A DNA stretch of 64,000 nucleotides from Tubulanus polymorphus (lineage: Eukaryota > Animalia > Nemertea). The notes below the pieces were generated by a model. It had not been told where the DNA came from, made no database searches, and saw only the letters and a program-made list of their open reading frames with translations. Positions 1 to 64,000 of the stretch are shown piece by piece; the stretch's first letter is position 1; each line of letters starts with the position of its first letter. The stretch is from assembly GCF_964204645.1 (NCBI RefSeq), contig NC_134031.1, positions 13,627,807 to 13,691,806 on the forward strand, read 5' to 3'. Both the position numbers and the translations under genes were made by a program.

Positions 1-829
1 GATCTTCCATAGAAAATATATTAAATATTTCATCTAGATATTTTAATTTTGGTTCTATGAGAAAATCTCTAGTTTTTTCATCACCCCATAAATTCTTTTG
101 CCATCCACATACATTACAAAATATCACAGAACCTTCTTGTCTTAAGTACTCATAAAAACATTTTGGGTATTTTTGTCTATCATAGCTTGGTAATAGATCT
201 TCATTAAACTCTTGGTATTTTCTTACGTTTTCTTTATGTTTTATTGTTCTATTATGTAAATTTGAATTACTTGTTGTAATAATCAATTTACAATATTTAC
301 AATAATATGTTTTTCTTGTTAATTCATTATATTGTTTTTCTAACTTTTCAACTGTTTCTTCATTATCTGGCAACGTTTTCTCACATTTTATTTTTTCTAA
401 TATTTTATTTTTTCTTTCATTGAATTCAGTTTCAAATTTATTAGAAATTTTATCTATATGTATTTTACGAAATTGATCATTTTCCCAAGCTTCTTTGTTT
501 TCAGGAATATATTTCATTCGACAAGGCTCGCAGAAATGATCTTTCATATTATCCTTGTCATAGAATAAGAAAAGTCTTTTCCAAATAATTTCAGATTCAA
601 CTTCAGCAGAATTACTATTACTTTCATTACTATCAACATTAGCCGTTGCGCCATTAATTTTACACTTCTCTGAATGTTTTTTAACATAATTTCTTGAGAA
701 TAATTTATTACATTTTGGGCAGTTTATTTTAGGGGGTTTATAATTTTCATCATGTTTTTTCATATGTCGAGCCATATTACTTTTTCTGATAAGTTCACCA
801 CAAATTTCACATCCTATCTTCTCATCCAT
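1..829 (-). CDS. Multi-zinc-finger protein of the viral element (>=276 aa, runs off window start; absent from the ORF track)
   Basis: Manual translation from ATG at 829, open to the window edge: MDEKIGCEICGELIRKSNMARHMKKH, CPKCNKLFSRNYVKKHSEKC, CEPC, YYCKYCKLIITTSNSNLHNRTIKH, CNVCG. Preceded by TAAATG. Confidence 0.8.
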   Translation of the reverse strand, partial: MDEKIGCEICGELIRKSNMARHMKKHDENYKPPKINCPKCNKLFSRNYVKKHSEKCKINGATANVDSNESNSNSAEVESEIIWKRLFLFYDKDNMKDHFCEPCRMKYIPENKEAWENDQFRKIHIDKISNKFETEFNERKNKILEKIKCEKTLPDNEETVEKLEKQYNELTRKTYYCKYCKLIITTSNSNLHNRTIKHKENVRKYQEFNEDLLPSYDRQKYPKCFYEYLRQEGSVIFCNVCGWQKNLWGDEKTRDFLIEPKLKYLDEIFNIFSMED

Positions 830-897
830 TTATTAAGGAAAAATTTTATTAAAATTAATTTATAGTGATGAGCGGTAATTCTTTTATGTTATAAATA

Positions 898-1662
898 ATG
901 GTAGAATTAAAAGAATATAGAATATTTGTTGATTCTAGAAAACTTACAAATTATAAATCACATTATTTACTAATACAATTAGATAGAGAATTTAGAAATT
1001 GTGTAGATCTGAAATTAGTAAATATAAGTTTATGTAATTCTTTTCAAAATATATCGAATAAAAGTCTTGAACATAAAGTCTTTTTAGTTCATGATAGTAA
1101 TAAAAGTAAATGGTTTCATCTTTATATCAAACCAGGGTTATATAGTTTAGATATATTAGCGCAAGAAATTAAAAAAAAGGTCGAGTTAAATTAGGAAGTG
1201 ATACCGGATTTAACATTAGATTTTCAAAAAGTGATAGTTCTAATGAAATTAAGATAAAGTTAGATGATGATAACAAATACGCATTTTTAGTAAGAAAACC
1301 TTTAGCTAAACTGTTAGGAATAAGCCCGCATACTATTACAAGAAACATAGAAGGTAATTCAAATATAATACCTTTTACACACTTTTATATTTATTGCAAT
1401 TTAATTGATCCTACAAAAACATTTGAAGCAATAAAGTATAAGCAATTCTAGTATATTAAATATTTTACCATTAAAAAATGTTAAACAATTTGGAACACAA
1501 ATAAATTATAATTTAACAGAATGTGATTTTAAACCTTGTATTTCAAGTTTTAACAATTTTAAGTTAGAAATAAGAAATCACAATGGTTACTTAATTGATT
1601 TGAATAACTTTACTGTAATTTATGAATTAGTTATAAGATGTAAAGAGTTTTTTGTTATATAA
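898..1662 (+). pseudogene. Putative minor capsid (penton, single jelly-roll) protein, frameshifted, copy 1
   Basis: IFVDSR N-terminus, KPGLYS, FYIYCNLID and C-terminal FKLEIRNHNGYLIDLNNFTVIYELVI resemble PLV/Maverick penton motifs. Frameshifts near 1180 and 1440. Confidence 0.6.
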
Positions 1663-2016
1663 ATGAATATGACAGTAGGGCCGAGTATATGTTTTGGGTT
1701 TGATTTTAAACGTGAGAAAGAAATTAAATTTGATATTACTGATGTAATTACACATATTAAAAATATTGCATTTTGTAACGAAACAACATTTGAGTATGAA
1801 AAAACAATAGATAAAGAAACTTTTAATGTAGAAAAGATTACTAATTTAATTAGAGAATCTTTAAGATTTTATGAATTAGATGAAGATTTTATCATCGATG
1901 ATATTAAAAAAATAATAATTGAAATATATACAAATGAAACTAGTAATGAAATAAATGTTGAAATAATCATAACTAAGATAACTAAATATTTTGAAGATAG
2001 TAATTTTTTTGATTAA
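1663..2016 (+). CDS. Viral hypothetical protein (117 aa), copy 1
   Basis: Intact ORF with TAAATG start; near-identical paralog starts at 14035 (-). Confidence 0.7.
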   Translation: MNMTVGPSICFGFDFKREKEIKFDITDVITHIKNIAFCNETTFEYEKTIDKETFNVEKITNLIRESLRFYELDEDFIIDDIKKIIIEIYTNETSNEINVEIIITKITKYFEDSNFFD

Positions 2017-2019
2017 TAA

Positions 2020-2241
2020 ATGAGTGATAATAAGTGGATAATAACTGGATTATATAATGGAGCCTAACTATCAGTTGGAACTGTTGGTTATTCAATGGTA
2101 TTAAAAAAAGTATTTAAAATGGGAAGTGTTAATGTTGATAGATTTGATATAAATGATATCTTAAAATTAACATTAGCAGTAACTTTATCTAATTTAACTA
2201 TTGATTATTTGGAAAAACAAAAATATATTCCTCCCATATAA
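2020..2241 (+). pseudogene. Small hydrophobic viral protein (73 aa), copy 1, nonsense at 2065-2067
   Basis: TAAATG start at 2020. MSDNKWIITGLYNGA*LSVGTVGY... is collinear with the intact copy at 10532-10753 (-). Confidence 0.75.
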
Positions 2242-2265
2242 ATACATAATTTTTTTGCTAAATGA

Positions 2266-2704
2266 ATGGCTTCTGCAATTATAACTATCATAGGATCGGC
2301 AATTGTAAACGCTTTAGCATTTACTGGTGGTGGTTATTTATTTAGGCATTTAGATAAAAATAGTTCATTAGAAGAACAAAAAAGACATAACTTAGCATTA
2401 GAGAAATACAATAAAGCAGCAGAAGAATACAGAGAAAAGAGGCAAAACTATATGGATTACATCAATAAAGAATTATATGATCAGAAGATTTCACATAGAG
2501 ATTTTCAATCAGTTGATGATGCAATGAGTTTATATAACGCGGTAACCAATAAAGAAAAAATTACATCTATACAAACCTAAATTATTAGATTATTATACCC
2601 CAAGAAAAGAACAACAGAAATATGAAATAATTTGGATTTTAGGCGGAACAGTTATTGTTATATTTGTTGCATATAGATTTACTAAAAGTAATTTTTTTTG
2701 TTAA
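2266..2704 (+). pseudogene. Viral membrane/coiled-coil protein (MASAII...ALAFTGG), copy 1, frameshifted in an A-run near 2555; end approximate
   Basis: Hydrophobic N-terminus, helical middle, and hydrophobic C-terminus (IIWILGGTVIVIFVA) in the shifted frame. Paralog at 10125-10509 (-). Confidence 0.7.
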
Positions 2705-2708
2705 ATAA

Positions 2709-3146
2709 ATGGATGATAAAGTTGATAATATTGATATTATTCCTCATGATATAAATAAAACTGAATTAGAAATATATTTAGAAAAACAAATATTAGAATT
2801 TGAAAGTGACTTAAAGATAAAAAAGAAAAAATATTTAAAAAAAAGTAAAATTATATATTATCTTATTATTAGTGGTTCAGTTACAATTAGTTCTGTAATA
2901 ACATTTCTAGCAATATTCAGTCCATTAACACCTTTAGCTATATCAATTGGTGTGCTAGGTTTAAGTTCAAGTGTTTTAACCGGTATAAGTTCAAAATTAA
3001 ATACAAAAAGTAATAAAGAAAAAATTAAAACTAACATTAAAGAAATAAATAAATTGAAGAATACACTAGATTATATAATAAGTTTAAATGGCCATATAAC
3101 AGTTGAAGAACAAGATAAATTATTAAAAGAATTAATGAATTATTAA
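2709..3146 (+). CDS. Viral two-TM-helix protein (145 aa)
   Basis: Intact ORF with a hydrophobic hairpin IIYYLIISGSVTISSVITFLAIFSPLTPLAISIGVLGLSSSVLTGI between basic helices; TAAATAAATG start. Confidence 0.7.
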   Translation: MDDKVDNIDIIPHDINKTELEIYLEKQILEFESDLKIKKKKYLKKSKIIYYLIISGSVTISSVITFLAIFSPLTPLAISIGVLGLSSSVLTGISSKLNTKSNKEKIKTNIKEINKLKNTLDYIISLNGHITVEEQDKLLKELMNY

Positions 3147-3162
3147 TTTTTTAATTACATAA

Positions 3163-4482
3163 ATGGGGTTTCCAAAATCTTTTCAATATAATAAATCACA
3201 TGAATATTATAAATATAATACGCCAGCAATAGATTTTAGTAACATGATAATATATAAAAATTTAGTTTTGCCTTCATTGATTAATTTAGAAATTTATGTT
3301 ACTGAAACAAACTATTTTATTTCTAAAATGGAAAATATATTTAATACATATGAAGTTACTTTTACTCGAGATGAATATAATATATATAAAGTAAAATCTA
3401 ATATGAAATATTGGCAGAATCAATTAAATTTTGCTGTTCATTGTGCAACAGCTGGTTGTGGTGTAAGTTGGCATGAACACTTGAATAACTTAGATAAAAA
3501 TTTGAAATATTCTGATTTAAAATTCATTCATACAATATTTAGATTTCATGCATACTTTCAAATTAGAATTATGTTAAATGAATTAGAATGCCCTTTACCT
3601 GGATCGAAATATTTTAAAGAATTGGATAATAATATTAATCTATCTAAGTTTTATAAAATATGTAATGAATTTAATATAAATATTAATTTCGATTTTAGAG
3701 CGCATGGTAGATTACATGGCGTTGGTGAAGAGTATGAAATAAAAAGAATTGATTATATGCATAGAATTTCAGCTTATCATAATTATAAAATTATAAAATT
3801 GATAATAATAATGGTTGGGTTTATTTTATTGAATCTTATAGCGAAGGATTTACAAAACCTGGTATACAAAGAATAAATCAATCAATTAGAACTTATTTTA
3901 TTTGTATTTTAGGTGCGCAAGTTGAAACAAGATCACCAATAGTTGGAAATAATAGTACTTCATTTGATGCGCAGAAACAATTCAAAGTATTATTTGAAGA
4001 TTCCATTCATAATGATAAAAATAGATCGATTCCAGAAAACATTGTATGATATCAAAATTATTTAGATAAATCACATATTAGATTAAATTATTGTATAGGC
4101 CCTAATCTATTAATTATTTCTAATGATTTAGTATTAAAGATGGGAAATATAATTGGTTATAATAATCTAATGAAAACTGCAACAATAAATAATTCAATTG
4201 GATTAAATGATATAAATAAAAAGATTATTACTGCTCCAAAATTAATGGAAGGTGAAAAAAAATAAAAAACATATTCAATCAACTGAAACTAAAACTAAAA
4301 ATATTAAATTGGATAATGATTCCTAAATAAAAGATTACAATACTACAGAAAATATTAAAACTGATAATATTCCACATGAAATAATTAAACTAAATGATGA
4401 TAATAAATCCCATGAAAATGCTAAATTAGCTTTAACTTGTATAGGAATTGTTATAGGAGGAATATTATATTTTAAATTTTAA
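3163..4482 (+). pseudogene. Conserved PLV hypothetical protein with C-terminal TM anchor, frameshifted
   Basis: WQNQLNFAVHCATAGCGVS and FRFHAYFQIR, continuing after a frameshift as GIQRINQSIRTYFICILGAQVETRSPIVG...DAQKQF, ending HENAKLALTCIGIVIGGILYFKF*. Recalled as a family typical of marine-invertebrate PLVs. Confidence 0.65.
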
Positions 4483-4498
4483 TTTTTTTATTATGTAA

Positions 4499-6244
4499 AT
4501 GGATGTAGAAGGTGAAGAAGATATTCCAATGGATACTTTTGGTGACGCCCCCGGTATAAGTGATGAACCACAACCTGATTTTAATGAATCTAATATTGAT
4601 AATGATGATGGATCAGCATATAATACTAATTTAGGTGAAGATGATTCTAGTGGGTCTATATTATATGATTATGATAAATTTAAAGATGATACTGAAAAAA
4701 GTGAAAAATTAATAGATTATTTGAGAACCCGCGTTGAGATAATAATTAAAACTATACCAGAAAGAAAAGAATTATTTAAAGAATTAGAAAGAATAGAAAA
4801 CCCTGAATTGAAAAAAGAATTATTATACATAAAACATATCGTAACAAATACAGTTATTGAAGGATTATTACCAAAAAATATAACAGATAACATTGAACCA
4901 GAATATATTTACGAACAAATTTTAAAAGATGATCCATTTTTCATGAATAATTTAGAATTTAAAAATGATTCATGGTTTTATAAAGTTGAATTAAATAACG
5001 AAACAGTATCAATTCAATTATCTAAAATGTGACAAGAAAATCTGTACCGTCCAGAAATGCGAGCAAGATCTACAATTGAACGTTCAAAAGGTGGTAGAGA
5101 ATTTCTCAGAATTATATGGAATGCAATCGATAGAATAAATGAAGAACCAATTCCTAATATTGATATAAACAAATATTCACCATTTAAAAATCCAAATCCA
5201 AATCCTACTGATTTTGATCCAGAAATGGAAGAGTATGCAGGTCGATTAGATAAATTAAGATCTTCAACACCCGGAACATCGAGAAGAGATATTCAACAAA
5301 TTGATAATGGCTCAAGTAAATTACAATTAGTAATAGAAAAACAAATTGATAGCATGTTAGATACAGTTCAATCATTTGAAGAAGAGATGAATAGTGCTTT
5401 AGATACACCCGGTGCTGAAACTGGAATAAATCAAATGCAATCTTTACTAGAAAAAGGATTATTTGATTTAACTGATGAAGATTTAGAAACATTTCCTGAA
5501 CAAGCGCGTAGAGAAATTAAAGGCGTACAAATATCAGCTAATAAAATTGCGCATGATAAAAGTATAAGAGATCAAAAAATTATGTATTTGGAAAAAGAAT
5601 TAACTAATGCAAATGAAGAAATAGAACAATTAAAGTCTGATTTAGATCATCAAGTAATTGATGAAATAGAATATAGGCAAAAAGAATTACGTTTAGAAAA
5701 AGAAATTGATAATTTAAAAGATAATTTAGAAGTACAGAAAGGTGAAAGAAATATATTATTAAAAGAATTTGGTAATAATTTTAAAAGATTAAAAGATGTT
5801 TTTAAAGATTTGTTGATAAAACCAGATTCTAAAATATCATTAAAAGATAGAATAAAATTATTATTCAAATTAGAAGGTATAAAAATTATTTCAATTCTAA
5901 CAGCTGTAACTATGTTATTTACAACAATTGGTTTAGCTATATCAAATTCACTGAAATCTACTCCTACTCCCAATAAACCGGATAAACCTCCAGATAATAA
6001 TTCTATACAAGATAAAGTTAAGGATGGTTTAAAAAAATTAGCAAAATATTTATGGGAACTATCTAAAAAATCTGCTGCAGCATTACCAGGAATTATTGCA
6101 TCAATTGTTGGTTTTATATTGAAATCTGCAGGAAATATTATTAACTTTGCTGCTGAACATATTATTTTATTTTTAATTACAGTTGTAAGTGCTATTATTT
6201 TTGGATTAGTGAATATGATATCAAAAAATGTCAAGAAAGAATAA
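4499..6244 (+). pseudogene. Large acidic/coiled-coil protein with C-terminal hydrophobic helices; one gene split by an in-frame TGA at 5030-5032
   Basis: ORFs 4499..5032 and 5057..6244 are in the same frame (offset 558 nt) with only one stop between them. Only 4499 has a TAAATG start. Confidence 0.75.
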
Positions 6245-6294
6245 TAAAAAATAAACATAATCAAAAATAAATAATTAATTTTTTTGTTAAATAA

Positions 6295-7575
6295 ATGAGT
6301 GGGAGTTATATCAATCCTTCTAAGAATCATAGAATATCTAATGCTATTAAAGCAGAAAGATCACATCATATAATTACTCATAATCCTTCTAATATTAATC
6401 CTGATGAAACTTTATATGTTAGAATCCCCAGATTAACACAAAATACTTTTTATGTTCCAAATAGTATTTATTTATCAGCCGATATAAAAGTAAGCGGTAA
6501 TAATAATAATTATGTTGTTGATAATGTTGGAAGATATTTGATTAAAAAATTAACTATAAAGATCGGCCCAGAAAAAGTTTTCTCATTAGATGATTATAAT
6601 TTATTTATACATTATAAAGATTTATGGTTAACTAAAGAAAATAGAAATAATATGATATTTCAAGGCATTCAATCGGAAAACCAAAATAAATTAAGATCAG
6701 GAGCTAATGACGCAATAGTAACTAATGCTACAGATAATTTGATAAAAAAGATTTATGGAAGCAAATATAAAATTCCATTTGACTTTGAATTGATAAATAA
6801 TCATGCGCCTTTATATAAATACGCAATTCAAGAAGATGTTATATTTGAGATAACATTTGCTCCTGTAAATGAAATTGTATTATCCAGCGTTAATAAAGAT
6901 ATGGGATATAAATTATCGAATATATGTTTAGAATATGACACAGTAACTGATGAAAATATTGCTAACACAATTCAAACTCAATACAATCAAGGATTTTCAT
7001 TATTATATGATTATATTGATAAATTTAAAACTGTAACTATTAATGCAAATGATGAAATAATTAATGAGAATATTAACTTCCCAAGAAGATCTATTAAAGG
7101 TATATTAATATTTTTTACCATTGCAACATATTCTAATGGCGCAATAAAGGTAGATAATTACTATAATCCTGAAATAACAAAAGTAGAAATAACTATCGAA
7201 GGAATAGCAAATAAAATATTTTGTCAAGGAATGAGAATGATTGATCAATGGCCAGAAATTAGAAAACATTTTATGAATGAAAAAGTAAAATCATCTGAAA
7301 ATTGTAATATTAATCAAATTGATTATTATACCGGTAATAAATATGCATTATGGTTAGATTTTAGAACAACAGAGGATAATTCATTACATGGTTCTGGGGA
7401 AAAAAAACTACAGAACACTAAAGACGGAATACAATTATTCATGAAAAAGAAAAAAGGAAGCTTAAATTTTAAAATGCACATTTATATTATATCTGACGCA
7501 CAATTAAATATTGTAAATTCACAATTAGATAGTATTCAATATTGGAAATATAAAGTTAAAATTAACGATATATAA
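6295..7575 (+). CDS. Putative major capsid protein (double jelly-roll) of a Polinton-like virus, 426 aa, intact
   Basis: Capsid-typical length, beta-rich alternating patterns (LYVRIP, VIFEITF, YKLSNICLEYD, ITKVEITIEG, YALWLDFR, MHIYIISDA) and position next to a Maverick-type integrase. Fold is inferred, not verified. Confidence 0.7.
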   Translation: MSGSYINPSKNHRISNAIKAERSHHIITHNPSNINPDETLYVRIPRLTQNTFYVPNSIYLSADIKVSGNNNNYVVDNVGRYLIKKLTIKIGPEKVFSLDDYNLFIHYKDLWLTKENRNNMIFQGIQSENQNKLRSGANDAIVTNATDNLIKKIYGSKYKIPFDFELINNHAPLYKYAIQEDVIFEITFAPVNEIVLSSVNKDMGYKLSNICLEYDTVTDENIANTIQTQYNQGFSLLYDYIDKFKTVTINANDEIINENINFPRRSIKGILIFFTIATYSNGAIKVDNYYNPEITKVEITIEGIANKIFCQGMRMIDQWPEIRKHFMNEKVKSSENCNINQIDYYTGNKYALWLDFRTTEDNSLHGSGEKKLQNTKDGIQLFMKKKKGSLNFKMHIYIISDAQLNIVNSQLDSIQYWKYKVKINDI

Positions 7576-8586
7576 ATGGGTGGTAAAAAAACTCCTAATA
7601 CTAAAGAACAATATTTAAGAAATTTATATTACAACCCTGAGAGTTCGGTTGCTTATTCTTCTACCAAAAATATATGGCGTCAAGTAAAACAAGATAAATT
7701 AGATAAGATAATCCCACAAAATTTAGTTAAATATAAAGATATAAATGAATTTATGTTAGAACAACCAACATATACAACACATAAAAAAATTGTTAGAAAA
7801 TATAAAACTCGTAAAACTATGGTAAGTTATGTAGATCAACAGTGGCAAGGAGATTTAATTGATATGAAAATGTTAAGAAAGATAATGATGATTATTGGTG
7901 GATATTGAATATAATTGATATTTTAGAGTTTCCCACTTTATAGAAAAGATGCTGTACAAACATCAAATGTTTTAAGAAAATTTCTTTCGGATGATAAACT
8001 AAAACCAGAAAAAATACAATTTGATGATGGAAAAGAATTTGATAATTCACTTGGTCATGAACTCTTAGATAATCATGATATTAAATATTTTTCAACAAAA
8101 TCGGATAAAAAAGCAGCAGTTGTTGAACGATTTAATAGAACATTAAGAACAAGAATGTGGAAATATTTTACAGCAAATAATACTTTTAAATGGATTGATG
8201 TTTTACCATAATTGATAGAAGGATATAATAATTCTTATCATTCTTCTATTGGAATGAAACCTATTGATGCTAGAAAACCTGAAAATGCTGAAATTGTTTG
8301 GAATAATTTATATGGGGCATTTCTTGTAGATGATTTTGGTGAACCTAAATTTAAAGTTGGTCAAAATGTAAGAATTTCTAAGTATAAAAAGATATTTGAT
8401 AAAGGATACGATCGTAATTCTACTAGAGAAATATATCAAATAAAGAGAGTAATAACAAAAAAACCATATGTCTATAAATTAGAAGATTTAGATGGTGAAG
8501 AAGTTTATGGCTACTTTTACGAAGAAGAATTAAGTTTAACTACTGAAAACCTAGAACAAGAATATAAAATTGAAAAAGTATATTAA
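7576..8586 (+). pseudogene. Maverick/Polinton-type retroviral-like (rve) integrase, frameshifted and C-terminally truncated
   Basis: LYYNP, WQGDLIDM (D), IQFDDGKEF (D), AAVVERFNRTLRTRMWKYFT (E), YNNSYHSSIGMKP, KFKVGQNVRISK, GYFYEEEL, YKIEKV (start of a lost chromodomain). Frameshifts ~7870-7930 and a stop near 8210. Confidence 0.93.
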
Positions 8587-8591
8587 ATATA

Positions 8592-9074
8592 AAGAATAAT
8601 AATTATGAATATTATCTTTATTGTAAACATCAATTAGAAATATTAATAGCATCTGGGAAATGTAAAAGTTTTATTAGTAAAAATTTAACTTATAATGAAT
8701 TAGATACAATGAAATCAGATGAAATTATCAAATTATTTAAGATTTATGAAACTGCGAAAATAGCTAGAATTAATGACGCGATATTAGAAAATGTAGTAAA
8801 AGGTTATAGTAAATTATGTAATTATAAGCTGCCAATTCAAGATGAAAAAAGATTATATTCCGATTTAAAAAATGATTATTTAGTTATGACTGAATTAAAT
8901 AAGTGGATTGGATATTTTTCATTTCAATTAGGTGGATTTATGACATTATTATCAACTGGAGTTATAACATTTTCAAATATTGAAAGTAAAAATGTTTCTA
9001 TAATAAATGAGCGAAGTGGAAGAAGTGAAGGAATTAACTGTGAAGAAAAAACCGAGAACTCAGAAACAAATTGA
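8592..9074 (+). pseudogene. Viral hypothetical protein, 5'-truncated (joined to the integrase end by a deletion)
   Basis: Frame is open upstream of ATG 8709 (YCKHQLEILIASGKCKSFISKNLTYNELDT); hydrophobic C-terminal segment; no TAAATG start retained. Confidence 0.55.
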
Positions 9075-9389
9075 ATGGTCTCGGCAATGAGAATTAAATC
9101 ACAAGAATATAAAAAAGCTGTAAAAGAAAAAATAAATAATAAAAATGGTGAAAATATTGTTATTTCTACTCCTTCTAATAATAGAACATTTGATAAATGT
9201 CTATATTTTACAGTTGGATTTGTAATTGTATTCATTTTGATTGGGTGTAATTGGTATAAGAAATCAAATAAAATTCATGATATTAATAATTCTGAAACAA
9301 CTGCTATCATAAATGAAAATACTTCTGAAATTCCAAAATTGACAATAAAAAAATGGACTAATATTTTAGAAAAAAAGCAAAAAAAATAA
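9007..9389 (+). pseudogene. Viral basic protein with central TM helix, frameshifted near 9088
   Basis: TAAATG at 9004-9009 gives MSEVEEVKELTVKKKPRTQKQIEWSRQ, which continues after a frameshift into ORF 9075..9389 (IKSQEYKK...CLYFTVGFVIVFILIGCNWYKK). Confidence 0.6.
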
Positions 9390-9512
9390 TTTTTTTTAAA
9401 TTAATTGAATATCTCACTACTTTTGTCTATCTATGCGGAGCAATTAAATTGTCCAGATAAGTCATTTCGGATTCTAGATATTCATTATTTTAATTTATTT
9501 ATTTTTTTAAAT

Positions 9513-9839
9513 TTAATCAACAATTTCTAAATCATGATGACCATCTTCATTTTTTCCATGATATATTATTTTAAATCCTTCTAAATCTTTTAATTCCTCT
9601 GTACTCAATGAAACCCATTTATCAGGTAAAAATACTTTAAATTCTCGTGATGTACTAACGTTGCAGTAGCCTAAATTCGCTGATACTTTCTCTCCATATT
9701 TAGTTTTTATCTTTTCTAATTTCAATATTTTTTGTTCAATTTCTTTTGTAACATCCACTAACTTTTTTATTTCAAATTGTTTTTTTACTGGTTTAATTCT
9801 GTTATTTATTGTTACTAAGAATGCTTTTCTATCTCCCAT
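9513..9839 (-). CDS. Small viral protein, possible OB-fold ssDNA-binding protein (108 aa)
   Basis: Intact, TAAATG start. KKL, TKYGEK, VFLP and GKNEDGHH are shared with the paralog at 14837-15178. Confidence 0.6.
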   Translation of the reverse strand: MGDRKAFLVTINNRIKPVKKQFEIKKLVDVTKEIEQKILKLEKIKTKYGEKVSANLGYCNVSTSREFKVFLPDKWVSLSTEELKDLEGFKIIYHGKNEDGHHDLEIVD

Positions 9840-9959
9840 TTATAAGGAAAAAAAATTAATTGTGGTGATGAGTGGTGTGTCGACCGCACGACCTCTGATC
9901 TGAAAACGCCATTACCTAATTACTACCACCTACAATAAAATAATAGATAATTTTACTTT

Positions 9960-10090
9960 TTAAATATTTTTTTCTTTTTTATCTTTAAGTCATTTTCAAA
10001 TTCTAATATTTGTTTTTCCAAATATAATTTTAATTTAGTTTCATTTATATCATGACACCATCAACTAACACCATCAACTTTATCATCCAT
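9960..10090 (-). pseudogene. 5' fragment of the 145-aa two-TM gene, copy 2
   Basis: Reverse complement reads MDDKVD... and later matches 2745-2835; truncated; TAAATAAATG start. Confidence 0.7.
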
Positions 10091-10124
10091 TTATTTAGCA
10101 AAGAAATTACTAATTAGTAAATTT

Positions 10125-10509
10125 TTATGCTACAAATATAACAATAACAGTTCCACCTAAAATCCATATTATTTCATATTTCTGTTGTTCTTTACTTGGG
10201 GTATAATAATCTGATAATTTAGGTTTGTATAGATGTAATTTTTCTTTATTGGTTACCGCGTTATATAAACTCATTGCATCATCAACTGATTGAAAATCTC
10301 TATGCAAAATCTTCTGATCATATAATTCTTTGTTAATATAATCCATGTAATTTTGTCTCTTTTCTCTATATTCTTCTGCTGCTTTATTGTATTTCTCTAA
10401 TAATAATGACCCATTTTTATCAATATGCTTAAATGAATAAACCACCACCAGTAAATGCTAAAGCGTTTACAATTGCCGATCCTATAATAGTTACAATTGC
10501 CGATGCCAT
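10125..10509 (-). pseudogene. MASAI... membrane/coiled-coil gene, copy 2, frameshift plus small internal deletion
   Basis: ATG at 10509 (TAAATAAATG); near-identical to 2266-2690. Confidence 0.75.
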
Positions 10510-10531
10510 TTATTTAGCAAAAAATATGCAT

Positions 10532-10753
10532 TTATATAGGAGGAATATATTTTTGTTTTTCCAAATAATCAATAGTTAAATTGGATAAAGTAACTGCTAA
10601 CGTTAATTTTAAAATACCATTTATATCAAATCTATCAACATTAACACTTCCCATTTTAAATACTTTTTTTAATACCATTGAATAACCAACAGTTCCAACT
10701 GATAATAATGCTCCATTATATAATCCAGTTATTATCCACTTCTGATCCGCCAT
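10532..10753 (-). CDS. Small hydrophobic viral protein (73 aa), intact copy 2
   Basis: Intact ORF, two hydrophobic helices, TAAATAAATG start. Confidence 0.75.
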   Translation of the reverse strand: MADQKWIITGLYNGALLSVGTVGYSMVLKKVFKMGSVNVDRFDINGILKLTLAVTLSNLTIDYLEKQKYIPPI

Positions 10754-10799
10754 TTATTTAGAAAAAAAAATTACTATCTTCAAAATATTCAGTTATCTT

Positions 10800-13760
10800 A
10801 TTTGAAAGGCTGAATCCAAGAACATGTCTATCGAACTTTTGAGCCCATACATCTACTTTTACTTAGTAGCCACTTGAGAACAATAAGCAATTAACGATAT
10901 CGGCTACTTTTCCAGTAGTATACATTTCAAAACAGTCACTCTGAAATTGTATTCCTTTCGATTCGATTGGTGTTATATAGTGGCTGTTTCGAAGAGTCTA
11001 CTATAGAAAAGTTAAAACATCTGGTTTCGATAGTGCACACTAGCAGTAGAGGTGACTGTAAAACCACCCGTCTGTAAACAGTGACTTTGTGATAGTAACT
11101 CCTACCATATCAGCTACTCTCAAAACACATCGTTCCTAAAAGTCAACTATTGAAAAGTGACCATTTTGAGATTCCCTGTTATAAATACACTGCAGCAACA
11201 TATGCTTCAGATTTGCAGTGATACGTGACAATATAAACATACTCAGAAACTATAGTGAAAACTCTACTCACTGACACGCTATAGTCTTGGGTATAGTTCT
11301 ATTTAGAGTGACTCAGTTAAGATCTGAAGATAGTGAAGATACTCTTTGAGGATGTGAAATGTAAATGTAATGAGCGATTCCCAACTCTAACCAATTAAAG
11401 TCGTGATTGGAGTTAAATTTGTTTACAAATTGTCAATAGTTATGTAGTTTCAAGACAAATCGAAATTTTCTTCTTTTCATGGCGATATAATTAAATTAAG
11501 AATTCAATTCTAACAAATGCAGCTATTTCATAGCATAGGTCTGCATTTATTTTTCATTTAAATTCTTGAATTAAAAGTGCAATCATACATACCTCTCATT
11601 ATTGAAATGGTAGTTTTCAGCGGGAGCCTGGATTTCTTTCTATCTTAAATTACAATGTGCATTTCGGAGTGTTCGAATTTGCCTGAATTCTAATTTCGCT
11701 GAATCATTGATTTTTTCTTTAACAAATCCGTGGGGATTTTAAACATTCTAAAGAAATCATCTAAAATGAGCCCAAATTTGATCGAATTTAATAGCAATAA
11801 GAAACTTTGTATGGTATTCAAGATTTCATTTTGATTACAGTAACGGCCTATGGTGATCATCACCGGGGTCATGAGTGAAGAACTCCCGTAATAGAATTTT
11901 AAATATGATAAAATTTGGTGAAACCGCAACGTTTCGACTGTTGACTAACAGCCATCATCAGATGGAATGTATGAAATGTAGGCATTCCTAAAACGGAGTG
12001 GTTTAACTTTGATAAATGTTATAATACTAAATTCTATTGTGGAATTTCTTCATTTATCTACAGTTAACGGATTAGAGTATTTGATTCTACTTCTTCGGGT
12101 CCTGTAGTCGTTAAGGTCGAAAATTTTCGACCTTAACGACTACAGGATGGAAGCATGGAAGCAATTTACAACCATGTTGGTCGCTATGATAGAGATTCCC
12201 TGTATATCTGCACCTTAAATCGGTACCTCTGTTGGTTCTAGCCCGCATTTGCTTCCAAATTCAAGTATTGGTAACGTTATTCTTACTCTGAATGCACTTC
12301 TGTCGTCGAATATGGTGCCACATATTAGTAGTTATTATTTTACGACAATTTGTGAAAAAGAGGTTAGTTTGAAAAAACTGATAATTATCTTATAATTCAG
12401 CGATTCATTGGTTCTTCGATTCAGCGAAGTTCAAACATTGTACATTTTGGCGTATTATTTTATTGGCACCTTGAAATAAAGACAAATAGAGATATTGCGG
12501 TGCTAAGTTTATTACTAAGAGGTAAACTTTTGGTTCGTGGTCTTTTGGTGGCCAATGCAATTTGTTCATTCGTTCATCAATCACTGTCTAGTTAGCCAGT
12601 GTAAGTGACTTGCTGACCGTCTGCTGCTGCTGGGTTTTTGATAACCTATACAAACAATTTACCCAACAAAGTAGGAAAGTATGTGCAACTGAAATTGCAG
12701 CCTATCACATTTCTTTCACTTCTTAAGCCAAACGAAGTTTTCTCTATCAAATGAAATTGCTGATTTCAAAATTACGTGAACATCTCAACACCGCACTTTT
12801 ATACGCTAATCGTGTGATCTTATATAATAAGTTTGTAATTACATTTCAACCAAACTGTATAATTATGAAATAAGATTTGATCAGGGAATCGCTTCTAGCA
12901 AGCGATAAAATATTCAATATTCATTAACGAACAAGCAGAGAACAGCGTGACAAAGTGAACATCACATGGATTACTTAAAAATCGTTTGTATCGAAATAAA
13001 CAATAAATTTAAGGTTAATTTAGATAAGTATTTTAGATACATCTTTTCGGAATATTTTGCGTAGTCTTCATCCAGATAATGAGATAAATAGGACGTGATT
13101 AATTTTATGAACATATGATTTTATTTGTATATTCCTCTCTCATATATCCTTAAAAACAAACTAAGCCTAAAAGACAAATTTATTCTTTCATCTTTTGTTT
13201 TCTACAAAATCAAAGATTTATGAACGCACCAGAATGTTTTATAATTGCAAATGTAAAACATAAATTTTATCTTAAAATCTTAAAATTCTAAATTCATGGG
13301 CGGATTTAGACCGTGTCGAATTTCAAAGTGCCTTTTTATTCTTTTCTCTGTATCAAAATTTGTCGTTATAACCACCCGAGATACACAATAGATATTTTTC
13401 CTAGATATATAACCTGTTTCTTGACTTAATGCCTCTCAGGGATGCTCAAAAAAGCTCTAATGATAGTAAAATTTAAAAAAATATTGCTGATATGCCTTTC
13501 TGCCCTAAATTAAAAATATATGCCCTTTTATTGGTCGTCATGGTCACAACATGCCCCTGGATCCGCCCCTGAAATTAGGACTGGCACTATACAATATGTA
13601 TTAGTATTAATGGATTTAATCCATGATGATGTTATATAAATGTATAGTTTTCCTATTGGATATTGCCATTTTGTTAAGCGTAATATAAATTTGCGGATTC
13701 TTAGCTACTCAAAAAACTTAGATTTTCTATTCACAGAACTGTATTCAAAGCATACAGAGT
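10800..13760. mobile_element. ~3 kb host interspersed-repeat insertion splitting viral 117-aa gene copy 2
   Basis: The gene's 5' part lies at 13761-14035 and its 3' tail at ~10770-10800. The segment 10800-11455 recurs at ~51528-52140. Contains a nested MITE-like piece at ~13296-13571 (CATGGGCGGAT...ATCCGCCCCTG). Confidence 0.75.
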
Positions 13761-14035
13761 TCATTTTCATATATTTCAGTTATTATTCTTTTAATATCAT
13801 CAATGATAAAATCTTCATCTAATTCATAAAATCTTAAAGATTCTCTAATTAAATTAGTAATCTTTTCTACATTAAAAGTTTCTTTATCTATTGTTTTTTC
13901 ATAGTCAAATGTTGTTTCATTAGAAAATGCAATATTTTTAATATGCGTAATTACATCAGTACTGTTAAATTTCATTTCTTTCTCATGTTTAAAATCGAAT
14001 CCAAAACATATGCTCGGCCCAACAGTTATATTCAT
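13761..14035 (-). pseudogene. 117-aa viral gene copy 2, interrupted by insertion
   Basis: MNITVGPSICFGFDFK... is near-identical to 1663..2016 up to EIYENE. Confidence 0.8.
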
Positions 14036-14052
14036 TTATATAGTGAAAAAAA

Positions 14053-14822
14053 TTACTCTCGACATCTTATGATTAATTCATAAATTATAGGAAAATTATT
14101 TAAATCAATTTAATATCCATTATGATTTCTAATTTCTAATCTAAAATTATTGAATTGAGGAATACAAGGTTTAAAATCACATTCTGTTAAATTATAATTT
14201 ATTTGAGTTCCAAATTGTTTAACATTTTTTAGCGGTAAAATATTTAATACTAGATATATCTAATACTAGAACTACAAATTGTTTCTTTAGTTGCTTCGAA
14301 AGTTTTTGTAGGATCGATTAAATTGCGATAAATATAAAAGTATGTAAAAGGTATTATATTTGAGATGCCTTCTGCGTTTCCAGTAACTGTAAGCGGTTTA
14401 ATTCCTAACATTTTAGCCATTGGTTTGTTTACCATAAATTTATGTTGTTCATTAGATATCTTTATTCTTATTTTATTAGCACTATCAATTTTAGTTAATT
14501 TAATTTCAAATACAGAAGTGCACCCGATTTTCAACCGAGCTCTTCTATTAATTTCCTGCGCTAATGATTCTAAATTATATAATCCTGGTTTTGAAAATAG
14601 ATGAAAACATTTATCTTTATTTCTCATATAAATCATAAACCCTCTATGTTCAAAAGTTTTATCCGATATATTATAGAAAGAATTACATAAACTTACATTT
14701 ACTAATTTTAAATCAACACAATTCTTAAATTCTCTATCTAATTGTACTAGTGAATTATGTGATTTATAATTTATAAGTCTTCTTGAATCAACAAATATTC
14801 TGTATTCTTTTAATTCTACCAT
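14053..14822 (-). pseudogene. Putative minor capsid protein, copy 2 (frameshift near 14255)
   Basis: Paralog of 898-1662; the shifted frame ends ...IYELIIRCRE* at 14053. Confidence 0.6.
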
Positions 14823-14836
14823 TTATTTTACATATT

Positions 14837-15178
14837 TTATTCGAAATCTATTTCATGGTGCCCTTTTTCATTCTTACATTTGTATATGAAATAGAAATCA
14901 CCAGAACATAATTCTTCTAAATCTTCACTTGATAGTCTATAAAATCTATCTGGTAAATATGTTCTGAATTTATATGTATTTCCCTTTAATCCTTCATATT
15001 CCAAGTGGATAACTAATTTATCTCCATATTTGTTAGTAACTGTATCAATATTTGTAATTAGATATTTCTTATGAATTGTTAATTCTGTTAACTTCTTAAA
15101 TTTATAATCTACAGATTTTACATTTGTAGTATCTTTGATTCTATCTAAGAATTCACTTTGTACTTGTTTACTCTCCAT
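14837..15178 (-). CDS. Small viral protein, possible OB-fold ssDNA-binding protein (113 aa)
   Basis: KKLTEL, TNKYGDK, TYLPDRF, KNEKGHH; paralog of 9513-9839. Confidence 0.6.
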   Translation of the reverse strand: MESKQVQSEFLDRIKDTTNVKSVDYKFKKLTELTIHKKYLITNIDTVTNKYGDKLVIHLEYEGLKGNTYKFRTYLPDRFYRLSSEDLEELCSGDFYFIYKCKNEKGHHEIDFE

Positions 15179-16640
15179 TTTAATAACATATTTTTTATTA
15201 ACATTTATTTTAGAAGTTATTAGATTAATATTTTAAGAGTATGTTGCAGACTGACAACATGAAAAGATAAATGCTGCGGCGTAATTTCAAACTGGTGTTT
15301 ATTACCGTTTTCTACAATACAAATTAACATTTCTCATTATATAAATATGTCATAAATGCAATAACTGAATTACAGAATTAATGTACTTGTATATATGTAC
15401 TTACAAATCATACGCCTAATCGCCAACATGACATTCGGTGAGTAACATACAGAGTATTACTACTGGTGACATATCAGTACCTGTTTATATACTAGTCAAA
15501 CCGTCACACACAGTGAGCGGCTTAGGATAAGCTATTGTGAATACAATACATGCCTTGATATTACAATAATCCTACATAGAAAACTACAAACTGGAATAAC
15601 ATGATAATACTCTAAATATAAAATCTAACAGAGTAATAGGGAATAAGTTGTTCTAGATTAAAGGTTGAGAGGTTGAGTGAGTAGAAAATGAAATGAGTGT
15701 GCGAGAATCTATTTTTCATTTTTTATGAACTCGACCTTTCGACCTTTGATCTAGAACAACTTTTTCCCTATTACTATGATAGATTTATATTTATCGGTGG
15801 TAAAACGGTGGAGACGAATAGCAGACGACTATTTAGTAGGGACTTAGAGCCTACAGCCCATGAGGAGGGAGAATCTATGGCTAAGGGAATATTTGATAAT
15901 ATGTGCTTTAAACTGGAAGAAAACAGGGAAAAAATTTAAACTAAGTTTTTTAAAATTATTTTGAGTATTTCCTACATTAAACCTCAGAAGGACTGCAGAA
16001 AAAAATAAAAAAGGAGTGAAAATTGTGATGAATTTGATTCAAATGATGAGAGAAATGAAAAAATTTACAAGATTGAACATTGAGATGAACAAAAATTTGT
16101 ACAAGTTGCTAGATTGCAAACCAAGACGTACATGACAAAAAGATTTATTACTTTTGAAAAATTGTGATGAAAACAGGGAGGACTTTTTTTTTAATAAGAT
16201 GATTTTGGCAGAATTCTGGGAGGCCGATCCAAGTAAGGTTAAATCATACATTCTATACAAATTCTTTGTATGTTATTTCCAGAAGGAAAAAAAAGTCGTT
16301 CAATATGGGGCGATGACACGAATAGACCTACATGGTGGCCTGAAGACATTCCTTTCGTCAGCCCTAGTGCTATACAAGGTACTTATATATTAGGAATTAT
16401 AATGAATGTGTATAAACATACGTAATATACATTTTGCGCATAAGAAGCTAATCATTTCACAACTAGAGACAATAATTTCACAATAATTTTTCTTTTCAAT
16501 TTCGTGACGACAATTTGTTGCAGTCACTGATCATGGACACGGACCAGGGAAACTTACTTGGATACTAGATTTATATATTTAAACATTTTACATATACAAT
16601 GATCCATAAATATATAAATTTTCAAATATTGCACTTTCAG

Positions 16641-18620
<1,980 letters not shown>

Positions 18621-18868
18621 TGTGTTTTGTATTTTGTGAATAGACAATTCGAAATATATTTTATACTGTAATCGTTTTTCTCTTACATTGGATTTTAAAA
18701 CATTACCAACTCATTCAGACTCGCACTTATTAAGTTCAAGTTGGTCGGTCAAGGTTTACTGTATTTTTGGTGATAGGAGTTAGATATTTTCTTATGTTTA
18801 TATTATCAAAAAAGTCAAAATTCAGCAAAATATCCCTCCGGATTGTTGATGTAATCAGATAAATTTTT

Positions 18869-20025
18869 ACAACCCTGGGGACTTTGACTGGACATTATCT
18901 GGTATATTTACATACCTGGGGCTGATATCTACATTAACAACCCTAGGGACCTTAACTGGACATTATCTGGCATATTAACATCCCTGGGGTTGATATTTAC
19001 ATTAACAACCCTGGGGACCTTAACTGGACATTATCTGGCATATTAACATCCCTGGGGTTGATATCTGCATTAACAACCCTGGGGACCTTAACTGGACATT
19101 ATCTGGTATATTAATATCCCTGGGGTTTGATATTTACATTAACCACCCTGGGGACCTTAACTGGACATTATCTGGAATATTAACATCCCTGGGGTTTGAT
19201 ATTTACATTAACAACCCTGGGGACCTTAACTGGACATTATCTGGCATATTAACATCCTTGGGGTTTGATATTTACATTAACATCCCTGGGGACCTTAACT
19301 GGACATTATCTGGTATATTAACATCCCTGAAGTTGATATCTGCATTAACAACCCTGGGGATTTTAACTGGATATTATCTGGCATATTAACATCCCTGGGG
19401 TTGATATTCACATTAACAACCCTGGGGACCTTAACTGGACATTATCTGGCATATTAACATCCCTGGGGTTGATATCTGCATTAACAACCCTGGGGACCTT
19501 AACTGGACATTATCTGACATATTAACATCCCTGGGGTTTGATATTTACATTAACAACCCTGGGGACCTTAACTGGACATTATCTGGCATATTAACATCCC
19601 TGGGGTTTGATATTTACATAAACAACCCTGGGGACCTTAACTGGACATTATCTGGTATATTAACATCCCTGAGGCTGATATCTGCATTAACAACCCTGGG
19701 AACCTTAACTGGATATTATCTGGCATATTAACATCCCTGGCGTTGATATTTACATTAATAACCCTGGGGACCTTAACTGGACATTATCTGGTATATTAAC
19801 ATCCCTGGGGCTGATATCTGCATTAACAACCCCGGGGACCTTAACTGGACATTATCTGGCATATTAACATCCCTGGGGTTGATATCTGCATTAACAACCC
19901 TGGGGACCTTAACTGGACATTATCTGGCATATTAACATCCCTGGGGTTTGATATTTACATTAACAACCCTGGGGACCTTAACTGGACATTATCTGGCATA
20001 TTAACATCCCTGGGGTTGATATTTA
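18869..20025 (+). repeat. Minisatellite, ~17 copies of a 68-69 bp unit made of 41-bp and 27-bp sub-units sharing AACAWCCCTGGGG
   Basis: AACAACCCTGGGGACCTTAACTGGACATTATCTGGCATATT + AACATCCCTGGGGTTGATATTTACATT repeated head-to-tail. Confidence 0.95.
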
Positions 20026-20157
20026 CCTCCCTGTTTTCATCACAATTTTTCAAAAGTAATAAATCTTTTTGTCATGTACGTCTTTGTTTGCAATCTAGCA
20101 ACTTGTACAAATTTTTGTACATCTCAATGTTCAATCTTGTAAGTTTTTTCATTTCTC

Positions 20158-22472
20158 AGAACGACCGCCATATTCGAAGAGAGAGGGCAGCACCGCCTTC
20201 CCCCGTTTTCCGCTACAGAAGTTTGTTTCGACTGATTGCAATCCAGCCGATGATTGTACTCGCGGCCTAAGCGGTTCAGAATTAGAGATTTCCCATAGGA
20301 GGTTTGATGGTCCAGATTTTCTAGAACAGTCCGAAAATAGTTGGCCTTCCCAGACACAAGTTTTTCTATTTCCGACGCTGATGAAAATGTACGAGCTGTT
20401 AGATCAGTGAATAAAGTTTCATCGCTCTCATCAAATATATCTGAGAGGGTTGTTGATTTGCATGATTTAATTCAGCCAGAAAACTTTTCGCTTTGGTATA
20501 TCCCTTGTTGCGCCGAGCTGCTTGGATCGTACCAGCAGAGAAGAATTTTGCTTCTGCAGTTGCTAGATTAGGATTTAAAGCCATAAAATCTAGTACTTTG
20601 CTTCCAGAGGAACTACAGTTTGCAGAAGGTTGCTTAATAGCTAAAGTTCAAAGGGAGGATTTTTCTGAGGATTATATCTGTATTAAAGAGGGCAGGCTAA
20701 TGGAGCGTAGCTCATTACGTTGTGTTGATCCGTTTTTTGTCGGTAATTTTATACGTGTCGGTGGGCGCATCTACAGCGCTCCCTATGTACCCATATAGAG
20801 GCTAGACACAAGATTATTCTTCCATATAGTCACGACATTACGTACTTGTAGTGCAAAAAGAACATCTTTTGAATTTTCATGCCAGACCTGAGCACATAAT
20901 ATCATTGATAAGACAAAAATATTGGTCAATTAAAGCCAGATAAGTTGCTAAGCGAATTATTTCATAGTGTTTCGGTTTCGTCGTCGTTCAGTTAAGCTAA
21001 AAGTTACAGCGAACTTATCAGTTTGTCGTATAACGAGTCATTGTAAGCTTTTCTATTTTTCAGAGGTTGACTATTTCGGGCCTCTGCAAGTAAAAAGAGG
21101 TCGATCTATAGTTAAGGTTTGAGTGTGCCCTTTTACTTTCTTGATAAAGTGCCGTACACTTAGACTGGCCTAGCTGATGTGTTGGATACTGATACATTTT
21201 TGATGGTAGTTCGTAGGTTCATTGGCCGTCGAGGTCAGCCTTGCGAAATTTATAGTGACAATGGTGGGGGACTGATAGGGAGTTATATAAATGAATGTTT
21301 AATTCAGTGGAATTAGTCACGAATTTCTAATTTTTGTCTTGAAAGAGGTATTAAGTGGGTTTCTAATCCACCCTGTGCTCCGCATTTTGGTGGAGCTTGG
21401 GAGCGATTAGTGAGAACAGCTAAGAACGCACTTAAATCAGTTTTGAAGGGTCAATCATTCCATGAAAATGTATTACGAACGACACTTATAGAAGTGGAGG
21501 CTGTAATAAATAGTCGTCCGTTGACTTATAATAGTTCTGATCAACACGATTATACCCTAATTACTCAAAATCACTTTCTTCAAGGAGGTGCCTCCTATGT
21601 GCTCATCAAGGAGTGTTTCATGAATGAGAGATTAACAGTCGCAAACGATGGAAACAGTGCCAAGTTCTGGCTGATCTTGTGTGGCGACGATGATTGTCAC
21701 ATTATTTGCCGAAGTTAACTGCGAGCGGCAAGTGGTTAATTGAAAATTAAAATGTAGCAGTAGGAGATTTAGTTCTGCTCGTTGATGAAGATGCTCCCAA
21801 GGACCAATGGTCTCTAGGGCTTATTGTCAATGTATACCTAAGTGTTGCTGATGGCCGTGTCCGCACAGTAAAGGTAAAATCAGCATCAGGAGAGTATGTA
21901 CGTCCGGTATCGAAATTACGTGTTCTGGAGGAAAGTATTGAATGAATGAATATTGTATTGAAATTAAATGTTGTTCGATGATTTATATAAATAATATTTT
22001 CTTATTGACACCGTAATATTACGGACGTCAAGGAGGTGCCATGTAGGAATTTATGTATGAAGTTAAATTTGTGTTTCCTTTACCGATATTGTTAAAGTTG
22101 TGTTTTAGTACTGTTGCATTTGTATAAACTACTTTCCTTAAATCCTTCGCGCTTCGCTTCACGTATGATTAAATAGATTTAGTAAACCATGAACTTCTAT
22201 CTGTATTCATTTTCTGGGCATTTCTGTAAATGCACAGTTCTATTCTGTCATTCGTATTAGACGTATGCCAGCACTACGTTATGGCTGGAAATAGCAATTG
22301 TAAGTTATCAAATTATCACAATTATCCGCAAATTCTATTGTATTGTTACTCATTTAGTTGTTCTTTGTTTTGTAGCAAACCGGTACTCGTTACTTTGCAG
22401 CCGTAAATAAAATCCGTAAAGTTATTCCGACGTCGTCGTTAAGTCATTTTTTGTAGATCGTAGTTGCTGACA
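20158..22472 (+). mobile_element. BEL/Pao LTR retrotransposon remnant (3' pol/integrase plus 3' LTR ~22042-22472)
   Basis: Degenerate DYFGPL, RRGxPxEIYSDNG, NPPCAPHFGGAWERLVRTAKNAL, EVEAVINSRPL, WSLG...DGRVRTVKVK. Purine-rich tract then TGTAGG...AATAAA...TGACA. Confidence 0.88.
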
Positions 22473-24366
22473 AGTAATCCATAAGACAAATATACGGTTT
22501 ACTAAATTACGTTACTCTCAAGGCAAGAAGCGTTTATTTCAAACTACTCAATACAGGATTTTGCTGTCTAAATAACTTCCACTAAGATAATTGAATTTAC
22601 TTTTTCCTTTAGTAATAACGTTAAATAGTTCAGTTCCCATAATTAGTTTATCGTGGCGATTCCAGGATCAAGCATGTAAGGACAAAGATTGGAATTAAAA
22701 TGATGCAAAATGCACATGCATACAGGTACATGAATTCTCATTTGAACATGTATATATTACAATTTTAGTATTATACAGTATATATAAATGTAAGACAATA
22801 TTCAGTACAAAACAGCAGTAACAATACATTAATATGATTTAAATATCGAATACTAATACCAGTATGCTATTTTCACCAATAATTCTACATGTAGTTTCTA
22901 TGCTCGTACTGCTTGATGTACTGTGGTTGTGCCATACATCGAGGAGTGATTGTAATTTGACATAAGAAAAAGGGTTAAGAAGGTTCCATAAAAGATGGCG
23001 GCCCCTTAGATCCCCTTACATCTCATCAAATCGACAACAAGTGATTGGATCTATAGCCACTTACAGGAAAACATGGTTCCTTGAAAAGATTCAATCATTA
23101 GTAGGCAAGATGATTGGGGGGGGGCGACTATCTCGTATCACAACCACCTTTCGAAGGATAGGCCTTGTTCCAATAAGCAAGGGTAAATTTTCTTTCAGAT
23201 GTGCTCTGATTGGCCTATCGAACCCTAATGCTTGTGGAAGAAGATTAAGAGAAAAAAGTTGATAATTTAGCCAGACTCGCTGGCCAGCATATTGCTAGCG
23301 TAACGTCTACAGGTAGATCACCACTAAACCACCGATGCTCATGGAATCCTACTGAATGTTTTAACTCAACCCTAACTGACCCTAACCCCCCTCCTAAATA
23401 TAATTCGAACATTTTGACCCTTTGGTCAAATTTCACCTCACAGTGGAAGCTGGTCCAAAGGTTTATGAAATCATGCATTGCAATTGCTTCATCAATATAG
23501 CATTGTCAAGTGGTATGAGTGCGTGGCTGCACAGCCAAAGCATCAGAGGAAATAACTGAGACCTTTGCCTACTCTGACCATGGACTATTAAATGAGTCTT
23601 TACTGACTACATTGGTGAACATGTGAAATGCATTTAGCTGACAATTAGACTCTTCATAAACCATTGTCGATGTAACAGTCAAGTATACTCAAGTCCTTTT
23701 AATTTCTGTTACAATTCCTTTGATCGTACATACTTTTATCACATCAGTTATAAGCAAAGTTTAAGGTAAATAAATTTCTGAATATAGATTTTACATTTAA
23801 GATTAAAGAATCAAAATATTTTGGCATTTATCCTCTCAAGGGTACATGTAGTGTAGTGGTCATCATTACACGGCCTTGGGGATTTATTCGCCTTTCCCAC
23901 CTTGTCATACTTTCAATCATCTTATAAACAGGTTTTTCATGTTCGCAGTATAATAAGTTATAACTAATTCAAATTGCACATACATAAAAAAAATAATTTG
24001 GCGAACCTAAGCATTCACATTCATACAATTGTGATTCCTTAAATTCATTTTAAAAGTGCTTGACAAAATTATACTCAGAATGATTATCATTTACATATGG
24101 AATTCATAAATTACATTTGTACATGTACATGATTTAAAAATAGTTTCATATCTTAACAGGTAGCTTGTTGCTGACCCATGTACATATATAGCTCTGGGTC
24201 ATAGCATGACATTAAGATATCTAAATAGATATTCAGTAGAAAACTTAATCTGCATCACTCAGGACGAAAATCATATTCCACACACATTCAAGTATAAATG
24301 GACTGAAATAATGTCAGGATCAAAATCCGGATTAAATTTATCCATTTTTCAACTGAAATTAATTTT

Positions 24367-27300
24367 TTACTGATCACTATCACCGTCAGTCGTTTGACTC
24401 AGCCAGACTCTTTGCGTTATCACTGTCCTACATAATGGACATTGTTTTACGGGTTCAGCACATTCAGCACAGCAGCACACATGTCCACACATTAAGAAAA
24501 CCACATTCGACTGAAAAACAAAGCTATCATGGTTGATAAGCCCACTTGCGATTGGCAGTGTTATGTAGACATACATGGCTTTTGAGCAACTGGCCCCGGG
24601 CGCCTGTTCAGAAGAGTCTTGTCTAAGCAAAAATGCAAAATTGGAATTGAAGACTATTACCTCATTTTCCATACAAATTACACATTCAGTTGTTATGCGA
24701 GCTGTAATGAGACTTTCAGTGTCAGGTGGCGCAGTAGGTTCAGGGGCACTGGCTCCCTCCTATAAAAGAATAAAGATCCTAATTAGTGCGGTGGATGACA
24801 CAGCTTTCATAGACTTTCATCACAATGGATCATCATATGGTTCATCTACCCTGAAGTGCGATGTTGCCCCATATTCATAATGTAGTTAACATATCTATGG
24901 AAGCATGCAAGCACATGAAAAACATTGTGAAACTTAAGGTAATCTGATCTCTATAACAGGAGTGCTGCAGGGGTTCACAAGTATTGTAATAGTAATTTAG
25001 TTTCGATAGCCCCCTTTCCACTGTGAGATACAATGTTCAACAGCGCTTCCAATTAAGTTGGTACCAGAGATGAGAACGCCGACCTATAAAATCCGCGGTT
25101 TTTTTCTTGAGTTACACACGTGAACTAGCTGGCGGCTACAACGTTAGCACTTGTGAGTGCCGAAGGTGAAAAGCTATTTGGGGGGGGGTTTGGGGGTCCT
25201 CCACCATGAAAATTTTAGAAATTTAAAGCGTTTTCCGAGCACTGAGAGTGATCTTGAACCCATGAACGACTATTATATTTTGGAAGGTAATGGCAAGTTC
25301 CAATGTGGCACATCCTCATTCGATGACATTCAGCATCTCATGCATTACGGGTCGAGTAAATTATCGCATGAATTATCGCAGTTAAAATGCGCCCATGAGT
25401 GCTCACTAAAAATCATCACCCAGTAGTGTATAATATCTGATTCACGACGATAAGTAAAATAGGCATTGAACGCTTTTACGGTTTACCTGATGATTTTTGA
25501 GGTCATCTTTCCCTGGGGAAAAGTAACATCTGAGCAGCTGATAATAGCTCAGGCAAGGTACCCATTTATTCATGGGTGAGCAAAGGCAATGATGTGAGCA
25601 GATGGCAAGTGTCTTGCCCTAAGACACTACGGTAATGTACAAGGTTCAAACCACAACCTGGCTTCCCAGAGTTTAATGCTCAACCACTCGTCCACACTGC
25701 TCACACAAGTAGTAGTACATTTAAGTCTCACGATGCCATCCAGGGACAGATCCAAGGGGGTGCAAAGTAATGAACGGAGCATATATACTAAAAAGGGCAA
25801 ACTAAGTATTCAGCAACCAAAAGAAGAGTCTCGAACATTTTGAAATTTCAGTGCAATTTCATACAATTTCTAGGTACTCAAGGGACATTAAAGAGAATAT
25901 AAGCTAAATCTTGTTCTGTCGACTGCTATCTTATTCATTGTGGGTGGAAAAATTGCCCTGAAAGATAGTGCTATTGTATTTTCATTAAGGGAACGGGAGA
26001 AGTGCAACTGCCCCTGCCATCAATATTTCAAAACCCTGCAAAGGAGCATTACATTAATGAACATTAGAATGTAATAGTATGTACAAAATACTAACTTCCT
26101 CTTTGAGTTTGTCAGAGTCCAGATCGTTAAGCTTATTTTCCTTTTTCTCTGTATCAACAAAGTCTCGAATTCGCTGCAGTATGGTTTTGCGTAAACCAAG
26201 CTCATGAACACCAATCTGAAACAACCAAAAGAGCATATGTTTTTAAGATATCAATGAAATATCAGGAGTAAAAACTCAAGGATACCTTTCCATATTTCTG
26301 CGGTGAACATTATTATTAACTGGCAGTTCATTGACACACATCAACTAAAACAATTAAGGACCATTGATAATTGGTCCGGGAGCATAGGTCAGCCTTGCAC
26401 AACGCAATTGTCACGTAACCTTGCAAGTGAGGGGTAAGTTGGTATCAAGGCAATTGTCAGCGACTGTGTGCGACAAAAGTGTCTGCCAGTTGCAAGAGCG
26501 TGTAGGTCGAAGGGATGCAATCCGCGATTCTAGTTGTTACCGTATTTTCCGCCAAATAAGCCGATTTTCTAGCCTTAGAATTTGCCCCCTTAAAATTGGG
26601 GTCGGCTTATTCGCCGGTAATATCTTAACCCTGAAAGTTACTTAGCAAATTTATGCCAGCGACTACTCCGAGCAATGCCGTCAGAGTCTGTGTACCTCAC
26701 CTATATGATTGATCGAACCAACAGTCATTAGAGTGAGGATATATATGATACCAGGTAAGTATGATATATTACCAGATAATTTTATTTATCTTATGTGTAA
26801 ATAAATAAAGAGACTTTGTCATAAAACATCTTTGGAGGATAAACTGCCAATGATCGGTCTTGTCATCCTCAGATCGGCAATGTTTTGGTGGGAAAATGAA
26901 AACCTTAACCTGGAACGACGAAAGAAGACTAAGAGCCACTGTTGAATTTGAATAGAAGTTATTCATTTAATTACAAATTAGCACCCGTTATACACTATGC
27001 ACTAAATCATGGATAAATATAATGGATAATAAAGGCATTGAGAAATAATATACACACAAGCACAACAATTCAATGAGATCATGAATAAAGATAGAAATCG
27101 GCGATAAAGGCATCTTGATAATTACTATACATACAAGCACAGAACAATGCACCATAATGGAATTAGCAATACCGGTAGTTTAAAAGCTGTCGAATTCAAA
27201 TCGTCTGATTTCCCGAATAATCGCTCCCAATCATCCGCAGAAACACAGTCATCATCGGATTATTAATCAATTCGTTGAGCGGAATATCATCTTCTGCGTC

Positions 27301-30300
27301 AAACTCATCATCCGCCCAGATGATATCATCCTCTGTACAGTCCAGAGCATTAGAGATACAGCCATTTTTGAACGATTCCTTAACCGTTTCTACTTTAATT
27401 TCGGTCCAGACTTTTAAAACTCATTCGCACATGGTTGCCAACGGAGCGGAGCGCATATTTCCAGCAGGCGTAAATGACTGGTCACCGGACACCATCCACT
27501 GGTTCCAGCAACAACGTAAATTGTCTTAGAATAGCTTATTTAGTGAAACATCGAGCGGCTGGAGTACAGATGTTAGTCCTCCCGGAATGACCGCAATATC
27601 CGTGTTTGTATTTCGCAGCGCCAATCTAACATGATTGCACAAGTGCGATTTAAACATATTCCACACCAAGGATTTTTCTTTCAGCAACCCCCCTGGTCGT
27701 CTGCACCACACTTCGTTAATCCATTTAACGCACCCAGTATCGTCCATCCAGCCATTCTCCTGGCAGTGTATTATTTCTCCTTTCGGAAATTTTTCTTTTT
27801 CGGAAATGTTTTTCGTTTGAAAACGACCATCGGCGGTAGTTTTGTTACGTCTACCAAACAGCTTAAAACGACGGTAAAACGTTGTTTTTCGTGGTCAGAC
27901 GTTTTCACCCACACTGTGTTTTCCCCACGTTGGTTAACAGTTTTATTTGACACCATATCGAAATAAACAGGGGTCGCGTCCATGTTGCCGATTATCTGTT
28001 TATCACCATTGCGTTTTCTGATGTTAATTATGAATCGCTGAAAATTCATTATCTTGTCGTCGAGATCTAAAATCTTTCGCATATTCGATCACGGTTACTG
28101 GTACTCTAAAATCCTTCGCATATTCTTTGTTCTTTTCTGCCCATTTTATGGCTTGGAGTTGGATCTGCTCCCTGGATACAACCAAACCAATCTGACGTTG
28201 TTCAGCTGTACACTTGGTGACTTCTTTTTCGAGTTCAGGCCATTTGGGTGGGTTCTTCTGATTGCATTTGATCGTCTTTTTCATGCTTTTTAGAACTGTT
28301 AAATTCTTCTTCCACTCCCGCACTTGCTTTTCGTTGACGCCAAAGTGTGCAGCAGCGTTAACGTTGGTCGTCTCCATAGCTAGATTTACAACTTTTAATT
28401 TGAAATCTGCATCATATCGCATTCTTTTCTTCGCTGGAGCCATCGTGAGTGTATTGTATGTAAACTGGAACTGATGATCGGCCTTAAAATTTTCAAATAC
28501 CGGTATTTATACTTATTTGCTATGAATTAAATTACTGAGTGGAAATTCTGTGCACTGATTGGTTAATTACTGAGAATTTACTAATTTTTGAGAGATTTAC
28601 GAAGTTAGTCATCGCCTTTGTTTTAATAGTGCCGGATCAGTGACAGGCAACTATAGCCTGAGAAATTAACATGGAATTACAGGAGATGCCCGCTTGGCTA
28701 TTGAACCTAATTTGACCCGAATTATCGTGATCAAAGTTTTTCGTTGGTTCTTCAATCTGATAACAAAAAATACTGAAAATATACGGTCATGCACAAAATA
28801 AACAAACTATAATGCATAAAACAGTTTATAAACGGTAAAATGTATCTTATTAATCTTGCGGTAAGATAACAATGTTTCAATATATTGAATTTGAATGAAA
28901 AAGTTATGATTCCTGCACTGACACTGAAGAAGGCAACCTCGCCGAAATATTTGTCAATGGAGCGATCTAAGAAGAAACGACCACCAGCTGAGAAGACCAG
29001 CAAGGGCGGAGGACGCCCTGAGCGACATCAGCAACCCGGGATGTCGCCGAAAAACTACTACAGGGCTCTTCAAGTGGCGCACCACCTTGCCCAGTTGAGC
29101 TCTGGTCCCAAAGCGATTGGGAGGAAGAAGGACCATCTGAAGATGTTCCTGCGGCCGGCGGCTTGCACCGAAGCAGTAACGGTGCAGCTGCACGCTGCCG
29201 CGGACGTCTGGATGGAGACAGTCTTGAAAGAGCTGACCATTCATTATGCCGGCACATTTGTAGGGCTTATGAGTGATCCTCTGCCGGACTGTCTGTCAGC
29301 ACAGGATGTCGCCCTGACATGGGCCCGTAAGAATTTCGGCTCCCGTTTGAGCCCCGGAACGGCCGAGTCGGCTTAATTGCCAGAAAATACGGTACATGGT
29401 TACTAAAAATGGCATCAGACAACAGAAAGATAGAACTTTTCGAATTCCTGGCAATTACAAGGGAAAAGTGGGTTTCTTACACTCAGAACAAACATAAAAA
29501 CTTGCTCGTTGCTTTCTTCTGCGATTTCTACTACAGTGAATTCACTACTGTAAATTCTAATACAGGTTTCTTCTGCGATTTAGTGATAGGCTAATTAGTA
29601 GTACTCAAGACTTAAATCTAAAAGACTGGTCTTAATGGTCGAAGCAATATGAATACAAATGAGATAAAATTCCCGATAACAAATTTTGCGAATCCTTGAG
29701 AAAAATGATTTCTAAAGGTCTCTCATTACCATTGCAAGTTCCTATCCGATTATTTCTGAAAAAATTGCATCGCTCTCAGTCACAAGAGTGCATAGGTCTC
29801 ATGTGCGAGTCATTGCAGCGGGCCTCGCTGGCAGTTGCAACCCGTCGCTGGCATTCGTAATGTAGCGATAGTCGCTATCGGTCACAGTGAATCGCGTAGC
29901 AGCGAGTCACAAGCCGTCGCAAGGCCGACTTAGAAATTAAAAGCATTTTCCGAGCACTTAGAGCGATCTTGAACGCATGAACGACTATTATATTTTGGAA
30001 GGTAATGGCTATTTCACATGTGGCACATCCTCATTCGATGACAATCAGCATCTCATGCATAATGGGTCGAGCCCTGAATTATTGTATCTAAAATGCGCCG
30101 ATGAATGATCACTAAAATCATCACAGTGTATAATATCTGAAGAAACGTACGCTAGCGGCAGCAGTTGTAGGCCAATATACATTGCTACTGTTGCTGCGCG
30201 AGCGCATCTGCAAGCGATCGATAAAATACATACACATCATGGTAGATACAAATCAGTGTTGCAATGAATACGCATTAAAATGCAATACGCAACAATAAGT

Positions 30301-33300
30301 AAAACAGACGCTGAACGCTTTTACAGTTCACCCGATTACCAATACGCCAGGCCAGCTGAGACCATCATCCTATACTTAAACATCATTTTTGGACTATTTG
30401 GAAAATTATATTTTTCAATACCGAAATTAAAGGCTTTCAAGGATATTGTCTGGCAACCTTTCAAATTCAAAGACTCCAACTGACTTCCCCAGCAGACTAG
30501 GGTTCCAGGGACACCATGCTCACTTGGGAAGTGGTTTCAAATGCTCAACAATCTAACAATTTCAATATTCAACATTCCCTGGTGACCATATACAAAAACC
30601 AATGATCTTGAAACTCACCACAATCATAGAACATGTCAGCAGCTACAATTTTGTAACCGATTGTGATAACGAAATGCTTCCTTACCAATTTAATATGGAG
30701 ATATTATTCTACTATTCAACACCCCCTGGTGACCCTATGCAAAACCCTATGACCTTGAAACTCACCACAATCATAGAACATGTCATAAACTAAAACTTTG
30801 CAATTGATCATGGTAACAAAATATGCCTAGGTACCAATATAATAAGGAAATACAAAGTTATTGTACAATTCAACGCCCCTTGGTGGCCATATACAAAAAC
30901 CAATGACCTTGAAACTCAACATAATCATAGAACATGGTATGAGCTAAAACTTTCCAATTGATTGTGGTAACAAAATATGCTTAGGTGTCAATATAATGAG
31001 GAAAAACGTTTTTCCACCTACAAATGAGTACTGTTGACACCAAGATGGCCGCCAATCGTGTGAATATATGCTGATCAAAAATACCTGTCTCATGTATTAA
31101 AGATCCCTTTCCATGGAATACCCATCACAAATTGCAATGAAAAATGGCAAACCAGTAGGAAGCTACAGGACCCAGAATATTGACCAAAATTGTCATTTTT
31201 GCGTACAAAAAAGGTCATAGGATGGCCATCTTGAGTCCGATTGACCCAATTTTCTTATGCTGGCAATTTTCTTATTTTCTTATGGTATAAAATACATACG
31301 AAAGATCAAGGTAATTGATCAATGCGTCTTCAAAATTTCCCTCAATAACTTCAAAAATGTGTAAAAAGTGCTGATATTGGCGAGCAACAATGGCTGCCAT
31401 TCAGCCATCTTGATTTTGACAGGGCCAGTTTTGGGCTGAAGATGTGTCTAGGCTAGATACATGTGTAACCCAAGTATCAAGACATTACATCGATAGCGTG
31501 TCTTTAGAACTTTCCAAAATAACTGGATTCCGTCCCACCGCGAAGGAAAAGTGAGCGCAATAGCCCACTGGGACTAAAGTACCAAGTGGGCTAAAAACAA
31601 GGAATCTAATCCCGCTACCGACCCTTGGTGCAAGGCGCCCGTTCACACCAAGTGATGTAGTCATTTGCATATCAATTCACCTTGTAAAATGAATTTATCT
31701 GAACAAATCATTGATGAAATATTATTATTAAATCTTTTTTAATATTATTGTGATCAACTTCTATCACCATTCAACCTAATATAATGTGAAATAATCCTGA
31801 ATACAAAGTTACCGGAACTACTTGGAAGGCACTTGGAAGTAGAGCGCATGTGCGAAGAGGTGGAAATACACGTGTAGTAGCTCCAGTTATTTCTGACGTT
31901 TCGCTTGGATAATAGTGATAACGTATTAATTTAACATAACGAATCAACTAATGAAAGTCCATAGATTGCGTCAGTAACCGAGAAGTAACCGTAGAATGAA
32001 CAATATTCGAGTAACGAGTCATCGAAGTGTACGCCAGCCGAGTTTGTTTACAAACAAAAACGACCTTGACAACCGATGTGGAGAAGGCAACTACATAAAC
32101 AAAATCAATCCTCGCAAAATAGTGCCTGGTCAAATTGCGCAGAAAAAATGCGGTTTTGAACTACAACAGTCCTGAATTATACATTAAATCAACAGCTACA
32201 ATATAGACACTGATGACGAGTGTTGGGAGTAGCCTGGATTTACAAGAAGATGCAACGGTTATTGTCGATTTGGACGTATCACTCAGCAACCAAGGTGTGT
32301 TAACCGCCGCATGGGAAAACCAGAATAATACGGAAATAAACTGTGGAACCGCGGTAGATATGACTGAAAACTATGAGACATACACCACACCATGACATAT
32401 TCCAACGCGATCAGTGACGCGGTCAGTAACTCGGTCAGTAAGCGACACAAATGTTTTGCACAATACTAACCAAGCGTTTCTTAATAACCTAACTAACAAC
32501 ACTACTAACAACTTAAACTACCACAAATTACCCACCGATACTGGTACTGGTACTACAAGGAGAGATGCAGAACAAAATCACTTCGGAAATCTTAGATCCC
32601 CATCGCGAATCAGACTGTTCAGTTGAACACTACTCTGTTGAAGAATTTCCTCTAAAAGAACATGATGTAGGCCTACCAAAACCCCAACGAGCGAGATACC
32701 AGTTAGCAAGAACTAGCCGTTTATTTCGATCACCAGAAGACGATCCACCCGCCACAGTTGAAAATATAGTCACACCATGGTCTGGGAGAAAGTTACCAGT
32801 ACCTACCTATCATGAAAATTTCTAAAGTGAAATGTCTTGATACGGACCCGTCAGATGTAGAATACCCGATAGAGACAATAACAGAAAAGCAAACAAACAA
32901 CAAACGTAAAATCAATACTGATTCCCCTCAAACCTATACAAATGTTGCCGGTTTTCTTAGGCCTGTTGATATGGCCTGTATTAAAGAAGTTGTAAAAGAA
33001 GCCATGAGTGAAGTTGCCAACCAGAAAGTCGACAAAGAGGATTTCAGTCAACTGGTAGCAGAATTTGCGAAACTAAATACTCGAGTAGAAACTATATTGG
33101 AACTGGTGAAACAATCCATGATACGGCGAAAATCATGAAGGAAGAGATTGAAACCAACATCTTGAATGAAGTTGAAAGTGACCTTGCCAAAATAAAAACA
33201 AGTATTTTCGAAACGAGGGAGAGGAGAACGCACTTAATCTTATACAATATTCCTGAATGTCAAGACGATGACTGGAAAGCAAGGTTTATCCATGACAGCG

Positions 33301-36300
33301 ATGAAGTAGAAAAATTCTTAACTATTACGTTGGGTGCATCAGTTTCTAAACCGAAACACATAATACGCCTTGGCAAAACTAAAAAATTGAACGGACTAGC
33401 AAGACCAATCCGGGTTATCATGGTGCGAGAATGGGAGAAAGACTTGTGTTTAGAACGATATATCAACGAAGTGAAATTTGGACGAGAAAAGTTAGACGGA
33501 ATATCGATGAGTGAGAACAAAACTCGTATTGAGATGCAAAAATACAAGGAATTAAATCAGTCCTTAGAGAAGACCAAGAAAAATGGTGAAACTGACCTTG
33601 TGATTAGAGATAATTGAATTGTGAAGAAGAAAAAGAATTACTTTCAACAATCGGGACACAAACCAACCAATCAAAGTCTGTGTCCCAAAAACTTATCATA
33701 ATTTAGAAGCAGATGGAAATTCAATATCAAGAAAAAAATCAGTTATTATAGAAACAGCCTTAAATCATAATCAAAATGCTAATGGAATGATTCAAATCAA
33801 CTCTTTAAACTGTCTATTCACAAATGTCGATCAACTCTTCAATAAATTTGACGAATTCTAACTGCTAGTTAATCAACAAATGCCCCAAATCATAGGAGTA
33901 TGTGAAGTTAAACCGAAAAATCAACGGAGATATAGAGCTGATGAAAACATATTGAAACTAGATGGCTATGATTGTTTTACAAATTTTTCCTCTAACGAAG
34001 AAGGACATGGGATATGTTTATACATTAAAACTAACTTAAGTCCAGTGAAATATTCAACTAAACAGACCAATTAATTTACAGAAAACGTCTGGGCAAGAAT
34101 TAATGTCGGTGATAAAAGATCATTATACATCGGTTGTATTTATCGAAGTCCGAACTCCAGCAAAGATAACAATGACAATCTAATGAACTTGTTAGATGAT
34201 ATATGGCGATGGAATGGTGAAGTTCTTTTCTTTGGTGATTTCAACTACGGCGAGATTGACTGGACAAATCTCACGTGTGCTAAGCCAAACACTCATCCAG
34301 CATCACAATTTCTAGAGAGTAGCCTTGATGCATTCTTGATTCAACATCAACTTCAACTATCGCGTTTTAGAGCCGATAACAGACCCAGTAATTTGGATTT
34401 GATATTTACTAACACAGACGAGAAAGTCAAAAACATCTGTCACAATGCAGGTCTAGGAAGAAGTGACCACAATTTAATTTCATTCGAATATGAAACAGAA
34501 ACTATATATGACAGATCACTCTACAGGAGAGTTCAGTATTCGAAAGGTGATTACAAGAAACTGTGCGAATTAATGTCTGTTGATTGGGATGAGTTATTTA
34601 ATGGTAAAAATCCTGAAGAATGTTGGCTGATCTTTAAGAAAAAATTAAATGCTGCTATAGAGATATGTATCCCAACTATCAAAATTAACAGAGATAAAAA
34701 ACCAAGACCGCTTTGGATGACAAAGTGTACACTTAACTCTGTAAAAGCAAAAACCAAAGCATGGAAAAAATTCCTGAAAACTAGAAGCGACCAAGACTAC
34801 AGCATCTACATTGAGGCGAGAAAAAGATCACGATCAGATGTGAGAAAAGCAAAAAGAGATATAGAAATTAATATTGCTAATTCTGTGAAGAGTAATCCGA
34901 AAGTATTCTGGCAGTATGCCAAATCAAAAATGTCCTCTAACAATGATATACCATATTTAATTGTTCCCGATGATGGAAATCGCTATACTGAATCAGACGA
35001 AGAAAAAGCGGAAGTTTTGTCAGAGTTTTTCTCATCCGTTTTTACTCATGAAGAGGCTGACAATATATGCGCCTGCGGATGTGTTAGAGTTTTGTGTTTA
35101 TTGCCGAGTCACTGTGCTATATATAGACTCGCTCAGGTGATTACTAACACACACAGCCATACTGTAACCTATATTCGCACACACGCGGCTGACTGCTGAC
35201 GCGCGTATATACAAATGTACTAGCGACGCAGTATTAGATTGGCCGTAATTTCATAAGTCAGAATACCTCCATCCACAAAATGTCAAAAATATACAAACAT
35301 ACACGGACTATTTCTCTCTAGAAATAAATAAAATACCGGCTATGATTTTTTTCTTAAATGACTTGGAAGACCCACTACGAACTCTGTCATTGGTATCGTC
35401 ATACTTGCTAGTTCAGAATTGCAACTGAATTGAATAGCGTACTCGCTTATATTCGTATCAACGAACAAATTATAAGCAAACGTACGATACCTTATCGAAT
35501 AAAATGTTCGCCATTTTGTCTTGGGTTTCACATTAGGCTTTCCCAATGGGCTTTCCCAATTACATCAGAGGCGCCGAAATTCCCGGAATTTCCCGTATAT
35601 CCCACAAACAGCCAATCACATTCATTGTAGCTCAGATTACAAGGTCAACTCAAATAAATAGAAGCGAGGAAATTTAGGGGGTTTATAAAGTGAGGGCCTG
35701 TAGGCCGAAAAGTACATTGAGATCAGTCAAACTAAAAACGGCAACACTTCCAGGAAGGATTGAACTTTTATATATTTCAATTGCAAGCATTAAAATTGTC
35801 ATATATAAAAACGTGCCATTACTTAGTGCTAAAAAGCAGGGTTTTTGCGTGTTTTTCAAGAATAAGTCCCCTAAAAATAACTCGATCACTATGAAATTTT
35901 TGTGGGCTCGAGAACTCATTAAGCCAAACCATGAAACCAAAAATCAACACAATCGGTTCAACAGCCAATGTTTGTGCCTTGTTGACACACCGGTACTCTA
36001 TTCATTTTCAATGAAAATTGCTTCATCAGACCGTTTGCATAGGCAAACCCACGGTTCGCCAAAAATATGAATGTGAACAAATCAGCTGGTCCAGATAACA
36101 TACATCCGCCAGTAAAATATGAAGCGAGAAATGAGATTTGTAAACCATTAACCATTATCTTTCAGAAGTCACTAGAATCTGGCATAATTCCTTCTGACTG
36201 GAAACTGGGATCTATATCCCCATTATTTAAAAAGGGTGACAAAGATGTAGCAAAAAACTGTTCGATGTTATCGAAATGAATGGAAAATATTACGTGATGA

Positions 36301-39300
36301 AATCATGTATCACCTAGAGACAAACAATCTGCTATCAAATAGTCAACATGGTTTTCGTTCTGGAAGATCTACTTTAAGCAATTTGCTCGAAACGCTTGAT
36401 GACTGGACTGTAGCGCTTGATGAAGGCAATTCCGTTGATTGCATTTATTTAGACTTTGAGAAAGCTTTCAACACGGTTCCAAACCGTCGATTGATTCTGA
36501 AACTGAATGCTTACGGAATCTGCGGGAAAATCGCTGAGTGGATTAAATCGTTTTTAAGTAATCGGAAACAGTGTGTTCGTGTCAACGATAGTTTTTCAAA
36601 TTGGAGACCTGTGATAAGCGGAGTTCCTCAAGGAAGCGTGCTCGGTCCGATGCTTTTCGTAATTTACATAGATGACTTACCTGCAATTATTACCACTCCA
36701 GTGAAACTTTTTGCGGATGATACGAAATTATACAAAGTTATCAAGTCTTTAGACGACTGTAATGATCTACAGCATCGTCTTGATAGCGCAATGAGTTGGT
36801 CGGATGAGTGGAAATTAAAATTCCACCCTGATAAGGCAAATAGGTTACGAATTGGATGCATTGAACCGACTTTCAACTATGAACTTCAGGGTAGTGTCAT
36901 CAAAACATTGGAATACGAACGCGATTTAGGAATAACAATTGATGATAAATTGAATTTCAAACGTCATGTGAACGACGTCGTTCTGAAAGCTAATAGGGTG
37001 CTATACACCATTAAAAAAAAACCATCAATGTTCGTGATAGCTAAGCGTTTGTGTTGCTGTACAAATCACAGGTTAGACCAATTCTGGAGTACAACAATCC
37101 AGTGTGGTCTAATATTTCTCTGTCAGAAACCGATAAATTAGAGAGTATTCAAAGAAGAGCGACGAGAATGATTGTGAATGTAAAAAACTTGCCGTATGAA
37201 GAAAGATTAAAATATCTTAAAATTCCGAGTCTCACTTATAGACGATTACGCTATGACATGATCGAGACATTCAAACTAGTAACTAACGTATATTCCACCG
37301 ATAATGATATTATCATGTTAGATGCTAGATGCCGTTTCACCAGAGGTCATCCTTGCAAGTTGGAAAAAAGACGATGCCGCAAGAACATTAGACTGAAATA
37401 TTTTACAAATAGAATTATCAATTACTGGAACAGTCTGCCGACAGAAGTTGTGGAAGCACCATCTGTGAATTCGTTCAAGGCTTGGCTGGACGATAATTGG
37501 AAAGACTATGAACCAAAAACTAACTACAAACTATACAGACGCTAATGATACCTCGGCAAATGTGCTTTAACTTTAAAATCTAACAACTGTGTAAACAGTG
37601 TTAAGATCGCCAAAGCGGTCCATCACTTAATGTTACTGTTACTGTTACTGTTACTTTTGCAGCGTATTTAACCCCATTTATCGGATCTTTCGTTAATTCA
37701 ATGAAAGTAAAAACGGTATGCTTCGGTTCGCGATAAACATACACGACACAATGCTGACACGCCAGTAATAGTCTCTCATTCCTCGAGAGCTAAAAATCTA
37801 TATGCCCTCTGTAATGCATAATTAATTTAATTGAAAATTAAACTAGAAAAAAATCTAGCAACAAGAGGCCCATGGGCCTTGAAGCATTGGTAGATTATAC
37901 TGTGGTATTAAGTGGTTATAATGTTTTACATCTGCCGGCAAATCTTCTATGACGATGTTGATTAGGAGGACCACAGACTTAAAGGTCTATTTGTCTAGTA
38001 CAATTTTATTCCTGAAAATGAATTTATTTTCTGCCGAACAATTTAGCCAAGGCTATTTGTACTGTTACACCTCATTAATGCGATTCTGTTAAAAAGACGA
38101 AAATAGTTTATTCTGATGTTTTCCATCATGTCCCAGCCAAGATATTTATATCAATCAAGATTTGGATACAAATACCAATTTTTACGCATGAACTGTTAGG
38201 CCCCACCGAATAATGAAAACAAAAACAGAACGATTTTTCTGAATGCAATTGCAAGACCCTCTGATCTTAGAGCTCCAAGCTCTGGTGCATGTACGCATGC
38301 AAAACGTCGCAGAGAGCGATGGTGTCACTGAGGCCTGCTGATGATTGTTTGTTTGTCTTTTTGTTTGTTTGGCTTTACGTACGTCGTTTGGATCTTGGTT
38401 TCCCAAGACTATTCCTATTGGATTGTTCATTTAACCTCATGGCGGTACGGCCTTTGAAGTGTTGCCCGCACACTGTTCGCAGCCAGCAGGACTCGAACCC
38501 ACTTGTAACTCAGCATTGATTGGATACAACAGCACGCCTTATCTCACTGAGCTACTGAGGCCGCTCAATTCAATTCCAAAAAAACTACAGCAGCGGCAAA
38601 TAACCATCGCAATATTACAATTTACGACAAACAACACGTAAATTAAATCACTATTGTTTAACGCATGGAAAAGATAATAAAAGGTATTTTTTCCCGGCGC
38701 GCATTACAAAGCGAATCTCTGCCGAGTGCGTAAGAGGGTGCTGCCGCCTTATGATTGCGCAGCAGGCGGGTAGGGCATCCTAAAAACAAAACTTATATTA
38801 GAATATAGCCGAATCGAATTTTACAATGTCAGTCAACTGATTGATAATAAAACATGGTTGTTCTCGGCGTACTTAACAATGATATTTTCCTCCAATAAAC
38901 AACTCTGATAAAATTGTGTCATCATGAAATGGTTTTAACTTTAGTAAAGGCGTTCCCGCACGATCACATACGGGTTTCAGTCACAAGTAGGCTGCCGTTC
39001 CACTGCTCTAGAAATATGTATTCTGACAATGAGAATTAATCCTTAATAATCCCATGGATACTGATAGTTGGAATAACAGTGATATCCAAACACTGTGATA
39101 TTTATAAACCGGAGGTACATAATTTTATGTTTTTCTATTCAGAAGAGGCTGTTCCCCATTCTTTACTGCCAATGTTAATGCGGACATATCGCTACGCGAT
39201 TGTTTAACCCACTCTCATCTACCAGATAATGAACGAGAAAAATGCGATCAAATAACTTTTTGGACCATTAAATCAGAAATCTGGCGACGCTATGTTGTGG

Positions 39301-42300
39301 TGAATAATTGAAACATTGTTTTCAGTCATTTTCAGCTGTTTCTAATGTTTTACGTGAACGGAGTGACAATTTGAAGTCACTATGAAACTGAAAAGAGTCG
39401 GCGCTATTTTTTCGTACTACTATTTTCGATCCATTTTACTAGCATTGGCATGACACGTCATAGACGTCAACCAATGCTAAAAATGGAGTCGATTTTGTGT
39501 GAAATTTTGATGAAACTGACTTTCACCACTTCCCTGGATCAACTATGACCTAACAGCATTCAACACTTTATTTTCATGAACATCAATGAAATATTTCACC
39601 ACCTTTCCCAACAGACCATTGACTTCTTACCACAACGATTCAGTAATTTAATTCCAAAAATATAGCTGCAAAGCAGCGATAGCGGGTTTTCTGCACAGTC
39701 TTAGAATCCTGTTCAATGGTTAACACAGTTTTATAAGAGGAAGCTCGACAAACAGTCAATTTGACCTACATTAAACCATGGACAACTGGACCAGATGGTC
39801 CTATTTGACTCTGGAAAATCCACTGTTAGGCGATAATTTCTCTTTATGATTTCGACAAAGCATTTGATAAGGTACAACATCAGCCATTACTAAACAAGGC
39901 TATTAGGAAACAGTATCGATGATAGGTCGGCGAAATGGCTCAGCATTAACTCTGAATGAAAACTTGTAGCCGAAATCAACGTAGCGCCTCATCTTGGAAT
40001 AAGTCGGTCTAACTAGTGGAGTCACGGAAGGTAGTATCCTAAGTCGTCTTCTGTTTAATGTCCTGACAAATGACATACACAGTAATACAAAATGTACCAG
40101 ACCGAGTAAATTTCCAAAACGACCTTAACACGCTGTTCGACCAAAAATCTTAATGATCCAACAAGAAAATCTTGTTCGAATAAAAACAATTCTGTTTGAT
40201 CGAACAATACGCTTTTTGTTTGAAGCAAAACTTTTCTACATTCTGAAAGCTTTGTTATTGTTGAAATGAAAAACTTTTTGTCCCGGCAAAAAAATTTGGT
40301 TGAATGAAAACAATTCTGTTCGATTGAACGAAATACTTAATACTTTTGGTTCGGAGAAAAAACTTTTTACAATATACTTGTTCGAACGAAAAACTTAATG
40401 TTCTGATAAGAAAATTCTGTTCAAATTAAAACGATTCTGTTCAATCGAACGATTGTTTCGAACGAAAAACCTTTCGTTTGGAAAAAAAAGTTTGTTCAAC
40501 TTTGTTCTAATGATTTTTTCAAATTGGTTCAATCGAACAGAATATTATTGGTTGGAACGAAATCAATTTTGTTCCGACGAAAGAATTTTCAAGCGAAAGG
40601 TCTTTTGAACGAAAAAAAAGATATTTCTGGGGCTCCGCAGTAACTTAAAGCCAGACGTAGGTCGGCCTTTTGACGCGATGCGATTCTCGCATTGCGTCGC
40701 AAGTTTCAGTGCAAGTCGGTTGCGATACGATTGTCAGCGACTGTGTGCGACTATTTTCTGCCAGTCACAAGAGCGCATAGGTTGGTTGTGACAGACGTGC
40801 GACTCCTTGTGACTGGCGTTGCTGAAAGTCGCAACCCGTCGCAAGGGAGCGTATGTCGATGAGTCGTTGCGACACAATTGTCGCTGGCGGTCGCAGTGAT
40901 TGGCGTCGCAGTGAGTCACAAGCCGTCGCAAGGCCGACCTACACCCGGCTTAAGTCATTAGGAATTAATGAAACACCAGTTTCATTTATGATGAAAAAAC
41001 TCAAATAAAAAGTCTGGCTTATAAAGCTGTCTGCTCAGACGAAATTTTCAAAAAAATCTTCATTTTTGGAAATAAAATTGATAATTGTGATTGATCGTTG
41101 CAAGTCACAACCAGTTAATCACTAATCAACATGCATTTTAATAAATCTGATTCCTCCTTTACAGTGGACTTAGCTTTAACCTAGTAGAGGCTACTAGCCT
41201 ATGTAGGCCTATGTATATGCGTAGGCCTAACATCCGGACAGATTGGTCGTAGGCCTATTGAATAACAACCCTCCTAAATATCGTAAATTTTGTTTTGAAG
41301 TTCAATCCCATGAGTCCGTTAATAAACGCAACAATTATACTGTGTTTGTTTGAGACAGTAAAGCTCAGTACCGGTAGGCCTAAACCTAAAGGTCGCGTAA
41401 AACTCGATAAAAACTTCAAGCGACACAGCGAACGATCTCCTTTCCTCCACAGCCAACGCTTACTCCGAATGTCAAGTGCGAGTCCAGCATACGGATAGGA
41501 GTGTGTTATATACTTGTATTTAGTAAATACCTTGTGCATTTGACAATGATCGGTATGTACTGTAGGAAATATAGAGAATTGATGGTATTGATATAGAGGT
41601 TGAAGCCCGCGGCCGAATAAAGTAATATATTCTTTTATTTTGATACCTCGTCGACACAACAGCTTTTCTCCGCTATATCTCTTCGGCGTGTTTAGTTTAG
41701 GCCTACGACTCCCCGGTACACTGATGATTATCTTAATTATGTAAATTTGGTAAAGAAAAATAGGTATTGTTAAACTAATTGCTTGAAGCCCGCAGCCAAA
41801 TCACTGGTAGTAATAAATTAATTTGTACTCGATTTGATTCTCATGATGAGGAGAAAGTCTCCGCTGATCCCCGGAACGACGATGTAGTGACACATGTCCA
41901 TTCATCGATGTTTACGGCTTGACAGTGCTTTTAAAATCTAATGTAGTTAATTTCCTGTATATTGGTAATATGATTTGAGGAAAATGGGCTATTGTTAAAA
42001 TTAGTTTTTAACTAGGGGTCCAGGGACACCATGCCCACTTGGGAAGTGGTTTCAAATGCTCAACAATCTAACAATTTCAACATTCACCGCCCCCTGGTGA
42101 CCATATACAAAAACCAATGATCTTGAAACTCACCACAATCATAGAACATGTCAGCAGCTACGATTTTGTAATTGATTGTGATAACAAAATATGCCTCGTT
42201 ACCAATTTAATATGGAAATACTAAGTCATTCTACTATTCAAAGCCCCCTGGTGACCATATTCAAAACCCGATGACCTCGAAACTCACCACAATCATAGAA

Positions 42301-45300
42301 CATGTCATGAACTACAACTTTGCAATTGATCATGGTAACAAAATATGCCTAGGTACCAATATAATAAGGAAATACCAAGTTATTCTACTATTCAACGCCC
42401 CCTGGTGACCATATAGAAAAACTTATGTCCTTAAAACTCACAACAATCATAGATGATGTCATGAGCTACAACTTTCCAATTGATTGTGGTTACAAAATAT
42501 GCATAGGTACAAATTTAATAAAGAAATGCTAAGATATTGTATTATTCAACGCCCCCTGGTGGCCATATACGAAATCCAATAACCTTGAAACTCACCACAA
42601 TCATAGAACACGTTATGAGCTACAACTTTCTAATTGATTGTGGTAGCAAAATACGCTTAGGTATCAATATAATGTGGAAAAACTTTTTCCCACTTACGAA
42701 TGAGTACTGGTGACACCAAGATGGCCGCCAATTGCGTCATAATTGGCTGATGAAAAATACCTGTCTCAGGTATAAAACATCCCTTTCCAAAGAATATCCA
42801 TCACAAATTGTAATGAGAAATGGCAAACCAGTAGGAAGCTACAGAACTCAGAATTCGGGCCAAAATTAACATTTTTGGGCACTAAAAAGGTCATAGGAAG
42901 GCCATCTTGAGTCCGACCGACCCAATTTTTGTAATGTTGATGGGCCCTGGGGGGATTCACATATATCCGAAAGATCAAGGTAATTGATCAAAGCGTCAAA
43001 TTTCCCTCAAAAAGTTCAAAAATGTGTAAAAAGTGCTGATTTTGGCGAACAACAATGACTGCCAGTCGGCCATCTTGATTCTGACAGGGCCAGTTTTTGG
43101 GCTGAAGATGTGTCTAGGGTAGATACATGTGTAACCCAAATATCAAGACGTTACCTTGAAGCGTCTTCAAAACTTCCCAAAATAACTGGATTCCGTCTAC
43201 GGACGGACGAACGGATGGACGACGGACGAAAAGTGAACGCAATAGCCCGCTGGGACTAAAGTCCCAAGTGGGCTAAAAACCGCGGCTGAATGCGCAATCG
43301 TTGGGTAATAAATTTGTTAATTTATGCTTGAATTGATAATCGATGTGACAAGAAATGTGCGGTAGATTTCGGAGAGACGACTTAGAAAAAAAAACATGTC
43401 GGCTCTTTGAATGGGGCTCAATTTTGGATGTTTACGGCCCGACAGTGCTTTTGTAACGTTGATTCTTCAAAATTCGCACGGAGTATCTGTAGATCTGAAT
43501 GATATCAGACGGATTGTATCGGCAACAGCGGTAATGTAAAAAAGCCTATGTACTTTTGACAAAAAAGTGTGGAAAAAAATAATAATAATGATAATAATAA
43601 TAAGAAACACGCGAATCTCAATAGGGTTTTCTGTGATGTAACAGAAAACCCTAATTATGACAAGCAGCCAGTCGGCTGATACAGTTCTGCTGCTATACGA
43701 TAAGATTTCAAGTGTTCAAATCCGGAAAACAGTTCTATAACTTTTTAGCCCTTGGCCCATAGTATCTACATACCGAGCTTTGTCAAGCTCGAATAATGAT
43801 TGTAGGACTAGTAGCGATTGAAAGATTTTACAAGCGCCATCTGTACAGCGCCTCTGAAGGTCAAATTGGGGAAATGGCTCTATAACTTTTTAACGCTTGG
43901 CCCATATTAATTTCAAACCAAGTTTGGTCAAGATCAGAAAAGAACTGTAGCGCTAGTAGCAAATTAGCACTAGTAGCAATATCATAATTAACTCAGCAAT
44001 GTCTTGTGTAGAAACATAGAATCCCGAGAACCTACTGAATGTGGTATCTATAAAATTCCCTGTAGTCAATGTGAAAAGGCTAACATCAGAGAGATTGGTT
44101 GGTCAGTTTGTACACGAATAAAAGAACAAAGATGTGATGTTATTAATGCCAAATTGGAAAGTTCAGTGATTACACATACTTTTGGAACAGGTCATACATT
44201 CAGTTACAGTCAAAGCAAGTTAAAATATCCATGCAATGACCTTAGAAAAAGACACAATATAGAATCAGTTATTATCATAGAAAATCCCAATACTGTGAAT
44301 TCTAATACAGGTTTACTATTTGTCCTAATCGTATATCCTTGTGATTGATTCTCAGCTCCTGGTTCCCTTCTTTGGTAACCACCACATTTTTGCATTACTG
44401 CAATTCATAATTGTATCATTTTAGTTTATCTGATGATGGGGTTTAGAAGTAACCCTGCAACTGCCAGATAATAAACGTTTGTATATATCTGCTGTGGCTT
44501 TTTATCTGTTTACTCTACACTGAGATTAATATCAGTTCACTATAGTTGAGTCACAAGTTCATGGTAGAACAGTTTTTGATAATGATGTTGATGGGAAAAC
44601 CCTTCTAGAGGGATTTCCAAGTGATGTCCTTCTCAACTTAAACTTGCTCTTTCTTTCCAATTTTGGTTACAATTAGGTATGAATGCTGAATTAATGTCTT
44701 TTTCTTTTGATGGCATACACAGTCAACTTTAAATTGTTAATCATTCATAATATAGGTATAAGTGGATCACACGTTCTGCTGGGTGTCCAGGGGTTGAATG
44801 CATGTGACTTCTATTTTGAAAATGTTCAGTTAAGTTAAGTAATTAAGAGGGAGCCCACTTTTGCTCACCCAAATGGCTTTTGTTGGGGTGCCATATGTCC
44901 TTCTGAAGGGCTTTCCCTGTGATTTCATGAAACAAGATCAAGCATCAGTTAGTAGAATCGGGAAAAATTCATTGATTACAATTTATGCTACCAAGAGCTA
45001 ACAAAAAGTTACTCTCAGGACCATTCTACAGTTGATCCTAAAGATGTGTAAAATGTACGGATTTTGGTGAACAAAAATAGCCGCCAGTCAGCCACCTTGA
45101 TTCTGACCGGGCCAGTTCTTGGGCTGAAGGTGTGTCTAGGGTAAATACATGAAAAATCAAAATATCAAGACAATCCATTGAAGCATCTTCAAAACATCCC
45201 AAATGATAGAATTCTGTCTATGGACAGACGAAGAAGAACACAATGTAGGCTAAAAAGAAGTGATAGAGAAATATTCTCTATGCATATTCTCTAAGACACT

Positions 45301-48300
45301 GAATATGCTAGTCACCAGTGAAAATCATAATAGAGTAAAATAAATGCTTTAGTTGATATATGAAGACAAGAGTACGTATTGATTCTTTTTCACTGATAAT
45401 CAAGAGAATATGCATGCAAAATCCCTTTATCAATAGCTTTTCCGGTCAGCAAGACCTGAAATGTAAATTCTTTATTGTCGCAGGATCTTCAACAAAGTTT
45501 TGACCTTAAAATGTTATAAATTCAACATACTTGTCTCAGTTCAGCATCCGTGAGTTGTAACATTGTTTCTATCGTAATACGATGCCTGGCAAAATGCGGT
45601 ATATATTCTCCAGCATTAGACTGTTCCAGTATCTTCACTACCGATATTTCCAACATTTTTTCCTACAAATACCAGAGCCATATTATCTAGGAGTGGTGTA
45701 ATGGTGAGCAGTCAAGCCAAGTTCTTATAAATGTGCTTCACATATGCACAGCACATATTTATGAGCAACTAGCAAGCAAATTATCTATCCATGTGGTTCC
45801 TTGAGTGCATGTTATCATCATCATTATCATCAGATTTCAGGCCATAGTTTGACTGCATCTTGCCCATCCTCTAAGGATGTTTTGATATATGTAGTAAAGT
45901 CGGGCCTTGATAATCTCATCAAATTTTTAATTATACTTACTACATCCATCAGAGCTTTCGGCTTCCTATCCATTAAACGCTGATACTGAATTAACCAGTA
46001 ATCCTTTTGATCATCTTGACGTTGACTTTCCATTTCATTCTATAAAACACAACACAATACAATTGTGCACAAATTTTAGAAAAATATTACAGGTATACTA
46101 CATTCTTCTCAACTTAAACTTGCTCTTTCTTTCCAATTTTGGTTACAATTAGGTATGAATGCTGAATTAATGTCTTTTCCTTTTGATGGCATACACAGTC
46201 AACTTTAAATTGTTAATCATTCATAATATAGGTATAAGTGGATCACACGTTCTGCTGGGTGTCCAGGGGTTCAATGCATGTGACTTCTATTTTGAAAATG
46301 TTCAGTTAAATTAAGTAATTCAGAGGGAGCCCACTTTTGCTCACCCAAATGGCTTTTGTTGGTGTGCCATATGACTGAAACAGCCCTTTTCAGGATGGAA
46401 AGGCAATTGTAATATACATACAAGTCTATTTCTCAGTTCCTGTTCTCTTTTATCTCGTTCCCGCATCAATTGTAATAACAGCAAGGACAAGGCTTGTCGT
46501 TTATCTTCCAGAATGTTCTATAACATTAAGAACAACATGGCATTATAAAGAATTGCATTTTCATTCATATTGAGTTTGATTTAGCATATTTGCACTCAGA
46601 AAACTGCCGGCACCAGGTGAGCCCCAGCAGAAGAAAGGATAGCAATTTTCATATTTACCTTTTCGTTTTGGAATTTTTGATCACGTTTTTCAACCTCCAA
46701 TAGAGTGAGCTGAGATAACTCTTGTTGAATGAGTTCAATCTGTTTGCTAACACGATGGTGTTTGGAGTCCTTCTGCAGCTGTAATGCTATAAATGCATTA
46801 CGTTGCATCTCTTCCTCGTCATGCAATGATTTCACCAGTTCACTTTTATCCACATCTCGGTTTAACAGCAACTCACTTAAAGCTCCATCTACCATACATT
46901 CACTGTCAGAATAGAAATCACTCTCATTTATCCATAGAGGTTTTTAATACCCTAGCATTTGTTGTTTAAACGAACCAAAAAACGAGATGATAGAAATAAA
47001 ACAATTATCAAATGAACATTCATTTGATCTGACGTTTTGAGTCTACACTAAGACTCACCTTCAGGAAAATATCGCTGAATTCAGTTTCGCTGAAGTGAAT
47101 TTTAGTCAAGACTCAAAACATCAGGTAAAATTATCTCAAAAATATTTTACAGATCTATGCATGAAGACTAAGATGGCCGCCAATTACATAACAATTTACT
47201 GAGCTAGTGTGGCAGAGTTTCATGCCGAGTTTAGCAATGCCATCAGGTACGAATCCCTGCCAAGGGAGGATGCAACTTACAGGCCAGGTTTACTTGCATG
47301 CCGATAGATATGGTAGATTGACTAAACCAATCTCTCAAAACATAGGTACACTTATTTCAACACACTTACTCATTTAATGCGCGTTTTGCAGCTTCGTTTG
47401 TGTTGTAAACGTAATTCAGGCGAATTCGTTCAAACATCTCACTTTCAGAAATAACTTTCTCCATTGCAGCTATTTGGACACACAAACAAACTGGTTATCA
47501 TATTTTTAATTCTAGACTGATTTCCACAACTGTGAATCGCTGAGAAGCAAAATGCAAAACTAACCTATGACTTCTTGTTTTCGCAATAATGCTTCTTCTT
47601 CTTGTCGCACTTTGAACCATTCTTCTGCTTTTATGCGTTCTTTTTCCATTTTATCCATGGTTTCTTCCCGTTTGCGATGTTTTTCGTTCATTTCCAAAAT
47701 ATGCTGCGTTAAATTCGATGCATTCCTTTCGGCTAATATGAAATAAAGAGGAGAACACTCATGAAAGAACAAACATTCTACCACCTGCCTTGCAAGTGTC
47801 CTTCCTATTAGTCCTTATTATAACTGTGGTTTGACATACAACTCACCTTCATATAGTTTATCAATCATATCTTTACGGTTCAGTTCCTTTTGTAGTTGAA
47901 GAACATTTAAATCATTGTCCAACTTATCTTGACCCTACTCATATAAAGTATATAATCACACAGTAAATAATGAAATATATGATGAAAAATAAGGTTTGGG
48001 CTATTTGTATGCATGTGCAACATTCAAATGTAGGCCTACCTTTGATATTTCTGTGAGGATATTTTGTTTTTGAGATTTTGCAACAGCTGTCAGATGGGCT
48101 TGCTGCCTCTGTTCATTTTCAATTTGTTTCTCCAGCAATAAAGTGTCAGCTTTCTTCTTTTGCTACAATTAACAATATTATGACAAAACGATATAGGTAG
48201 AAGTATTAATATTTCAACAGTACATAGGCAATGTGTAGATGTATACCTTTGAAAACTGGTACTGCTCCATCAGTGCTTCCTGAAATGTAATTACCAAATT

Positions 48301-51300
48301 ATTATTTTTCTTATTACAATTACACCAATGGCAGGATTCATAAATAGTCCATGCAAATGAAGAGAAATGTCCTGTACTCATTGCACACAAATACAGCAAT
48401 GGCAGGATAATAAATAGTCGGTACAAATGAATATAAATGTCCTGTACTCATTGCTTTTTGTATAGGTAGACAGTTTGTTTGATTTGCAATAAAAGGTGGT
48501 GGCTTCAAACCAGGATCGGATCCAGCAATACACACAGTCTTTTTGGTTTTCAAAAATCTGTATTTCTAACAGTAAAATTTGTATTACCTAAGATATTACC
48601 TGTATGACAAAATTAAACATGTGATTGTGGTTAATGACTAGAATGATTAAGCACTAGGAGGAGGGCAACCAAGTTCGGACCTCGAAAAAATTTAAGTTAA
48701 CCTACCTAGAACCCAGAAATTTCTCATGAAACATGAGTTGAACCGGTGAGACTGAACCTGACAGCGCCCCCAGTCAACACCCTCCTCCATTCTATTGTTT
48801 GAAACGAGGAGACTCCATATATCAAACTTTGCTGCCCTTGATGAAAATATCAGCATTAAGCTTGCCATATTACACGACCGTCCAAGATTTTTTTTTAAAC
48901 TGAGGACTTCACCAAACGAATGAGTCAACCCGGTATGCACTCCATCTAATTGAGGAGCTAATTACAAGAGCTAGCCTAGCTGCTCTAGATAAGATAAATC
49001 AACTCAGAAACAAAAGGAAAACCCTTAATTTATTCAGGGCCCAGTCGACATTTGTCAGGTTTGACAGTGCCCTGTCGACAAAAATCGACATTTCTAATGG
49101 CAGTTTTATTTTTAGTTTTTCGTATAGAATTCTGCAGAGAAACCTGCCGCAGATGGCTTGATTGAATGTCTGCGCCCATTAGTATGTTTTTATGCTGCCT
49201 TTTTGTGGTGTTGCAAATAAAAATATTTGAGTTTTTTGCACTTGAAAGTAGTGGGTACCTATCTGGAGGTCATGTGATCTAACTATAAGCTCATTTTCTA
49301 AACATAATTACCGATATGATTTTTACTTCTGACAGTAGACATAAAATATTCTATTGTCAGCTGTTAGGTGAGACTAGATACCCGATTTGTTCGTTCTCAA
49401 TACCTGAAATTTAGGGCGTTATCAAATAAATAGGTCACCAACTATAAACTATGCAAATTAGTTCATTTCCACAAGATAGAGGTCACTTTCAGTAAGAAAA
49501 ATCGCCAAAATTTTGTAGTGTCATACCTTACAGACTTTTAAATTACCATAAAGCTATATCTCCTGGAGTTTTCACTTCATGGAGCTCCAATGGTACTACT
49601 GATTTTCCTACTTATTAGTTAACAATGACCGGCAATCTGAGGGTTTTCTCAAATCACACAAGGGCACTGAAAGAGTTAAAAGGACAAACTGATCTCCTTC
49701 GGCCAAATTGAAAAAAACCGCTTCACAATTTAGCTAACGACCAGTTTCAAGATTCAGTTAAAATCTCCTGGGCGTAGAAAAAGGATAAGAGACTCCAGGG
49801 ATAATACAACCCCCGAGCAGAGGCCCGTCATTTATGACTCGATGAGCCACCACTGATCCCGTTGCGAGCGTACCGATCTGACCAGACGGATCCCCAAAAT
49901 AAAAAGAGGCAAAAGGAGGTCGCCATTCTTCTTACTTGATGTGGCGACACTTTAGGAGGCACAAAGCCCTCTAGAGCTAAGGGCTCCTTTATCAATCCTT
50001 AAACCCACCCAGCGATCTTTAGATATTTTGACTTTGGCAGTATCTGAAATCGAAATAAATCGACAAACACTTTAACCTCTCTTAGGGACTCCCTGGTCCA
50101 GAAACGCAGGGCTCTAACTGGACATAAGGAATGATGTGGGAGATCTCAAGGTACACGATGGGAAAGCCCTCTTCCACACAAGCCCAGTCATAGCAAGCAG
50201 CCGCAAAAAATCAGTTATCTTCATCACATCCAACCAAGAAGCCCTTGACAATGGTTCAAAAGCCTAACCCATCAAAAACCTCAGGCACCCATGGCCTTGC
50301 AATCCCCAGACCTATCAGATTTGAAATCCTTAAATCAACTGTGAAGTCAGGAAACCAGAGAAGCTGACCATATGAGCAACTGCTGATCGTGATCACTTCA
50401 AACCTTGATTGGTTAAGAGATATCTATGAACTAACCTAGGGAGCGCAAGAATCGATCTGCCGCTCACCACATCAACCAGTATAAATAGGCCATTTGGCGT
50501 TGTACACTTTATTGGTCGACTCCCAATTGGAAGCAGCAATGAGAGGCGGCCTGCTTTAAAACCCCTCCACCCTGCAGGGATTGCTGGATAACGGCCATGC
50601 ATGAAGATCCAACAACGCTCGAATCTCCTCTGCGTGAGCAGATGGAAAGTTTGGCAGAGCCCTTAGGGTTATCAACAATGTCTGTGACGGCCAACAAGGC
50701 GCTACAAGAGCCAATTCACAGTTGTCGGTTGACTCTACTTGAAATGTATCGATCAGGAGTTGGAGGAAAAGCGTAACCAGAATCTTGTCCAAAGGGAATG
50801 AACAGGCGTTGTCTTGCCAGTAGATCTGGGAAGGGGGAGACAAACACCGGGCATTTCCCATTTCGGGGTCAACCTTGTTGCGAAACATCGAAATTCGGAT
50901 CCCCATTCAGGGCACAGATCCCATCCGCAACTTCCTTATGTAGACCAATTGGTCGGAATTGCAGTGCCCTGATGTGACAACGCGTCCAACAGAACATTCA
51001 GCTTCTCTGCTAAATGGGATACCCACAATGGAATTCCTCATGCCTGACACCACAAGAAATTTACCTTAGCCGGTGCAGATAGGTTCCATGACCGGGTTCC
51101 ACCTTGGTTCTTGAGATATGCCAAGACTGTGGAATTGTCTGTGGCTAACTGGACATGACAGCCTGTGAGCTGTCTTTGAAAACAATGGAGGGCTTTCTTT
51201 ACTGCCAACATTTCCAGGATGTTGATGTTAAAGCTGCTTTGCGAACGTGGACCAACTCACTGGCTTCTGACTGGCCTCCTCTCTACAGCCACCAACACAT

Positions 51301-54300
51301 TGCCTCTGTCAAATTCGTCAATTCAAAACAGCTCAATACCGCCAAAAGCAATTAATCTGGCTTTTTTTGTTAGATTGCATTAGACAGGATTATGATCTTC
51401 AGGATTTTGAACTTTTTATGACCTCTAATTTTTAAGACAATTGGACCCCTCCAACCTGACCTAAACAGAATGGCCCGGCATGAACTCTTAGAGGTTTTTC
51501 TTATCATTGCAAATTAATTTCAATGGTATTTGAAAGGCTGAATCCAAGAACATGTGAGAACACTTGAGAACAATAAGCAATTAACAATATCAGCTACTTT
51601 TCCAGTAGTATACATTTCAAAACAGTCACTTTGAAATAGTATTGCTTTCAATTCGGTTGGTTTTCTATAGTAGCTGTTTCGAAGAGTCTACTATTGAAAA
51701 GTGAGCATTTTAAAACATCTGCTTTCGATAGTGCACACTAGCAGTAGAGGTGACTGTAAAACCACCTGCCTGTTAACAGTGACTTTGTGATAGTAACTCC
51801 TACCATAGCAGCTACTCTCAAAACAAATCGTTTCTCAAAGTCAACTATTGAAAAGTGACCATTTTGAGATCGCTTGCCAGATTCCCTGTTATAAATTCAC
51901 TGTAGCAACATATGCTTCAGATTTGCAGTGATACGTGACAATATAAACATACTGAAAACTCTACTCATGCTATAGTTTGGGGTATAGTTCTATTTAGAGT
52001 GACTCAGTTAAGATCTGAAGATATTGTAGATAATCTTTGAGGATGTGAAATGTGATGAGCGATTCCCATCTCTAACCAATAAAAGTCGAGATTGGAGTTA
52101 AATTTGTTTACAAATTGTCAATAGTTATGTAGTGTTAAGATTCTGAGAACCAGACTTAACTTCTTGAGATTTATCCCGAAACCTAAATGCCGTACGCTCG
52201 AGAGTCTCCACAACTAACGAACAGCACTGTTCTTCTGAGTGCCATATGATGAGCCAGTTTTCAAAATAGACGAACATTCTTAGGCCAAAGACTTCTGCAC
52301 TGGTTTCACCAATTTCTAGAAAGGCAAGGGTGCGGAGCTGAGGCCCAAGGGAGGCGCAAAACTGATAAATCTTGTTTCACCATTTTACCCTCAGGTACCT
52401 TGAAGACCTGGGATGAATAGGAACCTGAAAGTACTAATCTTTGAGGTTCGAGGTTGCTGCCCATTAACCAGGGCTGAGCAACTAAATTACCTCCTTTGGA
52501 GTGGTCATATGAAACTTGGGGACATAAAGAAACTTGTTAAATCTGGACAAATCTATCACAGTCTGGGGGCCTTCATGACTGTGTATATCTGGGAAAGACC
52601 AGCCAGGGATGAGATGTTGACTGGCTAGATCGCCCCTTTCCCCAACAGCACATGCAGAGCTGGGGAGATACGAGATAGTTGGCCAGCTTTTGGACACATA
52701 TTGGGAGGGTCCACTAATAAGTGGAGCTTCTCCAAAAACTTAAAACGGAAACCCTCCCATCTCTGAAACCTGTAGGACCAGCAGTTGGCATAGCTTTTTA
52801 AGCAGCCTTCGACTGGACATTCATTGCTTCTTGTCCCACTACCCCAGAATAACTCTTCTGGGGGTTGCTCCTCTGCCAACCGGCTGGATGGGGAGTCTGA
52901 AGGACGGTGATCTGAGGAACTGCTTACTCCGCGGACAGGAACTGGAGTTGGGGCAGGGAAAAAACTGCTCATGGCCTCTTCCTCATAGTATCCGGCGGGT
53001 GGCGCAAAGCGCTTGGGTCTGTCATTCAGTTTTGACCACTGCTCACTAGCCTCAGCGCCTGAAAAATTCTTTGAGGAGCCCAGGGGAGACCTAAAGAGCA
53101 GGTTTTCCCGCTCAAAGGATAGGTATCGCACTTTCTCTAAACCCTAAAGATTCGAAAGCCTTGGAGAAAGATTCAAATTTGTCTGAAGCTGTGCTATCTT
53201 AGGAGTCGCGTCTTAGCAAACCATGGCGAGAGACTTCATTACCCAGTCTGCTCCTAAGAAAAAGTCAAAAGCCGCTGATACATCCGACCCCTGAGCGGAG
53301 GACAGTACACTCAGTATCTCTTGTAACTCCCCTCCAAGGGAACGAATAGTCAGGCCCTGAAAACTCATCACCTGGGTAGCAGCCGTAGCAACTTTCATGC
53401 ATGCCTGAAAATAGGCCTACGACAGGTTTATATCCTTCACAGCCTCTAGGGTCTATCCCCAAAATGGTGGAATACCCGCCCAAGGCACCATGCGACCTAT
53501 CCCCCAGCCGATTTCTGACTGGATCAGATGGAGAAAATGGTTGCAAGGGCCTTTCCTGCAGCGGAAAGGTAAACGATGCTGGTTGAACCTTGCCCTATAG
53601 CCAGGCATCCAGTTGCTGCTGCTCTACGGCCATGCTGGTAAAGTTGGAAAAACTGGCTCAATTCCGATTTGACCACCAATTTCTGTGAACGCTTAACCAG
53701 TCATCCACCGTTTAGGGATTTGGTGCTCAGCTATGGCCTGGTCAGTATAAAACTTGCGCATACAATCATCCATGAATAATTTGTCCTCCTCCACTGCAAG
53801 GGATGTTGGACATAGTGAAGACAAATCAAAAGGTGTGTCTGAGGGCAATGGCTCCCTGGAGGTCTCTGACTGCAGGCGCGGTGGAAGCAATGTTTTATGG
53901 CTGCGGCAAAATGCCGATTTTGGACAGATTCTTAATATTGCCGCGGCGAATTGACTTAATTTCTTCAAAATAGTGGTATTCAAAGAAAAAAAACGTCATT
54001 CAGTAAATTAATGCCGCGGCTTTCGCCACTGCAGTCGCTGCACTTCCACTGGACTGCTCAGATCACTGACTCCCTTCAGATTTGAATCGATTCATCTGGC
54101 TATCCAGGAATTCATTAAGCATCGCCACGGATGCAACGGTGGGCCCTGAATTCCTGAACAGGAGTTGAAAGTTAAATTGTTACTATCTGATAATCCTGGA
54201 ATGCAAATACACTGCCTTTTCACACCTGATTATTTTTGGGTATATATATTTGTGAAATACAGTTTTCCGGCGGTGCATTTCTGTTCTGTATAAAGAAACT

Positions 54301-57300
54301 ACGCTGTTCATTCATTCTCTTGTTTTTGCGGGTCTGCCCACCAGGGAAACTACGACAACAGGAACTTGGGAGGTACCTGCCCCCAAATCCGGGGGCAAGC
54401 AGTAGCAACACTCACGAGTGAGAACAGTAATGGTACCATTTGAAATCTATGGACCATGGGATCCCACACCCCCTATGATGGTAGGGGGAGGGGAGCCATA
54501 TACAGTCTACCTGGGATGTAACGTAGCAGTTAAGACCAGATAATTTTTACGTTATAACCAAAATACGGTATACATATATACCGTAGAAACTTTGTTATAT
54601 CCGAATGTCATTTAAAACCAAGGGATATCCATACATGCCTGTATGCAAAAAAAGAGTTCAATGTGTTGAAAAATCAGAGAGGAAATAAGAGGCTTGAAAT
54701 TCTATTAAAGTTTCATGCCGATGTTTGTGAATACATTTTGCTTATCATAGATTTAAAGTCCATGCCTATGTCTAAAGGATCTGATATTAAAGAATCACTT
54801 TTTCTGCCCTCGTAATTTCTTTTTTGTTTACTCAATTATCAAGGAGCATTAGCCTTAATATCTAAATAAAAATAAAACACTAAAATAGACTAAAGTATAC
54901 TAGAAACAGTAGTTAGTTAAACACCGTTTTTCATCTTGCTGCTTTAAAAAACGCGCTACAGACTACTGTTAGCGTATTGTGTATGCCCATATGTAAGTGT
55001 TGTCATGGAAACTATCGATAATTCAGACATGACACGTGTGTGAGTGTGTGTGCTTGTACAGTAGTAGGGCTATTGCAATGTATTTAAACTTTTGGTTTTA
55101 ACTGTTATACTTTTTTCTCATTTTTTAGGGTTTTCTGACTTTCGTCGAAAACCCTCTTGAAATTCTGTTGATTATTATTATTATTATATATTTTCCGCCG
55201 ATTTCGTCAAATAAAATTCATCTTCATTCAGATTCGGCAACTGACAGCTTCGAAATGAAATGTATAAATTGATACTGTAATAACGGTCTCTCTGAACCAA
55301 CAGATTGTCTGAATGTACTTTCCATCCTATTTGAAACTTAAAATTACTTATTAGGTTACTGTAAATAAAGAATTGAATTGTATTGTTAGACAACAAGCAC
55401 CGGGGAAATAACAGTTTGTGACGTCATTTAGTAAGTAAATAAAGGAGGGCTCCGAGAATTTCCAAATCACGGGGGACTATACTGGGGTTAGACCATTCAA
55501 AAGTTCATTATGTACTTGTAGGTTATTAAAAATATTATGATATTTGATTTGGTTTTTCTAAATTTAATTAATGAGGAAACCAATGAAACTATGCTTAGAA
55601 AATATTGGTAATAAAGTAATTTTGAATTTAGTGCGTATCATGCTACTGCTCAGACGCCATTTTTTATTTACATGCGCTCGAATTGATTTCTCGCTATAAA
55701 CTTGTTTGTGTATTGTTGTGTTGTGTATAAGCTCTAGTGAACAACAACGTAAAAGGTAAGGATGAAGCACTTTCTTGTAGTTGTTTATAGCCAGCACGAA
55801 TTTTTGGTGGAGGAAGTCGGGCCGTACTATTTCATCCTCCGGCCCTTGCCAAAGTTTGATTCACCTGCCTGGGCCCGGTTCCACAGTTGTGAGTTATTAG
55901 AGTTAACTCTTGAGTTAAAATCAGTTCAATTTCAATGTTTTAACCCTACTGTCTGTATCGCTGATAGATGAAAGCAGAAAAACTTAAGGAAAAACCCAAT
56001 TACGGATCAAAACGTCGCAAGCATGGGTGACAGAATAATTAGTAGTAGTAGAAAGGAGGGTCTAACTGCAGTTTAGGTCACCTTTCCACTGTGTGGCGCT
56101 AGTGTTATTAAAGAATAGTGGTATGGTTAGGTTAGGTACATAACCATTAGGGACACCTAAACTGCAGTCGCTCCGAAAGGAGAATCTACTAGTAGAACGA
56201 TGACCACACTCAAGCGTGGTGAACGGATAATAAGATAAAATCCCACTATTTACAGATTAAAAGAATTTAAAAACCAGAATTTATTTATTAAATCTAAAAG
56301 AATCTACTAGTGTTAGAACTTCTGCTGAATTCACACCAGTCTCTCGTGGGTGTAGTTAAGTCACTAGATGTTTGCTGAATGTGATTAAAGTCTTACGAGT
56401 AACAAGGTATTGACTATTGGAACCATAATCATGGTTTGATATCTATTCAACAGGTCAAATTGTTCACATTAAGTAGGCTACCATCATGCCTAAAAGAAAA
56501 AGACGTGCTGGTGGCTTTGATCCAAAAAAGGTAAGATTTCTCATGACAATTTTTGACTTGCAAGTGCTCAATTCATGGGAGTGCTGCGACGACGTACACT
56601 ATATAATTGTTACGACGATGTATTATTTTATGCCATATGTCACGACGTATTGATGAATTACCGACGACGTAAGTTTTTGCGACATCGTAAAATCGCCACC
56701 TGGTGGCACTGCACATGTTAATTCAATTTAGAATTTATCATTTTGAACATATGGCGCAATCTTCCCACATTTGTGCATTGTTTCCAAATCTGAATTACAG
56801 CTGGCTCTTCATGTATAATCATTGTTTCTTATGCATTGTTGTTAATTGTTTGGTTCATATACCTTCTCTATTAAGCAATTTTTTTTTATCATCTGTTTTC
56901 AGGTAAACATCATTGCTTCTGTAGTTGGTGAATACTCTGGAATTAAACGTATTGATGTTCGTGGTACACAAATGGACAAACAGTCCTTCATTATAGCTGA
57001 TGAAACACATTCGATGGAATTAATTTTATGGGGTGACCATATCAGAGAGATTTCTAAAGATTCTTCATATAAATTCACAGACCTATTAGTCAGAAATTAT
57101 CATGACATTAAAACCTTGACATCTACACCTTCATCATCCATTACCCAAGTTCAAGATCTACCTCGTTTGAATTTTAAAATAGAGATACCTAAGGATAAAG
57201 TTATTACAGGTGAAACTACAGAAGTTAAAGTATCTAAGTCATATTCTTGTAACAATTGCAAAACTAAAATCTCTGGTAGCAACATTTTGAAATGCAGCAA

Positions 57301-60300
57301 CTGTGGAATGAAACAGTTACATTCTCGACTGAAATCCACCACCTGTGCTTTCTTGAATGTTATGAATCATAAGATAAGGAGTTTTGATGAGACCCTGTCT
57401 AATTTTCTTACTCCTTTGTCCAAGACTCATTTATTAGATAACCCTGATCTGTTAGAAGATTACTTCCTTGAATGTGGACCTATCACTATTCATGTATCTC
57501 ACGACAATGTAGCCAGTGCTATTGTCCTCTCTACTGCTCCCACTAGTACACGCAGTACCATAATTTCTAACTCTGAAACTGTTGCCACTACTCCACAAAA
57601 TCATCCAAAGCTAAAAAGTAAATCCATACATTAAATTTGTAGGGATGAGTATGATGTAACCTTAATTGTAATCGCTGCATTTGATTTTGCAAACTGGTAG
57701 TCAAGTGCACCTTCTTACGTAATTTCATATACTGACTAATGACTTTAGAGAATCTGTCTACAGTCATATAATTGTTTTTTGTCCGTTATTTAAAAATAGG
57801 GCAACAGTGATACCTTATGCTATGTAATGCTTTATTTTAATTTTCATATGATTACTTAATTTTGTAGGACGTTTTGAAGTTGCATCTGATCCTATATACA
57901 TTTATTATTATTTAGGGTTCCTGAACTTCGCTGAAAAAGCTGAAACGCTGAAATAAAGCGCTGAAATAAAGCAACTGAAATTTCAGGGAATTGCCGAAAA
58001 ATGCTGAAATCGTGCTAGAAACCGACAATACACGTTTTGTTATTTCATCCAGGCTGCTGTCTAGTCCTGAACCGTGCTTTAGTCTTTACCTTGATTAGGT
58101 AAAGACTAAGAAGAAATAACAAAACGTGTATAGTCGGTTCCTAGCACGATTTCAGTGTTTTTCAAGAATTCCCTGAAATTTCAGTGGTTTTTTCAGCGAA
58201 GTACACGAACCCTATTATTTAGTCTCATATTCTGCTACTGATCATTTACATTGGCAGTCCTTGAATCTTGAGCAAAATACAACCATTTAATATTTTTGTG
58301 CATTTAGTAAGTCTATTAATTTGTTGTGAAGTGATCTAGGCTAAAAATGCCTACAATCATGTAATACTTTATTTTAAGTTTTTATATAAGTTTAATATAC
58401 TACCTCATATGCACTTGTTAATATAAATTTTTTAATACATCCATTTGTCTGTTCAGAGATGTCATCTGTAACTGGGATTATGTAATTCTGAATCTGATAT
58501 TTTCTATAAAGAGTTAAAAATTTCTCTTATTCAACCCTTGTTCAATACTTTATTATAGATGATTATTCAACTATAAAACATTTATTACCTATCAAAGTAT
58601 TTACTTTTTGGACAAGTAATTCCACGATCTGTTAAAACATGTACAAGTATTTATATACACACCAGTACATGTCGTTTTATTCTATTTTTGTAATCTCCTC
58701 TGAATCTTGTACCTCTACTGCATTTCATCCTTCAGATTTATTTACAATTTATATCTTGGAATAAGTTATTCCAAGCTTAACTAGATATCACTTTATCATA
58801 ACATCTGCATTTATATTCTCAGTGTACATAAATTTTGACCTTTTATTATCTGTAATTTCATTTTAAACAATCCAATGCAAACTGCTATCTATTTCTTTTA
58901 AAAGTTTAACAATTTATATAATTTTAATCACTAATAAAGGATTTATAGTACTTTTTAACTGTTTTTCTTTCGTCCATTTATGGTGGGTTTACATAAATCT
59001 TTGCACTTGCTTTTAATCTGTAATTTTATCCAATAGCTGCTTAATACAAGATGATTATCTTCTCATTTTCAAGCCTGTACCAGTGCTCTAACGCTGATAA
59101 AGAGGAAACCAAACCAATTTCCACAATTAACTTTTTCAATACATGTCATGTTGATTATTATTTAGTAGTATTTTACGTACTTCTGATTTCTAGCTTTAAT
59201 TCTATAAATTTAGCTTTATAAATTACTTAATAATTGCACTAACAATTTGACATCAAATTAATTTTATGAACCAATAAGTTGATTTTCTCAGATGTGCAAA
59301 ATCTAGCCAGTGCTTCCACAAATATTGGCGCCAACTATATTGTGCTGCCATGCTGTGGTCGAACACGAACTCAGTTTGTTCGATATGCAAGAAAAAACAG
59401 GTTTACTAAAATCTGTCAAAAAGAGGATTGCTCCGATAATATCCAAATCATCTCATTTTATTTTTTCATCGAATACCCGGTAATTAATTTTTCCTTTCGA
59501 TCACATGCATCCAGAAAACCCGTTATCGCTGCTTTGCAGCTATATTTAATTTTTGCGATACGTTAGATCAGAGGATAATTACGTTGATTTGACTAATTGG
59601 GACCAAATAATTCATACGATATAAGTGATCTATGTTACCGAAAATACGGTATAATCGCCGTTTTTTAAGGTCTAATAGAAGGAAAAAATCGGGACCTGGG
59701 AAATAAGACGATCAAAGTGAATCTACAGTAAATCCAACGACATTACATGCGAAGTAGACTGCACTCTACCTTCCAGGCAGCAAATGGTCCGACCAGCTGG
59801 AGGAGGGAGCGACATTCCGACTATGAATGGATATAATTATCAGAAGAAAGTAACTCTCTCGGATAGGGTAATGTCAGACCAACTGTTAGACTGAGGTCTA
59901 GGTGGGGTTCTATCTGACATTTCAGGTAAAATCCCTCATCTCATCTTCAGAGATCTATTTGAAATGAATATTCATTTCAAATAAATCTCCGAAGATGGGG
60001 ATTCAGAATGTCAGATTAATGAATATTTGCTTTTAATTTTTAAAGTGGGTCCAGTTTCATGTATACACAAATAATTTGAATCGGTTTTTACATTTTTTTA
60101 ATCTGGGTTCCTTTGTGCGTAATGACTGTAAAATATAACATAAATATTCGTGACACCAGGGCATTGGTAAAGAATAAAAGTTGTTACCTGAACTTCATTT
60201 TCAATTTGGAGTGCTCGTAAAGAATGACCACTGGTGCTCGAAGGTACACCCTTCGGCACTTCCAATACATTAAGTAATACTTTAGAAGGTGGTATGTATT

Positions 60301-62869
60301 CAGTGTGTGTAGCTGAAAATGGTCAAAGATTTATCATTACTGCTGTAACTAAACTTGTGATACACAGTATTTGACTTGAATGATGGTAGAGAATGGCTAG
60401 GCTTTATACTTTTCCTATAGTTAAGAAAGCGCGAAAAGGGGAAAAAATACATGTAATAGGCAACACAAGATATAAGTAGGGTTTCTGCTGAACAGTCAGA
60501 AATCCTTAATTGAAAACAACAACTGTACCTTCACAGAGATATTTCATGATGGCGATTGTACCATTTCTACAGTTTTCTGAAAATTGAAAATGTATCGTTT
60601 TGAACAAGCCAATTCTACAAAATTCATCATCATGGTTACAGTATATTCTAGTAAAAGATGTTGAGAGTTTTTTTATTATGTCTTGGGCAGTCGTTAACAT
60701 TACAGAATGCCATTTGGCTGTTCATGCCGGATGATGTCAGTTGGAATTTATGTACAATTCACTAAGCCTTACTAGGTACAGGCCAACTGGGATAGATTGA
60801 GAAAGTTTTACCTTTTGGTGGTATATGCATCCGATCCACGTCTAGAGTTAAGGTTTCTAATGTTCTAACTCGGCATAGTTCAAGAGGAAGAGAGGTTATA
60901 TGGTTTTCTGATATGTCTAAATTGCGTAGACTTTGCATGGAACAAATGGTGGTCGGCAGGTTTTTTAACTTATTACCTTAAAGATAATCAAAATTGTCAT
61001 GAAATAACATTTCACAAATTGATGGCTTTTGCTCCTTACCCTCACCTCAATTTTAAAACTGAACTCCCTTGGCAAATTTACTAATTATAAATCATTATGA
61101 CAACTAGCTGATATGCTAACAAAAGGTCTGATAGTCCTCAACACATTTTTCACTTGCAGGGTCAGAACTAATATGTTTGTCATACGCATATATGTGTCCA
61201 TACTAACTCTAAATCGAGTGGCATACAACTATACACTTACAACGGAGATTTAATGTTTGCAGATTGTGTAGTTCTCCTATTGAATCTGGCAACTTTTTTA
61301 GTTTGTTGTTTTCAACATTCAGTACCTGAAAAAACAAGGTTTAACACATTTCATTTTGAATGAATATGGTACAGCTTAGAATTAACTAAACGAAAACTGC
61401 AAATCGTTTGCGATTTGAAAGCGTTTTAAAGCCGATACAACAATCAATGGAACACGTTTAATTTCTTTAAAAAATGCCAATTAATTTCCGTTTTTTAACG
61501 TACACGAAAGAGACAATAAACGTTAACGATGGAAAGTTAATTCTAAGCTGTACTGTACTTTTGAAGAAATGCAAAAATATATCGAATGACAAAATTTTTC
61601 TGAAATGCTTCAACCATTGGGGGCTTGAGGGCAATTTTGATAAATTTCACTAATAGTTTTCTATTGGCAAAAAAACAAATCATTTCAACCACTGACATTA
61701 AGTAAATTAATGAAAGGAATAATTGAATGTTCTATAACAGTGATAACAATTTCCTACACAGTACTTGCAACAATGGCCAAACGTTTATCACATTATTACC
61801 AACAAAAACTACAGTTGGAAAATTTGTTTGCGGTATTGAAATATGTATAGGAATTGTAAAAGATGGAAATACTATGCTATTTCACTATCTATAGCCGCCT
61901 GGTGAATACCAATGACTTCGAAATTTACCATTTCACAGAACATGGTAGATGATTCCAAGAAAGTCCACAGCGGGATAGAAATATTGTCAAACCCCCAAAA
62001 TTGTGAAATTTGATAACACAAACCTGTAGACTTTTGAGTTTTCCGATATCATCTGGTAACGTTGCAAACTCATTGTCGTGCAAATCAAGAACCTGAAAAT
62101 GGGATATAATGAAATGATTCCTTTATCAAATACCACCACTTATCTAATGTTTCTCGAATAAGATTTTTTACAAACCCTGATACAAGACGATAGATCAACT
62201 AGGTTTCCTCCACTGTTTAAACTTGAAAGCCAGTTATTATTAAGAAGTAAGGCTTCTTTATGGAGTACTTTGCATAGAGAAAATGTTCCATGGCCAACCT
62301 GAAATGGGAAATCATTAAAAAGGTTATCCGTCATCGTTTCTTTTTATATCTTTACATGAGGTATTGAACTGCACCAGTAGAAATCACTGGCTCATGAAGT
62401 CAACCCTCAAATATATGCCCCCCTCAATTATCCATCAAAATAAAATAATGAATTCCCAATGACAAAATTCACTTCATTGTGAATTACTTAAGAACAATAA
62501 GGCCCAAAAGGACGGATCTAGGTTTTTGGAGTGGGCACATTATTTGAAATGGACAGATTTGGCCTGATGAGCAATGGAGGCCCAAAGTAGTTTCTGTGTA
62601 TAAAAAATGAAAGGATGGCCATCTTGCATCTGATCCCAGAAATTTCATTATGACGATGGTCCCTAGGGGGAAACATATACATACATATGTATGACACTTC
62701 AAAAAGATAATTCATACGAGCACACGTACATGTTCAATGACTATTACTTTAAGAAAGGTACGTTGGCCACTGATGGCCTGGGTAGTTGATGTAGCAGGTA
62801 AACAATATTTCTTACCTCTGATATTTCACATTCAGAAATATCGTAAGCAGAATCTGGACGCTCTTTAGC
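24367..62869 (-). CDS. LRSAM1: E3 ubiquitin ligase LRSAM1/Tal ortholog (LRR - coiled coil - SAM - PTAP - RING); first coding exon not found in window
   Basis: 19 GT-AG exons in consistent phase: 62816-62869, 62176-62298, 62024-62092, 61241-61325, 60812-60976, 60529-60576, 60188-60312, 48247-48279, 48040-48162, 47847-47934, 47565-47732, 47370-47469, 46659-46902, 46422-46517, 45941-46039, 45531-45662, 26096-26215, 24661-24759, 24367-24510 (2115 nt, 704 aa + stop). Peptides DISECEISE, FSLCKVLHK, VLDLHDNEFATLPDDIG, VRTLETLTLD, EYIPPS, YWLIQYQRLM, SAM (YIPHFARHRIT...IGV), PTAPP and RING CVIC...CGHVCCCAEC...CPLCR. Confidence 0.95.
25217..25445 (+). repeat. Dispersed repeat, second copy at ~29932-30140
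   Basis: Shared GAACGACTATTATATTTTGGAAGGTAATGGC...CACATCCTCATTCGATGAC. Confidence 0.75.
25545..25705 (-). mobile_element. Degenerate tRNA-derived SINE fragment
   Basis: GGTACCCATTTAT...AAGTGTCTTGCCC..GACAC central-domain-like motif followed by a reverse tRNA-like head. Confidence 0.5.
26540..29392 (-). mobile_element. pogo/Tigger-family (Tc1/mariner) DNA transposon with degraded POGK-like transposase (~27190-28443)
   Basis: 24-bp imperfect TIRs (CCGTATTTTCCGCCAAATAAGCCG / CGGCTTAATTGCCAGAAAATACGG) flanked by TA. Brinker-type DBD (YDADFKLKVV...VREWKK), CENP-B HTH (KWPELEKEV) and DDE_1 motifs NMDATPVYFDM, KLPPMVVFKRK, PGGLTSVLQPLDVSLNK. Confidence 0.92.
30496..31597 (-). mobile_element. Non-autonomous Helentron-type (HINE/DINE-1-like) element, family A copy 1
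   Basis: In minus orientation: 5' sub-TIR with adjacent inverted copy (TAGCCCACTTGG...CCAGTGGGCTA), internal ~150-bp tandem repeats, 3' sub-TIR and short palindrome. Other copies at 42011-43279 and partial ~45020-45250. Confidence 0.75.
31860..37655 (+). mobile_element. Near full-length degraded CR1-clade LINE (ORF1 ~32213-33660; ORF2 APE+RT ~33700-37545); 5' boundary approximate
   Basis: ORF1 RRTHLILYNIPE/RLGK...RPIRV; APE GVCEVKPKN, GDFN, LDLIFTN, SDHNLI; RT QHGFRSGRS, YLDFEKAF, GVPQGSVLGP, FADDTK; CR1 C-terminus LESIQRRAT...YEERL...TRGH...WNSLP; (TGTTAC)n 3' tail at 37631-37655. Confidence 0.93.
35068..36065. mobile_element. ~1 kb insertion inside CR1 ORF2 (possibly a truncated Helentron-type element)
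   Basis: ORF2 homology stops at EEADNI and resumes at NVNKSAGPDNIHP. Right end has a GGCAAACC-CAC-GGTTCGCC hairpin next to an A-run. Confidence 0.55.
38346..38562 (-). mobile_element. tRNA-derived SINE
   Basis: Minus strand: GGCCTCAGTAGCTCAGTGAG (A box) ... GGTTCGAGTCC (B box), non-tRNA body, (AAAC)n tail. Confidence 0.65.
40649..40950. mobile_element. PIF/Harbinger-like MITE
   Basis: TIRs AGCCAGACGTAGGTCGGCCTT / AAGGCCGACCTACACCCGGCT with TAA duplication on both sides. Related fragments at ~26387-26530 and ~29778-29930 flank the pogo element. Confidence 0.75.
42011..43279 (-). mobile_element. HINE family A copy 2
   Basis: Same termini as 30496-31597, (GGAC)n microsatellite at ~43200-43228 and four ~150-bp internal repeats. 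Confidence 0.78.
44004..44480 (+). mobile_element. Penelope-like element 3' fragment (GIY-YIG endonuclease plus pLTR remnant)
   Basis: CGIYKIPCSQCEKANIREIG...RIKEQ...HTF...IES...NSNTG, followed by a CTGATGA stem-loop and AATAAA. Confidence 0.8.
44629..44897 (+). repeat. ~270-bp near-identical direct repeat, second copy at 46105-46373
   Basis: Direct comparison, few mismatches. Confidence 0.9.
49745..54560 (-). mobile_element. Degraded DIRS (tyrosine-recombinase) retrotransposon, interrupted at ~51304-52140; boundaries approximate
   Basis: Minus-strand remnants VIDLSRFNKFL..PKFHMTT, LKD*YFQVPIHP, VYFENWLII (degenerate YLDD), LGFGINLKK; RNase H INILEMLAVKKAL and ATDNSTVLAYLKNQGGTRS. GC-richer than flanks. 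Confidence 0.82.
56486..57634 (+). CDS. RPA1/RPA70-like OB-fold + zinc-ribbon protein (2 exons: 56486-56530, 56903-57634; 258 aa)
   Basis: MPKRKRRAGGFDPKK|VNIIASVVG...IADETHSMELILWGD...YKFTDLLVRNY...LTSTPSSSI (OB fold), YSCNNCKTK...LKCSNCG (4-Cys zinc ribbon). Canonical GT-AG, phase 0, no stops. Confidence 0.7.
57915..58212. mobile_element. Foldback MITE, Mutator/MULE-like
   Basis: ~300-bp element that is almost entirely an inverted repeat (GGGTTC...GAACCC) with 9-bp TSD TATTATTTA on both sides. Confidence 0.8.
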
Positions 62870-64000
62870 CTAAAAAAAGGAAATTGTTTCTATTATTTAT
62901 GTTATCATCACTTCCCACAAAAAAATTACCACCAGCCACATCTAGCCATAGTTCCCTTTTTTAGCTCGGTTAAATGAGTAGCTATTTCGTAATGTCTCAA
63001 GTCGGCTAAAAATGGCATCCATTAGGAAGCTACTGGTCCCAAATAAATTGCCCATGGGCAAAGTGTGGTTTACCTTGAAAGCCAGAGGTTGTTTGGGGTA
63101 AGGGCATTGCTCGAAAAATTTTTTTAATTCGTGACTTCAAAGTTCTACAACTTTAAATATTCTATTTTATCTTTCTTAAAGGATTATTTTGTAGTCAAAA
63201 GACCAAAGATATACATTTGTTTACGGTCCACATTCGTAGGGTACAGGTAGGCGCGGCATGGAAACTATTTTATATTTTCAAAGAAATATTTTTCATAATA
63301 TGAAAAAATATTCAAATAAAATTCAAATGATGTCACATATCAGAGGGTGGCTGAATGTATGGCTGCGGAAGCTAAAATACTGGTGCAGTAAGAAATCGGT
63401 GTATTAGATCGTTTTAAATCCTGGAATTTACCACTACAATATTCAGACCTTGACCTATACCTATAGTTTGCTGCTTAGTATTTTCAGGTCACAAGAAATT
63501 ACAATTTATTACAAATTCTATCAAACAGAAAACACAGCGCTCATCTTCTGCTGATTAAATGTCAAATGCGCCAGCAAGCAGCGTTACAGTATCACTATAG
63601 TGGTGTATTCTGTACGCGCGTGTGTTTGTGTATGCAACAGTCTAATCCATATGAGTCATTCTGCAGATTTTCCAGAACCTGCTCTGAGAGGCCGACTGGC
63701 CAGTGGTTTGAATCAATAGAAAATGAAAACCATTCACCAGATTGAGCTAAAACAGTTGCATGTCAAGATGATAGGGAAACAAAAGTTTCATATGCGGAAT
63801 GTTCATTACATGTATTTTCGCTAAACTATAAGAAAATAAAATTGGAATTGGCATTTTCCAACAAATTAAGAAATACAAATACTTTTCATAGAAATAAAGA
63901 AATTGAATTTTTCTCCATGGGAACATTTTTATCAAAACATATATATATATATTTCATCAAAAATTTCATCTATAACTTAAATGAAAAAGAAAATTCACAA

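Follow-up and report, generated by a model that had tools for sequence, protein, structure and literature searches.

Animal Polintons are usually regarded as nuclear elements that are transcribed by the host. The animal-integrated Polintons/Mavericks described as 'adintoviruses' (Starrett et al., PMC8502044) encode a double-jelly-roll capsid, an rve integrase with a chromodomain, an A32-type ATPase and pPolB, and have terminal inverted repeats; promoters are unmentioned in the main text of that paper. Virophages use the promoter motifs of their helpers, and a provirophage is silent before helper infection (PMC6428243). The Polinton-like virus (PLV) Gezel-14T also has a promoter motif in common with its helper (bioRxiv 2022.07.28.501842). 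The helpers of mavirus, other virophages and Gezel-14T are Imitervirales in protists, with motifs of the TCTA type or AAAATTGA. PLVs of ~12 kb, one of them integrated in a beetle, have been found in entomopoxvirus occlusion bodies and were proposed to be poxvirus hyperparasites in animals (Barth et al. 2024, PMC11296320); the description gives them a protease and capsids from other lineages, but no rve integrase.

Vaccinia late promoters combine a T-rich core, a 5-7 bp spacer and TAAAT(G/A) (PMC5294985), the 10th upstream nucleotide being a conserved T (PMC11980589). In poxviruses, the core of the polymerase itself reads TAAA, a word that is frequent in AT-rich DNA, vaccinia non-promoter sequence included (PMC12917281). 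Chordo-, entomo- and fish poxviruses have been described with TAAATG fused to the start codon; the motifs differ in asfarvirus relatives, which have TATATA/TATTT, and in mimiviruses. The yeast virus-like elements pGKL1/2 (PMC6211774) also have a TAAAN initiator and form poly(A) leaders by slippage; they are AT-rich pPolB replicons with their own polymerase and capping enzyme and an upstream ATNTGA. Here we analyse a 64,000-nucleotide stretch of the Tubulanus polymorphus genome (the window), in which a preliminary description had recognized an endogenous PLV with poxvirus-like gene starts.

Two degraded copies of an integrated Polinton

The element region extends from window position 1 to ~15240, where the element-like composition (22-27% GC) stops, and holds two degraded copies in head-to-head orientation (Table 1). 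Copies A and B share five gene pairs in two inverted segments that are 83-88% identical (by start, 898/14822, 1663/14035, 2020/10753, 2266/10509 and 2709/10090), and a sixth pair, 9839/15178, shows homology at the protein level. Neither terminal inverted repeats nor a target-site duplication were found in the window, the left edge of which cuts the element. The window copies are integrated and dead, and the host species carries multiple copies of the element. The insertion that splits copy B holds a repeat that recurs at 51561-52140 (87% over 605 nt).

Table 1. Features of the element region (window coordinates)
Positions	Strand	Feature	Evidence
1..829	-	Zinc-finger gene, start TAAATG, 276 aa visible, extends past left edge	zf-U1, E 5.5e-7
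898..1662	+	Copy A broken gene, putatively for a minor capsid (penton) protein; variant start TAAATAATG	40% to L003:565-1326
1663..2016	+	Copy A orphan gene of 117 aa, start TAAATG	Without match in Pfam, PHROG and PDB
2020..2241	+	Copy A small hydrophobic gene, frame broken by early stop, start TAAATG	89% to L003:1733
2266..2690	+	Copy A conserved-family gene with broken frame and hydrophobic N-terminus; variant start TAAATGAATG	Matches in L003, L007, L008, L016, L020, L021
2709..3146	+	Copy A gene for a probable membrane protein (145 aa), start TAAATG	Homology
3163..4482	+	Copy A conserved-family gene, several breaks, start TAAATG; L003 version 442 aa	Homology
4499..6244	+	Copy A long helical gene, hydrophobic C-terminus, stop-interrupted, start TAAATG	Homology
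6295..7575	+	Major capsid protein (MCP), double jelly roll, 426 aa open frame, start TAAATG with T7 run	Structure model and homologues
7576..8586	+	rve integrase gene, broken, 3'-truncated, start TAAATG	54-65% to L001, L003, L005 integrases
8574..9056	+	Conserved gene, 5'-truncated; junction near 8590 marks ATPase deletion	Junction versus L003
9007..9389	+	Conserved basic gene, C-terminal hydrophobic segment, frame broken, start TAAATG	L003 DNA match up to 10258
9513..9839	-	108-aa gene, start TAAATG	73% to L003:125; 94 homologues
9925..10803	-	Distal part of copy B, with paralogues of the 2020, 2266 and 2709 genes (starts 10753, 10509, 10090, all TAAATG)	88% inverted match to 1971-2876
10804..13759	.	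~3 kb non-element insertion splitting copy B	Composition, repeat
13760..14828	-	Copy B proximal part: putative penton paralogue (start 14822) and 1663 paralogue (start 14035), both TAAATG	83% inverted match to 893-1938
14837..15178	-	113-aa paralogue of 9839 gene, variant start TAAAATG	Protein homology

A structure model of the MCP (pLDDT 85) matched the MCPs of SGIV, PBCV-1 and mavirus in Foldseek (E 2e-17 to 3e-12). The search for homologues returned 155, of which the nearest are unnamed metagenome proteins, with a named mollusc protein at 38%, and the window MCP is ~10 codons longer than its close relatives; no relative was found in IMG/VR. The integrase is a broken orthologue of those of L001 and L003, two related loci that have rve and Chromo domains, L003 being a metagenome contig of the same clade (see below). 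Clade members L003 and L011 carry the A32-type ATPase gene, which has been deleted from the window copy, where the equivalents of L003 7353-8372 and 9522-10258 are joined at ~8593. pPolB is absent from the window; clade member L008 carries a C-terminal fragment, 37-44% identical to the PF03175 proteins of L018, L028 and L035. The outgroup loci L028 and L035 have inverted repeats of 99-133 nt at their ends.

The element is thus an integrated Polinton, with a double-jelly-roll capsid and rve integrase here and an ATPase and pPolB in its relatives. The preliminary description was right to call it an integrated viral element; it is of Polinton/Maverick type and not, strictly speaking, a PLV, because its relatives encode both an rve integrase and pPolB. 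It differs from described Polintons in its pox-type promoter and in the apparent lack of an adenain-type cysteine protease, for which no Pfam match was obtained in the window, the clade, or 10 L035 and 3 L028 ORFs; the genes without a name may yet include a divergent protease. Lavidaviridae were rejected as a placement, as the likeness to the mavirus MCP is at the level of the fold only (9-10% identity). A yeast-type cytoplasmic virus-like element was also rejected: a capsid is present, and ATNTGA is absent as a promoter feature of the clade (1/54 promoters, 3.3 expected). To our knowledge, pGKL1/2 have neither capsid nor integrase.

Several genes remain putative in function. A homologue of the 1..829 gene lies at the terminus of L003 (52% over 56 aa), with no longer one recovered by the search; the gene is possibly the N-terminal portion of a larger replication gene. 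The penton label of the 898 gene derives from size and position, and comparison of its L003 orthologue with PDB sequences gave nothing meaningful. The 1663 gene was without match in Pfam, PHROG and PDB, and the copy B 10090 gene is truncated. A phi29-type ssDNA-binding protein is a weak lead for the 9839 gene, which came from an Atlas result obtained with its paralogue, at a score of 0.85, the family being present on 44% of that cluster.

TAAATG marks the gene starts of the element

All 18 start codons named in the preliminary description are in place; 15 are preceded by exactly TAA (binomial P for 15/18, ~3e-16), and the other three match the variants it gave. TAA precedes 42/474 ATGs in the element regions, or 27/456 (5.9%) once the 18 starts are subtracted, and 51/1948 ATGs in window 15300-64000. 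The starts are not independent, since 12 of them form the six paralogue pairs, leaving 12 genes. TAAATG is exact for every one of these (12/12) in one or more copies (P for 10/12 or more, 3e-11).

The T-run reported 5-12 nt upstream is likewise present, at a narrower spacing, with its end 5-7 nt upstream of TAAAT in 12/18 starts. A T-run ending 5-8 nt before TAAAT was observed at 11/15 exact starts versus 1/27 non-start TAAATG in the element (Fisher P 3e-6). As had been proposed, the TAA is mostly not the stop of the upstream gene, closing a frame of at least 60 codons in 2/15 cases (1663 and 7576). The starts missed by the ORF caller (829, 2020, 9007, 10090 and 10509) are the real starts of genes that are broken here, because their L003 homologues begin at TAAATG (for the 9007 gene, L003:9951).

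The motif is confined to one clade

A survey of MCP starts covered 68/80 loci, three of them without ATG. TAA-ATG was found at 13/14 of the closest loci versus 0/51 others, and the TAAATG loci form a single MCP clade with support of 100/99 in a careful tree (31 selected rows) and 99 in a quick tree (62 rows). The clade sample consists of 16 related, partly near-identical metagenome contigs without host information. Across all genes, TAA-ATG was present at 46/56 clade starts versus 8/394 outside.

The expectation that the motif would exceed that of AT-matched relatives was borne out, with 42/50 starts in the clade versus 0/58 outside (Fisher P 3e-22, a value inflated by relatedness). The AT-matched outgroup starts have A at -3 in 74%. 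The motif is kept in clade loci of 36-44% GC (L006-L008), the TAA is an upstream stop in 2/60 clade starts, and the poly(A) signal AATAAATG occurs in 24/60. Both genes of divergent pairs carry TAAATG in 7/8 cases, 19-72 nt apart; outside the clade, divergent genes are also closely spaced. The motif is therefore lineage-specific, independent of AT content, and neither a stop codon nor a poly(A) signal. In the sister clade, an asfarvirus-like TATA adjoins the ATG in 18/21 starts, and one member has a VLTF3-like late transcription factor domain.

Promoter architecture resembles that of poxvirus late genes

Upstream of the initiator, T occupies -12 in 48/54 clade starts versus 24/82 non-start TAAATG, A occupies -18 in 80%, and G/C are nearly absent from -18 to -13. 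In 29/39 of the starts with a T-run, the last one stops 5-8 nt short of TAAAT, and A-runs end 9-11 nt before TAAAT in 18/26, positional enrichments that exceeded all of 300 shuffles. Upstream T peaks at the 9th (89%) and 10th (76%) nucleotides. Compared with published descriptions rather than poxvirus sequences, the clade promoter corresponds to the vaccinia late consensus in initiator, spacer and core, including the T ~10 nt upstream. The A-rich class farther upstream also has a vaccinia likeness, the spacer described for intermediate promoters being 12 bp versus 9-11 nt here. Unlike in vaccinia, the pattern sits on a Polinton.

No early-promoter class was detected, with TGAAA in 7/54 clade promoters (not significant). 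TTTTTNT, the poxvirus early terminator, is depleted in clade sense coding strands (O/E 0.42 vs 0.72 outside), with O/E in the clade of 0.51 for T5VT, 0.82 for T5VV and 1.00 for the antisense. It is not enriched after clade stop codons (11 sense vs 10 antisense of 61), and A-runs of at least 7 are depleted equally in the clade (O/E 0.50). General homopolymer avoidance may explain the pattern, and an early terminator fits poorly with late-type promoters; TTTTTNT avoidance is thus only suggestive of pox-type transcription.

Transcription apparatus and candidate helpers

No polymerase, capping or transcription-factor families were found among the scanned ORFs of the clade contigs, all of which are partial (the longest, at 11.5 kb, lacks pPolB), and no pox-derived genes were found in the TAAATG clade itself. 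A promoter-pattern scan of IMG/VR for a helper returned six contigs, all unrelated. AATAAA depletion did not separate nuclear from cytoplasmic transcription (O/E 0.88 in clade genes vs 0.85 outside, the outgroups not being proven Pol II controls). We found no paper reporting pox-type promoters on such a Polinton clade. The association of PLVs with entomopoxviruses, cited as precedent in the preliminary description, is documented, and the main text of that report contains no promoter analysis (PMC11296320).

Discussion

We propose that the locus holds two dead copies of a multi-copy Polinton, from a lineage with pox-type post-replicative promoters. For its transcription, the element probably relied on a co-infecting poxvirus-like helper, the RNA polymerase of which would have worked in the cytoplasm in place of host Pol II. 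This proposal builds on the capsid fold, the integrase, the fusion of TAAATG to the start codon, the fixed-spacing A-then-T core and the restriction to one clade. The promoter part of the earlier helper-polymerase reading is upheld by the clade-confined, bipartite pox spacing, and a pox-like cytoplasmic helper appears the best explanation of these sequence patterns. An integrated copy would be silent until a helper infects the cell; the helper polymerase would then read TAAA, start at the first A and slip, giving a 5' poly(A) leader. The element would replicate with its own pPolB and be packaged in the helper's factory, as for mavirus with CroV. Like mavirus and Gezel-14T, the element is a small integrating DNA virus with the promoter motif of a cytoplasmic large DNA virus (here, the published vaccinia consensus), and its rve integrase is as in mavirus; it differs in having an animal host and a pox-type motif, with no known helper or virion.

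Nuclear transcription by host Pol II from upstream promoters, with TAAATG and the T-run as a lineage-specific initiator or translation context and the pox likeness due to convergence, seems unlikely. Integration, multiple copies in the host species, the close divergent genes outside the clade, the equal AATAAA depletion in both groups and the lack of a known helper all suit such transcription, but T lies at -3 where AT-matched outgroup starts have A, the likeness to vaccinia late promoters extends to initiator, spacer and core, and scanning translation has no role for a fixed T at -12 or an A-then-T core. The least credible reading takes the motif for a side effect of extreme AT content, of coupled stop and start codons or of overlap with poly(A) signals: low GC and the AATAAA within 24/60 starts favour it, and it is largely refuted by the AT-matched, stop-codon and spacing tests, by the loci of 36-44% GC and by the motif on divergent genes.

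A helper that shares this initiator but lies outside Poxviridae (an egovirus, a relative of asfarviruses or a Pokkesviricetes lineage not yet described) has, in our view, a similarly low probability to Pol II. We know of no poxvirus from likely marine invertebrate hosts, the sister clade has an asfarvirus-like TATA, and L088, a giant-virus MAG contig, has TAAATG at 3/9 ORFs. Egovirus-like genes are present in marine sediments and egoviruses donated genes to polintons, in a report whose text has no promoter data (bioRxiv 2024.03.23.586382). Against such a helper, the fused TAAATG is described for poxviruses, and asfarvirus relatives and mimiviruses differ. Rather less probable is a pox-related RNA polymerase encoded by the element itself or by a companion cytoplasmic linear plasmid, as in the yeast elements that combine a TAAAN initiator with polymerase slippage (PMC6211774). 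The clade contigs seen are partial, which leaves room for such a gene, but the yeast ATNTGA is scarce, the inverted-repeat-bounded relatives L028 and L035 are only 13-14.5 kb, and the longest contig recorded for L003-type proteins is 16.9 kb, so that ~5 kb is unseen, and a 1200-aa pPolB would take up most of it.

The clade-wide pox-type promoter predicts a virophage lifestyle within an animal, and a poxvirus-like virus in its host that is as yet unknown. Start-codon context alone could also serve to sort Polintons by their probable helper. More tentatively, the animal Polinton family might represent virophages of Pokkesviricetes that integrate: one clade would be tuned to an invertebrate poxvirus still to be discovered (TAAATG) and the sister clade to an asfarvirus-like helper (TATA, with a captured VLTF3 domain). 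If this is true, the promoter words of endogenous copies would preserve a fossil record of helpers not yet seen, and possibly of an animal provirophage defence.

Gene starts of the element

The remains of the element occupy approximately positions 1–15240 as two degraded, head-to-head copies (A and B), and its gene starts are named here by the position of their ATG. The preliminary description had reported 18 gene starts, 15 of which read exactly TAA-ATG and three of which were near-variants, and all of these positions and readings were correct. TAA precedes 27 of the 456 other ATGs of the element (5.9%) and 51 of the 1948 ATGs located elsewhere in the window. The probability of 15 exact motifs among 18 starts by chance is P ~3e-16; start counts from related loci are not independent draws, and P values serve as guides. 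The 18 starts represent only 12 genes, each of which has at least one copy that starts at exactly TAA-ATG. Two further claims, that the TAA is mostly not the stop codon of the upstream gene and that most starts follow a T-run, also held: the TAA closes a long upstream frame in two of 15 cases, and a run of at least four T ends 5–7 nt before TAAAT at 12 of the 18 starts. A T-run ending 5–8 nt before TAAAT was found at 11 of the 15 exact starts, compared with one of 27 non-start TAAATG sequences.

A degraded Polinton/Maverick-type element

The reading of copies A and B as long terminal repeats of one element is unlikely, as they are 83–88% identical, bear genes and have different genes upstream of the putative penton; it is also opposed by 334 reads at position 897 that run on into copy-B-like context. 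The 9839 gene is homologous to the 15178 gene, and their family gave a weak single-stranded-DNA-binding protein (SSB) lead and nothing else in Pfam, PHROGs, PDB sequence and Atlas searches. The zinc-finger and SSB-like genes exchange sides within the window (829–898; 9839–9900), and the word GTGATGAG is common to the regions upstream of the 829 and 9839 genes. Copy B is split by a 3-kb insertion, the repeat of which recurs at 51.6 kb. In the window the integrase survives only as a broken, truncated gene, the ATPase has been lost to a deletion, and stops or frame breaks interrupt most other genes.

The 426-aa frame at 6295, encoding the major capsid protein (MCP), is predicted to form a double jelly roll (pLDDT 85, folded with a 47-row alignment, which was used in place of a single-sequence fold that reached a pLDDT of only 29), and the predicted fold matches the capsid proteins of iridovirus, PBCV-1 and mavirus. 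The MCP has 155 homologues, the closest of which (50–79%) lie on short contigs of at most 17 kb; a named mollusc protein matches at 38%. Relatives of the capsid, the fragment of protein-primed DNA polymerase (pPolB) and the VLTF3-like protein were absent from IMG/VR, no relatives of the element were found in an annotated phage collection, and GTDB yielded three short, distant contigs in MAGs.

We compared the best 80 of 224 metagenome loci, numbered with the prefix L. The 11.5-kb locus L003, with its genes open, is mostly collinear with copy A; among its genes are those for an rve-chromo integrase, an A32 ATPase and a deoxynucleoside kinase. To our knowledge, the last is unusual cargo for a Polinton; its close relatives are all unnamed and point to no donor. 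pPolB is absent from the window, present as a fragment in the clade member L008, and encoded in full by L018, L028 and L035. Both L028 and L035 are 13–14.5 kb long with inverted repeats at both ends. Searching for a longer homologue of the 829 zinc-finger gene gave none, and its identity as the N-terminus of pPolB is a guess. Pfam detected no protease in the scanned ORFs of the window, the clade, L028 or L035. The element is of Polinton/Maverick type. Gene order varies within the clade: L001 and L005 carry the integrase–ATPase block in the opposite orientation to L003, and HNH/endonuclease VII-like genes sit at varying positions.

In 1.9 Gb of DNA reads under the same species label, 34,685 reads fell on positions 1–9400, at a depth of ~60–1100-fold and mostly 90–99% alike, which shows a diverse family with multiple copies. 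In the flanks, a RING exon and a transposase-type DNA-binding domain accompany a LINE endonuclease and reverse transcriptase, content that fits an animal chromosome.

Coordinates of features in the window and in related metagenome loci
Feature	Position	Strand	Remarks
Inverted repeat of copy A in copy B	893-1938 vs 14828-13760		83% identity
Inverted repeat of copy A in copy B	1971-2876 vs 10803-9925		88% identity
Perfect 48-bp palindrome	12100-12147		Within the insertion
Inverted repeat, 73-bp arms	15621-15786		Directly right of element
Long (GAC)n run, then 36-39 nt repeats	16653-17011
68-nt tandem array	18798-19986
Retrotransposon integrase-like fragment	21317-21718		By eye; no Pfam match
RING-finger exon	24367-24759
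Brinker/HTH transposase piece	28024-28506
LINE endonuclease and reverse transcriptase	33012-37545
262-aa open frame	56846-57634
Deoxynucleoside kinase	L003:10343-10981	-	TAAATG-clade element
Deoxynucleoside kinase	L007:2898-3377	-	TAAATG-clade element
HNH or endonuclease VII-like genes	L001:5568-6080, L008:3289-4020, L026:2278-2895		TAAATG starts
HNH/endonuclease VII-like candidate	L007:1717-2445		TAAATG start; no family match, grouped by eye

The motif is confined to one clade

The N-terminus of the MCP was reached in 68 of the 80 loci, three of them without an ATG. The MCP begins with TAA-ATG in 13 of the 14 closest loci, the lone exception reading TAAATGAATG, but in none of 51 more distant ones. 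These 14 loci and the window form one clade (the TAAATG clade), with a support of 99 in a quick tree of 62 rows and again of 100/99 in a careful tree of 31 selected rows, rooted at the midpoint only. When all ORFs of at least 100 aa with a homologue in another locus were counted, TAA-ATG stood at 46 of 56 clade starts versus eight of 394 others, and six of those eight resemble antisense frames in GC-rich loci. Where upstream GC was at most 25%, the motif was present at 42 of 50 clade starts and at none of 58 outside starts; of these AT-matched outside starts, 74% carry A at -3. The motif is kept in clade loci of 36–44% GC. The clade set comprised 16 loci, with L026 and L073 placed by identity only, and the near-duplicates L002 and L013 were left out of the terminator, T/A-run spacing and positional counts. 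Across 60 clade starts, the TAA is the upstream stop in two and AATAAA is contained in 24, and seven of eight divergent gene pairs have the motif on both genes, 19–72 nt apart.

Likeness to poxvirus post-replicative promoters

Among 54 clade starts, A occupies -18 in 80%, G/C is almost missing from -18 to -13 and reappears at -11 to -8, and T occupies -13 in 76% and -12 in 89% (48/54), compared with T at -12 in 24 of 82 non-start TAAATG sequences, mostly in coding DNA. Where a T-run was present, it ended 5–8 nt before TAAAT in 29 of 39 clade starts, and A-runs ended 9–11 nt before it in 18 of 26. In the accessible text of PMC5294985, the vaccinia late promoter is described as a T-containing core, a 5–7 bp spacer and TAAAT(G/A); that of PMC11980589 notes that the 10th nucleotide upstream is a conserved T and that intermediate promoters have an AT-rich stretch further up. 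The polymerase core reads the TAAA initiator 12 bp from the core element (PMC12917281), slippage at this initiator produces a poly(A) leader (PMC6211774), and TAAATG marks genes of fish (PMC4542343) and insect (PMC3061580) poxviruses. Like vaccinia late promoters, the clade elements combine a TAAAT initiator with a T-rich core at similar spacing, and their motif is built like a poxvirus post-replicative promoter, judged against published descriptions and not poxvirus sequences.

TTTTTNT occurs 19 times on clade sense strands against 45.6 expected (24 against 33.5 outside the clade), and the depletion is stronger for T5VT (0.51) than for T5VV (0.82) or the antisense form (1.00). Long A-runs are as depleted as TTTTTNT in the clade, and TTTTTNT is not in excess after the stop codons of clade genes; its avoidance is no more than suggestive. 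Neither the yeast UCS nor the pox early TGAAA is enriched in clade promoters.

Other promoter types in the family

The sister clade, a group chosen after its starts had been seen, comprises L015, L045, L050, L068 and L078 (by tree, 88/96) and L071 (by likeness). TATA lies at most 22 nt from the ATG in 18 of its 21 starts (6.4 expected; 0/300 shuffles), resembling the TATA at the initiation site that is the late motif of asfarvirus and relatives (PMC5974111; PMC11788076). L050 encodes (5082–5576, plus strand) a 165-aa match to the C-terminal part of Pox_VLTF3 (E 3.6e-5; 24 bits, cut-off 25), found in no other locus examined; VLTF3 is a giant-virus late transcription factor. In ten AT-rich outgroup loci (L018, L024, L029 and seven more), 13 of 35 starts have TATAAA near their ATG where 4.4 would be expected; this weaker excess may represent a third promoter type. 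The 254 starts of the remaining, GC-rich loci have no TATAAA excess.

Source of the polymerase

The anatomy, the motif, its spacing and its clade restriction are direct observations, and the feature is real; that the motif is an artefact is very improbable. Transcription by host Pol II is unlikely. AATAAA and splice-donor depletion do not differ between the clade and other loci, which does not help a cytoplasmic reading, and the TATA of the sister clade and the TATAAA excess of the AT-rich loci mean that the outgroups fall short of proven Pol II controls. A polymerase that is self-encoded or plasmid-borne is more doubtful still. No pox polymerase subunit was found in the 1663, L001:2461 or 9839/15178 families (Pfam, PHROGs, PDB sequence, Atlas), and no RNA-polymerase-type family among the clade ORFs scanned; a Rap94 match in L071 (E 0.019) was taken as chance. 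In the longest contig on record, pPolB would account for most of the approximately 5 kb that is unseen.

The element seems too small to encode a pox-type polymerase of its own, and for this reason a co-infecting helper would be the simplest source of one. We consider it probable that a pox-like co-infecting helper transcribes the element in the cytoplasm, supplying the pox-type polymerase that would produce its transcripts. A helper among giant viruses outside the poxviruses is about as unlikely as host Pol II. A promoter-pattern scan of IMG/VR gave no helper virus. L088, a contig of a giant-virus MAG, has TAAATG at three of nine ORFs of at least 90 aa and AATAAAAATG at others. Dependence on a helper for transcription, as we propose here, is also the model for mavirus and Sputnik (PMC6428243) and for Gezel-14T (bioRxiv 2022.07.28.501842).

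The accessible text of PMC11296320 proposes Polinton-like viruses from entomopoxvirus occlusion bodies as poxvirus hyperparasites; unlike our element, these encode a protease and lack an rve integrase. The words 'promoter', 'motif' and 'TAAA' are absent from the accessible portion of its main text, as is 'promoter' from that of the adintovirus paper (PMC8502044), and 'VLTF' and 'promoter' from that of PMC3671162. Literature pairing 'Polinton' with 'TAAATG' concerned, in its accessible parts, lake virophages and aphid small RNA, and a search largely confined to sources other than subscription journals found no report of pox-type promoters in a Polinton.

The preliminary description had also raised host defence, which is only a possibility since no helper was found and the copies are dead. 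Virophage-style promoter sharing is known; what appears to be new is its pox-type form in an animal Polinton, a family in which several clades may each be tuned to a helper.
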